Assembly: GCA_024710525.1 (NCBI GenBank)
Contig: JANJUP010000022.1
Coordinates: 192,001-256,000, forward strand
Reading direction: 5' to 3'
Source of the DNA: Candidatus Rifleibacteriota bacterium
GTDB lineage: Bacteria; Muiribacteriota; Ozemobacteria; Ozemobacterales; Ozemobacteraceae
Length of the DNA: 64,000 nt
Positions 1 through 64,000 of this stretch are shown one piece after another. The notes below the pieces were generated by a model that was given only the letters and a program-made list of their open reading frames with translations, had not been told where the DNA came from and searched no databases. The position numbers were made by a program, and so were the translations under genes. The number at the start of each line of letters is the position of its first letter. Positions within the stretch are counted from its first letter, which is position 1.

Positions 1-1404
1 CCGGGCTGCGGCCGGTCTGCCTTGCGAACTTCCAGACGCTGGCGAATTTCGTTGGCCTTCTGCCATTCAGGGTTCTGCTCTTCATAGCTCTCCTGAATTT
101 TCTGGCGCTTCTGTGAGGGGAGATCCCACAGGCGGGTCTTGGCAAGAGAAGTGCCCACTACAGCGGTCTGCATGGCGGCGTTTGACAGCATCGCGGATTT
201 TCCCGCTTCAGACAGCTTAATACTCTTGTAGGCCGTTTCGAGATCGGCAATTTTGCTTTCATAATAGGCCCAGGCCGGTGAATCTTTTTCATATTTGCTC
301 TGCAGCATGCGATTGTATTCGATCTGGTTGAGAATCTCTTTTTTATCTACTGCGGCGCTGGCGGCGCCGGTCGCAAAAGCAAACGGGTTGCTGATTACCG
401 CATTTGAAATCAGATTCGCCTTCGAAGTGCTGCCAAAGAGCTTGCTTGATGCAATTTTGGCCCAGCTGCTTTCGGCGCCGAGTCGGCCGGCAATTCCGCC
501 GAGAACCCCTGAAATGCCTGCTGAAACCAGAGCCTTGTGTTCGTCCTTGCGGAAGTTATCCCAGGTGTATTTTTCTTTGGTAATGGTGTCGAGTTCCTTG
601 AGAGCTGCGACCAGTTCTTTCTGCTGTTCTTCGTTTGGGTTTTCTATGGCTGAAAGCTTCTCGATCTTTGTTTTCAGCTCCTTCTCGCGTTCGTCGTAGT
701 TGTAGTAGTGATCATACCAGAGATTGGTTACGGCACCCTTGGCTACGTTAGAAACGGTGCTGCCGAGGAAGCTTATGGCGCCGGCCTTCGCTGCAGTCTG
801 CACTATGGTTTTTACGGTCAGTGGCCCGACCGACTGAACCAGACCACCTGTCAGCATGTTGAACGGAGCGAGTGCGCCGCTGATTGCTGCTTGAATACTG
901 ACTTCGCGCAGGATCTTATCCATGCCCTTCTTGCTGCCTTCATCTCTGAATGAATTTTTGCGCAGCTCATAAGCAAGGGTCATGGCCGCGGCAGCGGTAG
1001 CACCAACAGCTACGGCACCTACGACTACCCAGGCCAGCGGGCAGACAACGGCAGCAGAAAAAGCCATTACCGCCAGAGTCGGCAGCAGCGCCTTGCCGAT
1101 CGACCAGGCGATTTCTTCGGCCTTGCTCATCTCTTTCTTTTTTACCGCATCGTCAACTGTGGTGTCTGAGATCGTGGCAGTTGCCGAAGCTGCCTCACCG
1201 GTAGCCGAACTGACCGCCATCGGGTCATTTTTGTCAATGGCAATTTTGCTTTCGGTGAATGGGGTGGCGGTGGCGGCTTGCAGCCTGTTTATCGTAAGGT
1301 TTTCAAAAATTCCCGGGCTGACGCCGATCAATGCCGCGATCAGTAGCAGGCCAAGAATACGATGAAAGGCGTATTTTTTCTGGATTCTGCTGTTAAGGTT
1401 CATG
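1..1404 (-). CDS. Hypothetical exported/membrane protein, partial. The N-terminal 467 aa lie in the window and the gene continues past the window start.
   Basis: The minus-strand reading frame is open from an ATG at 1402-1404 (GGAG about 7 nt upstream) down to position 1. It is missing from the ORF track only because it has no stop in the window. It has an N-terminal hydrophobic signal/anchor (LGLLLIAALIGVSPG) and Ala/Gly-rich amphipathic segments. The plus-strand ORFs at 295-1365 are antisense to it. I recognise no family. Confidence 0.5.
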
Positions 1405-1610
1405 CGTGTCTCCCTGTTTCCGGTAAAATTTAACGTTAAATAATACCGCTGTTGATTGTACAAAGTTTATCAGAATTTTCTGATTTAAAAAACCACCTGC
1501 CGCCACAGAAGTCGATATTGTCGAAATTGAGTTGATAAAACGGCGGCTCTTCGTGCTATTATCGGCCGTGCAGGTTCCGCTTGATTTATCACTTTTTGCA
1601 GGAAAAGCCG

Positions 1611-2522
1611 ATGCAGCAGACAGTTTTGACAGTCAGAGAAAAAGTCGTGGCGGGTTTTTATCTGGTTTTTACCGTTCTGGCATTCTCTTCGATCGAGATA
1701 ATGGTCAGTCCGGTCAGACACGATATGGCGCCGATGCTGATGAATTTCTGGCGCTTTCTGATCGGAACTCTTACCTTACTGCCATTCGTTTTGCTGACAA
1801 GATTCAGACAGCTGACGCAATTGCAGCGAACCGATCTGTTGCATCTGGCCCTGCTCGGCTGCATGAATATTTTTTTGAGCATGGGGGCCCACTCAGTCTG
1901 TATAAAATACGCTAAAGCCTCTACCGCAGCGGTTCTGATTGCTGCCAATCCGATTGCCACCAATTTTTTTGCATGGTTGCTGCTGCGCGAAGAGATGCGT
2001 CTGAAAAGAATTTTCTCGCTGCTGCTTGGTCTGGCCGGTGTTGCACTTATTGCCGTCAGAGCTGACAGCTCTGTCGATACACCACTTGGTATTCTCTCGG
2101 GGATTGTGGCGATGGTCGGCTTTGGCTTGTATACCGTCTTATCGAAGCGCCAGCTGCAGAAACACGGCAGCCTTGTAGTTCTGGTTATGAGCTGTCTGCC
2201 GGCACTGCTTCTTTACCTGCCGGTTCTGCATTTCTTTCGGGCGGGGTTCTGGCCACCGCCGCATGCATGGCCAAATCTGCTTGGCTCGGGGATAATCGGC
2301 ACCGGTCTTGGCTATCTGACCTTCATGAAAGCAATGCAATACCTTTCGGCCGGCCGTACCAGTTACCTTTTCTTTTTCAAGCCACCCGTGGCAATGGTTC
2401 TGGCCTGGTGGTTTCTTGGCGAAAAAAGCTCGACCGCAGCGATTGCCGGGACCCTGCTGATCATGACCGGGATTCTTGTCGAGACAATCGGTCGGGCTGA
2501 AAAACCGGCTCTTAATCAGTAA
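1611..2522 (+). CDS. EamA/DMT-family transporter
   Basis: About 10 TM segments with two EamA-like halves. The track ORF starts at a TTG at 1581. I prefer the ATG at 1611, which has GGAAAAG upstream. Confidence 0.75.
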   Translation: MQQTVLTVREKVVAGFYLVFTVLAFSSIEIMVSPVRHDMAPMLMNFWRFLIGTLTLLPFVLLTRFRQLTQLQRTDLLHLALLGCMNIFLSMGAHSVCIKYAKASTAAVLIAANPIATNFFAWLLLREEMRLKRIFSLLLGLAGVALIAVRADSSVDTPLGILSGIVAMVGFGLYTVLSKRQLQKHGSLVVLVMSCLPALLLYLPVLHFFRAGFWPPPHAWPNLLGSGIIGTGLGYLTFMKAMQYLSAGRTSYLFFFKPPVAMVLAWWFLGEKSSTAAIAGTLLIMTGILVETIGRAEKPALNQ

Positions 2523-3853
2523 CCGATAATAAACGGGTCAGTATCGGGGTTTTCTACTTTTACCGGACTGGCCTTGCCTGGCGTAGCGGTGCTGCCGCGA
2601 GTCGTATATTCAACTCCTGCCGATGGCGGCTGGTCGGTGAACTGCCAGTTGCCCTGCGCATCTTTCCATTTGTAGATGGTTCCGTTTTTGTGTGTGATTA
2701 CCTGGTATTTTTCTTCTGGCTGTGGGGCGGGCGGCGTTACATTGGGCACGCTTCTGGTGGCAAGATATGCCTGTATGGCGGTGTTGTTGCCGAGAATAAG
2801 GCGAATATCCGCATCCGAAAGACGGCCAAAAGTTTCCCGGTCGAGGGTCTGCGCCACAACCGTTGTATGTTGCGGATAGTCTTTGATAAAGTTTTGCAGA
2901 AAGCGGCTCATGCGGTTTTCCTGCTGGTTGTGCTTTTCGAATGAATCGAGAACCAGTTTTTCACCGTCGGGCAGGTCTGCGGCCAGTCGGGTAAAAATCA
3001 GGGCATTGATCGCTTCGATGTCGAGAAAGCCCTCGCCATTGATCTGAACGCTGGCAATCGGGTATTCATCGTAGCCGCCCTGGGGTCTTTCGATTTTTAC
3101 GGTTTTGAGGCTGTCACGAAATTCCTTTTCCTCTTCAGGAAAGAAAAGCATTTTGATGAAGTTAGCAAAACCCTCAGCGAAAGATGCCTTTGGTTCAATT
3201 TTTTCGTTGATGTAGTGAGCGCCGTCATGACCATAGGCATTTGTTTCGGTAAATGTTTTGTCGAGTGCATGCCCGAACTCGTGGGCAAAAGTGCTTTTCA
3301 TGCTTTTGGCGGTGTTTGAGCCGTGGCCGAGGCAGTCGGTGCCGCTGATGCGGATTTCTGAATGCAGGCTGAAGCTGTCACCGGAGCGCCGGTAGGTGCG
3401 TGAATTTTGCGGCCAGAAATCATCGGTTATTTTTGTGTAACGGCTCGTATCGGTATAACCGGTGATATCGACCAGATTGAGGTCGATGGTCTTGGTCTGA
3501 CCAGGAATTCGTGGTTTCAAAGTGTCGAATTCGGCCTGTCTGGCGAAACGATAGGTTTCGAGAAGCCCTTTCTGCAGGTCGGTCAGCTCATTTTCAGTTG
3601 TTGCGCCCATCAGTCGCATGAGGTGCGTCTCGTCCGTTACTTTGATGGTTTTGACCCGGTAGGCGTTCTGGCCGTCGGCGGAGAGAACCACCTTTTCGCC
3701 TTCCGGAACATTCTGCTGCATATTGCTGGCAGGGCCAAACGCGGTTATGGCCGTATAACTGGTGACGATGGTTGTTTCGGCCGCCAGAGCAGCCGGTGCG
3801 AAACAGACCGGAAAAATTGCCAGCAGGGTCAGCAGCAGCAGGCGTTTGAACAT
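2516..3853 (-). CDS. Secreted zinc metallopeptidase-like protein (HEFGH motif) with a C-terminal DUF4124-like domain
   Basis: There is a signal peptide (LLLLTLLAIFPVCFAPAALA). An HExxH zinc-binding motif (AHEFGHALD) is present. The C-terminal YKWKDAQGNWQFTDQPP resembles the DUF4124 signature. The ATG start at 3853 has AAGGGGA upstream. Confidence 0.6.
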   Translation of the reverse strand: MFKRLLLLTLLAIFPVCFAPAALAAETTIVTSYTAITAFGPASNMQQNVPEGEKVVLSADGQNAYRVKTIKVTDETHLMRLMGATTENELTDLQKGLLETYRFARQAEFDTLKPRIPGQTKTIDLNLVDITGYTDTSRYTKITDDFWPQNSRTYRRSGDSFSLHSEIRISGTDCLGHGSNTAKSMKSTFAHEFGHALDKTFTETNAYGHDGAHYINEKIEPKASFAEGFANFIKMLFFPEEEKEFRDSLKTVKIERPQGGYDEYPIASVQINGEGFLDIEAINALIFTRLAADLPDGEKLVLDSFEKHNQQENRMSRFLQNFIKDYPQHTTVVAQTLDRETFGRLSDADIRLILGNNTAIQAYLATRSVPNVTPPAPQPEEKYQVITHKNGTIYKWKDAQGNWQFTDQPPSAGVEYTTRGSTATPGKASPVKVENPDTDPFIIGY

Positions 3854-3862
3854 AGATTCCCC

Positions 3863-4381
3863 TTATCGGTTGACGAAATGCCTGACGGCTTCGAGGTAAC
3901 GGGCGTTTTCTGACAGGTTTTTCTCTACCACTTTCAGCAGTTTCTGACGTTCAAAATCGTCGGGGTATATCTGTTTATCATTGACTGCGGCTTTAATTGC
4001 CTGGTAGTCAGGAGAGAACCTGACACCCATTTTCAGCCATGAGCCCATTTCGTCAGGCTGTTGGCCGGTTTTTACCGCGAGAATCTTGACTTTGCGCGGT
4101 GACGCCTGAGGCACTGCTTTGATGACACTGGCGTTGCTGAGAATCTGCAGGTCTTTTGAACTCTCAAAGAAGATTTCAAGATTTTCCAGAGTGCCGAGCC
4201 GACTTTCGATGATGGCAGTCAGCCTTATTTTGCCGGCCTCTTCAATCTGGTCGACAATCTGCAGAGAAATATTTGGTGGAAACACGTAAGCGAACTGATT
4301 GGCGTGCAGGCGCCCATGAATCAGTGACGTGAGAATCATAAGCATCATCAGTAGCTGCAGCCCGGCAACCTGTTTGATCAT
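3863..4381 (-). CDS. Hypothetical exported protein
   Basis: Start is the ATG at 4381 (GAGGG about 9 nt upstream); the track's TTG at 4387 adds 2 aa. An N-terminal hydrophobic segment is followed by a hydrophilic domain. It sits between the giant protein gene and the metalloprotease gene on the same strand. Confidence 0.45.
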   Translation of the reverse strand: MIKQVAGLQLLMMLMILTSLIHGRLHANQFAYVFPPNISLQIVDQIEEAGKIRLTAIIESRLGTLENLEIFFESSKDLQILSNASVIKAVPQASPRKVKILAVKTGQQPDEMGSWLKMGVRFSPDYQAIKAAVNDKQIYPDDFERQKLLKVVEKNLSENARYLEAVRHFVNR

Positions 4382-4446
4382 AAACAAACCCTCAGAATTT
4401 AGATTTCCCCAATTCTAATGATTTATCAGCAAACAGGCAATACACT

Positions 4447-7400
4447 TTACCATTCGTAGTATTGAGTTTTACCGTCGAGGCTTGTTCCTTCTGATGGAGA
4501 GATAAGTTTGCCCTTTGCACCATAGGCTGTGGGCTTTGTCTGACCTGGAATTACCGCTTTTTCAAGCTGAATACCGTCGAACAGCACCGAATATGACGCG
4601 AGAGCTACCGTGGCGTCGGGGGTGGCATTTTTAAGAACGATGAAAGTATGACTGGCACTGCTTTCGACAAACTGATAATCGAAGGTTATATACAGGCGAT
4701 ACCAGGTATGGTCGTCCTGCTGGGCGATGTTGACAGCGCCGGCATCGATTATGCCGGGGCCGCTTTGTGACAGCGTTTTATTCAGGAAATCGAAGCTGAC
4801 TTCTCTGTAGGAAGCGGTTGTCTTGTCGGCCAGAGTTTCGAGAAAGCCGATTGCTGCAGTGCCGGTTGCGGCCACGAATGCCGAAAAGATAACGGTTTCC
4901 GGGGCCAGGGCCGAGAATGAGGTTGTGGCGATTTCCTGATACAGGCTGCCGGATGCCAGGTCCGGGCCGATGGCAGAGCTGAGGACATTGAGCTGCAGCT
5001 CGCAGGTCTGTCCTTCAAGAGTTTGCACGCCGGTGTGGAGACCTGCTGCCTGAGACGAGTCGACTGGCCCGACAGTTACCTGGCAGATCGTGCTTGCCCC
5101 TACAACCAGCGGGTCAGGAATTGCAGAGAAACTGATGAGTGAAGAATCAATGGTTCCGGGGCCGGCGAGATCTGCCATGGTCCATTTTGTATCAAGGCCC
5201 GCAATGTCGACATTGCCGATGTTATTGATTGTCAGATCGAAAGGCAGTGTCGACTCGCCCGGCTTAACGTCTCCGAGGTCGGCAATAGATGGTAGAATCT
5301 CGATTCTTGGAAAAGCGTTCACGGATACTGACAGAACAAACGTGGCCGAGGCTTCGCCTGCGTCAATCGCGCCGTTGTTATTCTCATCTTCATAGATGGT
5401 CTGCAGACCGCTGTAAGACCCCGGCAACTGGTGCATCGGGATTGTCATGCTGGCTGAGGTGGCTTTGGTTCCGTTCGAAGAAACATTGAAAGGTCCGGCC
5501 GGCAGAAAGCTGAATGCGCTTACCGGTAAGGTGTTGGCACCGGAGACCAGGGCTGTTTTTGACCACTTCAACTTGGACAGCGGAATCGAGGTGAGATTTT
5601 TTACTTCGAAGGCCTTGCTCAAAACTGTGGGCGTTCCGGGGATACTGGGGTCGCCTCCGCCAAGGCCTACGGGAGTGGTTACCGAAAGCTTCTTTTCACC
5701 TACGGTTAATTTCAGCAACAGGTTGTGACTTTCTTCAGCTCCTGCGTCGAAAGTATTGTTTTGTGTCTGATAATCATCGTAAATAACCTGGTAGCCCTCG
5801 TAGGGCCCGGCGGTCTGCCCTGGTGGAACGGAAATACTGACAGTGATCGTAGCTGTCTGCCCAACGGCAAGGCTTCCGGCCAGCGGGTCATTGAAAGTGA
5901 TCTGCGTTTCCGAAATGCTTGGCGGTCCCGGAGCGACAGGGTTTAAAGGGAATTTTACCACTTTAACCACTTCTGCCGGGTTGTTGATCGGGATATTCCC
6001 GGCATTGATCAGTGTGAGTTCAATGCTGCGGCTCTGCCCCGCCGGAATAAAGAAAAAATCAGCAGGATTAGGGCTCACGGTGATTACTCTTTTTCCGGTT
6101 ACCCTGACTTCGAGAGTTACAGTATCGCTTGCCTCGGTCGGGTCAGGTAAAAAGTCGTTATTTGTGTCGTCCCATACTCTTATTGTGCAGCTATATGTGC
6201 CAATGGTCTGGCCGGCAGGAATCTGAACGGCAACCTGACCGGTTTTGATCTGTCCGGAACTCAAATAGTCGAAAGTTGCTGGCGTAAAAATACAAGCTGC
6301 CTTCGGAATAAATTTGGTCGCGTCAGATTGCTCAATGAGGTTTTCGATAGCTATTACTCTTGGCTTCGCCAGAATGAGCGAGCCGGTATTTTTTATGCGG
6401 TAAGAGGTTGAGGTCGAGGTTGAATTGGGAGTTCCGGTGGCGAGAAGGGGCCCGACTTCAATGATGTCTACCGCTTTACTGCCGACCTGGCAGGTGATTG
6501 CGAACGTGTCGCTCGCACTGATGGCAGCGTTGTCGAAAAGGCGGGCCGGGTTACCGAAATACAACCCGGGAGGCTGAGCAGGCAGAAGCTCTATGGTCAC
6601 CGTAGCATTGAATGTCTTTCCGAACCCGGTGAGGAAAAATGCTGCCGGCTCAATTGCATAACGATCGTCGGTAATCTGCAGCGCGTTGTCGAAGAGAGTG
6701 GTTTCCTGCCAGCCAAGGTTGCTCAGGTCAGTGTTGCCGGCATTGCGGCAGAGAAATCCGATGGATTTCGGCGGGTCACCGGGAGCGACGCCGCCCAGGT
6801 CGACGGTCGAAGGTATGACCTGCACAGAATAATATGGGTTGATGGTTACTTTGAGTTCAAAGGTTTTGGCGACTTCATTGGCGGTTCCGTTGTTTATTCC
6901 ATCGCCATTCTCGTCGTCAAAGACTGTTTGTAGGCCGCTGAAAACACCGACAGGGGTGCCGGCTGGTATATAAAGGCTTATGGTTGCAACTTTTGCATTG
7001 GCTGCGCCTGGCAAGATCGGCCCCGGGGGCATTTCAATGGTCAGGTAGTCCTGCGAAATCGCGTATGCACCCTGGGTAAGATCAGACAATTCAGCCGCCG
7101 GGTTAACGATATCGAGAGTGCCGACATTGGTAATGGTAACGTTGAAATTGGTTAAAGTGAAGGTTGGGGTAGCGTTACCGAGGTCTTTCGGGTTGTCGGT
7201 AATGTTAAAGTCTTTTGCTCCGACAGAGAATCTTACCATGAATGTGCATGATGCCTCGCCGGCATCGATAACATCCGGGTTAGAGGTGTCTTCCCAGAGG
7301 GTAAAAGTTGCGATGTGTTCGCCGACTGTGTCGGCGCCGACGTATGCCGAGATGCTGGCAATTTCGACGCCATCGGTTGCAAGTGCCCCGAGTGGGTTCG

Positions 7401-10400
7401 GGGAGACAGTGATGTATGAGCTCGCAAACGTCTGATCGGTCTGTTTGAATTTAAGGGCCGTCAGATTCAGGTTGCCGCCGTTAAAAATGTTGATTGTCAC
7501 AGTTGCGGTGTTCGAATCGACCGGGTAACCGCCGAGTTCGACCAGGCTGGTGTCTGTATAAACAACCTTGCATTCGCTGGCAACTGCCTCTACCGTGAAT
7601 TCGTAGTATGGCTCGCCCAGGTCTCTGGCGCTGTTGCCCGAAAGATCATCATACACCGCCATTATTGCCGTATAGGTGCCTGCCGGCTGATTGTAGGGTA
7701 TGGTCAGCCCGAAACTGCAGGCAGTTGTCAGGGTTCCGGTTGCGACTGAAAATCCTGATGCCGGTATAAAATCAAAGTAGGCATAGGGAATTTTATCGCC
7801 GCTGGTTGAAGTCGGGTAGGCTTTCTGCCAGAAAACTCTTGAGAGGTGAGTGTTACCATTATTATGCAGCTGAAATGGCCATGCAATCGTGCTGCCGCAG
7901 ACCATGGGCGCAATTTGTATCGGGTCGGGCTGCACTTCAAGGTCACGGAAAAGAATCTGGATGTTATTGCTGGTTGTTGAAGCCAGAGAAACGGTTCTCT
8001 GCGTTTCGGCGTAGGTCGTATTGAGGTCGATGCCGCTTGCCGCAGCCTGCATGGCAAAACTGCTGCCGATTGCGGTAAAGTCGGTTGTCTTGAAAACCCA
8101 GGTAAAAGTGGCCGGATTGCCAAAGCTGACACTCACTGAGGCCGGTGTTGGCCCCGAAACAAGGGTGTTGGCGGCTCCAGTGTAGGTTGGCGCTCGAATC
8201 GGCATGGTCGGTGTCGCAGGATAAATCGTTGAACTGCTGGCAACATTGTTCGTAAGCAACATGGTAACGGTAATATTGTTGCCAAGTTCGAGAGTTGTCG
8301 GAAAAATTGCCAAAGAAGCGGTAAGCTGTCCCTGCGCCTGCACAGTAAAAAACTGTTCGCCCAGATTTTCCTGTCTGTTTCCAGATGGACTCTGTACCTG
8401 CCAGATTCTCAGTCGCCACCGGTCAAGATACTGAGCTCCGGCATCGGTTGGGATTACGAATGAACAAGAGTATTTTCCAGTGGCTGAAGCCTTGCCCACC
8501 CCGGAATCAAAGCGGCCGTCGCCATCTGGGGGCGTGGTTGGGTCGTAGAGGTGGACACTGACATTTGCGTTGGCGGTCAGGCCGGAAAATTCGACAAAAA
8601 TGGTTTGCCCCTGATTATATGTGTATTGTTCAGGAGAAAAAGAGTTGTTGGCGGCGCAGCGGCCGGAAACAGCCTTGATTTCCCAGAAATAGACCGGAGC
8701 GCAGACTGTTGTCGAAGTTGATGCCGGGTTATTGGCTTCGTATGCCGTGAAAGAGGCAGAAGCGTTAACCGCGCCGATAGCAGAAACTGCATCTACAGAA
8801 ACCGTGAAGATTACGTTTAATGTAGAGTTTCCAGCCAGAAGAAAAGGGCTTGTGGTTGGGTTTGTTACGGCCTGGTGATGAGTCCCATTGCTGAATGAGA
8901 GACTGGCGGAGTCTACGTAAACGGCAGCCTCTCCCTGATTTCTTACCTGCATGGTAACACTCAGCCCCGTCTGGTTGCGGTAGACATCGCCGTAGCCTTC
9001 GGTTAATGAAACGATGCTGAGAATTGGCGGGCTTTGAATGAGGCAGAGGCTGCTGGTTTGAGTTGCTGCCGTCAATGAAGTTGAATCGTTAAGGTCATAG
9101 CCATAGCCAGCGCCCTCAAATTCAAATGAGCCAACCGAGGTGGCAGCGAACTGCCAGTTGAAGGTTGTCTGCCCCAGACCGGCTATTGATGAGACTTCTG
9201 GAGTTGGGCCTGAAAGCAGGCCAGCATTGCCGGTCAGGAGCGTCAAAACGCCGGGGAGTGCATCTGTGACAGCCGCACCACCTGAGTTTATGATGGTTGA
9301 GGTGGCTGTGAATGTCTGATTAAGGGTTACGGTTGCCGGCAGCTGGTGCTGTATGGAAATGGCAGCGGGGGTAACCACGTAAAATTGTTTTTCTGCGAGT
9401 GGTGTGCTGTCAATGACTCTTGTGGCGATTACGCGCCAGAGCCCCAGCGGCGAGGCTGCGTCGAGGCTTAACTGGTCGGTCATTATGCCATGCTCGTCTG
9501 TTGTCGACGGCGGGTCTGTAACTTGCACCAGCACGCCGGAAGGGTTATACCAGCGGAACCTTTGCTCGGTAAGAGGCTGCAGGTTTTCAGTTTTTGCATA
9601 AACGATGGTGCTGCCCTGATTGAAACTGTTCGATTCAATTATGTACGAGGGGAATTTTGGCGGGCCCTGATAGGTTTTCATGACGCCGGCGACGACTATC
9701 CAGGTGCCTGGTTCGGTTGCACCGTCATAATTTGTTGAAGGAGTCAGCAGGTTGACATCTCTGAAGGTTATGTCAGCGTCGATGACGCAGGTTCCTGTTG
9801 CCGAAAGGGGGCTGACGTCGACCAGGTAGTGGATGGTTACCGGCAGGCCAGGGTAAACCGCAACCGGAAGGGCATCGACCATGCGTATGTTTTCGTAACT
9901 GCCGAGATTGAACTTGAATGAGGTTGAATCCCAGTAAGCGGCGGCATTTTTGTTGCCGTCATTGATTACTTCGACTGCGATGGAGACATCTTTCTGGGCC
10001 CGGTAAACGGTTTCTGGGGTGGTTATTTTTTGCACCACGAGATTTGCCGGCGAACGGATCAGCCATGAATGGGTCTGTAAAGCCGAGGTGGCGACGATTG
10101 TGCGGGCCGGAACGATCTGAATATTGGTGCCGGTAGCAGTTGCATCGATTACATCGGTGTCTGGAATACTGCCTTCAAGAATGTCCACCGAGAAGGTAAT
10201 CGTTGTGCTGGCTTCACCGGAGATAGTTATTGGCAAAGCGGTCTGCAGGGTTTTATTGTAAGCCCCGATTGCCGGGTCACTGAAGTAAAGGTCGATTTCT
10301 GATAGCTTTGCCGGGGAATAACCGGTGTTTGAAACATATACCTTAACGGGAATTCCGCTCTGACCTATCGTAACGGTTGTGGGAGCAGCTTCGACTTTGG

Positions 10401-11310
10401 TGATTACCAGTTTGGCTGTTTTAAAAACCGCCACTGGCGACAGGGGAGAAACGGCACCGGTCGAATCGACGTCGGCAATTGCATAATAGACCGCGTCGGC
10501 GGCCGGAGGGGTGGGGTCGGTATGATACGAATCATTTGCTGACGAAGTAATGGTCGCTATTTGTGTCCAGGGCCCGTTTTCCGCCAGACTTCGATAAACC
10601 CGATAGGCTGAAAAGGTTACGACTGAAGAACTGCTGTTGTGCCAGTCAAGGTAGCATGCCCCAGAGGTAGTTTCTGATGCGGTCAACCCGGACGGGCTGA
10701 TATTGCAGCTTATTCTGTCGACGCGGCATTCGGCGGTGCTTTTCGGCCCGCAGCCAAGCAACCAGTAAAAATGTATACGATATCTGCTGCCCCCTGGCAG
10801 TGTTGCCGGGAAATTTGAGACGTTCTTCCAGGCGGGGAGGGGATTAGGGGTGGCTGTGCCGGAATTTTGTATGTTCAGAAAAGTGTGCGTCGGGGCTGTC
10901 TCGCTTTCTTTTCGAATGGTTCCGAGGAGGTTGTATTCCCAATTGTTGTCATCAGCGTATTCTCTATAGTATACGCTGATCAATGCATTGGTATCGGATG
11001 CTCTGGCAGCTGCCGGAAAAGTCTGCCAGAGCTCACCATCGGTATAAAGAAATACGTTGGCGCCACCGCCGGCTCCGCGGTCATACAGGCCTCTGAAATA
11101 AGCTCCATCAAGGGTCCCATCGGTGGTATTTCTTGCAAGATTTGTTAACGGGGCTATATCAACCATGGTTTTCTTGGTCCAGCCAGTTTCATTGGTTGTA
11201 AAGCTGCCGTTGGCGATCTGTTCAAGAGCGAAAACGGTCGGAAGTCGGAGCAGGGCCAGGACAAAAAATGACAAAAAAACTGCAATGCATTTTTGCCGAT
11301 GGTTAAGCAT
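4447..11310 (-). CDS. Giant (2287 aa) repetitive secreted/cell-surface protein with multiple Ig-like / CARDB-like beta-sandwich repeats
   Basis: An uninterrupted 6.86 kb ORF with an ATG and GGAGGT RBS. It has a signal peptide (VFLSFFVLALLRLPTVFA). It is Thr/Ser/Asn/Gly-rich with a recurring motif (D/E)DxNxDGxIDAGEAS...T(F/V)xL(K/E)V, for example EDENNNGAIDAGEASATFVLSV, SNPDVIDAGEASCTFMVRF and DDTNNDFLPDPTEASDTVTLEV. I see no sortase, PEP-CTERM or T9SS sorting signal at the C-terminus. Confidence 0.85.
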   Translation of the reverse strand: MLNHRQKCIAVFLSFFVLALLRLPTVFALEQIANGSFTTNETGWTKKTMVDIAPLTNLARNTTDGTLDGAYFRGLYDRGAGGGANVFLYTDGELWQTFPAAARASDTNALISVYYREYADDNNWEYNLLGTIRKESETAPTHTFLNIQNSGTATPNPLPAWKNVSNFPATLPGGSRYRIHFYWLLGCGPKSTAECRVDRISCNISPSGLTASETTSGACYLDWHNSSSSVVTFSAYRVYRSLAENGPWTQIATITSSANDSYHTDPTPPAADAVYYAIADVDSTGAVSPLSPVAVFKTAKLVITKVEAAPTTVTIGQSGIPVKVYVSNTGYSPAKLSEIDLYFSDPAIGAYNKTLQTALPITISGEASTTITFSVDILEGSIPDTDVIDATATGTNIQIVPARTIVATSALQTHSWLIRSPANLVVQKITTPETVYRAQKDVSIAVEVINDGNKNAAAYWDSTSFKFNLGSYENIRMVDALPVAVYPGLPVTIHYLVDVSPLSATGTCVIDADITFRDVNLLTPSTNYDGATEPGTWIVVAGVMKTYQGPPKFPSYIIESNSFNQGSTIVYAKTENLQPLTEQRFRWYNPSGVLVQVTDPPSTTDEHGIMTDQLSLDAASPLGLWRVIATRVIDSTPLAEKQFYVVTPAAISIQHQLPATVTLNQTFTATSTIINSGGAAVTDALPGVLTLLTGNAGLLSGPTPEVSSIAGLGQTTFNWQFAATSVGSFEFEGAGYGYDLNDSTSLTAATQTSSLCLIQSPPILSIVSLTEGYGDVYRNQTGLSVTMQVRNQGEAAVYVDSASLSFSNGTHHQAVTNPTTSPFLLAGNSTLNVIFTVSVDAVSAIGAVNASASFTAYEANNPASTSTTVCAPVYFWEIKAVSGRCAANNSFSPEQYTYNQGQTIFVEFSGLTANANVSVHLYDPTTPPDGDGRFDSGVGKASATGKYSCSFVIPTDAGAQYLDRWRLRIWQVQSPSGNRQENLGEQFFTVQAQGQLTASLAIFPTTLELGNNITVTMLLTNNVASSSTIYPATPTMPIRAPTYTGAANTLVSGPTPASVSVSFGNPATFTWVFKTTDFTAIGSSFAMQAAASGIDLNTTYAETQRTVSLASTTSNNIQILFRDLEVQPDPIQIAPMVCGSTIAWPFQLHNNGNTHLSRVFWQKAYPTSTSGDKIPYAYFDFIPASGFSVATGTLTTACSFGLTIPYNQPAGTYTAIMAVYDDLSGNSARDLGEPYYEFTVEAVASECKVVYTDTSLVELGGYPVDSNTATVTINIFNGGNLNLTALKFKQTDQTFASSYITVSPNPLGALATDGVEIASISAYVGADTVGEHIATFTLWEDTSNPDVIDAGEASCTFMVRFSVGAKDFNITDNPKDLGNATPTFTLTNFNVTITNVGTLDIVNPAAELSDLTQGAYAISQDYLTIEMPPGPILPGAANAKVATISLYIPAGTPVGVFSGLQTVFDDENGDGINNGTANEVAKTFELKVTINPYYSVQVIPSTVDLGGVAPGDPPKSIGFLCRNAGNTDLSNLGWQETTLFDNALQITDDRYAIEPAAFFLTGFGKTFNATVTIELLPAQPPGLYFGNPARLFDNAAISASDTFAITCQVGSKAVDIIEVGPLLATGTPNSTSTSTSYRIKNTGSLILAKPRVIAIENLIEQSDATKFIPKAACIFTPATFDYLSSGQIKTGQVAVQIPAGQTIGTYSCTIRVWDDTNNDFLPDPTEASDTVTLEVRVTGKRVITVSPNPADFFFIPAGQSRSIELTLINAGNIPINNPAEVVKVVKFPLNPVAPGPPSISETQITFNDPLAGSLAVGQTATITVSISVPPGQTAGPYEGYQVIYDDYQTQNNTFDAGAEESHNLLLKLTVGEKKLSVTTPVGLGGGDPSIPGTPTVLSKAFEVKNLTSIPLSKLKWSKTALVSGANTLPVSAFSFLPAGPFNVSSNGTKATSASMTIPMHQLPGSYSGLQTIYEDENNNGAIDAGEASATFVLSVSVNAFPRIEILPSIADLGDVKPGESTLPFDLTINNIGNVDIAGLDTKWTMADLAGPGTIDSSLISFSAIPDPLVVGASTICQVTVGPVDSSQAAGLHTGVQTLEGQTCELQLNVLSSAIGPDLASGSLYQEIATTSFSALAPETVIFSAFVAATGTAAIGFLETLADKTTASYREVSFDFLNKTLSQSGPGIIDAGAVNIAQQDDHTWYRLYITFDYQFVESSASHTFIVLKNATPDATVALASYSVLFDGIQLEKAVIPGQTKPTAYGAKGKLISPSEGTSLDGKTQYYEW

Positions 11311-11312
11311 GT

Positions 11313-11876
11313 TTACCTCCGGTTGCCGGTGCGGATTTCTCTGATTGCTATTGCTGCCTGCCAGATTGTCAGCGAAAGAATCACCAGGAGTGCCAGGTAT
11401 TTGAGGTTGAAGAAGTCTGCCGCTTTCGCCCGTGGTGCCTGGTCAGACGGAAATTCCTTTATTAGCCCGGAAAGCTTTGCCTTTGTGAGATATTGTTCCT
11501 GAATAGTCGTTTCGTCGGGATATTTTTTCAGATAAACCTCAAGAAGTCGCTGCTTTTGTACCGTCGGGCTGGCCAGAAAGTTGAATAGAAGCTCATTACC
11601 GGAGTCTCTGGTGATAAGACTCGATGAGATTTTTTTCTGCCCGGTTTCGTGATACGAAGACAGTGACCAGCCCGGATCGGGCAGGTCTTTCCAGATAAAC
11701 TTCGCTTTCAGCAACAGGTTTTGTGCTTTTTCGTGGTCTCCGCTATCGTGCGCCGCCCGTGCCTGTCTGAGAAGCGACATCGCCATATTTCGCTTTTTAT
11801 CTTTGGCAGTAGACGGAATAATCGTCAGAATGATCAGCAAAAAAAGCAGAAAAACCCCAACCTTTTTGTATCTCAT
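11313..11876 (-). CDS. Small bitopic membrane protein (hypothetical), immediately upstream of the giant protein gene
   Basis: Start is the ATG at 11876 (MRYKKVGVFLLFLLIILTIIPS...). The track's TTG start at 11951 would run through the upstream terminator hairpin. There is an N-terminal TM/signal and a C-terminal TM (LALLVILSLTIWQAAIAI). Its stop lies 2 nt before the giant-protein ATG. Confidence 0.5.
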   Translation of the reverse strand: MRYKKVGVFLLFLLIILTIIPSTAKDKKRNMAMSLLRQARAAHDSGDHEKAQNLLLKAKFIWKDLPDPGWSLSSYHETGQKKISSSLITRDSGNELLFNFLASPTVQKQRLLEVYLKKYPDETTIQEQYLTKAKLSGLIKEFPSDQAPRAKAADFFNLKYLALLVILSLTIWQAAIAIREIRTGNRR

Positions 11877-11909
11877 ATCCTCATGATACCAGATTAAATA
11901 TTTATCTGT

Positions 11910-11948
11910 AAAAAAATTATGACAAAAGCCCCCGGAGGATAGGGGCTT
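11910..11948 (-). terminator. Rho-independent terminator downstream of the PhaR-like gene
   Basis: A hairpin (aagcccc / 9-nt loop / ggggctt) is followed on the minus strand by a U-rich tract (revcomp ...ggggcttttgtcataattttttt). Confidence 0.5.
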
Positions 11949-11992
11949 CAATTGTCAGGCGCTTTATTTAATGTTTCACAGGAAACAGCAGG

Positions 11993-12601
11993 TCAGTCTG
12001 AGTGCAGCTTCTCCTCAAGTTCGCGCAGGCGCTTGAGAATTTCGGTCATTTTGTCGTCATCCCTTTTTGCTGCGCTGCTCTCTGTTTTTTTGGCAGATGC
12101 TTCGTTTGAAGGACCTTGAGGCTGTTGCTGCGGCTGCGCGGCGGGGGTCTGCATAAATGGGTTCATGCCCTGAAAAGGATTCGGCATCTGCATCCAGGGA
12201 TTTTGAAAGGGCATTGATGGCATCGAAGGCATTGACGGCATTGACGGCATTGACGGCATGCCTGGCATGGTCATGCCGGGCATCGAAAATTTGCCATCCT
12301 GGTAATTCTTGTACATGCTCATCATCCAGGGGAAGAACTGCTGGAAAAAATTCTCGATCGCCTCAGGCGGCGACTGCAGCATCATCTGGTAAAAATAGGT
12401 CGGGACCAGTTCATACCGGTCTTCAAGCATGACCTGCATGAGAATGTATTTGGTGATGTCTTTTCCGGTGGTTTTTTCGACAACCTTGACCTTGTCGCCG
12501 CGCTGCAGAAAATCACGGATCTCGGTCAGTGAAACATAACGGGCTTCTTCGACACAGTATAAACGACGATTGTCGTATTTTTTAATCAGAATTTCTTTCA
12601 C
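11993..12601 (-). CDS. PhaR-like (PHB/PHA accumulation regulator DNA-binding domain) protein with a C-terminal (MPS)n / Pro-Met-rich low-complexity tail
   Basis: The N-terminus IKKYDNRRLYCVEEARYVSLTEIRDFL matches the PHB_acc_N / PhaR consensus (IKKY.NRRLY...YV.L.D). GTG start at 12601 with GAGG 9 nt upstream. The tail is PGMTMPGMPSMPSMPSMPSMPSMPF followed by a Q-rich stretch. Confidence 0.6.
   Translation of the reverse strand: MKEILIKKYDNRRLYCVEEARYVSLTEIRDFLQRGDKVKVVEKTTGKDITKYILMQVMLEDRYELVPTYFYQMMLQSPPEAIENFFQQFFPWMMSMYKNYQDGKFSMPGMTMPGMPSMPSMPSMPSMPSMPFQNPWMQMPNPFQGMNPFMQTPAAQPQQQPQGPSNEASAKKTESSAAKRDDDKMTEILKRLRELEEKLHSD
12201..12300 (-). repeat. Coding tandem repeat, 9-bp unit (ggcattgac), about 3 perfect copies plus degenerate copies, encoding (MPS)n
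   Basis: The sequence ggcattgacggcattgacggcattgacggcatgcctggcatggtcatgccgggcat lies inside the PhaR-like ORF. It is a microsatellite-like stretch that could vary in length. Confidence 0.6.
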
Positions 12602-13936
12602 TCAAAACCTCGGAAATGTGATTAAGAGCCGCGGGCAGAACAGTCAGACCGACATGGTGAGTATTGAGCGTCTTAACGCTTGCAACCCTGGCACCACGAG
12701 CTGTCAGACCTTTCTGGTAAACAGCGCTCTTCAGGAACAGAACCCCGTCACTGCTGTCAGCAAATTCACCGACCGGAAATTCGAGCCAGAAGAACTTGAC
12801 AGTGTCAATCTCCTGTTTGGTTCCGGCGAGAATGTGGCAGGTCACCGAAGGGTCGATTCCTTTCGTGTTGAGTGAGCTTATCACATTTCCGGCTTCCTGT
12901 ATAGCACGGTCAATGCCCTCTGATACCAGGAGACCACTGATACCGCCTTTGTAAAGCGCGTTGCGGGAAACATTTGCGTCTGCAGTAATACTCTGATAGT
13001 TGAAGTCGATACCATCTTTAACCCAGTTGTGAAGCATCTGATACTGCCCCGGAAACAGGCGGTTGTGAGATTCGGTTTCGACATACATCCCCTGCCAGAC
13101 CATCGAACGCGCGCCGAGCGGTGCAGCAAGTTTCTGTTGCATTACAGTAAAGTTATACATGTAATATCTGAATGCGGTATCGATACCCTTCAGCGGTGAA
13201 GCAACGAATATGATTTTGCGGATATCCTTGCGGAAAGGGGTCAGCCACGAATATTGCGGATACTCAGCGCCGAGGTCAGAGGCATAAATGCGCACCGACA
13301 TGGCGCCCTTACTGTGGCAGATCACGTCTACTTTTTCGGCGGCGGTCAGTTCTTTTATTCTGGCGATGGCGTTGGCCACCTGTTGTGCCTGAAGAAAATT
13401 GTCGCCATGCGGGTGTGAAAAAGTCAGGGCGAAGACTGAAAAACCGTTTTTGACCAGATGCTGCATGATGCCTGGCTTGTCAATATTGCCACCTTCGGGA
13501 ATATCAAAAGTATAGGGGTGACAGAAGCCCCTGCAGGCGTTGTCGCCAGCGCCGTGAACGAGAAGCACCGGTGTCTTGTGTTGCGCGCGGTTCCAGCGTG
13601 GGGCCAGGTGCAGCAGAACATTGCGCGAATGCGGCTTGTTTGTGCCGAAGGCCTTCTGGATAATACTGTGATTCTGGCGACTTTTGACATGAAACGGCTC
13701 GGCGACAAAATTCGGGGTGTCGTCTTCGAGAAGTTCGATTCTCTCCCAGGGGGAGCTGTCGCGGCCGGTAACATCGCTGATAACGCGAACTGCAGCCCCG
13801 GCAAACGTCGGCAGCAGAACCAGCAGAATGAGAAAGCTTAAAAAAGCGGTTCTGAAACAAAATCGCCTGAAGTCAGTAAAATTCTTAATCACTACTCGAT
13901 CACCTTTCCTGCGAGAGGCAATGCAATACTCTTTTT
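12582..13936 (-). CDS. Membrane-anchored alpha/beta hydrolase (lipase/esterase-like, PGAP1/lipase class 2-like)
   Basis: An LLVHGAGDN oxyanion-type motif and an ICHSKGAM nucleophile elbow (a GxSxG variant) are present. There is an N-terminal signal anchor (FLSFLILLVLLPTFAGAA). I prefer the ATG at 13936; the track's alternative start is at 14024. It overlaps the PhaR-like start by 20 nt, so the two are probably cotranscribed. Confidence 0.6.
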
Positions 13937-14152
13937 CGTCTGTCATGCCGACCCTGACGGGCTTTTCGTTGATCAATACTGAGAGACTGAATGTCAGTTT
14001 CGACAGAACGGTTAATTGATACAAAACAATTTTAACCGAAAAAACTCAGATTTCCAAGACTCCCAAAAGGTTTTTTTTGCTCTGAATTCTCCGGTGCGGT
14101 ACAACCGGCTTTGAGAAAACTGACGAATTTCGTGAAAAAAATAGCAAAAGAC

Positions 14153-14181
14153 TTGCAAAAGCATTCCTTCAGGCGTAAATA
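14153..14181 (+). promoter_or_regulatory. Candidate sigma70-type promoter for the hydrogenase-like operon
   Basis: TTGCAA, then 17 nt, then TAAATA, about 20 nt upstream of the first ATG at 14201. Based on sequence pattern only. Confidence 0.25.
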
Positions 14182-14200
14182 AGCTCATGCAACTGAAACA

Positions 14201-16204
14201 ATGGCTGAGGTAAAACGTATGCAGCAATTTTTAACGGCAATTCTGGTGATAACCTGCGGCGGTCTGCTGGCATGGCTTACGGGCAGACTCAAGACTCTGT
14301 CCGCCGCTGTTGGCACCGGTTCATGCATTGGCGGGGCCGCTCTTGCCCTGATACCGGTAACGGAAATTCTTGTATCCGGCGGGCAGACTGCAGAAATGGT
14401 ATTCAATCTGCCCCTGGGTGCAGCTACCCTTAAACTTGACACTGTTTCGGCCTTTTTTTCGTTGCCGGTAATCGTTCTCGGAGCTCTTTCTGCCATATAT
14501 GCCGCCGCAACCTGCCACCACGATAAACATGAATGCGGGGGATACTGGTTCTTTTACTGCCTGTTGATGGCTTCAATGCTCTTTTTGACCGCCTCAGCCA
14601 ATGCCATACTTTTTCTCATGGCCTGGGAAATAATGTCGGTCGCGGCATTCTTCCTGATTATCCACAGAGATGAGATCGCCTCGGCCAGAAACGCCGCCTG
14701 GCGATTTCTCGTGGCCAGTCACGTCGGAACCGCCGGCCTGTTTATCATGTTTGCCGTTATCAGTTCGCAGTGCGGTTCTTTCGAGTTCGCCAGTTTTACC
14801 AGAACCCCCGTTTCGGCTGAAACCGCCTCGCTGGTTTTCTTTCTTGCCCTGTTCGGGTTCGGGGTCAAAGTTGGTCTGCTGCCTCTGCATGTCTGGATGC
14901 CTGATTCATATGCATTTGCCGATGCCCACGTCTCAGCCGTGCTTTCCGGGGCGATGAGCAAAATGGGGTTTTACGGCCTGGTCAGAGTTCTGATGCTTCT
15001 GCCGGTTCATGCGCCATCATGGGGCTGGGCGCTTGCCTTCGGCGGCCTGCTTACCGGTGTTTTCGCTCTCATCACCGCTCTCGCACAGCATGACCTCAAA
15101 AAGGTAATTGCTTACAGCAGTATGGAAAACGCCGGTATTATCATGATGGGCCTTGGCTGCGCCGTTCTTGCCGGCATCTGGAAAGTGCCGTCGCTGGCTT
15201 TTGCTGCGCTGGCCGGGGCGTTGCTGCATGTTCTCAATCATGCGGCATGCAAGGGTCTTCTTTTTCTCGGCTCTGGCGCCGTCTACTTCGGCACCGGAAC
15301 CAGGAAACTCGAAGCAATGGGCGGCCTCGCGAAAACCATGCCATATACCGCGCTGTTTTTCGGCATTGGCGCTGCGGCTATTTCAGGTCTGCCACCTTTT
15401 AACAGCTTTATCAGTGAATTTATGATTTTTCTTTCCGGTCTGCAGGCAGCCCGACTCGGAACCTCATCTGCTCTGCTGCTTGCCGGCGTAATACTTGCCG
15501 GGCTAGGCTTGATCGGCGGTCTGGCAATGGCGACCTTTTCGCGAACTTTCGGCCTGGTTTTTCTCGGAGCTTCACGCAGTGATAAAAAAGTTGAACCGAG
15601 AGAGTCCGGCTGGCTTGCCAGATTGCCAATGGCCATTCTCGTGCTGGCAATTTTCCTGCTTTCGCTGTTTTCGCCATTTATACTCATTCCGGTAACGCGC
15701 GTTGCCTCGACGATTGCCGCTGCCTCAGGCACAATATTCACTCAGGAAAGCGCGATGCTCAATATTCAACCGGTAACGGTCAGCGCCGCGGTATCATTCT
15801 TTCTGGCACTGTTTGTTGTGCTTTTCTGGCTGATCCGCAGCCGGTTTTTCAGTGCCGGCGACATTGACAACCGCTGCACCTGGGATTGCGGTTTTGCTGC
15901 CCCGGATTCCCGCATTCAGTATACCTCTTCTTCATTTTCGCAACCGGTCAGCGAGGTTTTTTCGAGTATTGTCAGGCCTTATCGCCATGGCGAAAAGGTC
16001 GCCGGCTTTTTCCCGGCGCACGCAAGCTTCAGAACAGACGCTCCTGACTCTCTGCTGCGTTATTTGTATATTCCATTGTTTGGCCTTATTGACCGGGCGA
16101 TGGTGCCCCTGCGCGCCCTTCAACACGGACGCCTGCATCTCTACATCTGTTATCTGGCAATTGTTCTTCTTGCACTCCTGATCTGGAAGGTGGTGGCAGC
16201 ATGA
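14201..16204 (+). CDS. NuoL/HyfB-like antiporter-type membrane subunit of a complex-I / group-4 hydrogenase-related (Ehr-type) complex
   Basis: 667 aa with about 16 TM segments. It carries the conserved Mrp/NuoL antiporter-like core (e.g. WMPDSYAFADAHVSAVLSGAMSKMGFYGL). It is the first gene of a translationally coupled operon. Confidence 0.85.
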   Translation: MAEVKRMQQFLTAILVITCGGLLAWLTGRLKTLSAAVGTGSCIGGAALALIPVTEILVSGGQTAEMVFNLPLGAATLKLDTVSAFFSLPVIVLGALSAIYAAATCHHDKHECGGYWFFYCLLMASMLFLTASANAILFLMAWEIMSVAAFFLIIHRDEIASARNAAWRFLVASHVGTAGLFIMFAVISSQCGSFEFASFTRTPVSAETASLVFFLALFGFGVKVGLLPLHVWMPDSYAFADAHVSAVLSGAMSKMGFYGLVRVLMLLPVHAPSWGWALAFGGLLTGVFALITALAQHDLKKVIAYSSMENAGIIMMGLGCAVLAGIWKVPSLAFAALAGALLHVLNHAACKGLLFLGSGAVYFGTGTRKLEAMGGLAKTMPYTALFFGIGAAAISGLPPFNSFISEFMIFLSGLQAARLGTSSALLLAGVILAGLGLIGGLAMATFSRTFGLVFLGASRSDKKVEPRESGWLARLPMAILVLAIFLLSLFSPFILIPVTRVASTIAAASGTIFTQESAMLNIQPVTVSAAVSFFLALFVVLFWLIRSRFFSAGDIDNRCTWDCGFAAPDSRIQYTSSSFSQPVSEVFSSIVRPYRHGEKVAGFFPAHASFRTDAPDSLLRYLYIPLFGLIDRAMVPLRALQHGRLHLYICYLAIVLLALLIWKVVAA

Positions 16205-17121
16205 TCAGCATTCATTCTGTCGTATTTTTTATTCTCACTCTTCTGCTTGCACCGATCCTGCCAGGTGTCATCAACAAGGTAAAAGCCTTCTTTGGCGGCA
16301 AAATGGGGCCGCCCGTTCTGCAGCTCTATTACGATATTGCCAAGCTGATGAGAAAATCCGCGACCTACAGCCAGACTTCAAGCCTGGTCACACGACTCGC
16401 GCCTGTCGTGATCTTTTTTTCGACTCTCGGTGCCGGCCTGTTTGTGCCTTCTTTTTTCAGGGAAGCAAGTTGCCGCTTTGCTGGCGATGTGGTTCTGATG
16501 GCCTATCTGCTGGGTATCGGCCGCTTCTTTATGGTTATTGCCGCCATGGACCGCGGTTCGGCCTTTGAAGGAATGGGCGCCAGCCGCGAAGTTCTCTACA
16601 GTGCTCTGGCCGAACCAGCCTTTTTCTGCGGTCTGCTTGTATTGATCAATGAAACTGGCGATCTGAGTCTTTCCGGAATTTTCAACGGGCTTTCGCTCGA
16701 ACTCTGGCGGCAGAACCCGGCCATAATGCTGCTGATTGCGGTGAGCTGGATGATAGTCCTGCTGACTGAAAATGCGCGAATCCCGGTCGATGACCCGAAC
16801 ACCCACCTTGAACTGACCATGATTCATGAAGTAATGATTCTCGACTACAGCAGTAAAGATCTCGGGTTGATCGAATACGCTTCTGCCCTCAAACTCTGGT
16901 TGTTTTCGAGTCTGCTGGTCGGTCTGATTATCAGCGCCGGGGCAGTTCCGCCATATCTTCATATTCCGGTATTCCTGTTCGGAATACTCGCGGTCGCGGT
17001 CGTTATTGGCTGCGTCGAATCGACCATTGCCCGCCTCAGGCTGATTCATATTCCAAAATTCATCGTCGGTTCTGGCGCTCTGGCCATAATCGCCCTGATT
17101 CTGAAAATTGCAGGGAACTGA
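16201..17121 (+). CDS. NuoH/HycD-like membrane subunit
   Basis: 306 aa with about 8 TM segments. The start overlaps the upstream stop (ATGA). Resembles the HycD/NuoH family. Confidence 0.85.
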   Translation: MISIHSVVFFILTLLLAPILPGVINKVKAFFGGKMGPPVLQLYYDIAKLMRKSATYSQTSSLVTRLAPVVIFFSTLGAGLFVPSFFREASCRFAGDVVLMAYLLGIGRFFMVIAAMDRGSAFEGMGASREVLYSALAEPAFFCGLLVLINETGDLSLSGIFNGLSLELWRQNPAIMLLIAVSWMIVLLTENARIPVDDPNTHLELTMIHEVMILDYSSKDLGLIEYASALKLWLFSSLLVGLIISAGAVPPYLHIPVFLFGILAVAVVIGCVESTIARLRLIHIPKFIVGSGALAIIALILKIAGN

Positions 17122-17126
17122 AAACC

Positions 17127-17801
17127 ATGAACAGTATAGCCACACTTCTTGCCTTGTCATGTATTTTTCTGCTCGGTTCGAGCCGGTTGCTGATGTCGAT
17201 CAGAATGGTCGCTTTTCAGGGGCTGCTGCTGGGTATCCTGCCACTGGCCGCCGCCGGTGACGGCCATCTGTCGCTGGCTCTTATTTTTCTGTCGCTCGCC
17301 AGCATTGCGTTGAAAAGCATTCTGCTGCCCTGGCTGCTGAACAAGGCCATGGTCGATTCAGGCACCCGCCGAGAGATCGAGCCATTCATCAGCTTCGGCG
17401 CCTCGATGCTGCTCGGGCTTTTTCTGCTTGCCGTGTCTGGCTGGATCGTCGACAAGCTTCAGGCAACCGAGCCGGTGCCTTCGCCGGTTACCCTGATTGC
17501 AGGGTTTTATCTGGTTTTTTCGGGTCTGCTGCTGCTGATAACAAGACGCAAAGCGCTCACCCAGACCCTTGGCTTTCTTGTTCTCGAAAACGGGGTTTTT
17601 ACTGCCGGTCTCAGCCTTGGCAGCGAGTTCTCGGTGATGGTTGAACTGGGCATTCTGCTTGACGTCTTTGTCGGCATTTTCCTGATGGGTATCATGCTTT
17701 TTCATATTGACCGCGAATTCGACCACCTCGATGCCGACCGTTTCAATGAACTGTCTGACCTCGAAATTGCCGCTTCGCCCGATGAGGAGGTAGCAGAATG
17801 A
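17127..17801 (+). CDS. HyfE/NuoK-like small membrane subunit
   Basis: 224 aa with about 6 TM segments. Its position and size match hydrogenase-4 component E-like subunits. There is an acidic C-terminal tail. Confidence 0.7.
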   Translation: MNSIATLLALSCIFLLGSSRLLMSIRMVAFQGLLLGILPLAAAGDGHLSLALIFLSLASIALKSILLPWLLNKAMVDSGTRREIEPFISFGASMLLGLFLLAVSGWIVDKLQATEPVPSPVTLIAGFYLVFSGLLLLITRRKALTQTLGFLVLENGVFTAGLSLGSEFSVMVELGILLDVFVGIFLMGIMLFHIDREFDHLDADRFNELSDLEIAASPDEEVAE

Positions 17802-19366
17802 ATACCGCCTGGGCCCTGATCATTCTGCCGGCTGTTACCGGCCTGTGTTCTCTTTTCATCGATTCGGAAAGGCTCCGCAAAAATCTGCTGGTCGTCGTTG
17901 CCTTTCTGCACCTCTATATGTCTTTGCAGCTTTGCAACGGCTCTGCTGGCGAACTTGACGGTGTCTGGCTCGGTGTCGACCATCTTACCAGAATCTTTCT
18001 TACCCTCACCAGTCTTCTGTTTACCGGCTCAGCCGTTTACTCGATGATTTACCTCGACAAACACCCGCATGCCGACGGCGCCGATCTTGCCGGCTGGCAG
18101 TTCTTGCGCAACCGCAATGCGATTTTTGTCGCCTGCATGCAGCTGTTTCTTGCGGCAATGAGCCTGGCGATTCTCAGTATGCATTTCGGCCTGCAGTGGA
18201 TCGGCATTGAAGCTACAACTCTTGCCAGCACACCCCTGATTTACTATCATCGCAACCGCCGCTCCCTCGAAGCCGCCTGGAAATACATGATCATCTGCTC
18301 GGTCGGCATTGCTCTCGCTCTGATGGGCGTCTTTTTTCTGGCCAAAACGACGACCCAGCATGTTCAGCTCTTTACGCCCGCCGGCCTGGTGCTGTTTGCC
18401 GGTTATCTCAAGCTTGGCTGGCTGAAGGTTGCCTTCATTTTCTTTCTCGTTGGTTATGGCACCAAAATGGGCCTGGCGCCGATGCATACCTGGCTGCCCG
18501 ACGCACACAGCGAAGCCCCTTCTCCAGTTTCAGCGATGCTCTCCGGCGCCCTGCTCAATTGCGCTTTTCTCGGTATTCTCAGAATCTACCAGGTCTGCGT
18601 CGCAATTCCGGCCACTGCTGCCTTTGCCTCAGAACTGCTGATCATTGCCGGCCTCGTTTCGATGGGATTCTCGGGCATTTTTATCATGCATCAGCCAGAC
18701 TATAAAAGAATGCTTGCCTATTCGAGCGTTGAACACATGGGTATTCTTGCCACCGGTATCGGCCTTGGCGGTTCTGCCATCGCCGGCGCTCTTCTGCATG
18801 CAATCTGCCATTCACTGATCAAGGCCCCGATGTTTTTGCTCGCCGGCAACATTCTTTCGGCCTTCAATACAAAAAAAGTCGAAGAAGTCTCCGGCCTGCT
18901 CAAATCTATGCCGTTCACCGGCATGCTCTGGCTTGCAGGCTTTTTAGCGATCACCGGCACCCCGCCATTCGGAACTTTCATCAGTGAATTTTCGATTCTC
19001 AAGGCAGCACTGCAGACCCGCAGCTGGACAACAGCGGGCCTCTATCTCCTCTTCCTTCTGATTGTTTTTATCGGCATGCTGACGATTGTCATGCAGATGA
19101 CTCTCGGCCGCCGCCCTGATGACCACGCCGATGAACACCATCATCATAACCCAGCCGCAAAAGACCATGAACAGAAGCACGAGAAACATCATAAACATGA
19201 TGCTGCGTCAGCGGTTTCCGGTTCTGTGATCGATGAAGATCTTCTGCAGATTATGACGCCGGTTATATTCCTGTCTCTGGCTCTAATCCTTGGTTTCTAC
19301 CTGCCCGAATACGTAAGGCAGGCGATCAATGGTGGCGCCCTGCTGCTCGGAGGTGCAATACTGTGA
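17798..19366 (+). CDS. NuoM/NuoN/HyfF-like antiporter-type membrane subunit with a His-rich C-proximal insertion
   Basis: 522 aa. It has antiporter-like core motifs (GTKMGLAPMHTWLPDAHSEAPSPVSAMLSGALL). A His-rich segment DDHADEHHHHNPAAKDHEQKHEKHHKHD sits near the C-terminus. GAGGAGG RBS, and the start overlaps the upstream stop. Confidence 0.85.
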   Translation: MNTAWALIILPAVTGLCSLFIDSERLRKNLLVVVAFLHLYMSLQLCNGSAGELDGVWLGVDHLTRIFLTLTSLLFTGSAVYSMIYLDKHPHADGADLAGWQFLRNRNAIFVACMQLFLAAMSLAILSMHFGLQWIGIEATTLASTPLIYYHRNRRSLEAAWKYMIICSVGIALALMGVFFLAKTTTQHVQLFTPAGLVLFAGYLKLGWLKVAFIFFLVGYGTKMGLAPMHTWLPDAHSEAPSPVSAMLSGALLNCAFLGILRIYQVCVAIPATAAFASELLIIAGLVSMGFSGIFIMHQPDYKRMLAYSSVEHMGILATGIGLGGSAIAGALLHAICHSLIKAPMFLLAGNILSAFNTKKVEEVSGLLKSMPFTGMLWLAGFLAITGTPPFGTFISEFSILKAALQTRSWTTAGLYLLFLLIVFIGMLTIVMQMTLGRRPDDHADEHHHHNPAAKDHEQKHEKHHKHDAASAVSGSVIDEDLLQIMTPVIFLSLALILGFYLPEYVRQAINGGALLLGGAIL

Positions 19367-20856
19367 AAAATACTCTGTTGCTGAAAAATGGCAGTTCTGC
19401 AAAACTCGAAAATGTTCCGGTAATTGAGGCTGAAGGCTTTCGCAAGCACCTGACCGTGCAGATTCAGAAAGGCGGTCGCCTGTCGGCGCTCTTCCTGGTT
19501 CCTGGCGACTCCCAGGCAAGCCTTTTTGCGATTGTTTCGCACGACCACACCAGCGAACTCGAAGTATTTTCCTGCCTCTGCGGCCGTAAATTCAACGCTC
19601 TGACCCCAATTCTGCCACAGGCTCACTGGTTCGAAAGAGAAATCGCCGAAATTCACGGCATTGAAATGGTCGGGCACCCCTGGATGAAGCCGATCCGCTT
19701 TCAGCCAAAAGCCGGGCAGAACGTTGAGATCATTCCCGGTGCCACCAGCTATTTCGAAGTTAAGGGCGAAGAGGTGCACGAGGTCGGTGTCGGACCGGTG
19801 CATGCCGGTATCATCGAACCCGGCCATTTTCGTTTTCAATGCCACGGAGAAAAGGTTTTTCATCTGGAAATCGAACTGGGATACCAGCACCGCGGTATCG
19901 AAAGGGCGATTCCCGTCTCTCAACCTCAGAAAGTTATCAGGCTTATGGAAACGGCAGCCGGCGATACCAGTATCGGTCACGCTACCGCCTATGCCATGAA
20001 TGTCGAAGCGCTCGCCGGGCTGAAGTTGAGCCAGAATGCGGCAATTATCCGCAGCGTCGCTCTCGAACTCGAACGCATGGCCAATCATACCGGCGATCTG
20101 GGTGCGCTCGCCGGCGATGTCGGCTTTCTGCCGACGGCGGCTTACTGCGGTCGTATCAGAGGCGATATTCTCAATACCACCGGCCTGATCTGCGGCAATC
20201 GCTTTGGCCGCGGCCTGATCAGAACTGGCGGCGTCGGTTACGAAATCGACGCCGAACTGAAAAAGGCGATTCTCGATAAACTGGCGCTTGTCGAAGCCGA
20301 CCTGCGTTCGGCTATCAACCTCATCTGGGATACCCCTTCGGTTGTGTCACGATTTGAAGAAACCGGTCTCGTCAGCCGGGAAGACGCGATCGCCGCTGGG
20401 CTGGTCGGCCCCGCTGCCCGTGCCTGCGGTGTCTCGATTGACATCCGCCTTTCGCACGCCTTTGCCGCCTACGGCAGAATTAAGCCTGAACTGGCGCTCG
20501 GCCGTCAGGGCGATGTTAACGGCCGGGCCACGGTGCGCTGGCTCGAAATTCAGGATTCGCTGTGCCTCATTCGAGCCATGCTCGAAGAACTTTCTGCTGA
20601 AAAAGCCGGCTGCAGTATGCCGAAGGCTGAACTGGCACCGGATTCATTGGCCGTCAGTCTTGCCGAAGGCTGGCGTGGCGAAATCTGCCATGTTGCCATT
20701 ACTGACAGCAAAGGTAATCTTAAAAGCTATAAAATCGTTGACCCCTCATTTCATAACTGGTTTGGCCTGGCTCTGGCATTGAGAAACCAGGAAATCTCAG
20801 ACTTTCCGCTCTGCAATAAGAGTTTCAACCTCTCTTACTGCGGCCACGACCTGTGA
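19363..20856 (+). CDS. Fused NuoC-NuoD / HycE-like large subunit that lacks the NiFe-ligating cysteines (Ehr large subunit-like)
   Basis: The conserved GPVHAGIIEPGHFRF...GEKV.HLE..LGY.HRGIE block is present. The position of the N-terminal R-x-C-G-x-C-xxxH motif reads ETAAGDTSIGHATAY, with no Cys. The C-terminal DPCxxCxxH/R position reads VDPSFHNWFG, with no Cys. GTG start overlapping the upstream stop, with GGAGGT RBS. Confidence 0.85.
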   Translation: MKNTLLLKNGSSAKLENVPVIEAEGFRKHLTVQIQKGGRLSALFLVPGDSQASLFAIVSHDHTSELEVFSCLCGRKFNALTPILPQAHWFEREIAEIHGIEMVGHPWMKPIRFQPKAGQNVEIIPGATSYFEVKGEEVHEVGVGPVHAGIIEPGHFRFQCHGEKVFHLEIELGYQHRGIERAIPVSQPQKVIRLMETAAGDTSIGHATAYAMNVEALAGLKLSQNAAIIRSVALELERMANHTGDLGALAGDVGFLPTAAYCGRIRGDILNTTGLICGNRFGRGLIRTGGVGYEIDAELKKAILDKLALVEADLRSAINLIWDTPSVVSRFEETGLVSREDAIAAGLVGPAARACGVSIDIRLSHAFAAYGRIKPELALGRQGDVNGRATVRWLEIQDSLCLIRAMLEELSAEKAGCSMPKAELAPDSLAVSLAEGWRGEICHVAITDSKGNLKSYKIVDPSFHNWFGLALALRNQEISDFPLCNKSFNLSYCGHDL

Positions 20857-20864
20857 GGTGAAAT

Positions 20865-21623
20865 ATGTTTCAAATTCTTAAAGCCAGATTACATCAGGGT
20901 TATCGCACTTTTCCGTTCCCCGAAAAGCAGCCGCCCATGGCCCCCCGCTATGCCGGCCGCCCGAAAATTCTGCCGGGCAGCTGCAAAGGCGACTGTGCCG
21001 CCTGCGTCGGTGTCTGTCCGACCGGCGCTCTGTCACGCGGTGCCGGCAACCGCCCGGTAATCGATCTCGGCCGCTGTATCTTCTGCCGCGCCTGTGAAGA
21101 AGCCTGCGCCGAAAAGCTCATCAGTTTTACCCAGGAATTCTCGATGGCCGCCAATTCAAAAGAGGCGCTCGTCATAGCCGATGAAAAATTCAAACAGGCC
21201 GAAGCAATGGGCAATGAACTGCGCCGCCTGTTCGGCAGATCGCTCAAACTGCGCCAGGTCAGTGCCGGCGGCTGCAACGCCTGCGAAGCCGATACCAACG
21301 TGCTTGGAACCCCGAATTTTGACCTGGCGCGCTTTGGCATTCAGTTTGTCGCTTCGCCAAGACATGCCGACGGCCTGCTGATAACCGGCCCGGTGAGCCA
21401 GAACATGAAGCTCGCCATGCAGAAAACTTACGAAGCGTTGCCTTCGCCGTCAATTGTGATTGCTGTCGGCGCCTGTGCCGTTTCAGGCGGTCTGTTCAAG
21501 GGTAACAGTGAAGTCAATGATGGTGCCGCCGGTATTGTGCCCGTCGACCTTTTTGTGCCTGGTTGCCCGCCGCATCCCTGGACAATTCTCGAAGGTATTT
21601 TACGGTTTATGGGGCGCTTATAA
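20865..21623 (+). CDS. Fused 2x[4Fe-4S] ferredoxin (HycF/NuoI-like) plus NuoB/HycG-like small subunit
   Basis: The N-terminal part has CKGDCAACVGVCP and CIFCRACEEAC ferredoxin motifs. The C-terminal NuoB-like domain keeps the proximal-cluster ligands (GGCNACE, GACAVSGG, PGCPPHP). GAGGTG RBS. Confidence 0.85.
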   Translation: MFQILKARLHQGYRTFPFPEKQPPMAPRYAGRPKILPGSCKGDCAACVGVCPTGALSRGAGNRPVIDLGRCIFCRACEEACAEKLISFTQEFSMAANSKEALVIADEKFKQAEAMGNELRRLFGRSLKLRQVSAGGCNACEADTNVLGTPNFDLARFGIQFVASPRHADGLLITGPVSQNMKLAMQKTYEALPSPSIVIAVGACAVSGGLFKGNSEVNDGAAGIVPVDLFVPGCPPHPWTILEGILRFMGRL

Positions 21624-21682
21624 ATCTGCCAGGCTTGCAAAATGCAAGAAAAGGTTGATAAGATGATGGCAGGAGAATAAAA

Positions 21683-24184
21683 ATGCCGATAAAACCCAAA
21701 AATGCCGCCAAAAAGCGCTATTATTGCCTGAAAATAGCCGTCATTTTTTTGCTTTGTTTCTCTGCACAAACCTTTTCACAGACTATTGATCTTTCTCAGT
21801 TTATCGGGCCGCTGCCGATTCCGATTCCGTCAATGCAGGCCTCAACGACTATTCAGGAAGACTTTTCTGAATCGATGGCCGAGATTCTGCCAAAGGCCGA
21901 AGCTCTGAAAGACGAGGCCGGAAAACTGGCAGAGACGGTTGCAGCTGTTGTCGACATCGATAATCTTCAGTCAGAGCATCAACTGCAGCAAAAGCGTCTG
22001 CAAACCAATCGTGATTCACTCCGCGAAATTATTGAATCCGGAACCTATGGTTTCGAGAACGTCTCTTCTTTGCGAAGCGAAACCAGAGCGCTGATCGATG
22101 CGGTAAGTCGCCATGCCCGATATATTGCTGAAAAACTCGTTAAGGTCGAGAGCCTGAAGCAGACCTGGGCAGCAAAAGAAGCTGGCTGGCAAAACCAGCA
22201 GAATTCTAAAGAAATAAATCTTAATGAGGCACTGCGCAACGTCTTTAAAGAGGCTCTGGTAGTTACAGGCAATGCCCGCAAAAGTCTTGAAGGGGTCGAA
22301 GGCCCGCTGGTGGCCTTTCAGCAGAAAGTTGTCGAACTGCAGCGTCAGTCGCAGCAGCAGCTCGAAGACATCGACAAGCTCATGGCCGAGATGCGCAAGG
22401 ATCTTTTCCGAAAATCGCGGCCAGCCATGTTTACGCCAACCTTCATCCTGCAGTTTGACCGCACCCTCTGGGAAGACTTCTGGATTGGCATTGCCAGTTT
22501 TGAGTTGCCTGACCGCAGGTTTTTTCAGACTTCAGGCTGGATATTCTTTCTGCAGCTGATTCTGATCGGCGGCTTTCTCTATTTCCTGCGCACCTGGAAA
22601 AATCGCAATCTTGAAGCGTTCAAACTCGGTTTTATTATCAATCGCTACTGGTCTACGGCCGTTTTTCTCGGTATTCTTCTGCCTTTGCCACTTTTCGATA
22701 CTGTTCCGAAGCTGTTTAAGCTTTTTTATGCCGGCATTCTAACTGTCACCGCCTCGCGGGTGGTTGGCGGCGTGATCGATCTGCCCTGGCGCCGCCGGCT
22801 TCTCTACATAATTGTCGCTCTTTACCTGACTATTCAGTTCTTTACCTTCATTGCTCTGCCGGCCCCGGCACTTCGCCTCTTCATCGCGATTGTCGGTTTT
22901 GCCGGTGCCCTGTTGTGTTCGTGGCGGGCTCGCGTCAATGAGGCAGAAGGCCGTTCGCTGACTTTTATCATTGGTGTTAAACTCGGTGGAGCCTCGCTTG
23001 CACTTGTCTTTCTGTCTCAGGTCGCCGGTTATGTCGCGTTTGCCAACCATCTTCTCGACGTGACCATCAAAACCGTTTTTCTTGGCGTCATTGCCTGGAT
23101 GATCGACCTGATATTGCGCGGCGTCATCGACTTTATTTTCGATAATGGCCTGGTGCGGCGCTACGAGCTGATTAATCGCCACTACCGTCTTTTTATTGGG
23201 CGTGCCACCATGATCGTCGACTCAGCGGTTGTGTTTGTGGCTTTTGCTGCGATGATATCGGTCTGGGGCTTTTTCGACAGTACTCTGCTTGCGGTTGAGA
23301 GAATTCTTGCCTTCGGGTTTTCTCTGCAGGGTTACCGGATATCGTTTGGCATGTTTATCTGGGCCGTTGTTCTTGTATATGCATCACTCTCCGTCTCGTG
23401 GCTGATTCAGAATATTCTGATCGAAGAGGTTTACCCGCGCCGCAAAGTCGAAAAAGGCGTCGGTATTTCGATCAATCGCCTGATCCATTATGCCTTTGTT
23501 ATCTTCGGCGTTGTTTTTGGGCTTTCTGCAATCGGGATAGACCTTCAGAGTCTGACTGTCGTAATCGGGGCGCTGGGTATCGGTATCGGTTTCGGTCTGC
23601 AGAACATCGTTAACAATTTTGCCAGCGGTCTGATTCTTCTCTTTGAACGGTCGATAAAGGTCGGCGATATCGTTCAGATCAGAGGTGACTGGGGGACAAT
23701 CAAGAACCTCGGTCTGCGCGCCACCGTCGTCGAAACATTCGACCGATCAGAGATGATCGTGCCCAACAGCGATCTTGTCTCTTCGACCGTCACCAACTGG
23801 ACCCTCTCCGACCGTCAGACCCGCCTGATCATAAAAATTGGTGTTGCCTACGGCTCTGATGTTCAGAAAGTCACCCGGATTCTTCTGGGCATTGCCCAGG
23901 AAAACCCCTTTGTCATGAAGTTTCCCGAACCGGCGGTCTTTTTTATGAACTTTGGCAGCAGCTCTCTCGATTTTGAATTGCGTACCTGGGTTGCCGACAT
24001 CGATATCAGGCTTAAAACCATGAACCAGATCAATTATGAGATCGAAAGGCTCTTTCGCGAAAATGGTATCGAAATTCCTTTCCCGCAACAGGATCTTCAT
24101 ATAAAATCCGTAGACGATTCCGTAAAAAACATGCTCAGCGGCACGCAGATCAAACCTGCCGTTGATAAAACAGAGGTAAAATGA
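21683..24184 (+). CDS. MscS-family mechanosensitive channel, MscK/KefA-like, with a large N-terminal periplasmic coiled-coil domain
   Basis: 833 aa. A signal peptide is followed by a Q/E-rich coiled-coil region, then about 11 TM segments and a C-terminal MscS core (GDIVQIRGDWGTIKNLGLRATVVETFDRSEMIVPNSDL). AGGAGA RBS. Confidence 0.8.
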   Translation: MPIKPKNAAKKRYYCLKIAVIFLLCFSAQTFSQTIDLSQFIGPLPIPIPSMQASTTIQEDFSESMAEILPKAEALKDEAGKLAETVAAVVDIDNLQSEHQLQQKRLQTNRDSLREIIESGTYGFENVSSLRSETRALIDAVSRHARYIAEKLVKVESLKQTWAAKEAGWQNQQNSKEINLNEALRNVFKEALVVTGNARKSLEGVEGPLVAFQQKVVELQRQSQQQLEDIDKLMAEMRKDLFRKSRPAMFTPTFILQFDRTLWEDFWIGIASFELPDRRFFQTSGWIFFLQLILIGGFLYFLRTWKNRNLEAFKLGFIINRYWSTAVFLGILLPLPLFDTVPKLFKLFYAGILTVTASRVVGGVIDLPWRRRLLYIIVALYLTIQFFTFIALPAPALRLFIAIVGFAGALLCSWRARVNEAEGRSLTFIIGVKLGGASLALVFLSQVAGYVAFANHLLDVTIKTVFLGVIAWMIDLILRGVIDFIFDNGLVRRYELINRHYRLFIGRATMIVDSAVVFVAFAAMISVWGFFDSTLLAVERILAFGFSLQGYRISFGMFIWAVVLVYASLSVSWLIQNILIEEVYPRRKVEKGVGISINRLIHYAFVIFGVVFGLSAIGIDLQSLTVVIGALGIGIGFGLQNIVNNFASGLILLFERSIKVGDIVQIRGDWGTIKNLGLRATVVETFDRSEMIVPNSDLVSSTVTNWTLSDRQTRLIIKIGVAYGSDVQKVTRILLGIAQENPFVMKFPEPAVFFMNFGSSSLDFELRTWVADIDIRLKTMNQINYEIERLFRENGIEIPFPQQDLHIKSVDDSVKNMLSGTQIKPAVDKTEVK

Positions 24185-25491
24185 TGCTTGAGAGATTCTT
24201 TAACCTGAAAGCCAATGAAACCAACGTCAGAACCGAGATCCTTGCCGGCATTACCACCTTCATGACCATGGCCTATATTCTCGCGGTCAACCCGATGATT
24301 CTCGAAAACGCTGGCATGTCGTTTGCCGGGGTTCTGACCGCTACGGTTCTCGTTGCATCCCTTTCGAGCATTCTCATGGGTCTGGTTGCCAATCTGCCTT
24401 TCGCTCTGGCGCCAGGCATGGGCATCAATGCCTTTTTTACCTTCAGTATGGTAATCGGCATGAAGATTCCATGGCAGACCGCGCTCGGCGCGGTTTTTAT
24501 TTCAGGCCTGATTTTTCTGCTGATGACGGTTTTCCGCCTGCGCGAGGCGATTGTCAGAGCTATTCCGCACTGTGTCAGACTTGGAGTGGCGGCCGGTATC
24601 GGGCTTTTTCTCTGTCTGCTGGCGCTTAAATCGTCGGGCTTTATTGTGGCTGACCCTGCCACGCTCGTTAAGTTTGGCGGGTTTAACGCACAAACTCTGG
24701 TTTTTCTGATCGGCCTGGCGCTCACCATCTTCTTTGAACAGAACAAAATACCGGGCAGTCTGCTGCTCGGCATTGCTTTTACGACTGTTCTTGCCGTCAG
24801 CCACGGCAGAATCTGGCCCGGTCAGATCCTCGTGCAGATCCCGGCGCAGCTTTATTCAACCCCCGATTTTTCGTCGGTATTTCTGCAGCTCGACATTCGC
24901 GGAGCACTGAGCTTTGGCGTCATGGGTGCCGTTTTTACCCTGCTGTTCACCGATATGTTCGACTCAATCTCGACTTTTCTCGGTGTCGCTTCCGTTGCCA
25001 ACATGGTCGACGAAACCGGCGAACCGCGAAACTTCGACAAAGCTCTGCTGGTTGACGCCATTTCGACGACGCTCTCGGGTCTGGTTGGCAGCAGTTCCGG
25101 CACCACTTATGTCGAAAGCGCTGCCGGCGTGGAACAGGGCGGCCGTACCGGTCTGACTGCGGTTGTCTGCGGGCTTCTGTTTCTGCCGTTTCTCTGGCTG
25201 GCCCCGATGCTGCAGATGATACCTGCCTGTGCCATCGCTCCGGCACTGCTGCTGGTCGGTTTTTTTATGCTGCGGGCGATTGCCGGTGTCGACTGGAAAG
25301 ATTATGAAGTCGGGCTTCCGGCCTTTGCGGCACTGATTCTGATTCCGTTCACCTTTTCGATCAGTCAGGGCATCAGCTGGGGTCTGATTCTCTTTCTGCT
25401 GCTGAAAGTCTACAGCGGCAAAATCAGCGAAACCTCACCAATCCTCTGGGTAATAACCTTTTTTGCCGGCATCGCTCTCTATCTTGCCTGA
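24181..25491 (+). CDS. NCS2-family purine permease (AzgA/PbuG-like adenine/guanine/hypoxanthine permease)
   Basis: 436 aa with about 12 TM segments. The N-terminus (NETNVRTEILAGITTFMTMAYILAVNPMIL) is typical of the AzgA subfamily. It is translationally coupled to the upstream MscS-family gene (ATGA overlap). Confidence 0.8.
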   Translation: MMLERFFNLKANETNVRTEILAGITTFMTMAYILAVNPMILENAGMSFAGVLTATVLVASLSSILMGLVANLPFALAPGMGINAFFTFSMVIGMKIPWQTALGAVFISGLIFLLMTVFRLREAIVRAIPHCVRLGVAAGIGLFLCLLALKSSGFIVADPATLVKFGGFNAQTLVFLIGLALTIFFEQNKIPGSLLLGIAFTTVLAVSHGRIWPGQILVQIPAQLYSTPDFSSVFLQLDIRGALSFGVMGAVFTLLFTDMFDSISTFLGVASVANMVDETGEPRNFDKALLVDAISTTLSGLVGSSSGTTYVESAAGVEQGGRTGLTAVVCGLLFLPFLWLAPMLQMIPACAIAPALLLVGFFMLRAIAGVDWKDYEVGLPAFAALILIPFTFSISQGISWGLILFLLLKVYSGKISETSPILWVITFFAGIALYLA

Positions 25492-25518
25492 TGCCAAAAT
25501 TACTGATGCAGTAAAGAA

Positions 25519-26097
25519 TTACTTGCGGCACCAGTAGACGAGCGCCGGCGGAATATTGTTCCAGACCACCGGGCTGGTTTTAACTTCTGAAAAGTGTTTC
25601 TGCAGCTTCTTTCTGAATCTGATGCCCGAAGGCAGCAGCAGACCGTGCAGATAGGCGAAGGTGGTAAAAACCCCGCCTTTTTTGAGGCTGGCGACGGTTT
25701 CGTAAAGTATCTCATCCTGAAGCTCTTCAGGAAACACTGCCCATGGCAACCCGCTGATAACCGCGTCAGCATGCTTTACCCCGTGTTGCCTGAGATATTT
25801 GCGGATCTCTGCAGCCGAATCCTGATAAATGGGCACTTCGGGGACATTCTGGCTGGCGATGCGGTTCATCTGCTCATTCAGTTCGAATCCAAAAAATATC
25901 GTCTTCTCCGGGTCGATCTGTTCAACCACTTTGCGCGTAAAAGCGCCGGTGCCAGAACCAAATTCAACGATCACCCGGGCGCGGTTGAAATTGATCGGCT
26001 GCAGCATGCGTCGCGCCAGTTTCTGCGAACTGGGCGCAATCGCCCCGATTTTTCGGGGTTCTCGACAGAACTGCTTCACAAACTGCCACCGGCTCAT
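25519..26097 (-). CDS. Class I SAM-dependent methyltransferase (small-molecule / phospholipid N-methyltransferase-like family)
   Basis: Contains an IGAIAPSS motif and an EFGSGTG glycine-rich SAM-binding loop. I prefer the ATG at 26097; the track's GTG at 26109 adds 4 aa. Confidence 0.65.
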   Translation of the reverse strand: MSRWQFVKQFCREPRKIGAIAPSSQKLARRMLQPINFNRARVIVEFGSGTGAFTRKVVEQIDPEKTIFFGFELNEQMNRIASQNVPEVPIYQDSAAEIRKYLRQHGVKHADAVISGLPWAVFPEELQDEILYETVASLKKGGVFTTFAYLHGLLLPSGIRFRKKLQKHFSEVKTSPVVWNNIPPALVYWCRK

Positions 26098-26412
26098 ATT
26101 TTCACCCACAGATTGACTTTCAGCTATTATAACTCATCAGTACAAAAATCCCATATTTTTATTTGTTCTGCCGGGCAAATGCCTGCTTGTTTTTTTCTAA
26201 ATGCTGGTTTCGGCAGATCAGGCGATTGCATAAGCGAAGCCTGGTTATTACCATGACGGTATTATGTCGTCTTCCGCTGCCGGAAGGGAAAAGACTCCCG
26301 TTTATCTTGATCCGCCAGCCGGCAGAGTAAAGTATTACTTCGTAAACATTCTTGAACATGCTGATTTTATGTTACTCTCGGTGTACCCCATTGAAGAAAG
26401 GTTCTGTCTGAG

Positions 26413-27711
26413 ATGAAAAAAAGTCTCTGTTTTCTGCTGACCGGGTTTTGGGTTTTTTGCGCTTTTTTGTGCTGTAATAACCAGGCTTTTGCCGGTGGTT
26501 TTCAGATTTATGGCGCCGCCGCCCCTGATGCCATCGCTCTTGGCGCCGCTAATGTGGCACGCGATGATCTTGTTTCGAGCGCCTGGTATAACCCGGCCGC
26601 CGTCATGGACTTTAAAAAACCTGAGTATAATTCGGGCTTTTCGCTGGTTAAGCTCAACTGGAACTACGAGCCCGGTAACGGCCAGAACCGCATCAAAATA
26701 AAAGACAAAACTCAGGTCATACCCGGAACGAACATCGTTTACCCCATAAACAGCCGTTACACTGCCGCATTTTCACTCTATACACCATTCGGACTTGGCA
26801 TGAAATGGAATGACGAAGATGTGCGCCGTCTTGCAGATTCCGGCATTTTCAATGACCCGGCCGGTTCCCCCGCCGGAACACTTCTGACCAGAGCAATCCC
26901 TGCTCAGGCCGATCTGCAGGTGCCTTATCTGAATTCGACCGTTGCCACCAGGCTGAGCGATAAGCTGTCGGTGGCGGCCGGCATCAGCCTGATCAAGGCC
27001 GACATGAAGCTCAGGTTTCATTCAAAGGGAACCCTGCTGCCGAACACCCTTCTGTGGGATAAATTCACCAAATACCAGGCCGATGGTTGGGGAATGGGTT
27101 ACGTTCTCGCTGCCCACTACAATGACGGCAACCACTGGAAATTCGGGGTGAGATACCTTTCTGAAGCAGATGTGAAAATGAAGGGCGCCGTCGAAGATCA
27201 TCCAGAAATTGGAGTGATTGGGGTAAAAGGCACTCTCAAACTGCCTTACACTCTTACCCTCGGCCTGGCCAATTCTTCTGTTGATCGCTGGATCTTCTCT
27301 TTCGACGTTACTAAAACCGGCTGGAACCGCTTTGAAGAGCTAAAAATCGTGCCTCGCGATGCCTGGCAGACCAAAGGTGGCTTTGCCGCCCCCAAAAACT
27401 GGGAAGACTCCCTGACCTGGCGTTTCGGTGCAGAATTTAAACATGACGAGCGCTGGACTTTCAGAGGTGGTTACGCTTATGACAACTCTCCGGTCGGCGA
27501 TGAAACTCGTAATTTTGAACTTCCCGGCACCGACGGTCATATTTTTTCGCTTGGGGCCTCGCGAAAGACGAGAACCTTCGTTTATGACGTCGGCTACAGC
27601 TATATGCTGCTCGAAAAGGGCCGTGCCGGCTCGACTTCTCTCGGCAGCGTCGGCGAATTCACCGGCGCCGACAACCATTTCCTGATGTTCAGCGCTACCC
27701 GCGAGTTTTAA
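26413..27711 (+). CDS. FadL/TodX/OmpP1-family outer-membrane hydrophobic-compound transporter
   Basis: There is a signal peptide. The N-terminal AGGFQIYGAAAPDAIALGAANVARDD segment is characteristic of FadL-family proteins. The C-terminus ends in Phe (...FSATREF), as in beta-barrel proteins. Confidence 0.8.
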   Translation: MKKSLCFLLTGFWVFCAFLCCNNQAFAGGFQIYGAAAPDAIALGAANVARDDLVSSAWYNPAAVMDFKKPEYNSGFSLVKLNWNYEPGNGQNRIKIKDKTQVIPGTNIVYPINSRYTAAFSLYTPFGLGMKWNDEDVRRLADSGIFNDPAGSPAGTLLTRAIPAQADLQVPYLNSTVATRLSDKLSVAAGISLIKADMKLRFHSKGTLLPNTLLWDKFTKYQADGWGMGYVLAAHYNDGNHWKFGVRYLSEADVKMKGAVEDHPEIGVIGVKGTLKLPYTLTLGLANSSVDRWIFSFDVTKTGWNRFEELKIVPRDAWQTKGGFAAPKNWEDSLTWRFGAEFKHDERWTFRGGYAYDNSPVGDETRNFELPGTDGHIFSLGASRKTRTFVYDVGYSYMLLEKGRAGSTSLGSVGEFTGADNHFLMFSATREF

Positions 27712-27752
27712 GCATACATGAGCTGATAAACCGGGTTTTCGAACCAAATATC

Positions 27753-27786
27753 AAAAGGGTCAGGCGATATTGCCTGACCCTTTTTG
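27753..27786. terminator. Bidirectional rho-independent terminator between the convergent fadL-like and kamE genes
   Basis: A 9-bp stem (gggtcaggc / gcctgaccc) with a 6-nt loop, flanked by an A-tract upstream and a T-tract downstream. Confidence 0.6.
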
Positions 27787-27807
27787 AATAGCGAGTTTGC
27801 GGCGCGA

Positions 27808-28596
27808 TTATTTCATTTTGCGTTTGACGAATTCATCGACGAAGAATGAAGCGACGTGCTCGGCATATTTGCCCGGGCCGAAGCCGGCATCGTAACCGAG
27901 TTCTTTGGCCAGATCGTTGGTGATGCGCGGGCCACCGGCAACCAGAACCACTTTGTTGCGCAGATTGGCGGCTTCAAGCAGTTCAACCAGTTCGACCATG
28001 TTGGTGACGTGGACGTCTTTCTGGGTGACGGTCTGCGAGACCAGCAGCACGTCAGCTTTTAGCTCGACCGCTTTTTTGACGAAATCTTCGTTGGTTACCT
28101 GACTGCCGAGATTGTAGGCTTCGATCATCTGGTAGCGCTCGAGCCCGTAGTGGCCGGCGTAACCCTTCATGTTCATGATCGCATCGATGCCGACGGTGTG
28201 AGCGTCGGTGCCGGTGCTGGCGCCAACGACGACGAGCTTGCGTCCGATGTTTTCTTTGATGAATTCATCGACGCCGTGCATGTCCATGATCGTTGAATCG
28301 ATGGTGGCGACCTTGATGCTGGTGATGTCGACCGTGTGAGTCAGGTTGCCATAGACGACGAAGAATGAAAAGTTCTTGTCGAGAGCTTCGTGATGCGAAA
28401 CCTGCACATCTGACAGGCCCATTTTGGCACCGAGCTGGCGGGCCGCTTCGATGGCGCGTTCGTCATCGGCAACCGGCAGGGTGAAGCTGAGCTGCACCTT
28501 GCCGTCGTTCATCGTGTCGCCATAGGGCTTGAGACGGGTCAGATCGAGTTCTTTACTGAAATTCTTCTCTTTGGTTGAATAAAGGCCGCTGCTCAT
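27808..28596 (-). CDS. kamE: Lysine 5,6-aminomutase beta subunit (B12-binding)
   Basis: 262 aa. It carries the DxHxxG cobalamin-binding motif (TDAHTVGID). Its size and its pairing with the alpha subunit fit kamE. The start overlaps the kamD stop (ATGA). Confidence 0.85.
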   Translation of the reverse strand: MSSGLYSTKEKNFSKELDLTRLKPYGDTMNDGKVQLSFTLPVADDERAIEAARQLGAKMGLSDVQVSHHEALDKNFSFFVVYGNLTHTVDITSIKVATIDSTIMDMHGVDEFIKENIGRKLVVVGASTGTDAHTVGIDAIMNMKGYAGHYGLERYQMIEAYNLGSQVTNEDFVKKAVELKADVLLVSQTVTQKDVHVTNMVELVELLEAANLRNKVVLVAGGPRITNDLAKELGYDAGFGPGKYAEHVASFFVDEFVKRKMK

Positions 28597-30152
28597 TTGT
28601 TGCCCCCCTTCAGCATCATGTCAACGAACGGGTTGAAATAGCTGCTCTGCTTTTCGACAACGCCATCGAGCCCCTTGCCACCGGTAAATGGTCGTTTGAC
28701 CCCGGCGAATTTGCCCTGTTCAAGAGTTTTGAACAGACCGTCGCGTCTGATATTTTCAAGCATGTTGCAGGCTTCGTTGAGAACCTGATTGGCGCGGGTG
28801 GTAATAATGCCGTCTTTCTTGAATTCAAGCTCATCGCCGAGATCGGCCATGGTATTGAAAATATAGCGGGCATTTTCTATCGAAAGGGCGCGGTCTGACA
28901 TCAGCGGCGTGTGAATCGCTTCGGTCAGCATGCCGAGCAGATGCAGTTTCTGGTTGGTCAGCACCGTCACCATATTGAACAGCGCATCCTGCACGTGGCC
29001 CCGGAAAATATTGCCGGTCTTGAACTTGGTCGGTGGCATATACTTCAACGGCGCTTTCGGAAAGATTTCTCGTGCCATCTGTGCCTGCGCCAGTTCATAA
29101 ACAAAGCCGTTTTTCAGGTCAGGGTTGATTTCGAACGCATGCCCTAGGCCCATCTGTTCTTCTGGAATGCCGCTGATCAGAGCGAACTGTTCATTGATGA
29201 ACTGCGAGGCCAACACGGTATGCGCCTCTTCGACGGCATCGGCAGTGGTCAGGTAATTGTCTTCGCCGGTATTGATGATTACGCCGGCAAAACCGTTGAT
29301 GATGCGCGAAAAATACTGGTCGACGAGAGTGCGCTGCATGTTGATGTCGCGGAACAGAATGCCATAGAGTGCGTCGTTGAGCATGACATCGAGGCGTTCG
29401 AGAGCGCCCATGGCGGCTATTTCAGGCATGCACAGGCCGGAGCAGTAGTTGCACAGCCTGATGTAGCGACCCTGCTTCTCTGATACCTCGTCAAGGGCGG
29501 CGCGCATCAGCCGGAAGTTTTCCTGGGTGGCAAAGGTGCCGCCAAAGCCTTCGGTAGTGGCGCCAAAAGGCACGAAGTCGAGCAGGCTCTGCCCGGTGGT
29601 TCTGATGACGGCGATGATATCGGCGCCCTGGTTGGCGGCAGCGCGGGCCTGAATGATGTCTTCGTAGATATTGCCGGTGGCAACGATTACGTAGAGATAG
29701 GGGCCTTTTTTGTCGCCGTAGCGGCCAAGGTATTCTTCCCGCTGGCGGCGGTTGCTTCTGATTCTTTCGACAGTCTGGCGGGCGATTTCTTCGATTCTGG
29801 CACGAATTTCAAACATGTCGGCCATTTTGAGCCGGGTGATGTCGAGTTCGCCACTGGCAACCGCTTCAGCGATCTGCTGCGGGGTTTTGCCGGTCTGAAT
29901 CATGGCATTGCCGATATAAGCCGAAAGGCCGAGGCTCAAACCGTTGTTACTGCGAATGTTGTCGACCAGAACGTTTGGCAGAGGTACACCCTGGGCATCG
30001 ACCCCGTCGATACCAAGCAGGCGGGCGACGGTCCGCTCGATTGTCACGCTGGTGTGCTTTTCGATGAACTTCTGGGTGTCGGCCGCGATTTCGCGGGCAT
30101 ACTGTCTGGCTTTGTCGACTATGGCAAAATTGAGATTGAGTTTGCTTTTCAT
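28593..30152 (-). CDS. kamD: Lysine 5,6-aminomutase alpha subunit
   Basis: 519 aa. It is the large PLP/TIM-barrel subunit family, sitting next to the B12-binding beta subunit. It lies in a lysine fermentation cluster with kamA, kdd and kce. Confidence 0.85.
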   Translation of the reverse strand: MKSKLNLNFAIVDKARQYAREIAADTQKFIEKHTSVTIERTVARLLGIDGVDAQGVPLPNVLVDNIRSNNGLSLGLSAYIGNAMIQTGKTPQQIAEAVASGELDITRLKMADMFEIRARIEEIARQTVERIRSNRRQREEYLGRYGDKKGPYLYVIVATGNIYEDIIQARAAANQGADIIAVIRTTGQSLLDFVPFGATTEGFGGTFATQENFRLMRAALDEVSEKQGRYIRLCNYCSGLCMPEIAAMGALERLDVMLNDALYGILFRDINMQRTLVDQYFSRIINGFAGVIINTGEDNYLTTADAVEEAHTVLASQFINEQFALISGIPEEQMGLGHAFEINPDLKNGFVYELAQAQMAREIFPKAPLKYMPPTKFKTGNIFRGHVQDALFNMVTVLTNQKLHLLGMLTEAIHTPLMSDRALSIENARYIFNTMADLGDELEFKKDGIITTRANQVLNEACNMLENIRRDGLFKTLEQGKFAGVKRPFTGGKGLDGVVEKQSSYFNPFVDMMLKGGNK

Positions 30153-30424
30153 CGTCTTCCCTTAACCTTGAAATATTTGCTCAATTATACCGCCGAAACG
30201 TCGTTTCTGCAGTATTTTTTTAGCCTTGCAGGCACCCGGGCACTTCTTACTGCAACTTTTCAGCTTTTTCCAGATGACAAGTTCACCAATATGCCTATAT
30301 ACTCATGGTAGATACAGTAAATAAAGATTCTGGTTTTCGGTCATGCCTGAGAGAGTTTGTTCCCCTGCGTTGTGTTTCACCGCAGATATATGACCACATT
30401 CGGCCTGGTTGGAGAGAAACAGAC

Positions 30425-32146
30425 ATGGCAAAACTGCCCGGCAGCATATATGACCGGCTTTTAATTATATGCATCTCACTGTTTCTGACCATCGTTATCT
30501 GGGGAGCATACATTTTTCGCGTCGAAAAAATGCTGCAGGACGAGAAACAAAGAATGGCAGACGAGGCTAAGACCTCTCTCGATGCTTCTGTGCAGCATAC
30601 CTTGATGTTGTTGAACCAGATCGGCGTTTTTCTGCGCAGTGTAAGAGAATTTTACGGTCATTGCCGTTCGGTTGAACAAACAGAAAGGTTCATCGAGGCC
30701 ATGCAGCTCGACCGGTCGCTTACCCCCAACTTTTTTCTGGTTGACGTCGACGGCAACTTTCTGATTCCACGCAATGGGGCCGGCCAGGGGCCGAATGTCG
30801 CCGACCGCAGTTATTTCAGATATCATCAGCAGAATCCTGGCGACAGCCTTTTTATTTCGGCAGTAGAGATTGGGCGCATTACCGGAAAATTTCACTTTCG
30901 AGTTGCTTTGCGAATCGACAAACCAGACGGGGCCTTCGATGGAGTCGCTCTCGTGACAGTCAGCCCGGAACTTTTTACCCGCTATTTCAAAGAATTGCAG
31001 CTGGGGCCTCAGTTTGTCGCGTCTTTAATCGGAATACACGACAGAAAAATGCGTGCCAGAATTCCGGAACCCGCAAATGACATGTGGGCCACAAGTCTGC
31101 AGAACCCCGAGTGGGAGAAGATAATTTTCGATGCTTCGGCAAGCTTTCAGACCAGAAGCCCGGTTGATCAGATTTATCGAAACTTTGTTTCCAAAAGGGT
31201 TGGTGACTTTCCTCTCGGAATGCTCGTCGGCTTTTCCGACGCGGATGTCATGAACCGGGTTGAAGAGGCAAAAAAATTATTGCAGCTGATTGCAATCATG
31301 CTGACCATTTTCCTTGCTGTCGTTGTAGTCGCGATGCTGGAAAAGGTTAAAGCCAACCAGCTGCTGCTGCAGCGAAACCAGCTGATGCTTGCAGATCTGG
31401 CTGCAGCCGCGAAAATTCAGAGTGCTTTGCTGCCCCGTACCGATTTTCTGAGTCACCGGGTTGATATGCATCTGCGCTTTTTACCCTGTAATCAGGTTGG
31501 CGGTGACATGGTCAACGTAATTCCATTTTCTGAGACCGAAATAGGAGTGTATTGTCTGGATGTGTCTGGTCATGGGATTCCGGCGGCTCTTACCGGAGTG
31601 GCGCTATCGCATATGCTGCGCAGCGACGGAAAAATTGTCAGCCAGATGCGGGATGGCAGCATTGTTCCCAATTCACCGGGCGAAATTATTGCCGGTCTGG
31701 AACGTGAGTTCCCCTTTGAGGAGCTGGGTCAGTATTTAACCATGGTTTTTTTGCTGATGGACCGTGCGAAAAACCAGCTGAAAATAGCTGCTGCCGGTCA
31801 TCCTGCACCATTACTGGTAATGCCGGACGGTCAGGTCGAAGAAATAAAAGTCGGTGGTTTACCGGTTGGCTTTGGTGATGGTGAGGTGCGTGAGGAAATT
31901 GTGATTGAGATTCCGGCCGGTGCGGCTTTGATTATCTATTCAGATGGTATTACCGAGCAGGCGGACTCGAAGGGCAGGCGATTTGGTACCGACAGGCTGA
32001 AAAAATCTCTGGCTGCGCATGCGCGCGATGGAGTTGTGGAAATGGTAGACGCTGTCTGGAACGAGCTTACGGCTTTTCGGGGCAAAGCATTGCGGGATGA
32101 CGACATGAGCCTGCTGGGTGTAAGTTTTCCGATTGAAAAAAAGTAA
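30425..32146 (+). CDS. Membrane sensor PP2C (SpoIIE/RsbU-type) Ser/Thr phosphatase with a periplasmic dCache-like domain
   Basis: The order is TM1, then about 270 aa periplasmic domain with Cache-like signatures (RSYFRYHQQNPGDSLFISAVEIGRITGKFHF), then TM2, a coiled coil and a PPM/SpoIIE domain (CLDVSGHGIPAALTGVAL). I prefer the ATG at 30425 (GGAGAG 8 nt upstream) over the track's ATG at 30305. Confidence 0.75.
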   Translation: MAKLPGSIYDRLLIICISLFLTIVIWGAYIFRVEKMLQDEKQRMADEAKTSLDASVQHTLMLLNQIGVFLRSVREFYGHCRSVEQTERFIEAMQLDRSLTPNFFLVDVDGNFLIPRNGAGQGPNVADRSYFRYHQQNPGDSLFISAVEIGRITGKFHFRVALRIDKPDGAFDGVALVTVSPELFTRYFKELQLGPQFVASLIGIHDRKMRARIPEPANDMWATSLQNPEWEKIIFDASASFQTRSPVDQIYRNFVSKRVGDFPLGMLVGFSDADVMNRVEEAKKLLQLIAIMLTIFLAVVVVAMLEKVKANQLLLQRNQLMLADLAAAAKIQSALLPRTDFLSHRVDMHLRFLPCNQVGGDMVNVIPFSETEIGVYCLDVSGHGIPAALTGVALSHMLRSDGKIVSQMRDGSIVPNSPGEIIAGLEREFPFEELGQYLTMVFLLMDRAKNQLKIAAAGHPAPLLVMPDGQVEEIKVGGLPVGFGDGEVREEIVIEIPAGAALIIYSDGITEQADSKGRRFGTDRLKKSLAAHARDGVVEMVDAVWNELTAFRGKALRDDDMSLLGVSFPIEKK

Positions 32147-32181
32147 AAACCGAGAGTTGATCGGCGCTTTCGAGAAAACCG

Positions 32182-33642
32182 TTACGACTGGTAATGGCGG
32201 CGTAATATAGCGAGAAATTCGGAGTCGAGACCAAGGATCGTGGCAATGTGCATCGCATCTTTTGGTACCTGATAGTCATCGTTGATTTTCAGCAGCCGGT
32301 AATCCATTTTTTCACACAGTTTTTGTAGAAGTGTCTCGCGGTCGGTATGTTCTTCAATAGTGTTTTTGTCTTTAAGGCCGATTACCTGATAATAAGCTGC
32401 CCCCTCGATTCTTATGCCATCGAAGTGTGTGGCAATAATTCCGTATGACCCGCTTTGCTGCAGAAACTCGCCGAGGGCCTGCACAAACCTGCTGCCCTCA
32501 GAGGGGTTCGTCGATCTGGCGAATTCGTCACAGACGGCAAGCCCGATTCCCTGACGGGTCAGGGCGGTCAGTTCGCTGAGTCTGATTATTTCAGCGCCGA
32601 AACTGCTCAGACCCGATGCCTGGTTCTGGCCATCGCCGGCGATCAGGCAGATAAAGTCAAACAGCGGCATGCAGAAGCGGCGCGCAAAAACGAAAAAGCC
32701 AAGGGTCGCCAGCTCGGCATTCATGGCCAGGGTCAGCAGAGCTACAGATTTGCCGCCCATGTTGGCTCCGGTCAGTAGTGTCGTGCCCGGACTCAGCTCG
32801 ATCGATACCGGCGTGAACTGTTTGCCACGACTGGCAAGAATTGCCTCTACTTCAGGGTTTATCATCTCTTCTGCCCGCAACGGCACTTTTTCGGCGGCGG
32901 CGAACACTTCCGGGCAGGTGCAGTTAAATTGGCAGGCCAGGCGGGTTTTGGCGAGCAGCAGTTCAAAACGTCCGGCAGCCAGACCGTTATGCCGCATTCT
33001 TGTGACCCATTCGAGCAGCTGTCTGCCGAGATTTTCTCTGACCAGGTGCTCTTCAGCCTTTTCTGACTGAACCAGGCGCGCCCGCTGATCGCGCAGTTCA
33101 TCGCGCTTCTGCTGGTCAGTACACTGCAATATGCAATTTTCGAGCTGAATTTTTTCGGCTCTGATCTCTTTGAGCTTCTGCGAATAGGCCTCGTGTACGT
33201 GAAACGAAGTGACTACTGTGCGGTCAGGATTGAGAATTTTGATAACCGGTTCGATGTCGCTGAACGAAACTGATGGCAGCTGCAGACCAGATCGCTCATA
33301 CCAGTTTTTCAGGCTGGTGAGCAGCATCGCAAAACCTTTGATTTCGAGCAGCTCCGTTTCGTCGGGTACCTGTCCGGCTTCGAGATTGTCGAGCGAGCCG
33401 TTGATGTAACGCAGGCACTTAAAAATACTGCCGGCCTGATCAAAAAAACTTTTATCGTTCCGGGCAGCAGTAACCATGATTTCAAGTTCAGCAAGGCTCT
33501 GGCGCAACTGTTCCAGCTGATCAGATTTTGCCGGTCGCAGGTTTTTAAGAGCTTCGCGGCCGTAGAGCGATTCTATCTGCAGCTCAGAAAGCAGCCAGGC
33601 AACCCCGGGGGTGCTGGCGCGGTATTTTTTCTGTCTATGCAT
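32182..33642 (-). CDS. MutS domain-V-like ABC ATPase (MutS2-related; no Smr domain seen)
   Basis: A MutS-type Walker A motif (TGANMGGKS) is present. I chose the ATG at 33642 (AGAAAGG upstream, 2 nt after the upstream stop); the track's start at 33747 would overlap the upstream gene by 113 nt. Confidence 0.65.
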   Translation of the reverse strand: MHRQKKYRASTPGVAWLLSELQIESLYGREALKNLRPAKSDQLEQLRQSLAELEIMVTAARNDKSFFDQAGSIFKCLRYINGSLDNLEAGQVPDETELLEIKGFAMLLTSLKNWYERSGLQLPSVSFSDIEPVIKILNPDRTVVTSFHVHEAYSQKLKEIRAEKIQLENCILQCTDQQKRDELRDQRARLVQSEKAEEHLVRENLGRQLLEWVTRMRHNGLAAGRFELLLAKTRLACQFNCTCPEVFAAAEKVPLRAEEMINPEVEAILASRGKQFTPVSIELSPGTTLLTGANMGGKSVALLTLAMNAELATLGFFVFARRFCMPLFDFICLIAGDGQNQASGLSSFGAEIIRLSELTALTRQGIGLAVCDEFARSTNPSEGSRFVQALGEFLQQSGSYGIIATHFDGIRIEGAAYYQVIGLKDKNTIEEHTDRETLLQKLCEKMDYRLLKINDDYQVPKDAMHIATILGLDSEFLAILRRHYQS

Positions 33643-34687
33643 GCTGGGGCGCCTTTCTGCCGAATGTTTGATTCTGTGCAGCACACACATCGAAAATCGG
33701 CAGGTTGATTTTTTCAGACAGGTTCCGGCAGAGCTCTGCACCGTCAAGCTTCAGGCCTGATGGTGCGGTCGGATTGACCGTCACCGCTATCAGATTGACC
33801 TGGCGTCTGACCGCCAGTCTGGCACCACGGTCGATCAGGTCACATTTCTGGCGGCTGTTGATGAGATATCTGGTGCCGTCTTCGGCGACAAGCTGCAGCC
33901 ATTCGAGCCGTCGGCACTTATCGAGCAGTCGCTGCAGCATTGGCCTGGTTACGGCGCCGTTGAACAAAGCCGTGGTTGGTTGCCCGCTGCGGCCGGCGAT
34001 CTGGTCGGCACATTCGTCGCTGAGCGCGCTGACCCTGCCGCAGATGTTACCGTCCTGGTCGAGAAGAATACAATTGTTGGCATCTTCACTTTTGCACGTA
34101 AAAGCTGCATCTGACTTGAATTCTGGCAGAGTGAGAAGTCCGGTGTAATGGCGGGTCTGCTCGACAATATCATCGGAGTTTGGCGAAAATGCTGCCCCGG
34201 TTGCCAGTATGCAGGCCTCTGAACTGGCGATTGCCGCAGTAGACTTGCGGGCGGCGGCGCCGTCGACGAGAACCTGTGTGGCGCCAAGTTCGTGCAGCAT
34301 ACTGATCAATGCCGACATCTGCGCCGTGGTAGAGGGTCCGGCGATCTGGGCAAAACCATCGCTGCGGGCTCTGGTGATAACGACCTCGCCCATCGGTGTG
34401 TTAAAGCCGGTAAAACGCAGAAGCTCACGGGTAAAATCACATTGCCCGAGAAGACTGCTGGCTGTGGCAACCATTGTGCCACAGCCAACATATATCGACG
34501 GTTTGTCAGTTCCGGTCACCTGATCGGTATCTTCACCATCGTAGCCGATCGAGGTGATCGCCTGAACCACGGGCGGTCTGCTGCTGAGAAGATGGTTGAG
34601 CACCGTTGTTTTGCCGGCATTTTTTTCCATGCCGATGATGGCAACGCAGCTGTAACCTTCGATCAGTTCAGCAAGTGACCTGCCCAT
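33635..34687 (-). CDS. P-loop NTPase of unknown function, embedded in the lysine fermentation cluster
   Basis: Walker A motif IIGMEKNAGKTT. 350 aa. Its start lies 3 nt after the kamA stop. I recognise no family. Confidence 0.5.
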   Translation of the reverse strand: MGRSLAELIEGYSCVAIIGMEKNAGKTTVLNHLLSSRPPVVQAITSIGYDGEDTDQVTGTDKPSIYVGCGTMVATASSLLGQCDFTRELLRFTGFNTPMGEVVITRARSDGFAQIAGPSTTAQMSALISMLHELGATQVLVDGAAARKSTAAIASSEACILATGAAFSPNSDDIVEQTRHYTGLLTLPEFKSDAAFTCKSEDANNCILLDQDGNICGRVSALSDECADQIAGRSGQPTTALFNGAVTRPMLQRLLDKCRRLEWLQLVAEDGTRYLINSRQKCDLIDRGARLAVRRQVNLIAVTVNPTAPSGLKLDGAELCRNLSEKINLPIFDVCAAQNQTFGRKAPQHA

Positions 34688-34690
34688 TGT

Positions 34691-35962
34691 TCATGATCTT
34701 TTTTTGCGTTTTTTGCGCTTCAAACCTTCGGGTTCGAGCGAAATTTTGCCCTGATGCAGGCCGGCAACGCCTTCGATTTCGACGTCGCCCTTCTGGCAGG
34801 CATCACATTTGCAGCTCGGTTTGTAACCCTCGGGTTCGTTATAGCAGGTGATGACACCTTCATAATTGCGCAGAATCGTCTTCTCGTAGCCGCTCGAAAT
34901 CAGGTAATTCGGCATTACCGGAATCTTGCCGCCACCACCCGGTGCGTCAACCACGTAAGTCGGCACGCAGAAACCGCTGGTATGGCCGCGCAGACCTTCG
35001 ATTATCTCGATGCCCTTGGCTACCGGGGTTCTGAAGTGTGACAGCCCGTAAGAAAGGTCGCACTGATAGATGTAATAAGGTCTTACTCTGACTTTGACCA
35101 GCTCATGCACCAGCTTGCGCATTACATGAACGCAGTCGTTGACACCGGCCAGCAGAACCGACTGGTTCCCGATCGGAATTCCGGCATAACTCAGCAGTTC
35201 GCAGGCTTTGGCGGCGTCGGTGGTGATTTCTTTCGGATGGTTGTAGTGGGTGTTGACCCAGATCGGGTGATACTTCTTGAGCATATCGCAGAGCTCGGGC
35301 GTAATGCGCTGAGGCAGAACGACCGGGGTGCGGGTGCCGATTCTGATGATTTCGACGTGCGGAATGGCGCGCAGTTTCTGCAGAATGCCTTCGAGTTTAT
35401 TGTCTGCCAGCAGCAGCGGGTCGCCGCCCGAGACGACGACGTCGCGAATCTGCGGATTGGCTGCAATATACTCAATGGCCTTGTCGATGTGGCTGCTGGG
35501 CATTGCCGTGTCTTTCTGACCGGCAAAGCGTCTGCGGGTGCAGTGGCGGCAATACATCGAGCACTGGTCGGTGACCAGAAGCAGGGCGCGGTCAGGGTAG
35601 CGGTGGGTCAGTCCGTGAACTGGCGAATCGCCGTCTTCGTGCAGCGGGTCTTCGAGATCGGCCGGCGAACGATAAAGTTCGAGGTCGGTCGGAATAGCCT
35701 GCTTGCGCACCGGATCATTGGGGTTGTCCGGATCGATGAGGGTCAGATAATACGGCGTAATCGCCATGCGCAGGGTTGTCAGACAGTCTTTGACGCCGTC
35801 GACTTCCATTTCGGTCAGCTTAACGTATTTTCTGAGATCGTCGATGGTTTCGATACGGTTGCGGACATGCCATTTCCAGTCGTTCCAGTCGGTGTCGCTG
35901 ACGTTCGGAAACAGCTTTGCCCGTCGCTGAATGTGCTCATCACGAGTGTAACTGCTGTTCAA
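34691..35962 (-). CDS. kamA: L-lysine 2,3-aminomutase (radical SAM)
   Basis: Very close to characterised KamA sequences (SDTDWNDWKWHVRNRIET; CSMYCRHCTRRRFAGQ radical-SAM Cys triad; HVEIIRIGTRTPVVLPQRITPEL; PYYIYQCDLS; VVDAPGGGGK). TTG start at 35962 with GGAAAGGA upstream. Confidence 0.95.
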   Translation of the reverse strand: MNSSYTRDEHIQRRAKLFPNVSDTDWNDWKWHVRNRIETIDDLRKYVKLTEMEVDGVKDCLTTLRMAITPYYLTLIDPDNPNDPVRKQAIPTDLELYRSPADLEDPLHEDGDSPVHGLTHRYPDRALLLVTDQCSMYCRHCTRRRFAGQKDTAMPSSHIDKAIEYIAANPQIRDVVVSGGDPLLLADNKLEGILQKLRAIPHVEIIRIGTRTPVVLPQRITPELCDMLKKYHPIWVNTHYNHPKEITTDAAKACELLSYAGIPIGNQSVLLAGVNDCVHVMRKLVHELVKVRVRPYYIYQCDLSYGLSHFRTPVAKGIEIIEGLRGHTSGFCVPTYVVDAPGGGGKIPVMPNYLISSGYEKTILRNYEGVITCYNEPEGYKPSCKCDACQKGDVEIEGVAGLHQGKISLEPEGLKRKKRKKRS

Positions 35963-36003
35963 TTACTGATTCCTTTCCCTGTTGGGGCACTTTGTGAGGT
36001 GTC

Positions 36004-37047
36004 TCAGCAGTACATTTCTTCGAAAAGTTTGCGGAGTGCCGGGCTTTCGCGCAGAACCTGCAGCGAAATGGCGGCGTGGTCTTTGCAGTAGCCATTACCG
36101 ATGATCATGTTAACGTCTTTGCCAACGCCTTCAGCGCCAAGAGCAGCCTGAGTGAAGCTGGTGGCCATGCTGAAGAAATAAACGGTGCCGCCTTCTCTGC
36201 AGGAGAGAATGCTTGCCATTTCGGTGTTGGGGATGTTAACGCAGTTGATTACCAGGTCAGCGAGCTTGCTATCGGTAAGAGCGCTGATTTTGTTGTAGAT
36301 GCTGATTGCATCAGTGGCGTCAGCGGCGAAATATTCGTCGGCGAGACCGAGCTGGCGGGCGCGTTCGGTGCTCTTTTCTGAGCCGCCGATGCAGATTACC
36401 TTGCCGGTGATGCCGGCGCGTTTTTTCGCTTCATACAGGCAGAGAAGACCTGATTTTCCGCCGCCGCCGATTACAACGACGATGTCGCCGGGGCGAACGA
36501 GCTTGGCAGCCTGAGCAGGGGCACCGGCCACGTCGAGAACCGAGAGGGCGAGGGTTTCGGGCATATCATTCGGCAGAACGGCATAGATGCCGCTTTCAAA
36601 CAGAATTGCCTGGCCCTTGATGTCGACCTGGTCGATGTCGGGTCTTACTTCGAGAATTTTTTCGATTTTGAGCGGGGTGAGAGAGAGAGAGACGAGAGTG
36701 GCGATCTTGTCGCCGACTTTCAGCGGGGTTTTCCCTTTGAGGGCCGGGCCGATTTCTTTAACGGTGCCGATCAGCATCCCGCCTGAACCGGTAACCGGGT
36801 TTTTGTGCTTGCCCTGCTTTTCAACGAGGCCCATCATGATTTTCTTGATCTCTTCGATATCATGGTTGGCCTGTTTTTCGATCTGGGTGAAACTGGCTGA
36901 GTCGACATTGAGAGTCCTGACGTCGATCAGAATCTCGTTGTCATAAATCTCCATGGTGTTGTCGATTCTGAGTGCCGGCTGCGGCAGAACGCCTTTGGGC
37001 TCGATAACACGGTGGGTTCCATAGGGGCATCCTTTTTTCACAGTCAT
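36004..37047 (-). CDS. kdd: L-erythro-3,5-diaminohexanoate dehydrogenase
   Basis: 347 aa. It is an NAD(P)-binding Rossmann protein (VVVIGGGGKSGL). Its N-terminal region resembles Kdd. It sits between kamA and the CoA transferase genes. AGGAGA RBS. Confidence 0.85.
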   Translation of the reverse strand: MTVKKGCPYGTHRVIEPKGVLPQPALRIDNTMEIYDNEILIDVRTLNVDSASFTQIEKQANHDIEEIKKIMMGLVEKQGKHKNPVTGSGGMLIGTVKEIGPALKGKTPLKVGDKIATLVSLSLTPLKIEKILEVRPDIDQVDIKGQAILFESGIYAVLPNDMPETLALSVLDVAGAPAQAAKLVRPGDIVVVIGGGGKSGLLCLYEAKKRAGITGKVICIGGSEKSTERARQLGLADEYFAADATDAISIYNKISALTDSKLADLVINCVNIPNTEMASILSCREGGTVYFFSMATSFTQAALGAEGVGKDVNMIIGNGYCKDHAAISLQVLRESPALRKLFEEMYC

Positions 37048-37164
37048 TTCTCCTTGCGTATGTTGATTTTATGAAGACTTTGCTATGTACAAAACAGAAC
37101 CTTGCTCAGCTATGATAGCAGCAAATATTCAACTTACCAACCGGGAATTTTTCAACCCCCGGGC

Positions 37165-37830
37165 TTAAACTTCCATCGTTTTCAGATTATCTGAAACTAT
37201 GAAATCGGCTTCAGTGTTTGCGCGTATTTCGTCGATGGTCGTGTCTTTATTGATCTCGATCAGAGCGAGGCCACCCGGGGTGACCCTGAAAACGCCAAGT
37301 TCGGTTACGATCATGTTGACAACGTGGCGTGCCGTCAGCGGCAGGCGGCATTTTTTGAGAATCTTCGGCTTGCCGCGCTCGGTGTGCAGTGTCGAAACGA
37401 TGACGTTTTTAGCGCCGACGACGAGGTCCATCGCGCCGCCCATTCCAGGAACCTTCTTGCCCGGGATGATCCAGCTGGCGAGGCTGCCTTCCTGGTCGAC
37501 TTCGAGGGCGCCAAGAACCGTGTATTCAACGTGCTTGCCGCGAATCAGGGCGAACGACATGGCGCTGTCGAAATAGCAGCCGTGTGGCAGAATCGTGACC
37601 ATGGCGCCGCCGGCATTGGTGAGTTCCGGGTTTTCTTTGCCCGGTTCGGGGGCGGGGCCCATGCCGATCATGCCGTTTTCAGACTGGAGAATGACATTGA
37701 CGCCCTGTGGGATATGATTGGCAACCATGGTCGGCAGGCCGATACCCAGGTTAACCAGCTGATTGTTCTTGAATTCGCGGGCGATGCGCTTCGCGATAAT
37801 GTTTTTGGCCAGTTCGATATCTTCGATCAT
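37165..37830 (-). CDS. 3-oxoacid CoA-transferase, B subunit
   Basis: 221 aa. It has the typical AtoA/ScoB N-terminus ([23 protein letters not shown]) and glutamate active-site region (ENGMIGMGP). Confidence 0.85.
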
Positions 37831-37848
37831 CTTGTTGCTCCTTGCCCG

Positions 37849-38508
37849 TCAGCGTTTTTCGGATTTGAAAATATGGGTGACCAGCGGGCCCGGGGTCATT
37901 ACCAGTTCGGGCATCAGTTCGCCTGGTTCAACCAGTTTTTCGGCTTCAACCACGACAACGCCGGCAGCCATAGCCATCAGCGGGTTGAAGTTGCGGGTAG
38001 TTGCGTTGTAAACGACGTTGCCGGCCTTGTCGACACTGCTGCCGTTGATAATGGCCAGGTCAGCGCGCAACGGCAGTTCGAGCAGATACTCGTGGCCGTC
38101 GACGGTGATTTTCTGCTTGCCCTCTTCAACGACGGTGCCGACACCAGTTGGGGTCAGCACGCCGCCGAGCCCGGCACCGGCGCATCTGATGCGTTCAGCC
38201 AGAGTGCCCTGCGGAACCAGTTCGACGTTGAGGGTGCCTTCGACCATCTGTTTGCCGGTCTCAGGGTTGGTGCCGATATGTGAAGTGATGACCTTTGCCG
38301 CCTGCTTGGCGGCAACCAGGCGGCCAACGCCGCGGTCGACGAACGAGGTGTCGTTGCAGATAAGAGTAAGGTTTTTGGCACCGCTGGCGAGAATGAGGTC
38401 GATCAGCGTTTCGGGGGTGCCGCAACCAAGAAAACCGCCAACCATGATGACCATGCCGTCTTTGATCAGGCTGGTAAAGTCATTTTTGTTGATAATCTTG
38501 TCAAACAT
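37849..38508 (-). CDS. 3-oxoacid CoA-transferase, A subunit
   Basis: 219 aa, AtoD/ScoA-like (DGMVIMVGGFLGCGTPETL). It lies directly upstream of the B subunit. Confidence 0.85.
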   Translation of the reverse strand: MFDKIINKNDFTSLIKDGMVIMVGGFLGCGTPETLIDLILASGAKNLTLICNDTSFVDRGVGRLVAAKQAAKVITSHIGTNPETGKQMVEGTLNVELVPQGTLAERIRCAGAGLGGVLTPTGVGTVVEEGKQKITVDGHEYLLELPLRADLAIINGSSVDKAGNVVYNATTRNFNPLMAMAAGVVVVEAEKLVEPGELMPELVMTPGPLVTHIFKSEKR

Positions 38509-38535
38509 CAGTTGAGCCTTTCCTTATTATTTTAC

Positions 38536-39360
38536 TCAGCGGGGCTTGAGACCGAGAATGGCGCGGGCTTCGTCGGGGGTGGCGATTTCACGGCCGAGTT
38601 CTTTGGCGATGCGCACCGCTTTGGCGACCAGTTCGCCGTTAGAAGTGGCGAGAACACCTTTCGACAGGTAGGTGTTGTCTTCAAAACCAACCCTGACGTG
38701 GCCGCCAAGCAGAATGGCGGTAGTGGCCATCTGGAACTGCGATCTGCCGATACCGGAAACGGTAAAGGTACTGCCGGCCGGAATACTGCCCTGCATGTAA
38801 ACCACGTCGCGAACACTGGCGCTGATACCGCCGGTAACGCCCATAACGAAGTTAAAATGCATCGGCGACGCGATAAAGCCTTTTTTCTGTAGTCTGATCG
38901 CCGTGTCGATCATGCCCTTGTCGAATACTTCGACTTCGGGTTTGACGCCGAGTTCGAGCATTTTTTTGCCGAAGGCGATGATCGTGTTTTCGGAATTGAC
39001 GAAGATATCGTCGTTGCCGAAATTCACGGTGCCGCAGTCGAGAGTCGCCATTTCAGGCTTCAGATCGACCGGCTGCAGGCGTTCTTCGTTCGACATGCCG
39101 ACGGCGCCGCCGGTCGAAGGCTGAATGATGGCCTTCGGGCAGCGTTCCTGAATGGCATTGATCGCGGCACGAAAGCGCTCACGACTCTGGGTCGGAGTGC
39201 CGTTGTCTTCGCGCACATGCAGATGAATGATCGATGCGCCAGCGTTAACTGCCGATTCGGCTTCACGCACCAGTTCGGCGATTGTATAAGGTACCGCCGG
39301 GTTATTTTCTTTGGTTACTTCAGCGCCGCAGATGGCGGCAGTAATGATGAGTTTTTCCAT
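38536..39360 (-). CDS. kce: 3-keto-5-aminohexanoate cleavage enzyme (BKACE / DUF849 family)
   Basis: 274 aa. It belongs to the BKACE TIM-barrel family (IITAAICGAEVTKENNPAVPYT...ASIIHLHVRED), and its lysine-fermentation context fits kce. Confidence 0.85.
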   Translation of the reverse strand: MEKLIITAAICGAEVTKENNPAVPYTIAELVREAESAVNAGASIIHLHVREDNGTPTQSRERFRAAINAIQERCPKAIIQPSTGGAVGMSNEERLQPVDLKPEMATLDCGTVNFGNDDIFVNSENTIIAFGKKMLELGVKPEVEVFDKGMIDTAIRLQKKGFIASPMHFNFVMGVTGGISASVRDVVYMQGSIPAGSTFTVSGIGRSQFQMATTAILLGGHVRVGFEDNTYLSKGVLATSNGELVAKAVRIAKELGREIATPDEARAILGLKPR

Positions 39361-39371
39361 GTTTCCCTGCC

Positions 39372-40625
39372 TCAGTATTTCTTTTCGTCGACGAACGAAA
39401 GTGATTCGTCAATTGCCTTGAGCGTGTATTTGAGATCTTCATCAGTGTGCCGGTAGCAGATGTAACCGTGGTGATACGGCTGCAGGAACACCTTGCGTCT
39501 GATCAGCTGGGTATAGAAGTCGACGCGCTTTGCCTTGTAGGTTTTCGACTCGTCTTTGTTGAAAGTGACGAAAGGCATCTGTGGCACCGGAGAAGCGCCG
39601 GTCGAAACTTTGTGCTTTGCCAGAACCTTGCCGAGCTCAGCGTTGAACCATTCACCCTTGGCTTTGATCACATCGAGAACCTTGTCGCGTTCGAGCATTT
39701 CGATGGTTTTGAGAGCGGCGGCGAATTCAAGGCTGTTCGGGAAGAAAGTCGATGAAATGAAAACTTCCTTTTCGATTTTTTTCATGAACTGCGCTTTGCC
39801 GACACAGGCGCCGATCGGGTAACCATTCGCCATTGCTTTGCCGAAGGTTGACAGGTCGGGGGTGACGCCAAACAGGGTCTGGGCGCCACCGATATGAACT
39901 CTGAAGCCGGAGCGGATTTCGTCAAAAATAAGAACCGCGCCGTATTTGTCGGCCAGAGCTCTTACGCCTTCGAGAAAGCCGGGTTTCGGATATTCGACCT
40001 GCTCGGCGAGGGGGTGCCCGATCGGGGTAACGATGATGGCAGCAGTCTGGTCGCCATGCTGCTTCATCAGATCTTCGAGCTGTTCGAGATGGTTATAGTG
40101 AAATTCATAAACATCTTCATAGAGTTTGGCAGGAACGCCACCTTTTACTTCGACGCACCAGTCATGCCAGCCATGGTACCCGCAGCGCATGATCTTGTTC
40201 CGGCCAGTGTAGCCACGGGCAACGCGGGTTGCCAGAGTTGTGGCATCTGAGCCGGTTTTGACGAAAACGGTCATTTCGGCACATTTGATCAAGTTTTTCA
40301 ACTTAACTGCCAGCTGATTCTGAATTGGCTGGGTGAGAGAAAAACAGAAGCCTTTGTTGCGCATCTGGTCGATTGCGGCGTTATCGATTTCTTCTTCGCG
40401 GTGGCCGATGATGATCGGGCCGTAGGCACAAAGGTAATCGAGATATTCGTTGCCGTCGATATCGGTTATTCTGCCGCCTTTACCGTGGTCGAAATATATC
40501 GGGTATTCGCCCTCGACAAAGTTGTATGGGCGTCTGATACCGAGAACACCACCCGGGGTGCAGGTCTTGCCGTGTTCGAATTCGGCCATGCTTTTCTTTA
40601 AATTGAGCTTCGGTGCGTCGTACAT
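39372..40625 (-). CDS. Class III (glutamate-1-semialdehyde aminomutase-like) PLP aminotransferase. Candidate 3-aminobutyryl-CoA aminotransferase (Kat-like).
   Basis: Class-III aminotransferase fold, with the PLP-lysine region (FDEIRSGFR...). It sits where kal (the ammonia lyase) is found in canonical clusters. I prefer the ATG at 40625 with GGAGG upstream. Confidence 0.7.
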   Translation of the reverse strand: MYDAPKLNLKKSMAEFEHGKTCTPGGVLGIRRPYNFVEGEYPIYFDHGKGGRITDIDGNEYLDYLCAYGPIIIGHREEEIDNAAIDQMRNKGFCFSLTQPIQNQLAVKLKNLIKCAEMTVFVKTGSDATTLATRVARGYTGRNKIMRCGYHGWHDWCVEVKGGVPAKLYEDVYEFHYNHLEQLEDLMKQHGDQTAAIIVTPIGHPLAEQVEYPKPGFLEGVRALADKYGAVLIFDEIRSGFRVHIGGAQTLFGVTPDLSTFGKAMANGYPIGACVGKAQFMKKIEKEVFISSTFFPNSLEFAAALKTIEMLERDKVLDVIKAKGEWFNAELGKVLAKHKVSTGASPVPQMPFVTFNKDESKTYKAKRVDFYTQLIRRKVFLQPYHHGYICYRHTDEDLKYTLKAIDESLSFVDEKKY

Positions 40626-40749
40626 AATTCCTTCCCTCCTGATATATGTTCTGATGAGGTAAAACAAGCTGCGAATCAAGTATTGAACCACTTGCAGGGC
40701 AAATCAGCCGCAGCCTTGTTAATGCTATCACAAACTCTGGTTTCTTTCT

Positions 40750-40790
40750 GCAAAAAAAAATCCCCCGTTGCCGGGGGATTTTCGCTGGTT
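40750..40790 (-). terminator. Rho-independent terminator of the acidic repeat protein gene
   Basis: An 8-bp GC stem (atcccccg / ttgc / cgggggat). On the minus strand it is followed by a 9-U tract (the plus-strand A9 at 40752-40760). Confidence 0.6.
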
Positions 40791-40796
40791 TTAAAG

Positions 40797-41456
40797 TCAG
40801 TCTTCAGAAGAACTGTCGTCAGATGAGCTGTCTGTAGCCGACGAATCTGCGTCAGAGTCATCGCTGCCGCTGTCTGAATCGCCCGAGTCATCAGAACTAC
40901 CGGAATCTGAGTCCCCGGAGTCGCCCGAATCGTCAGAGTCATCCGGTTTATCAGAGTCACCCGAATCGTCTGGGTTGTCAGAGTCGCCCGAATCATCCGG
41001 CTTGTCCGAATCATCGGTATCATCCGAATCTCCAGAATCTCCAGAATCACCGGAGTCGCCTGAGTCGCCCGAATCACCGGAATCACCCGAATCACCCGAA
41101 TCACCCGAATAGCCTGAGCCTGAACTTCCGGAAGAAGATCCGGAGGCGCTGTCTGGAACGCTTTCCCAGGTGTCGGCCTTGATTTCTTTGCCTACGAGGG
41201 TACCTTCAATTTTGATATCTTTGTTTTCATACTGCTCGGCAATGGCCTTGCCGTTTTCATCCATAACCAGTGTGTAGGTTACCGGATTACCGGCGCCATC
41301 ACGATTGCTGGTCTGAAGGACAGCGCCGCTGATCTGCCTGCTGGCATCTCTGGTAACGGTAATCATGCCGGAAAAGAATGCAGCAGAAGCAGAGGCCAGG
41401 GACATGGCAAAGAACCCTGCCGCCAGGGCGGCAACGGTAATTTTTTTGGATCTCAT
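40797..41456 (-). CDS. Secreted protein with a long acidic Ser/Gly/Asp (SGD)n low-complexity tail
   Basis: A signal peptide is followed by a folded domain of about 100 aa. The tail is about 110 aa of GDSGDSGDS...DDSGDSDKPDDS repeats with strongly negative charge. Confidence 0.7.
   Translation of the reverse strand: MRSKKITVAALAAGFFAMSLASASAAFFSGMITVTRDASRQISGAVLQTSNRDGAGNPVTYTLVMDENGKAIAEQYENKDIKIEGTLVGKEIKADTWESVPDSASGSSSGSSGSGYSGDSGDSGDSGDSGDSGDSGDSGDSGDSDDTDDSDKPDDSGDSDNPDDSGDSDKPDDSDDSGDSGDSDSGSSDDSGDSDSGSDDSDADSSATDSSSDDSSSED
40985..41110 (-). repeat. Coding tandem repeats (9/18-bp units, gaatcaccc-like) encoding (SGD)n
   Basis: Seen directly, for example ccggaatcacccgaatcacccgaatcacccgaat. 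It is a length-variable microsatellite-like stretch. Confidence 0.6.
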
Positions 41457-41776
41457 TCAGGGTACTTCCTTTCAGGGAACTTACGGGCTATTAGTAAGAT
41501 CAACCATCAGTCTTCGTTACTATAATAATCTAATTCATCTTTATCGTCTGTAAAAATTTTCACCCCGCGTCTGGGCTTTTTTGCCTTTGCCCGCCGTGGC
41601 TCATTGGCAAAATCGAAATCATCGTATTCTCTCTTCATCTTTTTCAACACTTTTTTATCTGGTTTTTGAGTTTTCACCTTTCATTCTCCTTTGTATACAA
41701 AGAAAAATCAATAAAATAGACAGACTCCTACCTTGCTTATGCCAAGTTTGCAGAATTTTGTCAAGAGGGGTACACG

Positions 41777-42757
41777 CTAGGGTCTGGTGGCAACGATAAC
41801 CGCCCGCACCGGGGCAGGCAGCCCTTCGATTGTCAGATCGTGATTTTGCGGGTCGAGGCATTTTTCAAGCGATTCCCCCGGCATCCAGGTCGTGGTTCTC
41901 TGTTCTTCGACAGTTGTTCTGGCTGCATCGGCAAGTCTGACGTCGGCAAAACCAATTTTGGTAAGCCATTTGCATAGAGCCGGCACCGACGGAATGAACC
42001 AGACATTGTTCATTCTCGCGTAGCGATCCTGCGGTACAAGCACCTGGTTTTCGTCGCCGGCAATTACGAGAGTTTCAAGAACCAGTTCACCGCCTCGGCG
42101 CAGCAGCATTTTCAGACTTTTGAGAAAATCGAAGGGCGAGCGGCGATGATAGAAAACCCCCATCGAAAAAACCGTGTCAAAAGCTTCCATGTTTTCCGGA
42201 AGATCTTCGAATCCCACCGGCAAAAGAAAGGTGTCTGTCACTTTGAGATATTTCTGTACAGCTGAAAATTGCGCCAGAAAAAGCATTGATGGATCGATGC
42301 CGATAGTAAGAGCGGCTCCCATGGAGGCCATGCGAAAGAGGTAGTAGCCGTTGCCACACCCGACGTCAAGAACTTTGCGCCCACGCAGACTACTGATGTG
42401 CGGCGCTACACGCTCCCATTTCATGTCACAACGCCATTCGCTGTCGATAAAAGTTCCACATATATCGAAGGGGCCTTTTCGCCAGGGTTGCAGCTGCAGA
42501 AGCGCCTGTCTGAGATTTTCAGCCGACCCGGTCGATACCGGTGCTTTGCTGATTGCAGACACAATTTTGCGGTCAATTTCGGCCCGGCAGTCAGCCAGTT
42601 CCGGAAGTTTCTGCAATGCGGCCAGCCACCCGGGAAGGTTGCCGTCTGGCTTGTTTGTAGCGGTTTCTACTGCATTCTGCAGATGCTTTTGCCACCTTTG
42701 CAGGCCGTGCCGGTTCAGTGCCTGATAAAATTCTGAAAAATCGAATGGACTGGTCAT
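41777..42757 (-). CDS. cmoB: tRNA U34 carboxymethyltransferase
   Basis: 326 aa, closely CmoB-like (LQPWRKGPF; VLDVGCGNGYY; FDTVFSMGVFYHRRSPFDFL). It overlaps cmoA by 4 nt. Confidence 0.85.
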   Translation of the reverse strand: MTSPFDFSEFYQALNRHGLQRWQKHLQNAVETATNKPDGNLPGWLAALQKLPELADCRAEIDRKIVSAISKAPVSTGSAENLRQALLQLQPWRKGPFDICGTFIDSEWRCDMKWERVAPHISSLRGRKVLDVGCGNGYYLFRMASMGAALTIGIDPSMLFLAQFSAVQKYLKVTDTFLLPVGFEDLPENMEAFDTVFSMGVFYHRRSPFDFLKSLKMLLRRGGELVLETLVIAGDENQVLVPQDRYARMNNVWFIPSVPALCKWLTKIGFADVRLADAARTTVEEQRTTTWMPGESLEKCLDPQNHDLTIEGLPAPVRAVIVATRP

Positions 42758-43488
42758 TTGATAGCGAGCATCGACATGAAATTAAAACACTGAAACCAGA
42801 CGTCGGCACTGCTGAAGCCCGCGTCGAGCAGCCGTTGCGTATGGGTTTCGATGGTTTCGGGAATCAGCACGTTTTCGAGAGCGGTGCGCTTCTGACTTAT
42901 TTCGAGCTCACTGTAGCCGTTGGCCTTTTTAAAAGCGTGGTATACGTCGATCAGAAGTTCGTTGACATGCTGATTGTTGAACTTAACTTTTTCAGAGAGA
43001 ATCAGAATTCCGCCAGGAAGCATGCCGTCGGCGATTTTTTTGAGCAGTGGCCTTCTCTGTGACGGGTCGATGAACTGCAGAGTAAAATTCATTACCACCA
43101 CTGAAGCGTTGGTAAATTCACAGCTGTTGGCATCGGCGCAGATGAACTCCATTCTGGCGGCGTCTTCGGGGCGGCTGGCGATCTGACGGCAGCGGTCGAT
43201 CATCGCGTTGGAAGTATCGATGCCGACAATCAGGCAGTTTTTGACTTTCAGCCCTTTGAGCATGGCCAGCGAACTGGCTCCGAGCGAACACCCGAGGTCA
43301 TAAAGATTCGAGCCAGGTTGAGCATAGCGGGCGGTAAGGGTTTCGATCATGTTGATAATCGCCGGGTAACCGGGAATCGATCTTTTCAGCATATCTGGAA
43401 ATACCGCTGCAACCCTGTCGTCAAAAACAAAATCCGCGGGTTTTTCGATTATTTCCGCAAAAATTCGATCCCTGTTCGTTTCAGACAT
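42754..43488 (-). CDS. cmoA: Carboxy-S-adenosyl-L-methionine synthase
   Basis: 244 aa, CmoA-like (FDDRVAAVFPDMLKRSIPGY; YDLGCSLGA). Confidence 0.85.
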   Translation of the reverse strand: MSETNRDRIFAEIIEKPADFVFDDRVAAVFPDMLKRSIPGYPAIINMIETLTARYAQPGSNLYDLGCSLGASSLAMLKGLKVKNCLIVGIDTSNAMIDRCRQIASRPEDAARMEFICADANSCEFTNASVVVMNFTLQFIDPSQRRPLLKKIADGMLPGGILILSEKVKFNNQHVNELLIDVYHAFKKANGYSELEISQKRTALENVLIPETIETHTQRLLDAGFSSADVWFQCFNFMSMLAIK

Positions 43489-43492
43489 GAAA

Positions 43493-43522
43493 AATGCGCC
43501 TCAATTTGAATTGAGACGCATT
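43493..43522 (-). terminator. Hairpin between the EEP gene and cmoA. Probably a terminator, or an RBS-proximal structure.
   Basis: A 12-bp stem with one mismatch (aatgcgcctcaa / ttgagacgcatt), followed on the minus strand by UUUU. It ends only about 5 nt before the cmoA ATG. Confidence 0.35.
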
Positions 43523-43545
43523 ATAACAGCAGGTCGGCAATAAGT

Positions 43546-44463
43546 CTATCTGCCCGGCTGGGCTTTTAGGAGCCAGAAATCATTATAGAGAAGGCCATGG
43601 TCAGAGTAGTCGAGGTCGAACCCGGTGACCTTGCTGGTTGCATAACGCCACGGGCCGTAAGTGAACAGATAATCAATCTTAACGTCTGGCAGATTCTTGA
43701 AAGTGGTGTTCAGATTGGCAGAGGCATCTTTCATTCTCTGAGACAGCCACTTGATGCGGTCTGATTTGGGGCGCGAATTGAAATCGCCGCACAAAATGAC
43801 CGGAAACTCACTCTTTTCAACGATTTCCCAGATTTGTTCAACCTGTCGGTTTGATTCTTCTGCTTTCAGGCTGAGATGGGCGACGAGAATCTTGACTTTG
43901 CCAGCTGTTCCCAGGTCGACGGTGGCTTCGAGACAGCTTCTCTGTTCATTCTTTTCGTCAGAACGGTACAGGTTGTGGTTCTTGTGGTCAACGATCGGAA
44001 ATCGCGAAACGATGGCATTGCCCTGTGTCGCCATTTTGCCGAACAGGCCGCGTTTGAGGTTCTGGGCATAAACATGATGAAAGCCGAGATATTCAGCAAT
44101 GAATTTGGGCTGATTTTTGAACAGAACCCTCAGATCGCCACTGGCAATTTCTGTGAAACCAATGATATCGAGACGGTTGTTTTTTACCAGTCTGGCGATT
44201 CCCTTCAGTTTTGAAGGCTTGCCGACTTCATTGAGCCCGCCGGTGTTTTCGCCGCGCGCATGTGCGATGTTGTAGCCGCCGACTCTGATCTTTTTCAATC
44301 CGTTCTCCGGCTTGAGTACGGCCCTGGCCGGGGCCTGATCCAGAGACGCTGCCGCATCGCTGACCTTAACCGTTTCATTGGCAAATGGCGAGGCCGCCCC
44401 TGCGGTCGACAGGCAGAAAAAGCACAAAAAGGCAAGCAGACCCAGACAGCAAAGGTTGCGCAT
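43546..44463 (-). CDS. Secreted endonuclease/exonuclease/phosphatase (EEP)-family protein
   Basis: A signal peptide (LLAFLCFFCLSTAGAA) is followed by an EEP fold with catalytic-type motifs (GFTEI...; LCGDFN; SDHG). I chose the ATG at 44463 (AAGGAG 7 nt upstream); the track's longer start is at 44562. Confidence 0.7.
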   Translation of the reverse strand: MRNLCCLGLLAFLCFFCLSTAGAASPFANETVKVSDAAASLDQAPARAVLKPENGLKKIRVGGYNIAHARGENTGGLNEVGKPSKLKGIARLVKNNRLDIIGFTEIASGDLRVLFKNQPKFIAEYLGFHHVYAQNLKRGLFGKMATQGNAIVSRFPIVDHKNHNLYRSDEKNEQRSCLEATVDLGTAGKVKILVAHLSLKAEESNRQVEQIWEIVEKSEFPVILCGDFNSRPKSDRIKWLSQRMKDASANLNTTFKNLPDVKIDYLFTYGPWRYATSKVTGFDLDYSDHGLLYNDFWLLKAQPGR

Positions 44464-44595
44464 ATGCATGCTCCTTAAGCAATTCAGTCTCAATTTATAA
44501 TATACCTGCGATCTGAGCATCGGTTTAAAAAATATTGAGAAAATTCTGACCCGGCTGTACAATGGGAGCTAATTCCTGGAGTTGCGGAGAACCTC

Positions 44596-45564
44596 ATGAA
44601 AAACCGTCTTTTTTCTATTGTCAGGGAAAGCTGTGCCCGAGTGGCCGGTCTGGCGCGGTCGGTCAGCATCAATCACGACCTTCTTGGTGACTATGTTGCC
44701 TCTCTTCCTGTCGAAATAGCATTGAATCCGGTAATGGATACCGAAAATCATTTTTGCGATGACCCGGAAGCAGCGCTGGTCTATTTTCTCGTGCTCGACT
44801 GTATAAACTTTGGTTCAGGCTGGTTCAATGCTCTTGACCTTGAATCTGGCTGTAAAAACGGCTATTTTACGATAGCCTCACGCCTTAAACGCGATTTTAT
44901 AGCCAGGGGAAGCTACCAGGCCGACTTTCTGCAGCAGATAAGCGCCGAAGAATGCTGCCGTGTTTTCGGCCAGAACCCTGATAACTCCGCAGCCTTTCAA
45001 TTGATGAATCTTTTTGCTGCGGCTCTGCGTGATTTTGGCGAACTGCTGCTGCGAGAATTTTCTGGTTCGTGCCGGGAGCTGGTTTTGGGTTCCGGTCATT
45101 CAGCTGCTGAACTAGGTGTCAGGCTTCTGAAAATGCCATTCTATCGTGATATCTTTCCTTATGCCGGGCGAGATACTTATATTTTGAAAAGGGTTCAGAT
45201 AACGGCTTCTGATCTGCATATTGCCTTTAAAGGCAGCGGTTACGGCAGGTTTGACGATATTGGTGACCTGACTATCTTTGCCGATAATCTGGTGCCGCAT
45301 GTGCTGATGCACGATGGCATTCTGCAATACAGTGATGCGCTTGCCGGTGCGATTGCTTCTGGTCAGCCACTTGCTTCTGGTTCTGACGAGGAAATCGAGT
45401 TGAGAGCCTGCTGTGTGCATGCGGTTGAGCTGCTGCGCGAAGAGTTTGCCCGCCGAAATGTCGCGGTGACCTCTCAGGGGCTTGATTTCCTGCTCTGGAA
45501 CCGTGGCCTCGACGAAAAATACGCCAGAACGCCGTCGCATTTCACCAGATGTGTTTTTTATTGA
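44596..45564 (+). CDS. Queuosine salvage protein (Qng1/DUF2419 family; queuosine 5'-phosphate N-glycosylase/hydrolase-like)
   Basis: Blockwise similarity to the Qng1/C9orf64 family: VLDCINFGSGWF, LTIFADNLVPHVLMHDGILQYSDAL, EIELRACCVHAVELLR and LDFLLWNRG. GGAGA RBS. Confidence 0.7.
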   Translation: MKNRLFSIVRESCARVAGLARSVSINHDLLGDYVASLPVEIALNPVMDTENHFCDDPEAALVYFLVLDCINFGSGWFNALDLESGCKNGYFTIASRLKRDFIARGSYQADFLQQISAEECCRVFGQNPDNSAAFQLMNLFAAALRDFGELLLREFSGSCRELVLGSGHSAAELGVRLLKMPFYRDIFPYAGRDTYILKRVQITASDLHIAFKGSGYGRFDDIGDLTIFADNLVPHVLMHDGILQYSDALAGAIASGQPLASGSDEEIELRACCVHAVELLREEFARRNVAVTSQGLDFLLWNRGLDEKYARTPSHFTRCVFY

Positions 45565-45571
45565 CCGGGAT

Positions 45572-45601
45572 AAAAAATGGCCGCTGTCGGCGGCCATTTT
45601 T
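45572..45601. terminator. Bidirectional rho-independent terminator
   Basis: aaaaa-atggccgc-tgtcg-gcggccat-ttttt. An 8-bp GC-rich stem is flanked by A5 and T5. It lies between the convergent genes ending at 45564 (+) and 45632 (-). Confidence 0.65.
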
Positions 45602-45631
45602 ATAGAGAAAAAGAACAGATACAGGTTGAGG

Positions 45632-45853
45632 TTATTTGAGGTAGGTTGGTTGCGGAATATTAGCGGTTTTTACTTCCGGGCGCAGTTCTTCGCCGAAGGT
45701 CATCACCCGGTCGTTCTGGCGTGGGTCTGAAGGTGCATACATCGAAGCGATGAACTGAAAAATACCGCCGGCGCTGAAGTTTTCCTGCGAGAGCGCCAGC
45801 CCTGAGCAGAGAGAGGCCATTAGCAACAGAATTATCAAGGTAGTTTTCTGCAT
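45632..45853 (-). CDS. Small exported protein (hypothetical, 73 aa)
   Basis: There is a signal peptide (TTLIILLLMASLCSGLALS). Its end is followed by the bidirectional terminator. I see no homology. Confidence 0.4.
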   Translation of the reverse strand: MQKTTLIILLLMASLCSGLALSQENFSAGGIFQFIASMYAPSDPRQNDRVMTFGEELRPEVKTANIPQPTYLK

Positions 45854-46033
45854 ACTTCATTCACCAGCTTTTGTTCTGTCTGATTTACAACAAGCAAGAT
45901 ACGTACCATTCTTTCGACATTTTGCATGCGAAAATTTAGCTGAAAAAGGCTAATTTAAAGGCATTAAGATAAAAACAGTGTGAAAAAAAGGCCCATTGTG
46001 CTGAAATTTCAGCATCTCGCTGCCAGTTTTTAG

Positions 46034-46966
46034 CTAAGCAATGTCGCAGCGGGATTTTCCCTGCCAGAGATTTTCTGCTGCCAGCTCTTTCTCAAGTCTG
46101 CGCCGAAACTCGGTTTCTGTGATTCCACCCCAGCGCGGCGCAATAAGAAACTCTTCCGGCACCCGGTTCAAAAACCGCTCAATATGAATCTCCGTTGATA
46201 AATGGCTGATGAAGCGGGTGAGTAGAGAAATATAGCTTGCCGGAGTGTGAAGCTGAAACATCGCAGGAGTGGTTTTAAACATATCTGCCGCAGTGGTATC
46301 TTTGACAATCTGCAGATGGTGAAGTTTGACCAGGCGAACTTTCGATTCTGATATGATTCTGGCACTGCTTTCAGGGGCCTGCGGGCTTTCTTCGGGCAAC
46401 CCGAAAATCAAATGAACGCAGGTTTCTATTTCAGCCCGCCGCAGACTTGCAAGAGCGATAAGAGAAGTCTGCGTGTCATGACAGCGGTTGATTCTTTGCA
46501 GAACCCTGTCTTCAAACGACTCTACTCCCAATTCAACCCTGAGATAGACCTTGCCGGCGATCTCTTTGAGCAGTTCAATCACTTCGCCACCCAGGCAGTC
46601 AGGACGCGTTGCGACAACCAGACCCTCGATTCCTTCAATCGACAAGGCTTCCCGATAGAGTCTGTTCAGGGTTTCGACCGGTGCAAAAGTGCCTGAGAAC
46701 GTCTGAAGGTAAGCGAAAAACCGGCTGCAGCTGTAACGGTCAGAGAAAAACCTGATTCCTGCCTGCAGCTGCTCGGTGATTGTTTTTTCGGCGGTAACAT
46801 AAAATGGCGAAAAGCTTCTGTTGCTGCAATAGATACAACCCGCGGCAGAAACCGTGCCATCGCGGTTTGGGCAGGAAAAACCGGCATCGACGGGAATTTT
46901 TTGCACCCGCCCGCCAAATATTCTCTGGTAGTAGCTTCCGGCGGGGTTAAACAGTGGTCTGCTCAA
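46034..46966 (-). CDS. TIGR01212-family radical SAM protein
   Basis: The cysteine motif and N-terminal context of the TIGR01212/YhcC family are present (FSCPNRDGTVSAAGCIYC). TTG start overlapping the upstream stop. Confidence 0.8.
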   Translation of the reverse strand: MSRPLFNPAGSYYQRIFGGRVQKIPVDAGFSCPNRDGTVSAAGCIYCSNRSFSPFYVTAEKTITEQLQAGIRFFSDRYSCSRFFAYLQTFSGTFAPVETLNRLYREALSIEGIEGLVVATRPDCLGGEVIELLKEIAGKVYLRVELGVESFEDRVLQRINRCHDTQTSLIALASLRRAEIETCVHLIFGLPEESPQAPESSARIISESKVRLVKLHHLQIVKDTTAADMFKTTPAMFQLHTPASYISLLTRFISHLSTEIHIERFLNRVPEEFLIAPRWGGITETEFRRRLEKELAAENLWQGKSRCDIA

Positions 46967-48702
46967 AATTTATACATGGTGTGGTCGCAGGCGTGGTTGA
47001 GAGAGCTGAGCAGACTGTCGATGCTGCGCAGCGAATCAAGAAGAATGATGCTCTCAAGCGGGTCGTGCTGACTGGTTTTGATCCGGTGCAGAAGATTGCT
47101 TCTGGCGGCACGGTTCAGCATTGCCTGACTGTAAACCTGCTGTGAAATATCTTCGGCTTCCTGTTCGGTCAGCTTCAGATTCCCTATCAGGCAACCGTAG
47201 ATTTCCATGATACGTTCCATGCACAGATGGAGCTCTTCTCTTGCCTCGGGTGTCAGCGATTTGCTGTTTTCTGACTGCTCGGTCAGGAGCGCCATGAATT
47301 TTTCGAGCTGAGAAGAGATGATTTCAAGGTCTTTGCTTAGATATATGGCTCTGGTTACCTGCCGGCTGAGATTTTCCGGCAGATTTTTCTGGGCCAGAGC
47401 AATAAGAAACCGGTTGAGGTCGCGGGTAATTTCGTCACGCTGTTTACGCAGCGAGTCTATGCTGCTGGTGGCTGAGGCGATTTCGTCGATATCGCTTTCC
47501 TGGTTCTGCAGCAGCTCGTTGATCTTGATGAATTTTTTCTTCATGATGTCGGTCGCGACCTTCAACTGGGCTTCAGCCTGGGCGATGGCGACCGGTGGAG
47601 TGGCTAGAAAGCGCTTGTCAAGATTGGTGACAGTTGAGATTTCTTCTTCGGATTGTGGCAGAATTAACATTACGGCTGAGCGCAGTACCCCCGTCATCGG
47701 CAGGAAAATCATGACGTTGATCAGATTGAAAAGAGAGTGGGCATTGGCCACCTGGCGCAACGAGTCGGCAGAGGTCATCATGATCAGCTGGCAGTAATAA
47801 TGCAGAACCGGAAGAACCAGAAGGGTGCCGAATACATTGAACATGGTGTGGGCAAGGGCAGCTCTTTGAGCGGCGCGTGATGCCCCCAGCGCTGCGAGAA
47901 CCGCAGTTATGCAAGTGCCGATGTTATCGCCGAGAATGATGGGAATGGCCGCCATAAGGGCAAGGTAGGGGTCGTCACCGAAAGCGCCTGTTCCCATAAG
48001 GCTCATGGTCAGGCCGACGGTTGCCGAACTGCTTTGAACGATCAATGTGACGAACAGGCCGGCAAAAACGCCAAGAAAGCGGTTGTGGGAAAGGGCGACA
48101 AAAATCTGTTTGAAGGTTTCGTGGTCTTTGTAGGCTTTCAGGGTTTCGCCCATGAATTTCATGCCGAGAAAAAGCAGCGCGAAGCCGAGCAGAACTTCGC
48201 CCCAGGATCGATTTTTGCGGCTTTTACAGATCATGATCATGGTGCTGCCGATTGCCAGAACCGGCCAGGCAAGGTCATCGAGTTTGAAGGCGATCAGCTG
48301 TGCCGTTACCGTAGTACCGATGTTGGCGCCGAGTATGACTCCGATAGCCTGTGTCAGCGTCATCAAGCCGGCATTGACGAAGCCGACGATCATGACCGTT
48401 GTGGCCGAACTGCTTTGAATCACTGCGGTAACGGCCAGACCTGTCAGCATGGCTGTGACCGGGTTTCGGGTCAGGGTCGATATAATGGCTTTCAGGCGGT
48501 TGCCGGCAATCATCTGCAGGCTGTTACTCATCATGTTCATACCGAAAATGAACATTCCGAGAGCCCCGGAAAATATTGCAAAACTGTCACAGGCTTTTTT
48601 GCCGTAAATCAGGTGAATTGCAGTTAAAGTTACCAGGAAAACGACCAATAGAAGCCATTTTGCGGCCAGTTTCAGGTTGCGACGTGTGGTTTTATTAAGC
48701 AT
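46963..48702 (-). CDS. Na+/phosphate cotransporter family protein (NptA-like with a C-terminal PhoU-like domain)
   Basis: 579 aa. It has two Na_Pi_cotrans repeats (e.g. GANIGTTVTAQLIAF / GDNIGTCITAVLAAL) and a C-terminal helical PhoU-like region. Confidence 0.8.
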   Translation of the reverse strand: MLNKTTRRNLKLAAKWLLLVVFLVTLTAIHLIYGKKACDSFAIFSGALGMFIFGMNMMSNSLQMIAGNRLKAIISTLTRNPVTAMLTGLAVTAVIQSSSATTVMIVGFVNAGLMTLTQAIGVILGANIGTTVTAQLIAFKLDDLAWPVLAIGSTMIMICKSRKNRSWGEVLLGFALLFLGMKFMGETLKAYKDHETFKQIFVALSHNRFLGVFAGLFVTLIVQSSSATVGLTMSLMGTGAFGDDPYLALMAAIPIILGDNIGTCITAVLAALGASRAAQRAALAHTMFNVFGTLLVLPVLHYYCQLIMMTSADSLRQVANAHSLFNLINVMIFLPMTGVLRSAVMLILPQSEEEISTVTNLDKRFLATPPVAIAQAEAQLKVATDIMKKKFIKINELLQNQESDIDEIASATSSIDSLRKQRDEITRDLNRFLIALAQKNLPENLSRQVTRAIYLSKDLEIISSQLEKFMALLTEQSENSKSLTPEAREELHLCMERIMEIYGCLIGNLKLTEQEAEDISQQVYSQAMLNRAARSNLLHRIKTSQHDPLESIILLDSLRSIDSLLSSLNHACDHTMYKF

Positions 48703-48772
48703 TCGCTTCTCCGGTTCAATTTTTGCGCAGTAAAAATAAAAAAGTGCGATTTAAGCAATTAATGTGCCAGAA

Positions 48773-51700
48773 TTACTTCTGCTCGATTTCGTTTTTAAGA
48801 AGGTTAAGGTCTTCGGCAATTTCATTGAGAAGCTTTTTGATTTCGGGTATGTGAGCTACGGCCTGATCGAATTTGCCATCACGGCTCAGGAATTCAATCT
48901 CTCTGGCCAGTTCAAAGGCAGTGGCGGCGGCCAGCATGCCGGCAAGACCCTTGATCGAGTGCGCCGTCTCACGCAGCCGCTCACAGTTGCTGGTACTGAC
49001 ACAATCTTCGAGATCCTTCTGGAGAATGCCGGAACGTCGCTGAAAGATCTCGTTTATCTGAAGAATGTTTTCGGGTTTCTTCAGAACACGCAACTCGAGT
49101 TCATTGCGGTCGATCTGCTTCAGACCGCTGGTGGGCGCTTTTACGATGACTTCTTCGGTCGCCGGGATCGGGCTGGTTTCTTCGGTGATTTTGTCTGCGA
49201 AAATCTCAGAAATTGCCTTTAACAGGTCTTCCGGAAAATATGGTTTGCTGATGTAGCTCTGGGCTCCGGCATCCCTGGCCATGTTTTTTTCCTGTTCGGA
49301 AGCAAAGGCACTGATGGCTATGGCTGGGATCTCTGCGGCCGGTCCAGACATTTTGCGGATTTCTCTGAGGGCGGCGATGCCGTCCATGCGCGGCATTTGA
49401 ATATCCATCAGAACCGCGTCAAAACGGTTGGCTTTAAGGGCGGCAATGGCTTCGATACCGTCGTTGACACATGTCGCAGTACCGTTGAATTTTTCAATTA
49501 TCGAGCTGGCGAGGAAAAGATTGATTTCGTTGTCATCTGCGATGAGAAAATTGAGAGGCCGGCCATCTCTGGTGAGACTTACGCTTTCAGTTGTTTCAGG
49601 CGTATGAGAGGCTGCAATCGATTTTATGGTTACCGGTATTGAAACATTGAAGGTGGTCCCTTCTTCGATGTTTGTCACGACGCCGATCTTACCACCCATG
49701 AGATCGATCAGCTGCTTGCTGATTGACAACCCCAGACTGTTGTCCCGTTTTTCATCTTTTATGTAGGGGTCGTTGAAAACAAAGGCGCCAAAAAGGTTTT
49801 TCTGCATCTGTTCAGAATTTCCGGCCCGGGAATCGGAAACGGAGAACTCAATGATGCAGGCCGCGTGTGAAGTTTTCAGAAGTGAAGTATTCAGGCGCAC
49901 TTCACCGTGGTGGGCAAACTTAATGGCGTTGGCAAGAAGGTTAAGCAGAATCTGGCGAATGCGGTCCGGGTCCGAGATGACCATTTCAGGCACATCCGGA
50001 TTGATTTTTAGAAGTGTGCGGACCGACTTCTTTTCGGCCTGAAATTGAATTATTTCGACGAGATCTTTCAGCAGCAGATGCAGGTTGAACTGAACTGGAT
50101 TGATGGTGAGCTTTCCTGAGGCAATCTGCGCCAGGTCGAAGATGTCGTTGAGAAGCGTCAGCATCGACTTGCTCGAAGATCTGATCAGCTCAAGCATGTG
50201 TTTCTGTCGGTCATCGGCGCAATTTGAAGCGGCCAGCTCCGTCAGACCAATTATTGCAGTCATCGGTGTTCTGATTTCGTGGCTGGCATTGGCGAAGAAG
50301 CGCCCCTTCAGGGCATTGGCCTCTTCGGCGGCATTTTTGGCTTCTCTGAGTCGTGACTCGATTTCGCGGTGCATGGTAATATCGTGCAGAATCAGCAGCA
50401 GGGCCCTTTCCCTGTTGAATTCCATGATGGCGCCGGTTACCTCGGCCGAAAAAATTTCACCGGTCTGTTTTCTGAATTCGCGCTCGTGCTTGAACATTTT
50501 TTTTGAAGCACTGTGCCATGAATTGGTCAGATTGCGTTTTTTAGTCGGCATCAGATCGAAATAATTCATGCCTATCGCTGACTGGGTCAGCTGAAACTGG
50601 CGCAGCATGCTCTGATTGGCTTCTATTATCTTCAGGGTCACGAGAGAAACCACGAAAATGCTTTCAGGGGCATTATCGAAAAGGGTTTTGAAGCGGTTCT
50701 GGGCAACTTCGAGCGAGCGCATCACTTCTGCGGTGCGTGTAATACCATTCAGGATAACCACAAAGACAATAACAATCAGTAGAATTACCATCAAAACCCA
50801 TATCTGATTGTTGCGAACATTTGATTCCATCAGCATCAGAACTTTGCTGTCAAGCGTCTGCAACGGTTCGATGCCGAGCAGGTAGCGGGAAGCCTCGATC
50901 TCCGGAAGCTGCAGTTCGGGAAAGGCTTTGAGCGGGGTAATATTTCTGTTGGAGCGGTTCGCGATGGCAACCCGTCGGCCGAGATATGAATAGTCGCTTG
51001 AAAGAAAAACCGTTCCGGTGGCATCGGCGATCATGGCCGGGTGGTAGAGTCTGAGGGTTTTGTCGAGGTCGTCTAAATTACGCTTGACAGCACAAACACC
51101 GATTACCTGATTCTCGGGCCCGCGAATTGGATAGCTCGAATAAAACCCCAGGGTGCTTGTCAAAACGCCAATATCGATCTGTACGCCAGATTTGCCCTGC
51201 ATTGCAGATTTGAAATAATCACGGAATGAAAGGTCTTTGCCTATGAAAAGGTGTTCAAGATCTGATGAAGCATGGACAATGCCTTTCAGATCCATTACGT
51301 AGCAGATTGCTCCGGGATTATTGGCGGTAAAATTCTTCAAATAGCGGTTCAGACGCTCGAGGTTTTCGGGAGCGGGGTTGACGAAATAATCCGACATGAT
51401 CGGGGCCGAGCCCATGATGACTGATGAGGTTGACGCAAAGGCAAAGCGCTGGTCAACAATCTTGGAAAGCAGCTGAATAGTCTTTTCAAGCGTCAGGGTT
51501 GCATGCTGGTTCTGCTGCAGGGCCATTGAGTGTGACAGTCGCAGGCCGAACACAGTTACGCAAATGATAGAAATGAAGATTACGGCTGGAGCCAGTCGGC
51601 CAAAAGAAGTCTGCGTCGAGAGTTTCCCGGTGTTTTCGCGCAGATATCTCACGGCGATAACCAGAGCTGAAATACTGAGCAGGATTATCAGGTCAAGATG

Positions 51701-52297
51701 CAGAATCAGGTTAAGGACTTCTTCTGACAGCAGTGTGGCGGGAATTTCTTTAGTTACTGTGGCCAGATGCAGAAATGTTTGCAGCAGCACTGCGCAGATT
51801 GCCAGCAGAAAGCTTGAAGTTGCGACCAGGCGGTTTTCGGTTGCCAGATTTCGGGCCAGTTTAAGGCCTGCAAGCATTGCCGCACACTTGACGATCAGAA
51901 AAATGATTATCAGGCCGACATAAGTGTGCCCACCGGAAATCAGGTATAATCCGCCGATAATAGCCGCCAGGGGAATATGGAGCAGGTATGCCGGCAGTGC
52001 TTCGTCTTCATTGAACCAGGTTTTTCTGAAAAACTCTGCGACACAAAGTGTGCCGGCAAGGCGGACAAAGGCTTCGAACCAGAGAAAAACGCTCTCAGGG
52101 AAAAGGGAGTCGAACGCCATCAGAATTCTGCTTAATCCGGATGCAAAAACCCCAAGAGTCAGCCAGTGCAGCTTCAGATGCTCTTTGACTGGCGAAGAGG
52201 TTGAATTCAGCAGGGCGCCAAGAATTATCAGACACACTCCGCCGAGATAGACGTAGTAGCCTGGCAATAGAAGAAAAATGTCAGATAATGCGAGCAT
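48773..52297 (-). CDS. Hybrid sensor histidine kinase/response regulator (multi-TM sensor, PAS, HisKA, HATPase, REC, Hpt)
   Basis: 1174 aa. The N-terminal region has 7 or more TM segments, then a periplasmic domain, a further TM and a PAS domain. The H-box is SHEIRTPMTAIIGLTEL. HATPase motifs are NLLANAIKF and GLGLSISKQLIDLMGG. The receiver has DAVLMDIQMPRMDG. The C-terminal Hpt has AHSIKGLAGM. Confidence 0.85.
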   Translation of the reverse strand: MLALSDIFLLLPGYYVYLGGVCLIILGALLNSTSSPVKEHLKLHWLTLGVFASGLSRILMAFDSLFPESVFLWFEAFVRLAGTLCVAEFFRKTWFNEDEALPAYLLHIPLAAIIGGLYLISGGHTYVGLIIIFLIVKCAAMLAGLKLARNLATENRLVATSSFLLAICAVLLQTFLHLATVTKEIPATLLSEEVLNLILHLDLIILLSISALVIAVRYLRENTGKLSTQTSFGRLAPAVIFISIICVTVFGLRLSHSMALQQNQHATLTLEKTIQLLSKIVDQRFAFASTSSVIMGSAPIMSDYFVNPAPENLERLNRYLKNFTANNPGAICYVMDLKGIVHASSDLEHLFIGKDLSFRDYFKSAMQGKSGVQIDIGVLTSTLGFYSSYPIRGPENQVIGVCAVKRNLDDLDKTLRLYHPAMIADATGTVFLSSDYSYLGRRVAIANRSNRNITPLKAFPELQLPEIEASRYLLGIEPLQTLDSKVLMLMESNVRNNQIWVLMVILLIVIVFVVILNGITRTAEVMRSLEVAQNRFKTLFDNAPESIFVVSLVTLKIIEANQSMLRQFQLTQSAIGMNYFDLMPTKKRNLTNSWHSASKKMFKHEREFRKQTGEIFSAEVTGAIMEFNRERALLLILHDITMHREIESRLREAKNAAEEANALKGRFFANASHEIRTPMTAIIGLTELAASNCADDRQKHMLELIRSSSKSMLTLLNDIFDLAQIASGKLTINPVQFNLHLLLKDLVEIIQFQAEKKSVRTLLKINPDVPEMVISDPDRIRQILLNLLANAIKFAHHGEVRLNTSLLKTSHAACIIEFSVSDSRAGNSEQMQKNLFGAFVFNDPYIKDEKRDNSLGLSISKQLIDLMGGKIGVVTNIEEGTTFNVSIPVTIKSIAASHTPETTESVSLTRDGRPLNFLIADDNEINLFLASSIIEKFNGTATCVNDGIEAIAALKANRFDAVLMDIQMPRMDGIAALREIRKMSGPAAEIPAIAISAFASEQEKNMARDAGAQSYISKPYFPEDLLKAISEIFADKITEETSPIPATEEVIVKAPTSGLKQIDRNELELRVLKKPENILQINEIFQRRSGILQKDLEDCVSTSNCERLRETAHSIKGLAGMLAAATAFELAREIEFLSRDGKFDQAVAHIPEIKKLLNEIAEDLNLLKNEIEQK

Positions 52298-52320
52298 TCG
52301 AATCAGCTTTTAAGTTTTAT

Positions 52321-52476
52321 TCAGAAAAGCTGGAAGCCTGTTTTTTTCTTGATGGTTACGACAATTGCTGCGAATGAGCCGAGCAGGCAGCCAGCCCCGA
52401 GAATGAGAAAAAGAAAGCCCATCGCGCCGAGGGCCGCACCGGCGAAGCCGTAAATGTAGTTTTCCCAGTTTCTCAT
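52321..52476 (-). CDS. Small membrane protein (51 aa)
   Basis: ATG at 52476 with GGAGG 5 nt upstream. It has a single TM segment (GFAGAALGAMGFLFLILGAGCLLGSFAAIVV). It lies between speH and the histidine kinase gene. Confidence 0.5.
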   Translation of the reverse strand: MRNWENYIYGFAGAALGAMGFLFLILGAGCLLGSFAAIVVTIKKKTGFQLF

Positions 52477-52573
52477 AGTTCCTCCAGTTATTTCATTGTA
52501 CAGCTTATGTTTTTTTCGATGAAAAAGCAACCGAAAATCATCTGTTGGTGCTTAATTGGCGACCTGAGAAAAA

Positions 52574-52945
52574 TCAGGCTTCGGCAAGACTGCTGAGGCG
52601 GCGGAAAAGAATTTTCTCTGCGACATGATCGGGGCTGAATGCTTCTTTCAGCTGCTTATAGGCTTTTCTGGCTTTGTCGTGACTGCCGCAGGTGAAAATG
52701 TCGATCTGCACGGCCTGATGCTCGGGCCATGTATGCAGAGTTATGTGAGATTCGGTCAGCAGTGCCGCCGCGGTATAACCGGAGGGCTCGAACTGATGCG
52801 ACCTTATCAGAACACAGCTCAAGCCACTGGTTTCGATTGCGCGATGCAGAATCATTTCACCACTGTGGCTTCGCTCAAGCAGTTCTGGCCGGCAGCCGCT
52901 GAAATCGGCAATGATATGAATGGCATCCGGTCTCAGAGGGCCCAT
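52574..52945 (-). CDS. speH: S-adenosylmethionine decarboxylase proenzyme (small class 1a, SpeH-type)
   Basis: 123 aa. It matches bacterial/archaeal SpeH (IIADFSGC; the ESHITLHTWPE processing site at Ser of ESH). It overlaps the speE end by 13 nt. Confidence 0.85.
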   Translation of the reverse strand: MGPLRPDAIHIIADFSGCRPELLERSHSGEMILHRAIETSGLSCVLIRSHQFEPSGYTAAALLTESHITLHTWPEHQAVQIDIFTCGSHDKARKAYKQLKEAFSPDHVAEKILFRRLSSLAEA

Positions 52946-54474
52946 TTTTCCCAGCCTTCTTCGTAATATGATTTGACAACGTGAGTGTCGATGGTATTTA
53001 CGTCGGTTTCAACCCTGGCAATATCCGGTGGAAATCGGTTCATTACTTTGATGAAATCATTATTCACAAACCTTGCCGGCACAGTGATTTCGATATTCTG
53101 CCAGTCGAAAGGGGCATTCGAAGCCATGACAAAACCCCAGCTGCCAAAAGATGGAACGTAACAGTGATATGCTTCCGGCTGCAGATAAATGGTTCCTGAG
53201 GCTGTGTCGCTTTTAAAAAGCGGGTTTTCGATGGCAGCGAAGGTGTTGTAGATACACCAGAAAGCTTTATGGGCATAGAGAGGCGAAGTTGCCTGGGTTA
53301 CGATCTTGCCGCCGCGCGCCAGCTTGCCGGCCAGCAGCCGGTAAAAGGTTTTTGAATAAAGGCGGCTCAGCGACAGGTTATCGGGGTCGGGCAGATCGAT
53401 GATGATTACGTCATACATTTCCGGAACATTTTCGAGATATTTCCAGGCGTCGTCATTAACGATAAGGGTTTTGGGGTTGCGCATCGAGTCTTTGTTGAGG
53501 TCGCGCATCAGCAGATTGTCGCGGGCAAAAGTCGTTATGGCGGGGTCGATGTCCACTATGGTGATCTTTTCGACTTCGGCGAACTTGAGTATCTCTCGGG
53601 CGGCCAGGCCATCACCGCCACCGATAACCAGAATATTGCGGCGTGAATGGGCAGAAGCCATTGCCGGAAAAACCAGAGCTTCGTGATAACGGTATTCGTC
53701 CTGGCTGCTGAACTGGATGCTGCCGTTGATGAACATGCGAATATCATTTTTGGTGCGGGTAACGACGACACGCTGGTAGGGTGAAGTCGTTGAATAGATG
53801 ATTTCGTCTTTATAGAGAGTGTCTTCTGTGAAGGTCGAAATGTTGTCGGCGTAGACGAAACAGGTGCCAAGCAGAAGCATGCCGGTTACTGCCAGCGCCA
53901 GAAGGCTGTTGCGAGCTTTGAGACGGTCTTTGAAAACATAGATTGCCGAGGCGGCTACCGCCACGTTCATGGTACCGAACATCAGGCCGGTGCGAACCAA
54001 CCCCAGCTGCGGCACCAGAATGATCGGAAAAAGCAGCGAAGCGAACAGAGCGCCGGCGTAATCTACGGTCATGACATTCGAAACAACTATTTTAAGGGTG
54101 TTGTGTTCTTTGACAATGCGCAGGATGATTGGCAGTTCAAGCCCGATCAGCGTACCGATGGTCACCGAAACCAACAGCAGAAACGGCGTGTAGTTATCGA
54201 TGCGGGCAAAGGCTATGAACAGAACGATCGAGCTTAAGCCCCCGGCCATGCCGGTCAGAATTTCGACCAGCACGAACCAGTCGTGCAGTTTGTCGTTGAT
54301 GAAGCGCGATAAAAAAGAGCCAAGTCCCATCGAGCTCATAAACAGGCCGATTACCAGGGAAAACTGGTAAACAGAGTCGCCGACGAGGTAACTTGAAATG
54401 GTGCCGGCCAGCAGTTGATAAATCAGGCCGCAGACGGCAATAAGGAATACCGCGGTTAGGAGAAAAACCTGCAA
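52933..54474 (-). CDS. speE: Spermidine synthase (aminopropyltransferase) with an N-terminal multi-TM membrane domain (COG4262 type)
   Basis: The N-terminal ~200 aa carry about 7 TM segments. The PABS domain has ILVIGGGDGLAAREILKF, TIVDIDPAIT and VIIIDLPDPDN. TTG start with GAAAGG upstream. Confidence 0.85.
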   Translation of the reverse strand: MQVFLLTAVFLIAVCGLIYQLLAGTISSYLVGDSVYQFSLVIGLFMSSMGLGSFLSRFINDKLHDWFVLVEILTGMAGGLSSIVLFIAFARIDNYTPFLLLVSVTIGTLIGLELPIILRIVKEHNTLKIVVSNVMTVDYAGALFASLLFPIILVPQLGLVRTGLMFGTMNVAVAASAIYVFKDRLKARNSLLALAVTGMLLLGTCFVYADNISTFTEDTLYKDEIIYSTTSPYQRVVVTRTKNDIRMFINGSIQFSSQDEYRYHEALVFPAMASAHSRRNILVIGGGDGLAAREILKFAEVEKITIVDIDPAITTFARDNLLMRDLNKDSMRNPKTLIVNDDAWKYLENVPEMYDVIIIDLPDPDNLSLSRLYSKTFYRLLAGKLARGGKIVTQATSPLYAHKAFWCIYNTFAAIENPLFKSDTASGTIYLQPEAYHCYVPSFGSWGFVMASNAPFDWQNIEITVPARFVNNDFIKVMNRFPPDIARVETDVNTIDTHVVKSYYEEGWEKWAL

Positions 54475-54532
54475 AATTATGACCTTTCAGGCTTTCGAGA
54501 GCGAAAAGCCCGCTTGTAAAGAATGCAGTGAA

Positions 54533-54757
54533 TCAGTGCATGGCAGAAGCGATGATTATAGAAAGGCCGATCATGACCGAACCAATGATGATACCAAGTG
54601 AAGTGTTCTGATCGATTTCAATTTCCTTGCGCACCGAAAATGGCGAAATCTTGCAGATTACCCAGAAAGCGATGATATAAATTACCAGACCGATCAGAGA
54701 GTAGGCGATCGTCGAAAGAATCGGGCCGGTCGAGAGATCTGCTACGTTGGTTCCCAT
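54533..54757 (-). CDS. DUF350-family small membrane protein
   Basis: 74 aa with two TM helices. The sequence pattern is that of DUF350 (ILSTIAYSLIGLVIYIIAFWVI...GIIIGSVMIGLSIIIASAM). Confidence 0.7.
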   Translation of the reverse strand: MGTNVADLSTGPILSTIAYSLIGLVIYIIAFWVICKISPFSVRKEIEIDQNTSLGIIIGSVMIGLSIIIASAMH

Positions 54758-54811
54758 GTTATTTCTGCTCCAGATTTTATTTTGATGATCTGCGCCAGGC
54801 GCAGATAAAAG

Positions 54812-54994
54812 TTACTTACCGTGCATGAAACCGCGGTGTCCACCATGCGTATAAACACTGCGCTCACGAATATTTTTTTCCTTGCGGATCTGCGGTGTTG
54901 TCGAAAAGCCTTCTGGCCGCATGAAATCAGTTGCGATGGCCAGAACTGTAATCAGGCTGAAAATACCTGCGAACATCAGGGCTAGTTTATTCAT
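54812..54994 (-). CDS. Small membrane ORF (60 aa)
   Basis: Its start is coupled to the DUF4178 stop (TGATG). There is an N-terminal TM segment (LALMFAGIFSLITVLAIA). Confidence 0.45.
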   Translation of the reverse strand: MNKLALMFAGIFSLITVLAIATDFMRPEGFSTTPQIRKEKNIRERSVYTHGGHRGFMHGK

Positions 54995-56298
54995 CAGTCG
55001 TCATCCTCGTCGTCGTCATCGTCATGCCATCTTTTCTGCTCAAAGCTGAGGGCTTTGAAAAAGTAGGGGATGGCGAGCAGCAGGCAGGTGAAAAACCAGG
55101 CCAGCGTGTAGTGCCCAAGGCGAACGCCTTTGTAGATGTAAACATTGACATTGCCGAGCGAAAAGTCGGGTGCCGGCTGTTCAGATTCACCTGGCGCCCC
55201 TTCACCTTCTAATGACAGCTTGTAATCGCCAGGTTCTGGAATCCTGAAATAAGAAACGACTTCTGTGTCGCCTTCTGACCAGTATTCACCGTCTTCGTAG
55301 CCTTCGTAGAAGGCAAGAACGGTCGGCATGGTGAAAAACTGGTTTTCTTCGTTCCGGTCGACCACCTTGACGTCAAAAAATGACCAGGCGTTTTTGAGAT
55401 TCGGTGTGTTAACTGAAATGCCATAAAGGGAACCGGGCGTTTCAACCTTGAATTCTTTCGAGGTTTCGCCTTCCGTGAAAAGCTGGGTGCCGAATTTATG
55501 CTGCATCACCGGGGTGCCGCCTGAGGAAATTCCAAAATACATCAGCAGAGCCAGCCCGGCTGACAGCAAAGCGCCCTGCGACATGGCAGCGAAGGTCGGG
55601 TTGGTAACGAACGGCTGGCAACAGAACACGGAGAATGGCTGAATGTTTTCGATTCTGAACGCTTCGCTGATTTCGCCGGTCGAGATATATTCGCCCCAGA
55701 AGAATTCCTGCTCCTGTCCGCGCATTTCGATTGAATACATATAGGGCGGGCAGACGCCATCCATGTATCTGATCTTTTCGCCCTGCTTTGCCTGCCAGGT
55801 CATTTCGCCTTCTACGTAAGATATCTGTGCTCCGGCACTTTCAAATACCTTGAAGGCGCGGTCGCGTACCGTGAATTTTGTTTTACGCGGGCTGACAATT
55901 TCTACCGACGTTTCGGGCAGATCTTTGACCTCGTGCATCAATACGTAGTGCCCGTCTTCATAGCAGAGCCAGGCGTAGCCGTGTGTGTGCGAGAAGAGCA
56001 GATATTCGAGCCAGCGGTAGACTTCGCCGTCTTCTCTTTGCTCATACTGGATTACACCGATGGCGGTGAACAAAACCCCTCTGAGTTTGGCTGTGGCTCC
56101 TACTTTAATGGGCAAAAAGGGGCGTTTCTGATTTAAAAACTTGTGCAGCAGTTTGAATTGATCTTTGCTGTCGAGGCATGAGCCGCAATACTGGCAGACT
56201 ATAGACCTGACGTTGTGGCCGCCGCGCAGCTCGATCGAACCGCCGCACTGGGTGCAGCTGAGTTTTCGCAGTTTCAGAGGCTGGTTTGCTGTGGCCAT
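54994..56298 (-). CDS. Zinc-ribbon plus DUF4178 domain protein with a C-terminal TM segment and poly-Asp tail
   Basis: The N-terminus has CTQCGGS...CQYCGS (two CxxC pairs). A DUF4178-like region follows. The C-terminal TM segment (AWFFTCLLLAIPYFF) is followed by DDDDDEDDD. GAGGT RBS. Confidence 0.7.
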   Translation of the reverse strand: MATANQPLKLRKLSCTQCGGSIELRGGHNVRSIVCQYCGSCLDSKDQFKLLHKFLNQKRPFLPIKVGATAKLRGVLFTAIGVIQYEQREDGEVYRWLEYLLFSHTHGYAWLCYEDGHYVLMHEVKDLPETSVEIVSPRKTKFTVRDRAFKVFESAGAQISYVEGEMTWQAKQGEKIRYMDGVCPPYMYSIEMRGQEQEFFWGEYISTGEISEAFRIENIQPFSVFCCQPFVTNPTFAAMSQGALLSAGLALLMYFGISSGGTPVMQHKFGTQLFTEGETSKEFKVETPGSLYGISVNTPNLKNAWSFFDVKVVDRNEENQFFTMPTVLAFYEGYEDGEYWSEGDTEVVSYFRIPEPGDYKLSLEGEGAPGESEQPAPDFSLGNVNVYIYKGVRLGHYTLAWFFTCLLLAIPYFFKALSFEQKRWHDDDDDEDDD

Positions 56299-56300
56299 GG

Positions 56301-56915
56301 TTAAACCTCAGAAATTTCGAAAGGGTCGATCCAGACGCCACGGTAGCATTCTATGCCGCCGGTCTGGTATTCGATGGTAAACGATGCGCGCTTGGGGCCA
56401 AGAAGATCGATATAATTGTATTTTTCGCCGGGTACCGCTCTGAACGGCAGTTCGCCCTGCGCTCCGATCATAGTTGCGGTATTCATTTCGATTACCGTCA
56501 TGCGAATACGGTTGATGTTCAATACACTGCCGATTTTGAGGCTTTCGTAAGCCGGAACGTTCAGTTTGTCCTGGACAAGGGTTTCAATGGCAATTTCGCC
56601 TTCGTCGACCGATACCCAGCTTTCTTTGCCGTTATCGCTTCTGACGAACCATTCATCCCACCAGCCGTCACCGTAGTCGTACCTGACCCGGCCGACCGGC
56701 GAAAACCGCCAGTCTTTATGTCTGAAAGTTCGGCCAATCCGAAAAATGCTGGGGGTGTCGGTAAGAACGGCTGATTTTCCGATGTCTTCAAGCTTGCCAT
56801 CCTGCAGAAAACTGGTCGTATTACACGCCGGGCATACCAGAATCTGAGAAGATCTGGTAACCTGCGTGATCTGGTTGCCGCAGGAAGGGCAGGTAAGAGT
56901 TATGGCCATCCTCAA
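56301..56915 (-). CDS. Zinc-ribbon plus DUF4178 domain protein (shorter paralog)
   Basis: CPSCGN...CPACNT zinc ribbon followed by a DUF4178-like body. It is in tandem with the larger paralog. The start is the TTG at 56915 or the ATG at 56909. Confidence 0.65.
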   Translation of the reverse strand: MRMAITLTCPSCGNQITQVTRSSQILVCPACNTTSFLQDGKLEDIGKSAVLTDTPSIFRIGRTFRHKDWRFSPVGRVRYDYGDGWWDEWFVRSDNGKESWVSVDEGEIAIETLVQDKLNVPAYESLKIGSVLNINRIRMTVIEMNTATMIGAQGELPFRAVPGEKYNYIDLLGPKRASFTIEYQTGGIECYRGVWIDPFEISEV

Positions 56916-56976
56916 AACCCCCGGCAGTTGATTTATGCCTTAATGATATAACCAAATCGCAGCAAATGTCTACTGC

Positions 56977-59334
56977 TCAGGAAGCGTTGTCGGTAGAGGG
57001 TTGATCGGCTTCTGGCTTTTTGTCGTCGGCAAAGTCAGATGAGAGAAAGCGGTGCAGCAGGCAGACCTGTGCCGGCAAGATCGTCAGTTCACAGAACAGG
57101 GCGACGATTATCGTCATTGACAGCAGCAGACCGAAATAGATAACCGATTTGATACTGGCAAAAACCATGAAGAGAAAGCCGATCGAATAAATCAGTGAGG
57201 TTGCCACGATTGCCGGGCCGGCTTCGCGGATCCCGTCGACCACGGCTGCAACCGGCGCAAACTTCGATCTTGAAGGATCGTAGAACAGGTAGAGGGCGTG
57301 AATGGTATCGTCAACGACGATACCCATGGCGATTGCCGCAATGGTAACCGTGGCGATATCGAGTTTTATGCCAAACCAGCCCATAAAACCAAGTGTGAAC
57401 AGAATCGGAAAGATATTCGGGAGAATAACCAGTATCATTGCTTTCAGGCGCCGGAAAAGGATAAATATGGCTCCGAAAACGAAGACGAAGGCCGAGGCGA
57501 AGCTGTTGATCTGGCTCCAGGTGACATAGCTGATGATGCGGGCATACAGAGGCACGTAGCCGCCAAATTTCCAGGTGGTGCCGCTGCCGCCGAAATTTTT
57601 CTCTAGGATTGCCTGAGTTTTCTGTTCAAATTCATAAAGCCCGGCGGCGCTGATCATCGGAACTCTTATCGTCAGACGGGTTTCGCTGTAATCAGGGTTG
57701 TCGGTCATATATTCGAGATCGTTATCCGGGTCTGATTCATAGAGCAGCAGCAGCTGGCTGACCGCTTCATCGCTGGCCGGAACCACATAGGTTTCAGAGG
57801 TTGGCCCATCGCTCATGACTTCATTCATTTTCTTGAGCACATCGAGAATCGAGGCTGGTTTTTCCATGCCCGGAACTGCAAGAAGTTCTTTGATTGTCTG
57901 ATCGAGGCGGCGCAGAAATTCAACTTTCTTGATACCTTCTTTCTGGCCGGTTATCAGACGTACTTCCAGCGGCAGATAATTGCCGTAGTTTGCTTCGACC
58001 GCGTCGCTGTCCACTCTTATCGGGTTGCTTTCATGCAGAAAGCCCATCGAGTAGGTGTCGACCTGCAGTTTTGATATGCCATAAATTGACATGACCGAAA
58101 GAACAGCCACAATTACCAGAATGTGTACGTAATAGTTTGGCATGCGCTGCATCCACCAGTTGACCGGGGTTTCGAAAGGTCTTCTGATCTGAACTTCTTC
58201 TTTGAGATCTATCTGACCGAGAACGAAGGCTGCGACAATCATCGAAACGACGTATTCGGCCATGCAGGCAAAGGCCGCGAAAGCACCAAACACGCGTAAT
58301 ACATCGAGCGGGCTGGTTACGAGGGCGAGAAAACCGGCAAAATTGGTGAGAGAAGTAAAAAGACAGGGTGAAAGAACTTCGTAAAAAATGTGTTCGAGGC
58401 CCTCTTCGCGGTTCTTTTTGACCAGCGCAGAATTGAAACAGTAGTTATTGTAGGCATAGGCCACATCTGAAACTGAAAGAATCATCATCAGGGTTGGCAG
58501 AACAATGGTGACCATGTTGAAGTTCTGCCCGAACAGGCCATAAAAACCGAGAAAGCCGAGGCCGCTGAAGAACATGGCGCCAAGCGCCATGAACAGAAAA
58601 ACCCATGAACGGTAGAGAATGAAGATCAGCGAAGCGATGGCCACATAGGCGACTGCGTTGAATACCGCCCCATCCTGAATGCTGAGGCGGTTGAGCTCGT
58701 TATACATGACACCCATGCCGGCCAGCTTGAAGTTGAAGCCGTTGAGCTTCTGTCGCATTGCATCGATGATTTCCGGACGGCGGCTGTCCATGTCGGGCGT
58801 TGCAACGGGTTCGGCGATAATGATCGCCCAGGTGGAACTGGCATTCTGCAGTATTCTTTGTTTGAACGGGTCATCCATGAATCGCTGCTGGATTTTTTCG
58901 GCCTCTTCAATTGTGTTAACCGGGCCGCTCATCAGATCTTCTATGATCAATTCTTCGCCACTCAGGCCTATGAACGGCGAAAGACCAACACTGAGAACCC
59001 GTTTGAAATTATGAGTGTCGTCTTCTATCTCTTTTGAGGCTTTGTAGATGGCCGAAAGCATGGCCGGCGAAAACATGCCGTCGCGGCTGCAGTCGACCAT
59101 TGCCAGAATTACTTCGTCGTTGCCGTAGCGCTTTTTGAATTCATTGTAGGCTTCAAGCGCCGGGTCACCTTCGAGAAACCAGAGTTCGAGACTGTTATCG
59201 ATGCTGATGTTGCGTGAAAAATAGAGTCCGCCGACCGAAACAATCACCAGCAGCGTGAAAAGCAGGCGCCGCCATCTGATGATGAAGCCGGCTCCCCACT
59301 TGAAATAAGCATCTGCGAACTTGGTATTCGACAT
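56977..59334 (-). CDS. MMPL/RND-superfamily exporter (two 6-TM bundles with periplasmic loops)
   Basis: 785 aa with duplicated MMPL-type TM blocks, resembling the HpnN/MmpL-like lipid exporters. Confidence 0.8.
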   Translation of the reverse strand: MSNTKFADAYFKWGAGFIIRWRRLLFTLLVIVSVGGLYFSRNISIDNSLELWFLEGDPALEAYNEFKKRYGNDEVILAMVDCSRDGMFSPAMLSAIYKASKEIEDDTHNFKRVLSVGLSPFIGLSGEELIIEDLMSGPVNTIEEAEKIQQRFMDDPFKQRILQNASSTWAIIIAEPVATPDMDSRRPEIIDAMRQKLNGFNFKLAGMGVMYNELNRLSIQDGAVFNAVAYVAIASLIFILYRSWVFLFMALGAMFFSGLGFLGFYGLFGQNFNMVTIVLPTLMMILSVSDVAYAYNNYCFNSALVKKNREEGLEHIFYEVLSPCLFTSLTNFAGFLALVTSPLDVLRVFGAFAAFACMAEYVVSMIVAAFVLGQIDLKEEVQIRRPFETPVNWWMQRMPNYYVHILVIVAVLSVMSIYGISKLQVDTYSMGFLHESNPIRVDSDAVEANYGNYLPLEVRLITGQKEGIKKVEFLRRLDQTIKELLAVPGMEKPASILDVLKKMNEVMSDGPTSETYVVPASDEAVSQLLLLYESDPDNDLEYMTDNPDYSETRLTIRVPMISAAGLYEFEQKTQAILEKNFGGSGTTWKFGGYVPLYARIISYVTWSQINSFASAFVFVFGAIFILFRRLKAMILVILPNIFPILFTLGFMGWFGIKLDIATVTIAAIAMGIVVDDTIHALYLFYDPSRSKFAPVAAVVDGIREAGPAIVATSLIYSIGFLFMVFASIKSVIYFGLLLSMTIIVALFCELTILPAQVCLLHRFLSSDFADDKKPEADQPSTDNAS

Positions 59335-59370
59335 CTCTGATTCCTTTACTTCTGGAAATTCTGTCTGCAG

Positions 59371-59404
59371 TTACTGATATTTCAGCACCAACACCCGGTG
59401 TTGG
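59371..59404. repeat. Perfect 14-bp inverted repeat (hairpin) in the MMPL-esterase intergenic region
   Basis: ttcagcaccaaca-cccgg-tgttggtgctgaa. There is no clear U-tract. It could be a terminator, attenuator, RNA-processing site or protein-binding site. Confidence 0.5.
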
Positions 59405-59413
59405 TGCTGAAAG

Positions 59414-60220
59414 TCAGATTGAATGAAAGTTGTGCAGAAAATTCCGGCTCTGTTCCTGAGTCATGCGGTGCTTCGAGGTCAGAAAGCCTGCCCGGTCAAA
59501 TTTGCCGAGAAAGTAGATGATCATCTTTTTCCACCAGGGCCAGTCGTGGTTGACATCATAGCCCCACAGGTCGAGCAACACCGGAACACCGGCGGCGCTG
59601 AGATTGTCGCACATGTGAATCGCTTCGCCGGTCCACTCTTCCCAGGCGCCCTGACCGCTGCAGACGATCAGAAGGTTATTTTTCAGCTTTTCGACAATGT
59701 CTTTGCCCTTGATATCGCCGCTGTAACGCATCGGGTTGTGCAGATGCATTTCGTTGCTGTAAAAGCCCTGCATCGCGAATTCGATGTTGTAACAGCCGCT
59801 GAGAGCGATTCCTGAGTCAAAAGCCTCTGGCTGGCGCAGTGCGAAATTGGCTGTATGAAAGGCGCCGAAGCTGCAGCCGTGGGCGATAACCCCGGCCCCT
59901 TCATGCCCGTCGTTCATGATGTGTGGGATGACATCTTCTCTGACTGCACGGTCGTAGTCGTTGGCGCGCTTGACCCGCTCAACCGGGTTGGTGCGGGCAA
60001 ACCAGCTTTCGTGGTCGATGCTGTCGATGCAGTAGACATGGATCTTACCGCTTTGAATGAATGGTGCCAGGGTATCGATCATGCCGAAGTTTTCGTAATC
60101 GAAGAAGCGGCCTTCCTGTGAAGGAAAAACCACCATCGGCTTGCCGGAAGTGCCGTAAACCAGCATTTCCATCTGTCTGCCCAGGGCGTTGCTGTGGATA
60201 GTGCGGTATTCCCTGTTCAT
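59414..60220 (-). CDS. Esterase-family alpha/beta hydrolase (putative esterase PF00756-like: esterase D / enterochelin esterase / mycolyltransferase superfamily)
   Basis: 268 aa. It has a GxSxG-type nucleophile region (IAHGCSFGAF). GGGAGG RBS. The start overlaps the ATP-grasp stop (ATGA). Confidence 0.75.
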   Translation of the reverse strand: MNREYRTIHSNALGRQMEMLVYGTSGKPMVVFPSQEGRFFDYENFGMIDTLAPFIQSGKIHVYCIDSIDHESWFARTNPVERVKRANDYDRAVREDVIPHIMNDGHEGAGVIAHGCSFGAFHTANFALRQPEAFDSGIALSGCYNIEFAMQGFYSNEMHLHNPMRYSGDIKGKDIVEKLKNNLLIVCSGQGAWEEWTGEAIHMCDNLSAAGVPVLLDLWGYDVNHDWPWWKKMIIYFLGKFDRAGFLTSKHRMTQEQSRNFLHNFHSI

Positions 60221-61377
60221 CAGGCCTCCCAGGTAATGTCACGAATGACATTCTTGAGCTCGTCGAGATTGGCTGAGCGGGCCAGATAGCCCCAGTGACC
60301 CATGACTTCGTATTCGATCGGGTTCATTGGCTGGCTGTGAACGATGCGGTCGCCCCATTTGGCGTAGAGCTGATCGTGGGAATATTTATAAGGGCGGTTA
60401 TGCTTGCGGCTGATGAAGGCACAGTGATAGCGGCGGGTAAACGGTCGCTTTGGTTCGTGCCCGGCCATGATCGATGCCCACCAGTCGTAGACGTCGATAT
60501 CGCAGGCAAAATTGAACATGTGGGTGGTCAGGCCTCCGGGGGGGCGCATATTGATTTCGAGAGCCTGGAATTTGCCATTTTTCAGCTTGAAAAATTCGAT
60601 ATGGAAAAACTTCTCACGCACGTTGGCGGCTTTGACAATGGCTCTGCCGTATTTTTCGAGTTCGGCCGGTATATCGATAAGGGAGTAATACCAGACGTTT
60701 TCGTTGTTTTTCACGACCTTGTGAATGTCGTTACTGAAATAATGCGATGTACAGAAAACAATATTGCCGTCTTTGTCGGTGAGGCCGTCGAATGACTGCA
60801 GTTCGCCATCGACGAATTCTTCCATGAAATAGTCGTAATCCTGTTTGATTGAGAAGAAATGTTTGAGGTCTTCTTCGGTGCGGATTGTATAGGTATCAGC
60901 AGCGCCAACCCCGATGTCGGGCTTGATGAAAACCGGGTAATGGCCATTGATGAATTCCTGACACTGCTTGATGTCTTTGATGACAATACCTCTGGCTGCT
61001 GGAACCTGGGCTTGTTTAAAGATGTCTTTCATCATCGACTTGCGTTTGATGAACTGCAGATTGTTTGATTTGGGGCCGGTGACGTTGTAGGCATCGCGAA
61101 CCAGTGCTTCAAGTTCTATCCAGGGTTCGAGATGTGATTCAACCCGGTCGATTTCGCCAAGGTGTTCTTTGAAAAATCCGGCCGCATCGACGACCTGTTG
61201 ATTGTTCTCAAGTCGTTCGACCCGGTAATGTCCGCTGAGAGACTGTCTGACTCTCGGATCAAGGGCTTCGTCAGGCAGATCAGAGATGCCAAAGACTCTG
61301 ACACCATATTTAGCGAGAGATTCAACGAACTGAGAGTAGTGTGAGGGGTAATGTGGCGAAATATAGACGAGATTCAT
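60220..61377 (-). CDS. ATP-grasp domain protein (probable carboxylate-amine ligase)
   Basis: ATP-grasp signatures YPVFIKPDIGVGAADT and ALEINMRPPGG are present. I prefer the ATG at 61377 (GGAGA 7 nt upstream); the track's ATG at 61410 adds 11 aa. Confidence 0.7.
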   Translation of the reverse strand: MNLVYISPHYPSHYSQFVESLAKYGVRVFGISDLPDEALDPRVRQSLSGHYRVERLENNQQVVDAAGFFKEHLGEIDRVESHLEPWIELEALVRDAYNVTGPKSNNLQFIKRKSMMKDIFKQAQVPAARGIVIKDIKQCQEFINGHYPVFIKPDIGVGAADTYTIRTEEDLKHFFSIKQDYDYFMEEFVDGELQSFDGLTDKDGNIVFCTSHYFSNDIHKVVKNNENVWYYSLIDIPAELEKYGRAIVKAANVREKFFHIEFFKLKNGKFQALEINMRPPGGLTTHMFNFACDIDVYDWWASIMAGHEPKRPFTRRYHCAFISRKHNRPYKYSHDQLYAKWGDRIVHSQPMNPIEYEVMGHWGYLARSANLDELKNVIRDITWEA

Positions 61378-61543
61378 CGTTTTTTCTCCGGGCAATGATT
61401 TTACAGACATTTATACACTAAAACACCCATAATCAGGAAGTGCCTTGAAGAGAAAAACAAAAAGGCAGTTACCGTTTTATAGAAAATCCGTTATAATGGT
61501 CAAAAATGTACGCTCTTTAGCCCTCGAGTAAGGAGAATTGATT

Positions 61544-64000
61544 ATGAGTAAGAGAATACTGGCCGCGTTACTGGTTGTTATACACCTTTTGACGCTTGGC
61601 CCAAGTTGGGGTGCCGCTGCAACTGCGACTGCGACGAAGCAGAAAAAGAAGCCGACCACCGCAGCCACGGCCACCAAAAAGAAGACCACGGCAAAGCCTG
61701 CAACCAAACCGGCAGAGAAAAAAGAAACTACTGCTGCCAAAAAGCCGGCCTCGACCAAAAAACCTGCTACAACAGCAAAGAAACCTGCCAGCACCAAACA
61801 GACTTCAGCTGCGACAGCGCCAAAAACGACTTCAAAGGCCCTGACTGCTAATCAGCAGCAGGTCCTTGAACATCTGCAGATGCTCCAGGAAGTCTGGCAG
61901 CGCAAGATAACCCTTGAATTTCTTGCCGACAAGCGCTCTGATAAGCTGCTTGCCGAAATTCTCGCCGATTTCCCGAAAAAGCTGCAGAGCAACTTCGTCT
62001 CTAATATCCGTGGCGATTACCAGGCCGAATTTATGGCCAACTATGCCGCCAAATCAGACGAAGAGACCAGTCGCGCCTATGACATGTTCAAAGATCAGCC
62101 AGCTCTCGACCCGGTTCTGGGTGCAGTAATCAAGCAGTCTGCTTCGCCCCTCGAACTTGCTTATTTCGATCTGGTCAAAAAAGTGACCACTCGCCGCAAG
62201 TTTCAGGCAAATAACGACCCCAGCCCCGAAATCAAGAAGCTCGACACTTTCTGGCAGACCGTCTACGGCAAGATGCGCGAAAATGCCAATAAAGACCGCT
62301 ACGATGCAATCGCTGCGCTCTATAAAGATGCTTCTGCCAAAGATTTTCCGATTCACTGGTATGATGATGCCCAGCATGCGGTTGCTTTCGAAACCGAAGG
62401 CCGCAAAACCGGCACACCACACAAAAAAGGCCGCAAAAAATGGACAATTCTCGCCTATATCTGCGCCGACAACGATCTCGAACATTTCGGTCTCGTTGAT
62501 ATCAATGAAATGGAACAGGTCGGCAGCAGCGATAATGTAAATATCGTCGCTCAGATCGACCGCATGGCCGGCGGTAAGGGTGATACCATCGCTGATGGCA
62601 ACTGGGTTGGCACCAGAAGATATTTTGTCGACAAAGACAACGATATGAGCAAGGTCAGCAGCAAGATGGTCATGAATCTTGGCGAACAGTGCATGGGCAA
62701 CAAAGCGACGCTGGCCGATTTCCTTAAATGGGGCGTTAAAACCTATCCGGCCGATAACGTCGTCGTCATCGTCTGGAACCATGGCGCCGGCTGGTCAGGC
62801 ATCGCGCACGATGAAGAGTCAGACCGCATGCTCAGTATGACCGACGTTTCTTATGCGCTGCGAGAAGGCCAGAAAGAACTTTCAAAGGTCAACGGCAAAG
62901 AATCGAAGTTTGCCATTGTCGACTTTGATGCCTGTCTGATGGGCACTATCGAAGTTGCCTACGAAATCTCTGATACTGCCCAGTATATGGTTGCATCTGA
63001 AGAGAACGAGCCCGGCAACGGCATGCCCTACGCCGATTATCTCGCTCCTCTAGTGAAGAACCCAGATCTGAGCCCCGCCGAAATGACCAAACGCATGGTC
63101 GGCACCTATGTCTATTCTTATGCCAAGGGCGGTTCGGCTTCTAACTCATTTGTTAAAGGCTCGCCGGTAACCAAGGCCGCAACCGACCTCAGCAAAATCG
63201 GCTCACTGGTTAAAAAGTTCGACAAACTTGGTCAGGCACTGCTGGCCAATCACGAGGCCTATTCTGACCTGCTGGTCGCCGAAGGCGGTCGTTTCGCCTC
63301 TATCAAACGCTATTCTGATGAAACGCTCGTCGACCTGATCGACTTTACCCACAAGCTTGCCCAGATGCCCGAAGCACCCTCTGACATCAGAGAACTCTGC
63401 ATCGATATCATCAAGTCTTACGGTTACCCGGTCGAAAACGATCGTCTGGCCAAGCCGGTTCTCATAACCAGCACCAAGCCCGGCGTCGTCATCTGGGGCT
63501 ACAATGGCTGGCGCATGCCTCCCAAAGAACTGTGGCCTTCAGGCACCCGGGTTTTCCAGTCACGACTGGCTCTGACGCCGCTGCGCGAAATGCAGGGTGG
63601 TGGTTATTCCTGCCAGATCGGGCCTTTTGAGCCGGTTGTTGATGAAGCCCTCGAAAAGAAGGTCTTTGTTGAAGAAATCAACTACCAGGTAGTTGAGCAG
63701 AACGGTAAAGCTCAGGACAAACGCCGCATCAAGCAGGGCAAAGAATATCTGATCGTTTCGAAGTTCCCCGAAACCTCACCGATGGTAATCGAAGGCCACA
63801 CCCAGGGTATGGGCGACAGCCACGGCCTCTCGATCTATTTCCCGCCTTCCTATAATTTCCGCAATAACTACAAGGCTCTGAAGTTTGCCAAAGATACAAG
63901 CTGGGATGAATTCCTCGAAAAAACGCCGGTGTTCAAACGCAAAGCCGACGTGTTGCTGTGCGGTCAGATGGTCCAGGATCCGATGACTTTACCTCTGGTG
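61544..64000 (+). CDS. Secreted clostripain-like cysteine peptidase (family C11) with an N-terminal Lys/Thr/Ala/Pro-rich linker. The first 819 aa lie in the window and the gene continues past the window end.
   Basis: ATG at 61544 with AGGAGA 7 nt upstream. The frame is open to the window end, so it is absent from the ORF track. There is a signal peptide (LAALLVVIHLLTLGPSWGAAA). About 80 aa of KKKPTTAATATKKKTTAKPATKPAEKK low-complexity sequence follows. The C11 catalytic dyad context is present (VVVIVWNHGAGWSG and VDFDACLMG). Confidence 0.75.
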   Translation, partial: MSKRILAALLVVIHLLTLGPSWGAAATATATKQKKKPTTAATATKKKTTAKPATKPAEKKETTAAKKPASTKKPATTAKKPASTKQTSAATAPKTTSKALTANQQQVLEHLQMLQEVWQRKITLEFLADKRSDKLLAEILADFPKKLQSNFVSNIRGDYQAEFMANYAAKSDEETSRAYDMFKDQPALDPVLGAVIKQSASPLELAYFDLVKKVTTRRKFQANNDPSPEIKKLDTFWQTVYGKMRENANKDRYDAIAALYKDASAKDFPIHWYDDAQHAVAFETEGRKTGTPHKKGRKKWTILAYICADNDLEHFGLVDINEMEQVGSSDNVNIVAQIDRMAGGKGDTIADGNWVGTRRYFVDKDNDMSKVSSKMVMNLGEQCMGNKATLADFLKWGVKTYPADNVVVIVWNHGAGWSGIAHDEESDRMLSMTDVSYALREGQKELSKVNGKESKFAIVDFDACLMGTIEVAYEISDTAQYMVASEENEPGNGMPYADYLAPLVKNPDLSPAEMTKRMVGTYVYSYAKGGSASNSFVKGSPVTKAATDLSKIGSLVKKFDKLGQALLANHEAYSDLLVAEGGRFASIKRYSDETLVDLIDFTHKLAQMPEAPSDIRELCIDIIKSYGYPVENDRLAKPVLITSTKPGVVIWGYNGWRMPPKELWPSGTRVFQSRLALTPLREMQGGGYSCQIGPFEPVVDEALEKKVFVEEINYQVVEQNGKAQDKRRIKQGKEYLIVSKFPETSPMVIEGHTQGMGDSHGLSIYFPPSYNFRNNYKALKFAKDTSWDEFLEKTPVFKRKADVLLCGQMVQDPMTLPLV

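Follow-up and report, generated by a model that had tools for sequence, protein, structure and literature searches.

RTX adhesins such as LapA, SiiE and MpIBP are very large, acidic, Cys-poor chains of tandem beta-sandwich domains with acidic, probably Ca2+-binding loops, a lectin-like ligand-binding end domain and a conserved cell-proximal end. All of these features recur in a giant protein of a Candidatus Rifleibacteriota bacterium, encoded in the 64,000-nucleotide stretch of DNA analysed in this study (the window). However, the giant has a Sec-type signal and a fixed repeat number, it is without RTX nonapeptides (no GG.G.D motifs), nearby T1SS genes or a LapG-type retention module, and its anchoring end appears to be C-terminal, in a domain of no known family. 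It was thus rejected as a T1SS RTX adhesin of the LapA/SiiE type. The ASH/HYDIN/CFA65/VesB-like arrays (PF22544) and the NEW3/CARDB/DUF11-type surface proteins have Ig modules like those of the giant, whose modules D08-D15 match PF22544 below threshold, but its terminal domains, its A-[ABC]x2 superrepeat and its C-terminal module are in no described family. The T9SS CTD and PEP-CTERM/exosortase systems are similar in that, within a single phylum, several large exported paralogues per genome carry a conserved domain at their extreme C-terminus. Unlike the T9SS CTD, PEP-CTERM, LPXTG and GlyGly-CTERM signals, the giant's domain is larger, has no sequence similarity to them and lacks both a TM helix and a basic tail. 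Alpha-2-macroglobulin and complement proteins differ from the giant in their thioester, thioester domain, bait region, receptor-binding domain and ring-like arrangement, none of which it has. A neighbouring HExxH protein compares with thermolysin-like gluzincins (MEROPS clan MA(E): M4, M30, M36 and the M1 catalytic domain) at only 9-13% identity and, unlike these, is without an FTP/PepSY propeptide, carries a C-terminal DUF4124 and has a 172-aa exported protein as its constant partner. Riflebacteria are uncultured and, to our knowledge, their cell surface is uncharacterised. No paper on these proteins was found by title or abstract for Riflebacteria, Ozemobacter or Rifleibacterium.

The initial annotation described four tightly packed same-strand genes, and this is the case (Table 1): all are on the minus strand, with spacers of 2 nt between the membrane-protein and giant genes, about 60 nt (59-65 nt) between the giant and 172-aa genes, and 9 nt between the 172-aa and HExxH genes. 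The view of these genes as one apparent operon holds only in part. It is consistent with the tight packing, and no terminator was detected in the window 3' of the giant gene, where the peptidase and 172-aa genes (the peptidase pair) follow directly on the same strand; co-transcription of the giant with this pair is possible in this genome. However, the promoter-like site ahead of the 172-aa gene means that the four genes need not form one obligate operon, and the peptidase pair is better viewed as a separate module. The first two genes are more closely tied. The TAA stop of the membrane-protein gene lies inside GGAGGTAAACATG, where a GGAGG Shine-Dalgarno sequence overlaps the stop 5 nt 5' of the giant's ATG and supports that start. 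Because of this overlap, the membrane-protein and giant genes look translationally coupled.

Table 1. Features of the giant-protein locus in window coordinates, in order of transcription
Feature	Coordinates	Strand	Description
Terminator-like element	11911..11949	-	9-bp GC hairpin then U-run, between the PhaR-like and membrane-protein genes; fold z=-2.9
Promoter-like site	11883..11912	-	TTTACA-18-TATCAT, TG before; 10/12 matches, consensus match only; directly 5' of the membrane-protein ATG
Membrane-protein gene	11313..11876	-	187 aa; ORF 11313..11951, ATG at 11876 is the start implied by the initial annotation
Giant gene	4447..11310	-	2287 aa
Sec-type signal peptide of giant	11230..11310	-	aa 1-27, MLNHRQKCIAVFLSFFVLALLRLPTVFA; hydropathy
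Hypervariable N-terminal jelly-roll domain of giant	10711..11229	-	aa 28-200, CBM/MAM-like fold
FN3 domain of giant	10414..10710	-	aa 201-299
Ig-like modules D01-D07 of giant	7948..10413	-	aa 300-1121; three families, order A-[A-B-C]-[A-B-C]
Hypervariable module D06 of giant	8335..8682	-	aa 877-992; MG2-like framework kept, loops replaced (alignment)
Tandem ASH/HYDIN-type Ig modules D08-D15 of giant	4978..7947	-	aa 1122-2111; eight units
Family-specific C-terminal domain of giant	4450..4977	-	aa 2112-2287, conserved tail ending ...DGKTxYYEW
Promoter-like site	4412..4440	-	TTGCCT-17-TAGAAT; 9/12 matches, consensus match only; spacer between giant and 172-aa genes
Small exported-protein gene	3863..4381	-	172 aa; ORF 3863..4387, likely start ATG 4381
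HExxH protein gene	2516..3853	-	445 aa

The giant (mature protein ~239 kDa) has a single N-terminal hydrophobic signal-like segment by hydropathy, followed by about 18 beta-sandwich domains in a row. The initial annotation counted about 15 or more copies of one divergent beta-sandwich repeat. There are indeed 15 Ig-like modules, each of ~120 aa, but they belong to four families and not one, and the family that bears the recognised motif comprises only the last eight. Modules D08-D15 form this single family, with 96-100% probability among all eight in hhalign profile-profile comparison, and in an alignment of the eight units the acidic DDxNxD..EAS..F.L.V tail before the last strand is clear in about seven. 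The acidic D-D-x-N-x-D loops of these modules are likely to bind Ca2+, making the stalk stiffer. The remaining modules, D01-D07, split into three other families, among which family B consists of the MG2-like D03 and D06. In the giant itself the matches to ASH/HYDIN, NEW3/CARDB and MG2 are sub-threshold, whereas in its homologues they are far better (best E-values 1e-10 to 1e-13). For example, PF22544 (ASH/HYDIN/VesB-like Ig) reaches 24.2 bits in the giant, below its cutoff of 25.5, and matches 14 of 15 homologues (best E=1.2e-13); D01, D02 and D05 match NPCBM_assoc/CARDB in homologues. Structure prediction gave an all-beta model of the N-terminal half, and the best Foldseek matches were Hydin/CFAP-type Ig arrays, a likeness that holds domain by domain (TM-scores 0.1-0.19). 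The N-terminal domain has no Pfam match and no PDB sequence relative. The Sec signal and the Ig-module architecture support the earlier view of the giant as an exported repetitive beta-sandwich protein of the surface-adhesin or coat type. That view was to be weakened by a well-known repeat domain with a secretion pathway encoded nearby; the Ig superfamilies are known ones (ASH/HYDIN, NEW3/CARDB, MG2), but there is no known secretion partner in the window.

The C-terminal domain of the giant, about 176 aa long, consists of ~145 aa and a 33-aa tail (...SP...DGKxxYYEW). It has no Pfam match in 15 homologues and no PDB sequence relative, and it matches only 78 clusters among 1.84 billion (1.84e9) representatives. 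In every full-length match it is found at the extreme C-terminus, in host proteins of 2000-3800 aa. All named carriers are Riflebacteria (Ca. Ozemobacter and Ca. Rifleibacterium), and a scan of reference genomes found carriers at 41 loci (L013-L053), with 2-3 giant paralogues per genome-bin. In one homologue (P0018) the domain is 62% identical, compared with 36% across the whole giant. These properties make it a candidate anchoring or sorting module. The giant had previously been said to have no recognisable sorting signal, which is true of known signals: there was no NCBIfam match at E<=0.1 over the whole protein, including the T9SS CTD models TIGR04183 and TIGR04131 and the PEP-CTERM models against which a search had been proposed; motif searches found no RTX, LPXTG, PEP or lipobox motifs; and the C-terminus has no TM segment, basic tail or PEP-CTERM/LPXTG/GlyGly-CTERM signature. 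It is not true of the conserved, family-specific domain described here.

The route of the giant across the envelope would have to be encoded elsewhere. The initial annotation saw no obvious secretion partner in the window, and among the Pfam-scanned window ORFs, which include most ORFs of at least 200 aa, there were no components of T1SS, T2SS, T5SS or T9SS. Genes for ABC transporters, membrane-fusion proteins and TolC were absent from the scanned window ORFs and from the 41 related loci. The giant was also rejected as a T5SS autotransporter, since neither it nor its homologues gave a Pfam match to Autotransporter or related beta-barrel translocators. A FadL-type outer-membrane protein in the window and OmpA and LpxK in related loci are signs of a diderm envelope. 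Outer-membrane transit may use machinery such as a T2SS, and the giant could instead remain periplasmic.

The 187-aa membrane protein had been treated as incidental, and the data reported here point the other way. By hydropathy it is bitopic: the N-terminal hydrophobic segment (residues 1-26) is a signal or anchor, and the C-terminal one (153-181) is a TM helix that leads into a basic tail. Between them lies a periplasmic helical region that is TPR-like, with a weak TPR_12 match. No other neighbour recurs as often beside the giants as this protein family, which is present at 13 of the 41 loci of the reference-genome scan and adjoins both the ~2280-aa and the ~2950-aa giant classes. The ~2310-aa giant group has an unrelated membrane protein instead, also with weak TPR matches. 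The recurring genetic partner of the giant across paralogue groups is thus a TPR-like membrane protein, not the protease. Judging from synteny and coupling, it may serve as an anchor, escort or assembly factor for the giant. A bolder proposal, put forward tentatively and at rather low confidence, is that the C-terminal domain and this co-encoded protein constitute an undescribed, Rifleibacteriota-specific system that sorts or anchors giant surface proteins and is similar in function to the T9SS CTD or PEP-CTERM/exosortase, with cargo that carries recombining hypervariable lectin-like cassettes. If this were so, it would add a lineage-specific display route on the diderm surface.

Two domains of the giant are replaced wholesale between near-identical strains. 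The N-terminal head domain and D06 are only 37-38% identical to those of a strain whose flanking DNA is 99.7% identical, and D06 is 37% identical to that of P0002. The DNA alignment is lost over window positions ~8251-8581, in the D06 region, and the boundaries of the variable segments are the same against two independent genomes, with recombination breakpoints predicted near window positions 11206, 10708, 8582 and 8250. Between alleles there are indels, and residues of every type are substituted. Hypervariation by a DGR was rejected, as there was no template repeat or second copy of the segments in the window and no reverse transcriptase among the scanned window ORFs. Silent cassettes for antigenic variation were likewise rejected, as neither the window nor L001-L009 contained an additional copy of the head or D06.

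The explanation favoured in this study, at slightly better than even confidence, is that the giant is a lineage-specific surface fibre or adhesin, anchored by its conserved C-terminus and bearing a variable lectin-like tip, in a two-gene core with the membrane protein. The core of the locus would be a module specific to Riflebacteria (Rifleibacteriota), in which a TPR-like, bitopic protein of the inner membrane accompanies the giant, an acidic, all-beta, Sec-exported chain of 'beads on a string'. With about 18 such domains, a fibre would be expected to measure several tens of nanometres. The C-terminal domain would hold the giant to a conserved envelope partner and the lectin-like head would be the exposed, ligand-binding end, which may diversify through recombination in response to phages, predators or changes in its ligands.

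One alternative is an S-layer or other envelope coat, in which the giant would self-assemble over the outer membrane as a lattice or sheath, attached by its conserved C-terminal domain. The pI of 4.5 and the composition (~0.9% Cys, rich in Thr, Ser and Ala) fit this, as does the conserved C-terminal module. The length of the giant is also strict: full-length homologues, of which those with a name are all from Riflebacteria, measure 2255-2300 aa even when identity falls to 35%. There is one orthologue per genome in conserved synteny. Additionally, exposed parts that vary between strains are typical of S-layers as well. However, each genome has 2-3 giant paralogues that differ in length, the giant is an elongated chain with a lectin-like end domain and not a compact lattice unit, and neither Pfam nor NCBIfam gave it a match to SLH or another known domain for S-layer anchoring. 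A coat of this kind is therefore considered unlikely.

Still less likely is the model of the initial annotation, in which a dedicated downstream protease would process or release the giant; by analogy with LapG and LapA, the peptidase, aided or inhibited by the 172-aa protein, would mature, trim or release it. The claim of a secreted HExxH metalloprotease with a DUF4124-like tail was borne out, in that the 445-aa protein is a candidate exported zinc metallopeptidase of thermolysin fold with an intact active site. It was predicted to have the two-lobe thermolysin fold, HEFGH (191-195) is invariant in 20 homologues, and 20 sequences share H191, E192, H195, N216 and E217 without exception, giving HExxH with a downstream Glu as third ligand. 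DUF4124 (PF13511) is above its cutoff of 22 at residues 391-430 (E=1.3e-6, 29.0 bits) and is precomputed in nearly all homologues. Pfam and NCBIfam gave no peptidase match, only a weak one to DUF6055 (E=0.0014), and there is no PDB sequence relative. Both this protein and the 172-aa protein have one N-terminal hydrophobic signal-like segment by hydropathy, so that giant and peptidase are both exported, and the short same-strand spacers and the lack of a detected terminator would suit a shared function. The peptidase pair adjoins the giant in the window's lineage and in relatives L003, L008 and L013-L016; this adjacency persists even in L003, where the giant is only 36% identical.

Synteny examined from both sides weakens this model, however. 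The initial annotation had made conservation of the protease next to the giant a test of its own reading, and such conservation is limited to part of the lineage: L006, L007 and L017 have a giant but not the pair, in L001 and L021 the pair lies a few genes upstream of the giant, and in L010, L011 and L012 there is a pair but no giant lies within 10 kb of it. The pair adjoins none of the paralogue giants, and profile comparison showed no relationship between the 172-aa protein and the ~190-aa protein encoded downstream of those paralogues. The 172-aa protein has no Pfam domain and 25 homologues, all named ones from Riflebacteria, and its gene is always paired with the HExxH gene, also where the giant is absent. 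In L003 the 172-aa protein (74% identity) and the peptidase (60%) are far more conserved than the giant, as expected of an independent function, and the promoter-like site before the 172-aa gene also argues against the model. This suggests that the peptidase and the 172-aa protein belong to an exported module of their own, whose link with the giant is confined to this sub-lineage. The peptidase may process the giant, though such processing is not supported as a conserved function.

Two further alternatives fare worse. A periplasmic protease trap or envelope-defence protein of the alpha-2-macroglobulin type, tethered by the membrane protein, is suggested by the MG2 Pfam matches in D03 and D06, which amount to MG domains as in that family, and by the membrane protein and peptidase that adjoin the giant. 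However, the giant has no CxEQ thioester motif and no lipobox, and it lacks a helical thioester domain: the model of its N-terminal half contains only beta structure, and Pfam matches to TED or A2M_recep occur nowhere. The global TM-scores are only 0.10-0.12, and the hypervariable domains point to exposure on the outside. With both the thioester and its domain missing, the giant as an alpha-2-macroglobulin is largely refuted, and a trap of this kind is very improbable. The least credible explanation is a function in PHA metabolism, based on the position of the giant locus inside or beside a PHA gene set (the PhaR-like gene and an exported PhaZ7-like/DUF7379 hydrolase gene directly upstream of the membrane-protein gene in the window, and likewise in L001, L003, L007, L008 and L013-L017; a phasin-like gene after the giant in L001, L007, L020 and L029, followed by phaB-phaC-phaE-phaA in L001 and L007), but PHA granules lie in the cytoplasm while the giant is Sec-exported, the PhaR-like gene is set apart from the membrane-protein gene by a terminator-like hairpin and a promoter-like site, there are no PHA genes near the paralogue groups or L006, and the pattern suggests insertion into an ancestral PHA cluster, so the link was judged to reflect an ancestral insertion site and not a shared function.

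The giant is most likely one more giant Ig-repeat surface protein, with a function that we infer. Because it combines a terminal domain found only in this phylum, a dedicated membrane partner and two swapped domains, its family is a good candidate for the main interface of Riflebacteria with surfaces, partners and phages. It could also be used as a strain-typing marker in metagenomes. As a separate observation, the giant family is the largest conserved exported protein of Riflebacteria.

Giant Ig-repeat surface proteins are common, and what is new here is a phylum-restricted giant family with an unclassified C-terminal module, a membrane partner and two recombining cassettes. When the ORF coordinates were re-read, the four minus-strand ORFs of the initial annotation were found in place (see table). 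The 3' end of the gene for the 187-aa TPR-like membrane protein reads ...CGGAGGTAAACATG, and a Shine-Dalgarno sequence, GGAGG, overlaps its stop codon 5 nt ahead of the ATG of the 2287-aa giant. This arrangement supports the ATG start and the good Sec signal that follows it (MLNHRQKCIAVFLSFFVLALLRLPTVFA); public gene calls place the start 12 codons downstream of this ATG. The membrane partner is translationally coupled to the giant. A spacer of 59-65 nt separates the giant gene from the 172-aa gene, which is followed after 9 nt by the HExxH gene, with AAGGGG overlapping the stop codon. The spacer between the upstream PhaR-like gene and the membrane gene holds a 9-bp GC hairpin followed by a U-run (fold z=-2.9) as well as a promoter-like site, so the transcription unit probably begins with the membrane gene. 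The spacer that precedes the 172-aa gene has a second promoter-like site, and no terminator-like site was found 3' of the giant gene. Hydropathy showed a single N-terminal hydrophobic segment in each of the giant, 172-aa and HExxH proteins; the 187-aa protein has one at its N-terminus and one at its C-terminus and is thus bitopic.

Genes of the locus (window positions) and domains of the giant protein (residues)
Feature	Position	Strand	Basis or description
187-aa membrane-protein gene	ORF 11313..11951, ATG at 11876	-	ORF reading
Giant gene, 2287 aa	4447..11310	-	ORF reading
172-aa gene	ORF 3863..4387, ATG at 4381	-	ORF reading
HExxH gene, 445 aa	2516..3853	-	ORF reading
Signal peptide	aa 1-27		Sec-type
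N-terminal domain	aa 28-200		CBM/MAM-like jelly roll
FN3	aa 201-299		PDB 3mpc, E=6.5e-9
D01-D07	aa 300-1121		three families, A-[A-B-C]-[A-B-C]; family B MG2-like
D08-D15	aa 1122-2111		one family, 96-100% pairwise probability
C-terminal domain	aa 2112-2287		without known family

The giant is an exported, fixed-length chain of ~18 beta-sandwich domains, whose borders and families were taken from profile-profile comparison of sub-alignments. Full-length homologues (n=15) align end to end with a mean column identity of 54%, and their lengths stay within 2255-2300 aa even at 35% identity, which indicates that the repeat number is fixed. The figure of about 15 repeats proposed earlier holds as a count of modules but not as one family, since the acidic D-D-x-N-x-D...EAS loop on which it was based, which precedes the last strand, marks only the eight modules D08-D15. 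The Ig-like family PF22544 (ASH/HYDIN/VesB-like) falls just under threshold for these modules in the giant and reaches E=1.2e-13 in homologues. The mature protein is ~239 kDa, with a pI of 4.5 and 0.9% Cys, and had no match in NCBIfam.

The C-terminal domain is conserved and defines the family. It had no Pfam match in 15/15 homologues and no sequence relative in the PDB, and a search of 1.84 billion representatives with its profile gave only 78 matching clusters. In full-length matches it always occupies the extreme C-terminus of proteins of 2000-3800 aa, and it closes with a near-invariant tail, ...KLISPS...DGKTxYYEW. It is the best-conserved part in distant orthologues (62% identity vs 36% overall in the homologue P0018). 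All named members are Riflebacteria, and all homologues with a name come from metagenome-assembled genomes assigned to Candidatus Riflebacteria/Rifleibacteriota. Scanning a single genome per species gave 41 loci with the domain, all in Riflebacteria/Ozemobacteraceae bins bar two contigs with giants of this kind, labelled Erysipelotrichia (L017, SABV01000026.1) and Candidatus Methylomirabilis (L045, DYKG01000074.1). These contigs are probably mis-binned, because the gene order of L017, hydrolase-PhaR-TPR protein-giant, is of the Riflebacteria type. Genomes carry 2-3 copies of such giants, in size classes of ~2270-2410 aa and ~2830-3430 aa.

The two variable cassettes emerged from comparison with locus L008, which encodes the homologue P0002. 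Over segments of 10 kb and 8 kb, which comprise flanking sequence and the giant gene's 3' half, its DNA matches the window at 99.77% and 99.70% identity; over window positions 8582-10707 the identity is 91%, and there is no alignment to 10708-11206 (N-terminal domain) or 8251-8581 (module D06). At the protein level P0002 and the giant share 38% identity in the N-terminal domain, 37% in D06 and 99-100% from D08 to the C-terminus. Both gaps recur with the same boundaries in the more distant locus L013, and these two segments are the least conserved family-wide (~30% mean pairwise identity vs 40-55% elsewhere). Their alleles retain framework residues and differ in loops and many strand residues, with indels. 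This variation is allelic replacement by recombination, and the N-terminal domain is lectin-like and strain-variable. The window contains no second copy or template of either segment; both a diversity-generating retroelement and local cassette switching were rejected on this ground. The homologue P0005 (Logan assembly) is a reverse mosaic, 63% identical overall, 96% in D15 and 99% in the C-terminal domain; either a chimeric metagenome assembly or inter-lineage recombination could account for this.

These features suggest a surface fibre or adhesin that would be held at its C-terminus and present a variable binding tip, with a stalk that Ca2+ may stiffen. A FadL-type outer-membrane protein encoded in the window indicates a diderm envelope, and no T1SS, T2SS, T5SS or T9SS components were found among the Pfam-scanned window ORFs (most of those of at least 200 aa); machinery encoded elsewhere would carry the giant to the surface. 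An S-layer-like coat is a less likely reading.

Neighbour counts, from ORF clustering over the 41 loci and five gene-called contigs, bear on the proposal that the HExxH protein is a dedicated protease for the giant. The most recurrent neighbour is the bitopic TPR-like membrane protein family (13/41 loci), encoded directly upstream of the ~2280-aa class of giants, and upstream but in divergent orientation for the giants of ~2950 aa; at the ~2310-aa giants its place is taken by a 254-aa membrane protein that is unrelated to it and has weak matches to TPR. Only 5/41 giant loci have the HExxH gene, and only 4/41 have the 172-aa gene; the pair is missing at giant loci L006, L007 and L017, and three other lineages (L010, L011 and L012) carry it with no giant inside 10 kb. 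Between L003 and the window the pair is 74% and 60% identical and the giant 36%. Because it is scarce at giant loci, giant-free in L010-L012 and far better conserved than the giant, the pair is an autonomous, phylum-specific exported module, and it is linked to the giant only in the window's sub-lineage. These counts weaken the dedicated-protease proposal, and processing of the giant by the HExxH protein is a less probable model that may still hold in this lineage. The reading of a secreted HExxH metalloprotease with a DUF4124 tail fared better, as fold and active site support a candidate metalloprotease and the tail scores 29 bits against a Pfam cutoff of 22. H191, E192, H195, N216 and E217 are invariant in 20 homologues, and we take the spacing and I-N-E context to resemble thermolysin's third-ligand motif; the protein matched no peptidase family in Pfam and no sequence relative in the PDB. 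In some lineages the giant, the HExxH pair or both are accompanied by a small module, not present in the window, of a 399-aa Peptidase_C39_2-like protein and a 62-aa two-TM protein (L001 7806-9215, L007 6906-8312, L012 8020-9430).

The AF2 model of giant residues 1-1121 is all beta (pLDDT 82.4, pTM 0.42). Its best Foldseek matches were long Ig arrays (Hydin/CFAP, alpha-2-macroglobulins, gp210 and mastigoneme), with TM-scores of only 0.10-0.19; the giant is a chain of beads that belongs to none of these assemblies. A motif scan of the giant found no CxEQ thioester, RTX, LPXTG, PEP or lipobox motif, and an alpha-2-macroglobulin-like reading is very unlikely.

At 11993-14024 (-) an exported alpha/beta-hydrolase gene (DUF7379/Lipase_2; it also matches PhaZ7 weakly) shares 20 nt with the PhaR-like gene, whose product has a PHB_acc_N domain and, as its C-terminal half, a Met/Pro/Gln-rich low-complexity tract (PSMPSMPSM...). 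Most loci keep these two genes upstream of the giant. On the other side of the giant cluster there is a phasin-like gene in L001, L007, L020 and L029, and in L001 and L007 phaB-phaC-phaE-phaA come next, an order that looks like insertion of the giant cluster into a set of PHA genes. A PHA-related reading of the giant locus itself is very unlikely.

Several other features of the window were observed. The 5' part of a gene for a conserved ~817-aa protein lies at 1-1403 (-) and continues past the window start; the protein combines predicted hydrophobic segments with a long Lys/Glu/Gln-rich charged stretch and has no Pfam domain. Synteny of this gene extends to L003, L008 and L013-L015, and an EamA transporter gene on the opposite strand (1581-2522, +) separates it from the locus. 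A divergently transcribed Mbh/Mrp-like membrane complex at 14201-21623 (+), whose synteny with the giant locus holds in L003, L005 and L008, comprises two Proton_antipo_M proteins, NADHdh, Complex1_49kDa/30kDa and a 20-kDa subunit fused to a 4Fe-4S domain. A lysine-fermentation-type gene set at 27808-40691 encodes lysine 2,3-aminomutase, D-lysine 5,6-aminomutase alpha and B12-binding subunits, a beta-keto acid cleavage enzyme, two CoA-transferase subunits, a zinc-type dehydrogenase and an aminotransferase. DUF4178 proteins of 434 and 204 aa are encoded side by side at 52933-56915 (-), adjoining a 513-aa protein that has a spermine/spermidine-synthase domain.

Paralogue giants of ~2950 aa are followed by a conserved ~190-aa protein in L026, L033, L042, L048 and L052 (about 10.5 kb). 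This protein had no Pfam match, and its N-terminus (RGAxLLLLLVMLxxGG...) presumably resembles GspK or minor-pseudopilin leaders. There are hints that the paralogue giants are linked to T2SS or type IV pili; in L009 (28931-30156) a prepilin peptidase and a ComGC-like pilin are encoded close to tandem giants.

Follow-up and report, generated by a model that had tools for sequence, protein, structure and literature searches.

Whether an operon built like that of a hydrogenase-4 or formate hydrogenlyase still encodes a hydrogenase is the question raised by positions 14201-21623 (forward strand) of a stretch of Candidatus Rifleibacterium DNA, analysed here over its full 64 kb (the window). [quoted passage not shown] The open reading frame calls are real: six intact, translationally coupled frames lie on the forward strand, joined by three 4-nt start/stop overlaps (ATGA, ATGA and GTGA) and two gaps of 5 and 8 nt, which bears out both the operon and its coupling. 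Pfam and NCBIfam profiles return PF00361, PF00146, a HyfE-like family, PF00361, PF00329 with PF00346, and Fer4 with PF01058 in gene order, agreeing with the families that had been named. The order is collinear with E. coli hyfB-C-E-F-G-H-I, except that the HyfH and HyfI counterparts are fused in Ehr (H+I), and every subunit is nearer to its Hyf/Hyc counterpart than to Nuo (28-42% identity). The mislabelling by homology tools that the note foresaw is also seen, as the best NCBIfam matches are "hydrogenase 4 subunit B/F", every one under its curated cut-off, and homologues are named "Ni,Fe-hydrogenase III large subunit" by JGI and "NADH-quinone oxidoreductase subunit C" or "hydrogenase" by NCBI.

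The large subunit, EhrL (19363-20856; 497 aa, GTG start), is a fused NuoC and NuoD/HycE-like protein that matches PF00329 and PF00346, and the profile search returned no match to PF00374. Its best PDB matches are HycE (1.9e-37), MbhL (8.9e-36) and Nqo4 (1.6e-28), and HycE of E. coli FHL-1 (Hyc; PDB 7Z0S) is likewise the top fold match (7z0s_E, TM 0.82) of its AF2 monomer model, which is unreliable (pLDDT <50) at the pocket-forming segments 128-173 and 477-497. Ligand columns were read after aligning EhrL with HycE, HyfG and NuoCD of E. coli in MAFFT. HycE, as had been claimed, and also MbhL align across GPVHAGIIEPGHFRF, and the beta1-beta2 loop region 'VGPVHAGIIEPGHFRFQC' (19789-19842), aligned with HycE 'IGPLHVTSDEPGHFRLFV', is of the hydrogenase type, invariant (17/17) and at least 95% conserved in 61 sequences, with the hydrogenase-type 'IEPGHFRF' loop retained and its 'EPGHFR' common to E. 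coli Hyf/Hyc. The motif 'ETAAGDTSIGH' (19948-19980), proposed as the replacement of RxCGxCxxxH, falls exactly on HycE 'DRVCGICGFAH', so that Ala199 and Thr202 stand in for both L1 cysteines; throughout a set of 240 homologues this site follows the pattern E..[AS]GD[ST][ST].[GA]H.

The second site had been misplaced. The stretch named for L2, 'DPSFHNW' (20740-20760, residues 460-466), is a conserved segment about 25 residues upstream of L2 that aligns with HycE 'AATYANW' and NuoCD 'TPSFAHL', and it was rejected. The actual counterpart is the C-terminus 'CNKSFNLSYCGHDL' (20812-20853), where the protein ends at the position of HycE Arg537 and 'NLSYCGHDL' (residues 489-497) corresponds to HycE 'DPCYSCTDR'. 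Since Ser491 and Gly494 occupy both L2 cysteine columns, the conclusion that all four NiFe positions are free of cysteine stands, and no cysteine is found in the L1 or L2 ligand columns of the alignment with HycE and HyfG. The statement that all cysteines were lost holds for the ligand columns and needs one qualifier: a conserved Cys493 immediately precedes the second L2 column (the fourth ligand position) and is out of register by one residue. Here 'FPLCNKSFNLSYCGHDL' is identical in 116 of the 120 top homologues, and the Geobacter clade carries the version 'CG[FY]DL'. The replacement motifs AGDT[ST][IV]GH and FPLCNKSFNLSYCG.DL are nearly invariant among orthologues, and we show that a predicted pocket with E..AGDT[ST].GH and NKSFNLSYCG.DL, almost invariant family-wide, replaces the NiFe site.

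EhrS (20865-21623; 252 aa) is a fusion of a HycF/NuoI-like 2x[4Fe-4S] domain with a HycG/MbhJ/NuoB-like [4Fe-4S] domain (PF01058 2.9e-27, Fer4 families), with PDB matches to MbhJ (2.3e-33), HycG (3.7e-29) and HycF (3.1e-12). It contains exactly 12 cysteines, all kept in 46 orthologues: Cys 40, 44, 47, 51 and 71, 74, 77, 81 in the first domain (20976-21110) and Cys 137, 140, 204 and 234 in the second (21258-21578), the latter being the NuoB-like ligands that had been described as intact. The peripheral arm is thus shown to retain a predicted three-cluster [4Fe-4S] wire, two clusters HycF/NuoI-like and one NuoB-like. As in E. coli Hyf/Hyc, the proximal motif is a hydrogenase-type CxxC, in contrast to the tandem CC of complex I.

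This wire, together with Glu152 (the proton-gate-type residue of 'IEPGHF'), Arg438 ('WRGE') and the position of the clade-conserved Cys493 next to a former ligand, could suggest a cryptic hydrogenase whose metal site is unconventional and built from Cys493, Asp201, His206 and other residues. We consider this highly improbable, because none of the four ligand positions is cysteine, Cys493 is Ser in paralogous Ehr-like operons, and EhrL, unlike Hyf/Hyc, is without the C-terminal extension for proteolytic maturation. A search for maturation genes and formate dehydrogenase, a check raised by the earlier note, found no homologues of hyp, hycI, hycH, hycB/hyfA or nuoEFG in the 64-kb window or in 80 related loci (10-kb flanks), and no fdh genes in the window or those loci; in comparison with E. 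coli Hyf/Hyc, Ehr is without HycI/Hyp, HycB/HyfA, HyfD, HyfJ and an FdhF partner. Published observations also argue against hydrogenase activity, as the Ehr of N. moscoviensis is not induced by H2 and M. tuberculosis, which has no hyp genes at all, retains a complex of the Ehr type.

A hydrogenase-4/formate hydrogenlyase build without the four NiFe cysteines places the operon in the Ehr family, and we hold with good confidence that it encodes a functional Ehr complex and not a [NiFe] hydrogenase. The name Ehr was coined for a Geobacter cluster, and literature from 2012 to 2025 describes the class as group-4-like, without CxxC motifs and of unknown function. Comparison with G. pickeringii and other Geobacter species, used as proxies for G. 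sulfurreducens PCA, supports the assignment made in the earlier note: the six subunit types, the order A-B-C-D-L-S, the fused NuoC-NuoD large subunit (EhrL about 49-50% identical to Geobacteraceae orthologues), the ferredoxin-NuoB fusion and the motifs E..AGDT[ST]IGH and FPLCNKSFNLSYCG.DL are all shared. The differences are a second, divergently placed EhrA copy in Geobacter where the window operon has one, Phe/Tyr after CG where the window EhrL has His, a His-rich insertion in the window EhrD, and the HTH-EIIA regulator gene, which the window lacks near the operon. The references for the Geobacter complex are Coppi (2005) and Marreiros et al. (2013). The layout in G. pickeringii (A2, then A1-B-C-D-L-S) agrees with the Geobacter gene list of GSU0734 plus GSU0739-0745 (PMC4667449).

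For Geobacter KN400, Ehr has been called a decayed, non-functional hydrogenase remnant (PMC13194489). Such decay would fit the loss of the NiFe ligands and the missense mutations that two ehr genes accumulated over prolonged culture on electrodes, and yet it is the explanation to which we give the least credence, as it is already contradicted by the conservation data. The six frames are intact and coupled, large subunits of different phyla are 46-57% identical with the former active-site motifs invariant, and two near-identical strains differ by 52 synonymous and 13 nonsynonymous codon differences. At least 597 genome-contig stretches encode a relative, which we equate with roughly 600 species in many phyla, Geobacter among the carriers, because the collection searched holds one genome per species; about 80 loci drawn from these carriers, again from many phyla, show the A-B-C-D-L-S synteny. 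In addition, proteomes of G. sulfurreducens contain Ehr protein and show it to be regulated. The near invariance of the replacement motifs points to a complex that is functional rather than decayed.

The predicted membrane arm is shown to retain the Glu and Lys residues typical of antiporter-type ion channels. EhrA (14201-16204; 667 aa, PF00361 2.7e-48) is a HyfB/HycC/NuoL-like antiporter-type subunit, 34% identical to E. coli HyfB and best matched in the PDB by HycC (1.1e-50) and MbhH (5.6e-45), in which the TM5 Glu (AWE143), TM7 Lys (GFGVK223), TM8 Lys (SK254) and TM12 Lys (ACK351) are kept among 48 orthologues. EhrD (17798-19366; 522 aa, PF00361 1.4e-51) is its HyfF/NuoM/N-like counterpart, 42% identical to E. 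coli HyfF, with the TM5 Glu, TM7 Lys and TM12 Lys conserved among orthologues; its His-rich loop (19106-19207) is a lineage-specific insertion found in none of 33 aligned orthologues. EhrC (17127-17801; 224 aa) is a HyfE-like small membrane subunit with conserved acidic residues in ENG and E..LLD, 28% identity to E. coli HyfE, a sub-cut-off match to NCBIfam PRK11492 (hydrogenase 4 membrane subunit, 3.1e-18), a weak match to PF00420 and no relative in a sequence search of the PDB. EhrB (16201-17121; 306 aa, PF00146 4.6e-31) is HycD/HyfC/NuoH-like and keeps the motif 'EN.RIP.DDP.THLELTMIHE' across 39 orthologues. In the PDB it matches HycD (4e-25), MbhM (2e-18) and MbsM (3e-8), no NuoH chain of complex I reaching 1e-5, and BLAST detected no similarity to NuoH; no likeness to NuoH is detected beyond the Pfam family.

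The sole recurrent neighbour of the operon is an HTH + PTS_EIIA_2 regulator gene, which adjoins it in 44 of the 80 loci and is not present in the window. Downstream of the operon the window carries a gene for a mechanosensitive channel, which is not recurrent elsewhere.

With two antiporter-like subunits alongside HyfE- and NuoH-like ones, the complex might be a non-redox, Mrp-like cation/proton antiporter or ion pump under nitrogen-type PTS control, its FeS clusters structural or redox-sensing. EIIA-Ntr proteins regulate K+ transport, so the regulator gene would suit such a role, as would the channel gene 3' of the operon. We regard this role as improbable, however, since a complex that transfers no electrons would hardly keep all 12 cluster cysteines and the electron-wire geometry so strictly, since conservation across the complex peaks in the large-subunit pocket, and since the channel gene is not recurrent near Ehr loci.

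The mechanism we favour, at about an even chance, makes Ehr a ferredoxin-linked, ion-translocating oxidoreductase with an acceptor other than the proton. The donor would be soluble and of low potential, most likely ferredoxin, and would bind the HycF-like domain in the manner of Ech and MBH; its electrons would travel through the three clusters into the remodelled pocket where EhrL, EhrS and EhrB meet, and there reduce the non-proton acceptor. This chemistry would drive H+ or Na+ translocation via EhrB-C-D-A, or ion flow would drive it in reverse. P. furiosus MBH (PDB 6CFW) and Ech share the ferredoxin-accepting peripheral module (NuoI-like 2x[4Fe-4S] plus a NuoB-like cluster), the MbhM/NuoH-like membrane anchor and an MbhH-like antiporter subunit, whereas Ehr is without the NiFe site and the Mrp-type small subunits and has two large Hyf-type antiporter-like subunits. 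Among group-4 relatives, MBS/Mbx has given up H2 production and continues to use ferredoxin oxidation for ion translocation, a precedent for a switch of substrate.

Menaquinone as the acceptor is possible, and would make Ehr a ferredoxin:menaquinone oxidoreductase, a minimal enzyme like complex I (NDH-1) or Fpo that would reduce quinone where EhrL/S/B meet and pump ions; just as tentatively, autotrophs such as Nitrospira might run it backwards, an ion gradient driving the reduction of ferredoxin by quinol. Most of the named carriers belong to groups generally known as respiratory and menaquinone-containing, such as Geobacter, Geothrix, Desulfovibrionaceae, Planctomycetes and Verrucomicrobia, some being aerobes. 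Ehr and complex I share homologous NuoB, C, D, H, I and L/M/N folds, EhrL ends where NuoCD ends, and Nqo4 Asp139 is retained as the invariant Asp252. Ehr subunits also increase in formate-grown G. sulfurreducens, about half of Nitrospirales genomes have Ehr, and a citing paper credits Marreiros 2013 with proposing Ehr as an intermediate from group-4 hydrogenases to complex I. Against menaquinone, EhrL has neither of the canonical ligands of the quinone head group, Nqo4 Tyr87 being replaced by an invariant Gly200 and His38 by Ile151 (Ile/Val151 among homologues). Ehr further differs from complex I in the CxxC of EhrS in place of the tandem cysteines of cluster N2, in being without NuoEFG and without the NuoA/J/K set as such, and in an EhrB that resembles HycD and MbhM; Riflemargulisbacteria with Ehr-type complexes are moreover reported to be without quinone synthesis (PMC6349859).

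A ferredoxin-dependent reductase of a soluble acceptor, such as sulfane sulfur or polysulfide (MBS/Mbx-like), a disulfide or another small oxidant, has a somewhat smaller chance of being correct; conserved Asp, Thr, Ser, Asn, Lys, Tyr and Cys residues would form a cytoplasm-facing pocket that binds this acceptor. In overall architecture and in the beta1-beta2 loop Ehr follows FHL and MBH, whose substrate chamber does not take the form of a lipid tunnel; the residues at the former ligand motifs are polar and almost invariant, and six EhrL cysteines (160, 262, 277, 442, 484 and 493) are invariant within its own clade. MBS (PDB 6U8Y) illustrates that group-4 relatives can switch substrate, but it is distant from Ehr (MbsL 4.5e-16, the most distant solved relative of EhrL, vs HycE 1.9e-37; MbsM 3e-8; MbsJ 1.5e-16) and has another subunit set. 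The paralogous Ehr-like operons of L024 and L061, however, do not retain the clade-specific cysteines, having Ser for C493, Val/Phe for C442 and Ala/Val for C160. In the Geobacter clade His495 is Phe/Tyr and some sequences have Ile in place of Cys484, and no sulfur-metabolism genes were found linked to Ehr loci.

In total, the operon adds one more member to Ehr, a known and widespread family for which we infer donor, acceptor, direction and pumped ion alike by analogy, with menaquinone as the leading candidate acceptor and a soluble oxidant nearly as likely.

Six open reading frames on the forward strand (14201-21623) encode proteins of 667, 306, 224, 522, 497 and 252 amino acids, here called EhrA, EhrB, EhrC, EhrD, EhrL and EhrS. 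Neighbouring genes overlap by 4 nt, start on stop, at three junctions (ATGA at 16201 and 17798, GTGA at 19363) and lie 5 and 8 nt apart at the other two, which, together with the Pfam and NCBIfam families, confirms the claim of an earlier note on this DNA that six coupled genes resembling those of complex I and group 4 hydrogenases are present. EhrA (14201-16204; PF00361, HyfB-like), EhrB (16201-17121; PF00146, NuoH/HycD-like), EhrC (17127-17801; HyfE-like) and EhrD (17798-19366; PF00361, HyfF-like) are followed by EhrL (19363-20856), a NuoC-NuoD fusion (PF00329 and PF00346) with no PF00374 match in the Pfam search, and by EhrS (20865-21623), in which a 2x[4Fe-4S] ferredoxin domain is fused to a NuoB-like domain (PF01058); all NCBIfam matches of these subunits fall under the curated cut-off. 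Homology of all six proteins to subunits of group 4 [NiFe] hydrogenases and complex I was found with Pfam, NCBIfam and the PDB. The identical EhrL protein is encoded on JANJVH010000136.1 (assembly GCA_024710195.1), and near-identical proteins carry the name Candidatus Rifleibacterium sp.

Large subunits of group 4 [NiFe] hydrogenases (Hyc, Hyf, Ech and Mbh) contain two cysteine-pair motifs, L1 (RxCGxCxxxH) and L2 (DPCxxCxx[HR]), whereas EhrL lacks all four cysteines. The ligand columns were located with HMMER alignments to HycE, MbhL and Nqo4 and independently with MAFFT alignments to E. coli HycE, HyfG and NuoCD, and the two methods agree. At L1, EhrL ETAAGDTSIGH (residues 196-206) falls on HycE DRVCGICGFAH, where the earlier note had placed it, with Ala199 and Thr202 in the cysteine columns of both alignments and Thr197 in place of the arginine. 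The assignment of DPSFHNW to L2 did not hold, as these residues (460-466) align instead with AATYANW of HycE and TPSFAHL of NuoCD. HycE DPCYSCTDR pairs with the last nine residues of EhrL, NLSYCGHDL, in which the cysteine columns are occupied by Ser491 and Gly494, and Cys493 lies one residue ahead of the second. Because none of the four positions is a cysteine in EhrL, and likewise across 240 homologues, the conclusion that the NiFe-ligating cysteines have been lost survives in the alignments against both hydrogenase and NuoD-type (Nqo4, NuoCD) sequences, and the original observation is essentially right, with one motif mislocated. EhrL ends, like NuoCD, at the column of HycE Arg537, which we take to be the point where HycI cleaves HycE; since the protein stops at this column, it has no C-terminal extension to process. 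A metal or disulfide site formed by Cys484, Cys493 and His495 was also considered and is weakened by the replacement of His495 with Phe or Tyr in the Geobacter clade, of Cys484 with Ile in some sequences, and of Cys493 with Ser in paralogous Ehr-like operons.

In the literature, Ehr denotes group 4-like membrane complexes without NiFe cysteines, known initially from Geobacter (GSU0739-0745), and the Nitrospira Ehr has been placed outside the HydDB hydrogenase groups, beside group 4f (PMC10284858). EhrL orthologues with the same motifs and approximately 49-50% identity were found in Geobacter grbiciae, G. pickeringii and other Geobacter, and the A-B-C-D-L-S order is common to the Geobacteraceae, Geomonas and Pelobacter loci. 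G. pickeringii, whose genome is complete, has a divergent A2 copy ahead of A1-B-C-D-L-S, which fits the published gene list "GSU0739, 0740, 0741, 0742, 0743, 0745 and possibly GSU0734" (PMC4667449). These cultured species serve as proxies for G. sulfurreducens PCA, whose named EhrL was not among the best 120 matches of a protein search, so support for the operon being a member of the family called Ehr, although consistent across motifs and synteny, is indirect. The absence of ligand cysteines, the Geobacter comparison and the literature definition nonetheless agree with the reading already given in the earlier note, that of an Ehr-type complex and not a hydrogenase. As the family has been known since 2005 (Coppi 2005) and 2013 (Marreiros 2013) and is noted in many genome papers, the operon is not a discovery.

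EhrL has at least thousands of relatives, and the best 120 of these, at 54% identity or more, span many phyla, including Riflebacteria, Sumerlaeia, Cloacimonadota, Thermoanaerobaculia, Nitrospirota, NC10, Elusimicrobia and Syntrophobacterales. In a genome collection scanned with one representative per species, at least 600 stretches matched, of which 597 were confirmed as relatives (taken as roughly 600 species), and 80 of these loci were kept for synteny and neighbour comparisons, adding Geobacteraceae, Geomonas, Pelobacter, Geothrix, Desulfogranum, Desulfomicrobium, Verrucomicrobia, Planctomycetes, Spirochaetota, Omnitrophota and others. Essentially all 80 loci have the order A-B-C-D-L-S, many with a second A copy upstream. 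The sequences that replace the former active site are nearly invariant: E..[AS]GD[ST][ST].[GA]H is present throughout the homologues compared, the C-terminal FPLCNKSFNLSYCGHDL is identical in 116 of the 120 best relatives (CG[FY]DL in the Geobacter clade), and the VGPVHAGIIEPGHFRFQC loop is invariant as well, as are six clade-specific cysteines of EhrL (160, 262, 277, 442, 484 and 493). Over the operon, two near-identical strains differ by 52 synonymous and 13 nonsynonymous codons, with 7 of the latter in EhrD. Because conservation and substitutions together follow the pattern of purifying selection on a working complex, they argue against a Geobacter paper from 2026 in which Ehr is regarded as non-functional (PMC13194489). 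Two loci carry a second, paralogous Ehr-like operon beside the main one (L024:13437-20566 and L061:2535-9950), with large subunits that have 33-37% identity to the EhrL studied here and lack both NiFe cysteines and the specific cysteines of the main clade. Their motifs, SGD[TS][TS]VAH and NKSFN[AL]SYSG.D[LR], share GD[ST][ST] and NKSFN.SY.G.D with the main clade.

EhrS contains exactly 12 cysteines, all 12 of which are conserved among 46 orthologues. Eight lie in the two ferredoxin-type motifs, and C137, C140, C204 and C234 align with the ligands of the proximal [4Fe-4S] cluster in MbhJ and HycG, in line with the prior claim that the NuoB-like domain retains its cluster ligands. The proximal motif is the hydrogenase-type CxxC, in contrast to the tandem CC of complex I, and the CxxC...C...CP pattern of group 4 small subunits is the same in EhrS. 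Among the membrane subunits, EhrA has the antiporter-type channel residues TM5 Glu, TM7 Lys, TM8 Lys and TM12 Lys, EhrD has TM5 Glu, TM7 Lys and TM12 Lys, EhrB keeps the acidic loop EN.RIP.DDP.THLELTMIHE, and EhrC, for which no PDB relative was found by sequence, has conserved membrane carboxylates. At the level of sequence, these data show a three-cluster electron wire, a membrane arm in which the channel residues are intact, and an FHL/MBH-type large subunit with a conserved polar pocket in place of the metal site. EhrD also carries a lineage-specific His-rich insertion, GRRPDDHADEHHHHNPAAKDHEQKHEKHHKHDAA, at residues 437-470 (19106-19207), which is missing in 33 of 33 aligned orthologues and is possibly a metal-binding loop.

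BLASTP against the actual E. coli K-12 proteins placed each Ehr subunit nearer its Hyf/Hyc counterpart than its Nuo counterpart, with identities of 34% to HyfB, 29-31% to HycD/HyfC, 28% to HyfE, 42% to HyfF, 28% to HyfG/HycE, 42% to HyfI/HycG and 34% to HycF, and the genes run in the same order as hyfB-C-E-F-G-(H+I). In the PDB, EhrL matched HycE (1.9e-37) and MbhL (8.9e-36), then Nqo4 (1.6e-28) and MbsL (4.5e-16), and the best matches of EhrA were HycC and MbhH. The structure closest in fold to an AlphaFold2 model of EhrL (pLDDT 79, pTM 0.85) was HycE of FHL 7Z0S (TM 0.82). In this monomer model (ma282b4a5e2d8), pLDDT falls below 50 at residues 109-119, 128-173 and 477-497; the latter two segments include the most conserved stretches of the protein and presumably need contact with EhrS and EhrB in order to fold. 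Complex I differs in having an 11-subunit core (NuoA, B, C, D, H, I, J, K, L, M and N), compared with only six genes for Ehr, and the MBS/Mbx sulfane reductase differs in its 13-subunit Mrp-containing operon, the Mrp small subunits of which are lacking in Ehr and the MbsL/M/J chains of which rank last among the solved relatives.

The 64-kb window contains no hyp, hycI, fdh, nuoEFG, molybdopterin or second hydrogenase gene, and tblastn with E. coli HypA-E, HycI, HycH, HycB, HyfA, HyfJ and NuoE/F/G yielded nothing outside the operon in the 80 loci with 10-kb flanks. The hyp and formate dehydrogenase genes, which the earlier note had named as a check, were found in neither set. Group 4 hydrogenases use Hyp maturation or an endopeptidase with a cleavable extension, neither of which was found around ehr in the window or the 80 loci, and of the partners of formate hydrogenlyase, FdhF was not found in the window and HycB/HyfA in none of the loci. 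Clustering of flanking reading frames from the 80 loci, done to find a conserved redox partner, brought up none of the Fdh, NuoEF, Hyp and sulfur genes; only an extra EhrA copy and an HTH-EIIA regulator recur. This regulator (approximately 235 amino acids, HTH_17 and PTS_EIIA_2) occurs in 44 of the 80 loci and more than 10 phyla, usually directly upstream of ehrA (for example L005:4203-4913, L056:4351-5013 and L016:1508-2200), and no such gene is present in the window. Its adjacency to the operon in these 44 loci suggests that the nitrogen-type PTS may control ehr, an association of which no mention was found in the literature searched.

Upstream and divergent from ehr are genes for a lipase-like DUF7379 protein and a PhaR-like regulator (11993-12601, reverse strand; PHB_acc_N domain) with the Met/Pro/Ser repeat MPGMPSMPSMPSMPSMPSMP and a Gln/Pro-rich tail, and an MscK-like mechanosensitive channel gene (21683-24184) lies downstream of ehrS. 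A terminator scan identified no terminator-like site in the 59-nt gap between ehrS and the channel gene (21624-21682), promoter and terminator scans gave no convincing operon boundaries, and co-transcription of these two genes is possible. The pairing of ehr with the channel gene does not recur in other genomes, and the channel, PhaR-like and lipase-like genes were dropped as functional clues because they are not recurrent neighbours. Farther downstream is a lysine-fermentation-type cluster (27808-40691, mostly reverse strand) encoding an OAM_dimer/B12-binding aminomutase subunit (27808-28596), the B12-dependent aminomutase subunit Lys-AminoMut_A (28593-30152), lysine 2,3-aminomutase (34691-35962) and a beta-keto acid cleavage enzyme (38536-39360), in addition to a MutS_V-like gene, a zinc-type dehydrogenase, CoA-transferase A/B and a class-III aminotransferase. 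Speculatively, lysine fermentation would yield reduced ferredoxin or NADH that an Ehr-like complex could reoxidise. The reverse strand also carries a 2287-amino-acid reading frame (4447-11310), probably a giant surface protein, with only a sub-threshold Ig-like (HYDIN/VesB) Pfam match, and a 513-amino-acid spermidine-synthase-domain protein adjoining two DUF4178 proteins (52933-56915).

Taking Ech, MBH and FHL as models, we infer that Ehr would act as a ferredoxin-dependent ion pump. A low-potential donor, probably ferredoxin, would dock on the HycF-like domain, and electrons would travel to the pocket where L, S and B meet and there reduce an acceptor that is not H+; this step would be coupled to translocation of H+ or Na+ and may be reversible. 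Menaquinone fits this role in part, as Asp139 of Nqo4 is retained as EhrL Asp252 and the carriers of Ehr are, on our assumption, predominantly respiratory. The "missing link" idea for Ehr (Marreiros 2013, as cited in a later paper) points the same way. However, Ehr lacks both quinone ligands of T. thermophilus Nqo4 (Tyr87 and His38), their places being taken by Gly200 and Ile/Val151, which are invariant or conservative throughout the Ehr family. EhrB, moreover, is not NuoH-like, having matched HycD and MbhM in the PDB with no complex I NuoH chain found there or by BLASTP, and quinones are reportedly lacking in some Ehr-bearing lineages (PMC6349859). A soluble compound is about as plausible an acceptor as menaquinone. 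Growth of G. sulfurreducens on formate raises Ehr abundance, and H2 does not induce the complex in Nitrospira moscoviensis, neither of which identifies the reaction. A further and rather unlikely reading is that a new catalytic site has arisen on the old NiFe scaffold, fed by three clusters and serving a novel substrate or reverse ferredoxin reduction, with Ehr expression in most lineages coupled to the nitrogen-type PTS by a dedicated HTH-EIIA regulator. Its pocket may consist of the invariant polar residues Glu196, Asp201, Thr202, Ser/Thr203, His206, Asn485, Lys486, Ser487, Asn489, Ser491 and Tyr492, and the six clade-specific cysteines may also belong to the site; if this were true, Ehr would be a widespread unrecognised control node of the ferredoxin pool in anaerobes and aerobes.

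Finally, the expectation that homology tools would mislabel the operon was borne out, as pipelines call ehr genes hydrogenase-4, hydrogenase-3, CO-induced hydrogenase and NADH dehydrogenase subunit C. Because of these labels, wrong H2 and formate metabolism may enter reconstructions of Riflebacteria and many other phyla. The locus itself is one further instance only and offers no new handle on the substrate. The remaining interest lies in the unsolved function of the Ehr family, which is very widespread and strongly conserved, yet has a function called not known in papers up to 2025. This analysis highlights its near-invariant replacement pocket, clade-specific cysteines and recurrent HTH-EIIA regulator, and the replacement motifs, intact wire and channels, and HTH-EIIA gene lend themselves to mutagenesis and to work on regulation in a tractable host, for instance Geobacter.

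Follow-up and report, generated by a model that had tools for sequence, protein, structure and literature searches.

The transaminating (Kat) variant of lysine fermentation was first described in 2011 (Perret et al. 2011, PLoS One 6:e22918, PMC3149608). Kat converts 3-aminobutyryl-CoA, for which the thioester is required, to acetoacetyl-CoA with either 2-oxoglutarate or pyruvate as amino acceptor, and the enzyme of Cloacimonas acidaminovorans Evry (CLOAM0809, B0VH76) does so with a kcat/Km of 4e5 M-1 s-1. Two enzymes, about 65% identical to each other, were shown to be active (PMC3149608). One of them, for which transamination of 3-aminobutyryl-CoA with 2-oxoglutarate was demonstrated, is encoded by the hemL-like gene DIG1_60031, located at the kal locus of a Bacteroidetes contig from a digester (PMC3149608). 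In the classical clusters of Fusobacterium nucleatum (FN1862-FN1869) and Clostridium sticklandii, the ammonia lyase Kal instead deaminates 3-aminobutyryl-CoA, yielding crotonyl-CoA, which is reduced to butyryl-CoA.

We analyzed a 64-kb stretch of DNA (the window) of an uncultivated bacterium in the family Ozemobacteraceae (Rifleibacteriota), which very probably carries a lysine fermentation gene cluster (3,5-diaminohexanoate pathway) of the Kat variant. On the minus strand, reading from 40625 to 27808, the gene order is kat, kce, two CoA-transferase subunit genes, kdd, kamA, kamB, kamC, kamD and kamE. The window thus shares KamA, KamDE, the MutS-like and hypothetical reactivase genes, Kdd, Kce and an AtoDA-type CoA transferase with the classical clusters. 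As kat is present and kal is not, nitrogen would exit as glutamate, and acetoacetyl-CoA would be the direct product. The Bacteroidetes contig (PMC3149608) has in common with the window that the lysine genes are clustered, that kal is lacking and that a class-III aminotransferase gene lies beside kce. The window differs in its host (Rifleibacteriota/Ozemobacteraceae), in the location of both CoA-transferase genes between kce and kdd, and in an antisense sensor phosphatase gene between kamC and kamD. The original prediction had likened the locus to a published variant from a Cloacimonas metagenome. The digester is indeed the same, but the published cluster with the hemL-like gene at the kal locus comes from the Bacteroidetes contig, and the kat gene of Cloacimonas adjoins a thiolase gene.

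All pathway genes other than kat, namely kamA-E, kdd, kce and both CoA-transferase subunit genes, exceed their curated NCBIfam equivalog cut-offs, with E-values of 1e-80 to 1e-280 that rule out chance. The upper part of the pathway is represented by a full equivalog set (KamA, KamD, KamE, Kdd and Kce), together with the KamB/KamC reactivase. The following coordinates all refer to the minus strand. KamA, lysine 2,3-aminomutase, a radical SAM enzyme (34691-35962; TIGR03820 617.1 vs a cut-off of 525.4; PF04055, PF12544), carries the CxxxCxxC cofactor motif as CSMYCRHC at residue 134, in line with the original prediction, which considered this gene unambiguous; its ORF spans 423 aa from a TTG codon, but translation may actually begin a few codons further downstream. 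KamD (28593-30152; NF052384 929.6 vs 600; PF09043 E = 1.4e-272) and KamE (27808-28596; NF052385 399.6 vs 280; PF16554, PF02310) complete the aminomutases, and KamE contains the DxHxxG cofactor motif as DAHTVG at residue 131. The lysine 5,6-aminomutase reactivase is encoded by kamB (33635-34687; NF052386 313.6 vs 210) and kamC, a MutS-like ATPase (32182-33642; NF052383 446.5 vs 300; PF00488) with a Walker A motif (GANMGGKS). As read from the sequence, the ATG of kamC at 33642 overlaps the stop codon of kamB (ATGCATAG).

Kdd, L-erythro-3,5-diaminohexanoate dehydrogenase (36004-37047; 347 aa), scores 275.2 vs 200 with NF052381 and matches PF00107. Kce (38536-39360; NF052387 446.5 vs 382; PF05853 BKACE E = 9.6e-108) displays the HxH cofactor motif as H46-x-H48, and GFED at 225. 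It matches solely positions 170-438 of the fused Kal-Kce model NF052389 and therefore contains no Kal domain. The CoA transferase consists of subunit A (AtoD/CtfA type, 219 aa, 37849-38508; NF007394 325.2 vs 315; PF01144) and subunit B (AtoA/CtfB type, 221 aa, 37165-37830; TIGR02428 302.8 vs 243.55), the latter with a SENG motif at residue 51 that is consistent with the catalytic Glu. The location of KamD/KamE, Kdd, Kce and the AtoD/AtoA-type CoA transferase on one strand agrees with the original prediction.

The gene at the usual kal position, kat (3-aminobutyryl-CoA aminotransferase, EC 2.6.1.111; 39372-40625, minus strand), heads the upstream transcription unit 11 nt upstream of kce and encodes a class-III aminotransferase of 417 aa (PF00202 E = 1.8e-48), as originally proposed. 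The true start is the ATG at 40625; the homologues at three related loci (L001, L007 and L009) each have 417 aa and begin with MYDAPKLNL. Compared with the characterized Kat of C. acidaminovorans (B0VH76, 414 aa), whose sequence was found by searching with a Cloacimonas orthologue, the window Kat shows 66% identity and 79% positives over 409 aa without gaps, which supports the proposed transaminase route. The two proteins share the PLP motif; in the window Kat, a regular-expression match places the intact PS00600 motif at residues 232-268, with Lys263 as the Schiff-base lysine. Identity to Cloacimonas and Bacteroidales orthologues is 69-71%. These comparisons show the aminotransferase to be orthologous to characterized Kat.

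The best PDB and NCBIfam matches of this protein are HemL families, and close relatives are called HemL in several public annotations. Both would fit a true HemL (glutamate-1-semialdehyde 2,1-aminomutase) serving tetrapyrrole/B12 synthesis and linked to the cluster by the adenosylcobalamin requirement of KamDE. However, all HemL models score below their cut-offs (TIGR00713 262.5 vs 527.3; NF000818 277.6 vs 398; NF009055 233.6 vs 637), identity to E. coli HemL is 29-30% as opposed to 66% for characterized Kat, and a 13-residue loop of HemL is missing from the window Kat, a deletion shared with Cloacimonas Kat (shown for a Cloacimonas orthologue). In addition, the branch between the Kat clade and HemL is long in a neighbor-joining tree. 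The cut-offs, the identities and the missing loop refute a true HemL, which we regard as hardly conceivable. In the same tree, Cloacimonadota and Bacteroidales, the lineages with assayed enzymes, form one clade, while the window Kat belongs to the sister clade and is not bracketed by characterized enzymes.

From orthology and genomic context only, we infer that the window Kat transaminates 3-aminobutyryl-CoA. Family membership by itself does not fix the substrate, since the delta proteobacterium NaphS2 has a 60%-identical homologue and lacks the lysine genes (Perret et al. 2011, PMC3149608). Beta-homoleucyl and beta-phenylalanyl thioesters are likewise substrates of characterized Kat. The enzyme might accordingly act on another beta-aminoacyl-CoA or on a free beta- or omega-amino acid, with its place in the cluster being incidental or reflecting a side reaction. 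We consider this very improbable: kat is first in the operon, its close adjacency to kce is kept across several phyla, and without Kat the cluster would have no enzyme consuming 3-aminobutyryl-CoA.

Kal was not found in the 64-kb window, neither by HMM scan nor by tblastn with a verified Kal (L061:7688-8074, NF052388 189.9 vs 160; best E-value 2.8), and no called or intergenic ORF of the window matched NF052388 or the N-terminal Kal part of NF052389. Within the window, the claim that the cluster lacks an ammonia lyase for 3-aminobutyryl-CoA is thereby borne out. An ORF upstream of kat (40676-41104, 142 aa) was considered as kal and rejected, since this low-complexity frame shadows the gene at 40797-41456 and has no family match. 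The genome comprises some 5 Mb, judging from the chromosome size of a related member of the Ozemobacteraceae, and the window covers 64 kb of it, so kal may lie elsewhere. The classical Kal route could then operate instead of, or next to, transamination, in which case Kat would run in parallel to Kal without replacing it. Two Halanaerobiales MAG loci, L061 (JARRCS010000009.1) and L064 (JBKGXW010000026.1), provide a precedent. They match the window in their Kam, Kdd and Kce genes and have a Kat with 67% identity to that of the window, but differ by a bona fide Kal (NF052388 189.9 vs 160) directly upstream of kce and by kat following kdd, all in one cluster (kamD-kamE-kal-kce-kdd-kat). From the presence of kat, it hence does not follow that kal is absent. 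Nevertheless, these were the only two of the 80 kat loci examined with kal within 10 kb or less on each side, and it was lacking at all 24 loci that resemble the window most closely (Kat identity 76-99%, mostly labeled Rifleibacteriota). Moreover, kal was about 20-fold rarer than kat in the digester of Perret et al. 2011 and missing from both kat genomes (PMC3149608). We therefore think it unlikely that kal is present elsewhere in the genome, and see an equally small chance for a division of labor in which Kal leads via crotonyl-CoA to butyrate and Kat via acetoacetyl-CoA to acetate.

The Kat assignment agrees with the genomic context in relatives, for which we surveyed the best 80 loci from 439 GTDB species genomes with Kat relatives. 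Lysine fermentation genes were located near kat in 67 of these best loci, and kce directly followed kat in 48 of the 80. The order kat-kce-ctfA-ctfB-kdd-kamA-kamB-kamC-kamD-kamE recurs in MAGs of Rifleibacteriota, Chloroflexota (Leptolinea) and Zixiibacteriota. In Bacteroidales MAGs, an equal gene set occurs with one ctf gene at either end (ctfA-kat-kce-kdd-kamA-kamB-kamC-kamD-kamE-ctfB at loci L043, L053 and L069, Kat 69-71% identical to that of the window). In Cloacimonas, a thiolase gene is the partner of kat, and kce, kdd and the kam genes lie elsewhere, whereas the window has kat at the head of the lysine operon and no thiolase gene nearby; at the Cloacimonas locus L037, the Kat orthologue follows the thiolase gene, in line with the published CLOAM0810/CLOAM0809 pair.

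In the proposed route, substrates and amino acceptor are those inferred from Perret et al. 2011 (PMC3149608). L-lysine would be converted to beta-lysine by KamA and further to 3,5-diaminohexanoate by KamDE, with the activity of the latter maintained by the KamBC reactivase. Kdd would catalyze the oxidative deamination to 3-keto-5-aminohexanoate, releasing NAD(P)H and NH3, and Kce would use acetyl-CoA to form acetoacetate together with 3-aminobutyryl-CoA. Instead of the ammonia lyase Kal, Kat would then act on 3-aminobutyryl-CoA and pass its beta-amino group on to 2-oxoglutarate, yielding acetoacetyl-CoA and glutamate, while the AtoDA-type CoA transferase would convert acetoacetate to a second acetoacetyl-CoA. 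Candidate fates of acetoacetyl-CoA are acetate, via thiolase, Pta and Ack, and/or butyrate, via Hbd, Crt and Bcd-Etf, and glutamate dehydrogenase is a candidate for the regeneration of 2-oxoglutarate. No gene for thiolase, gdh, pta/ack, hbd, crt or bcd/etf was detected among the ORFs of the 64-kb window. Neighboring genes resembling a Hyf-like hydrogenase (14201-21623) were considered as a route for H2 release in case acetate is the sole end product; the large-subunit homologue is devoid of the CxxC motif, and the genes thus probably do not encode a NiFe hydrogenase.

The Kat-type cluster was correctly recognized but is not new, and the conceptual gain is small because pathway, enzyme and gene arrangement have already been published. 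The locus adds Rifleibacteriota/Ozemobacteraceae, uncultivated organisms that are common in digesters, aquifers and the rumen, to the hosts of Kat-type lysine fermentation. A literature search for Riflebacteria and lysine fermentation returned, within the library searched, nothing relevant linking the phylum to the pathway. In 2011, the Kat family appeared nearly confined to one digester metagenome; relatives are now found in the 439 GTDB species genomes mentioned above and are usually built into a lysine operon. Many public records still label Kat-type proteins as HemL or as 'aspartate aminotransferase family', which distorts predictions of haem/B12 synthesis and of amino acid fermentation in MAGs.

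The gene between kamC and kamD (30305-32146, plus strand) is antisense to the cluster and encodes a membrane sensor phosphatase of 613 aa with a SpoIIE/PP2C domain (PF07228 E = 4.5e-35), which is not a pathway enzyme. This plus-strand gene, which makes the pathway genes non-contiguous, had been overlooked in the original prediction, as had the reactivase genes kamB and kamC. Its insertion divides the cluster into two transcription units. The protein has two transmembrane segments (hydrophobic stretches near residues 50-72 and 323-345) and a putative periplasmic Cache-like region, although the dCache_1_like match is weak (20.4, under the 27-bit cut-off). The phosphatase gene is also found at the related locus L009 (84% identity), but not at L027, L001 or L003. 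One could imagine that the route has no kal, works by transamination alone and is coupled to the 2-oxoglutarate/glutamate pool, with the phosphatase as a lineage-specific regulator that senses external amino acids and could control the pathway through partner switching or a PP2C cascade; we consider this combination unlikely. To our knowledge, such regulation has not been described for lysine fermentation.

An Rfam scan of the whole window at gathering thresholds gave no match; known RNA elements, lysine riboswitches included, are thus absent near the cluster. A promoter scan was uninformative (12 sites vs 9.8 ± 3.4 in shuffled sequence). Terminator-like sites numbered 28 vs 19.7 ± 4.4 in shuffled sequence, and we used two hairpins at the operon borders, both identified by consensus scan only, as weak evidence. 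A terminator-like hairpin with a 13-bp stem and a T-rich tail (27753-27784, minus strand) is located right after the stop codon of kamE. At the opposite border, a GC-rich hairpin flanked by A/T runs and resembling a bidirectional terminator (40757-40782, no strand assigned) lies between kat and the upstream gene for an acidic secreted protein (40797-41456), suggesting that kat probably begins its own transcript.

ORF listing combined with NCBIfam and Pfam scans, in which NCBIfam scores were read against curated cut-offs, established a lysine-fermentation array on the minus strand from 40625 down to 27808. These bounds are exactly the ATG of a class-III aminotransferase gene and the stop codon of kamE, as in the original prediction. 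Downstream of the aminotransferase (39372-40625; PF00202, E = 1.8e-48), the array comprises kce (38536-39360; NF052387, 446.5 vs. 382), the AtoD-type A subunit (37849-38508; NF007394, 325.2 vs. 315) and the B subunit (37165-37830; TIGR02428, 302.8 vs. 243.55) of a CoA transferase, kdd (36004-37047; NF052381, 275.2 vs. 200), kamA (34691-35962; TIGR03820, 617.1 vs. 525.4), kamB (33635-34687; NF052386, 313.6 vs. 210), kamC (32182-33642; NF052383, 446.5 vs. 300), kamD (28593-30152; NF052384, 929.6 vs. 600) and kamE (27808-28596; NF052385, 399.6 vs. 280), all on the minus strand. The scans thus confirmed every gene named beforehand, while the kamB/kamC reactivase pair and a plus-strand gene at 30305-32146 had been overlooked. 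The cofactor motifs of KamA (CSMYCRHC) and KamE (DAHTVG), the H46-x-H48 motif of Kce, the Walker A motif of KamC and the PS00600 PLP motif of the aminotransferase with Lys263 are all in place. A longer, GTG-initiated aminotransferase ORF reaching to 40691 was unsupported, as the homologues are 417 aa long and share the MYDAPKLNL start. Hairpins flank the array at 40757-40782 and 27753-27784, which we regard as weak evidence only.

Models of HemL (glutamate-1-semialdehyde aminomutase) were the top family matches of the aminotransferase, all far below their curated cut-offs (TIGR00713, 262.5 vs. 527.3; NF000818, 277.6 vs. 398), and the closest solved structures were also HemLs (E about 1e-63). 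Identity to E. coli HemL was 29-30%, and a 13-residue HemL segment is missing both from the window enzyme and from a Cloacimonas orthologue of 3-aminobutyryl-CoA aminotransferase (Kat) that is 81% identical to the characterised B0VH76. In a neighbor-joining tree, the Kat relatives formed one compact clade separated from HemL by a long branch. We conclude that the enzyme does not group with true HemL. B0VH76 itself was recovered by a second search with the Cloacimonas orthologue as query, and an exact look-up confirmed it as the UniProt entry for 3-aminobutyryl-CoA aminotransferase of Cloacimonas acidaminovorans strain Evry. The window protein shares 66% identity and 79% positives with it over 409 residues without a gap, in support of the predicted Kat assignment. 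B0VH76 converts 3-aminobutyryl-CoA and 2-oxoglutarate to acetoacetyl-CoA and glutamate, an activity shared by a Bacteroidetes homologue about 65% identical to it, whose gene takes the place of kal in a lysine cluster (Perret et al. 2011, PMC3149608). The window enzyme is therefore as near to B0VH76 as this assayed homologue is.

A protein-database search and a scan of species genomes from GTDB, with roughly 440 genome-derived Kat relatives, showed the family to be tight, with 66-99% identity among the matches listed, the nearest of which came from MAGs of Candidatus Riflebacteria, Rifleibacteriota and Ozemobacteraceae. Two loci, L009 and L027, encode proteins 99% identical to the window Kat, and that of Rifleibacterium amylolyticum is 86% identical; identities of 66-72% were seen in Bacteroidales, Carboxylicivirga, Cloacimonadota, Chloroflexota, Zixiibacteriota and Halanaerobiales. 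An identical Kat is encoded in the MAG GCA_035356885.1 (contig DAORGP010000068.1), with CALEDQ010000030.1 and the 5.2-Mb Ozemobacteraceae chromosome OZ223236.1 as close relatives. Many close relatives are publicly named "glutamate-1-semialdehyde aminotransferase/aminomutase" or "aspartate aminotransferase family protein", and the NCBI record of the characterised Cloacimonas Kat likewise carries such a name. Only a few public records of the family are called 3-aminobutanoyl-CoA transaminase, and NCBIfam apparently has no Kat model.

The array had also been predicted to lack kal, the gene for 3-aminobutyryl-CoA ammonia lyase, which holds true within the 64-kb window. As positive control for the model library and as tblastn query we used a bona fide Kal, a 128-aa ORF in a Halanaerobiales locus (L061, 7688-8074; NF052388, 189.9 vs. 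160). With this query, tblastn found nothing in the window (best E-value 2.8). Neither the called ORFs nor the stop-to-stop segments of at least 45 aa overlapping intergenic gaps matched NF052388 or the Kal portion of NF052389, the fused Kal-Kce model, which the window Kce matches only in its Kce half (positions 170-438). Among the 80 best kat loci, kal was carried by only two, the Halanaerobiales MAG loci L061 (5313-11251) and L064, where kal and kat share one cluster in the order kamD-kamE-kal-kce-kdd-kat. The presence of kat is therefore no proof that kal is absent, and the lyase and transaminase routes are not mutually exclusive.

Whereas the gene identities were observed here, the reactions are inferred from characterised families. 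KamA would convert lysine to beta-lysine, from which KamDE, with the KamBC reactivase, would form 3,5-diaminohexanoate, to be oxidized by Kdd to 3-keto-5-aminohexanoate. Kce with acetyl-CoA would then yield acetoacetate and 3-aminobutyryl-CoA; Kat with 2-oxoglutarate would turn the latter into acetoacetyl-CoA and glutamate, and the CoA transferase would form a second acetoacetyl-CoA from acetoacetate. Genes for thiolase, pta/ack, gdh, hbd, crt and bcd/etf are all missing from the window, and the evidence does not reach as far as the predicted fermentation "to acetate and butyrate". For the Kat variant in Cloacimonas, Perret et al. (PMC3149608) themselves described the butyrate branch as "enigmatic".

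The cluster represents the Kat variant (EC 2.6.1.111) already published and is arranged like the Bacteroidetes contig of 2011. What is new is the lineage of the host, together with a few local details, above all an inserted sensor phosphatase gene; in the literature searched, we found no paper connecting Riflebacteria with lysine fermentation. When the window proteins were compared by tblastn with the best 80 loci, lysine-fermentation genes lay near kat in 67 loci, kce directly downstream within 400 nt in 48, and kce, kdd, kamA, kamD and kamE all together in 30. The order kat-kce-ctfA-ctfB-kdd-kamA-kamB-kamC-kamD-kamE is common to loci of Rifleibacteriota, Leptolinea, Zixiibacteriota and others. 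Lysine genes are missing from the other 13 loci, most of which belong to Cloacimonadota or lie on truncated contigs. At the Cloacimonas locus L037, an acetyl-CoA C-acetyltransferase gene is followed by the kat orthologue, which is the published CLOAM0810/CLOAM0809 arrangement (PMC3149608); proteins of this type are therefore true orthologues of the characterised Kat.

Two distinct Kat lineages occur in Rifleibacteriota, at about 78-99% versus about 69-70% identity to the window (L017 compared with L050, L062, L071 and L075, from Ozemobacteraceae/Riflebacteria MAGs). Both sit within full lysine clusters, which suggests that the operon was acquired twice or diverged as a whole long ago. In Carboxylicivirga/Saccharicrinis loci (e.g., L033, 11380-13160), a very divergent CoA-transferase pair (E 1e-9 to 1e-13 against AtoDA models) separates kat from kce, and Kce shares only about 46% identity with that of the window.

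The inserted gene (30305-32146, plus strand) lies antisense between kamC and kamD and so divides the array into one transcription unit from kat to kamC and another with kamD and kamE. Its product is a membrane sensor phosphatase of 613 aa whose transmembrane segments lie around residues 50-72 and 323-345; the periplasmic region has a dCache_1_like match below threshold, and the cytoplasmic domain is of the SpoIIE/PP2C type. The protein may have a role as a regulator. L009 has the gene (84% identity), whereas it is absent from L027, whose Kat is 99% identical to that of the window, and from L001 and L003; the insertion is therefore a recent, lineage-specific one.

Within the window, an Rfam scan gave no matches and a promoter scan did not exceed shuffled background. 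Upstream of kat, 40797-41456 (minus strand) encodes a protein of 219 aa that carries a signal peptide as well as a long acidic tail of Ser/Asp/Gly repeats (GDSGDS...) and matches no family; homologues (44-62% identity) occupy the same position in L003, L004, L005 and L010. A six-gene Hyf/Ech-like membrane complex (14201-21623, plus strand) comprises HyfB-, NuoH-, HyfE- and HyfF-like subunits, a NuoD/HycE-like large subunit and a fused Fe-S/NuoB-like subunit. As the large-subunit homologue (19363-20856) lacks the NiFe-ligand CxxC motifs, the complex is probably of the hydrogenase-related Ehr type and not a NiFe hydrogenase, and we did not use it as an argument for H2 production. A giant 2287-aa ORF (4447-11310, minus strand), flanked by small ORFs without family matches, has no NCBIfam match and only sub-threshold Ig-like and MG2 matches in Pfam. 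At 11993-14024 (minus strand), a PhaR-like regulator (TIGR01848, sub-threshold) adjoins a 480-aa alpha/beta-hydrolase or lipase-like protein, and the two may form a polyhydroxyalkanoate-related pair.
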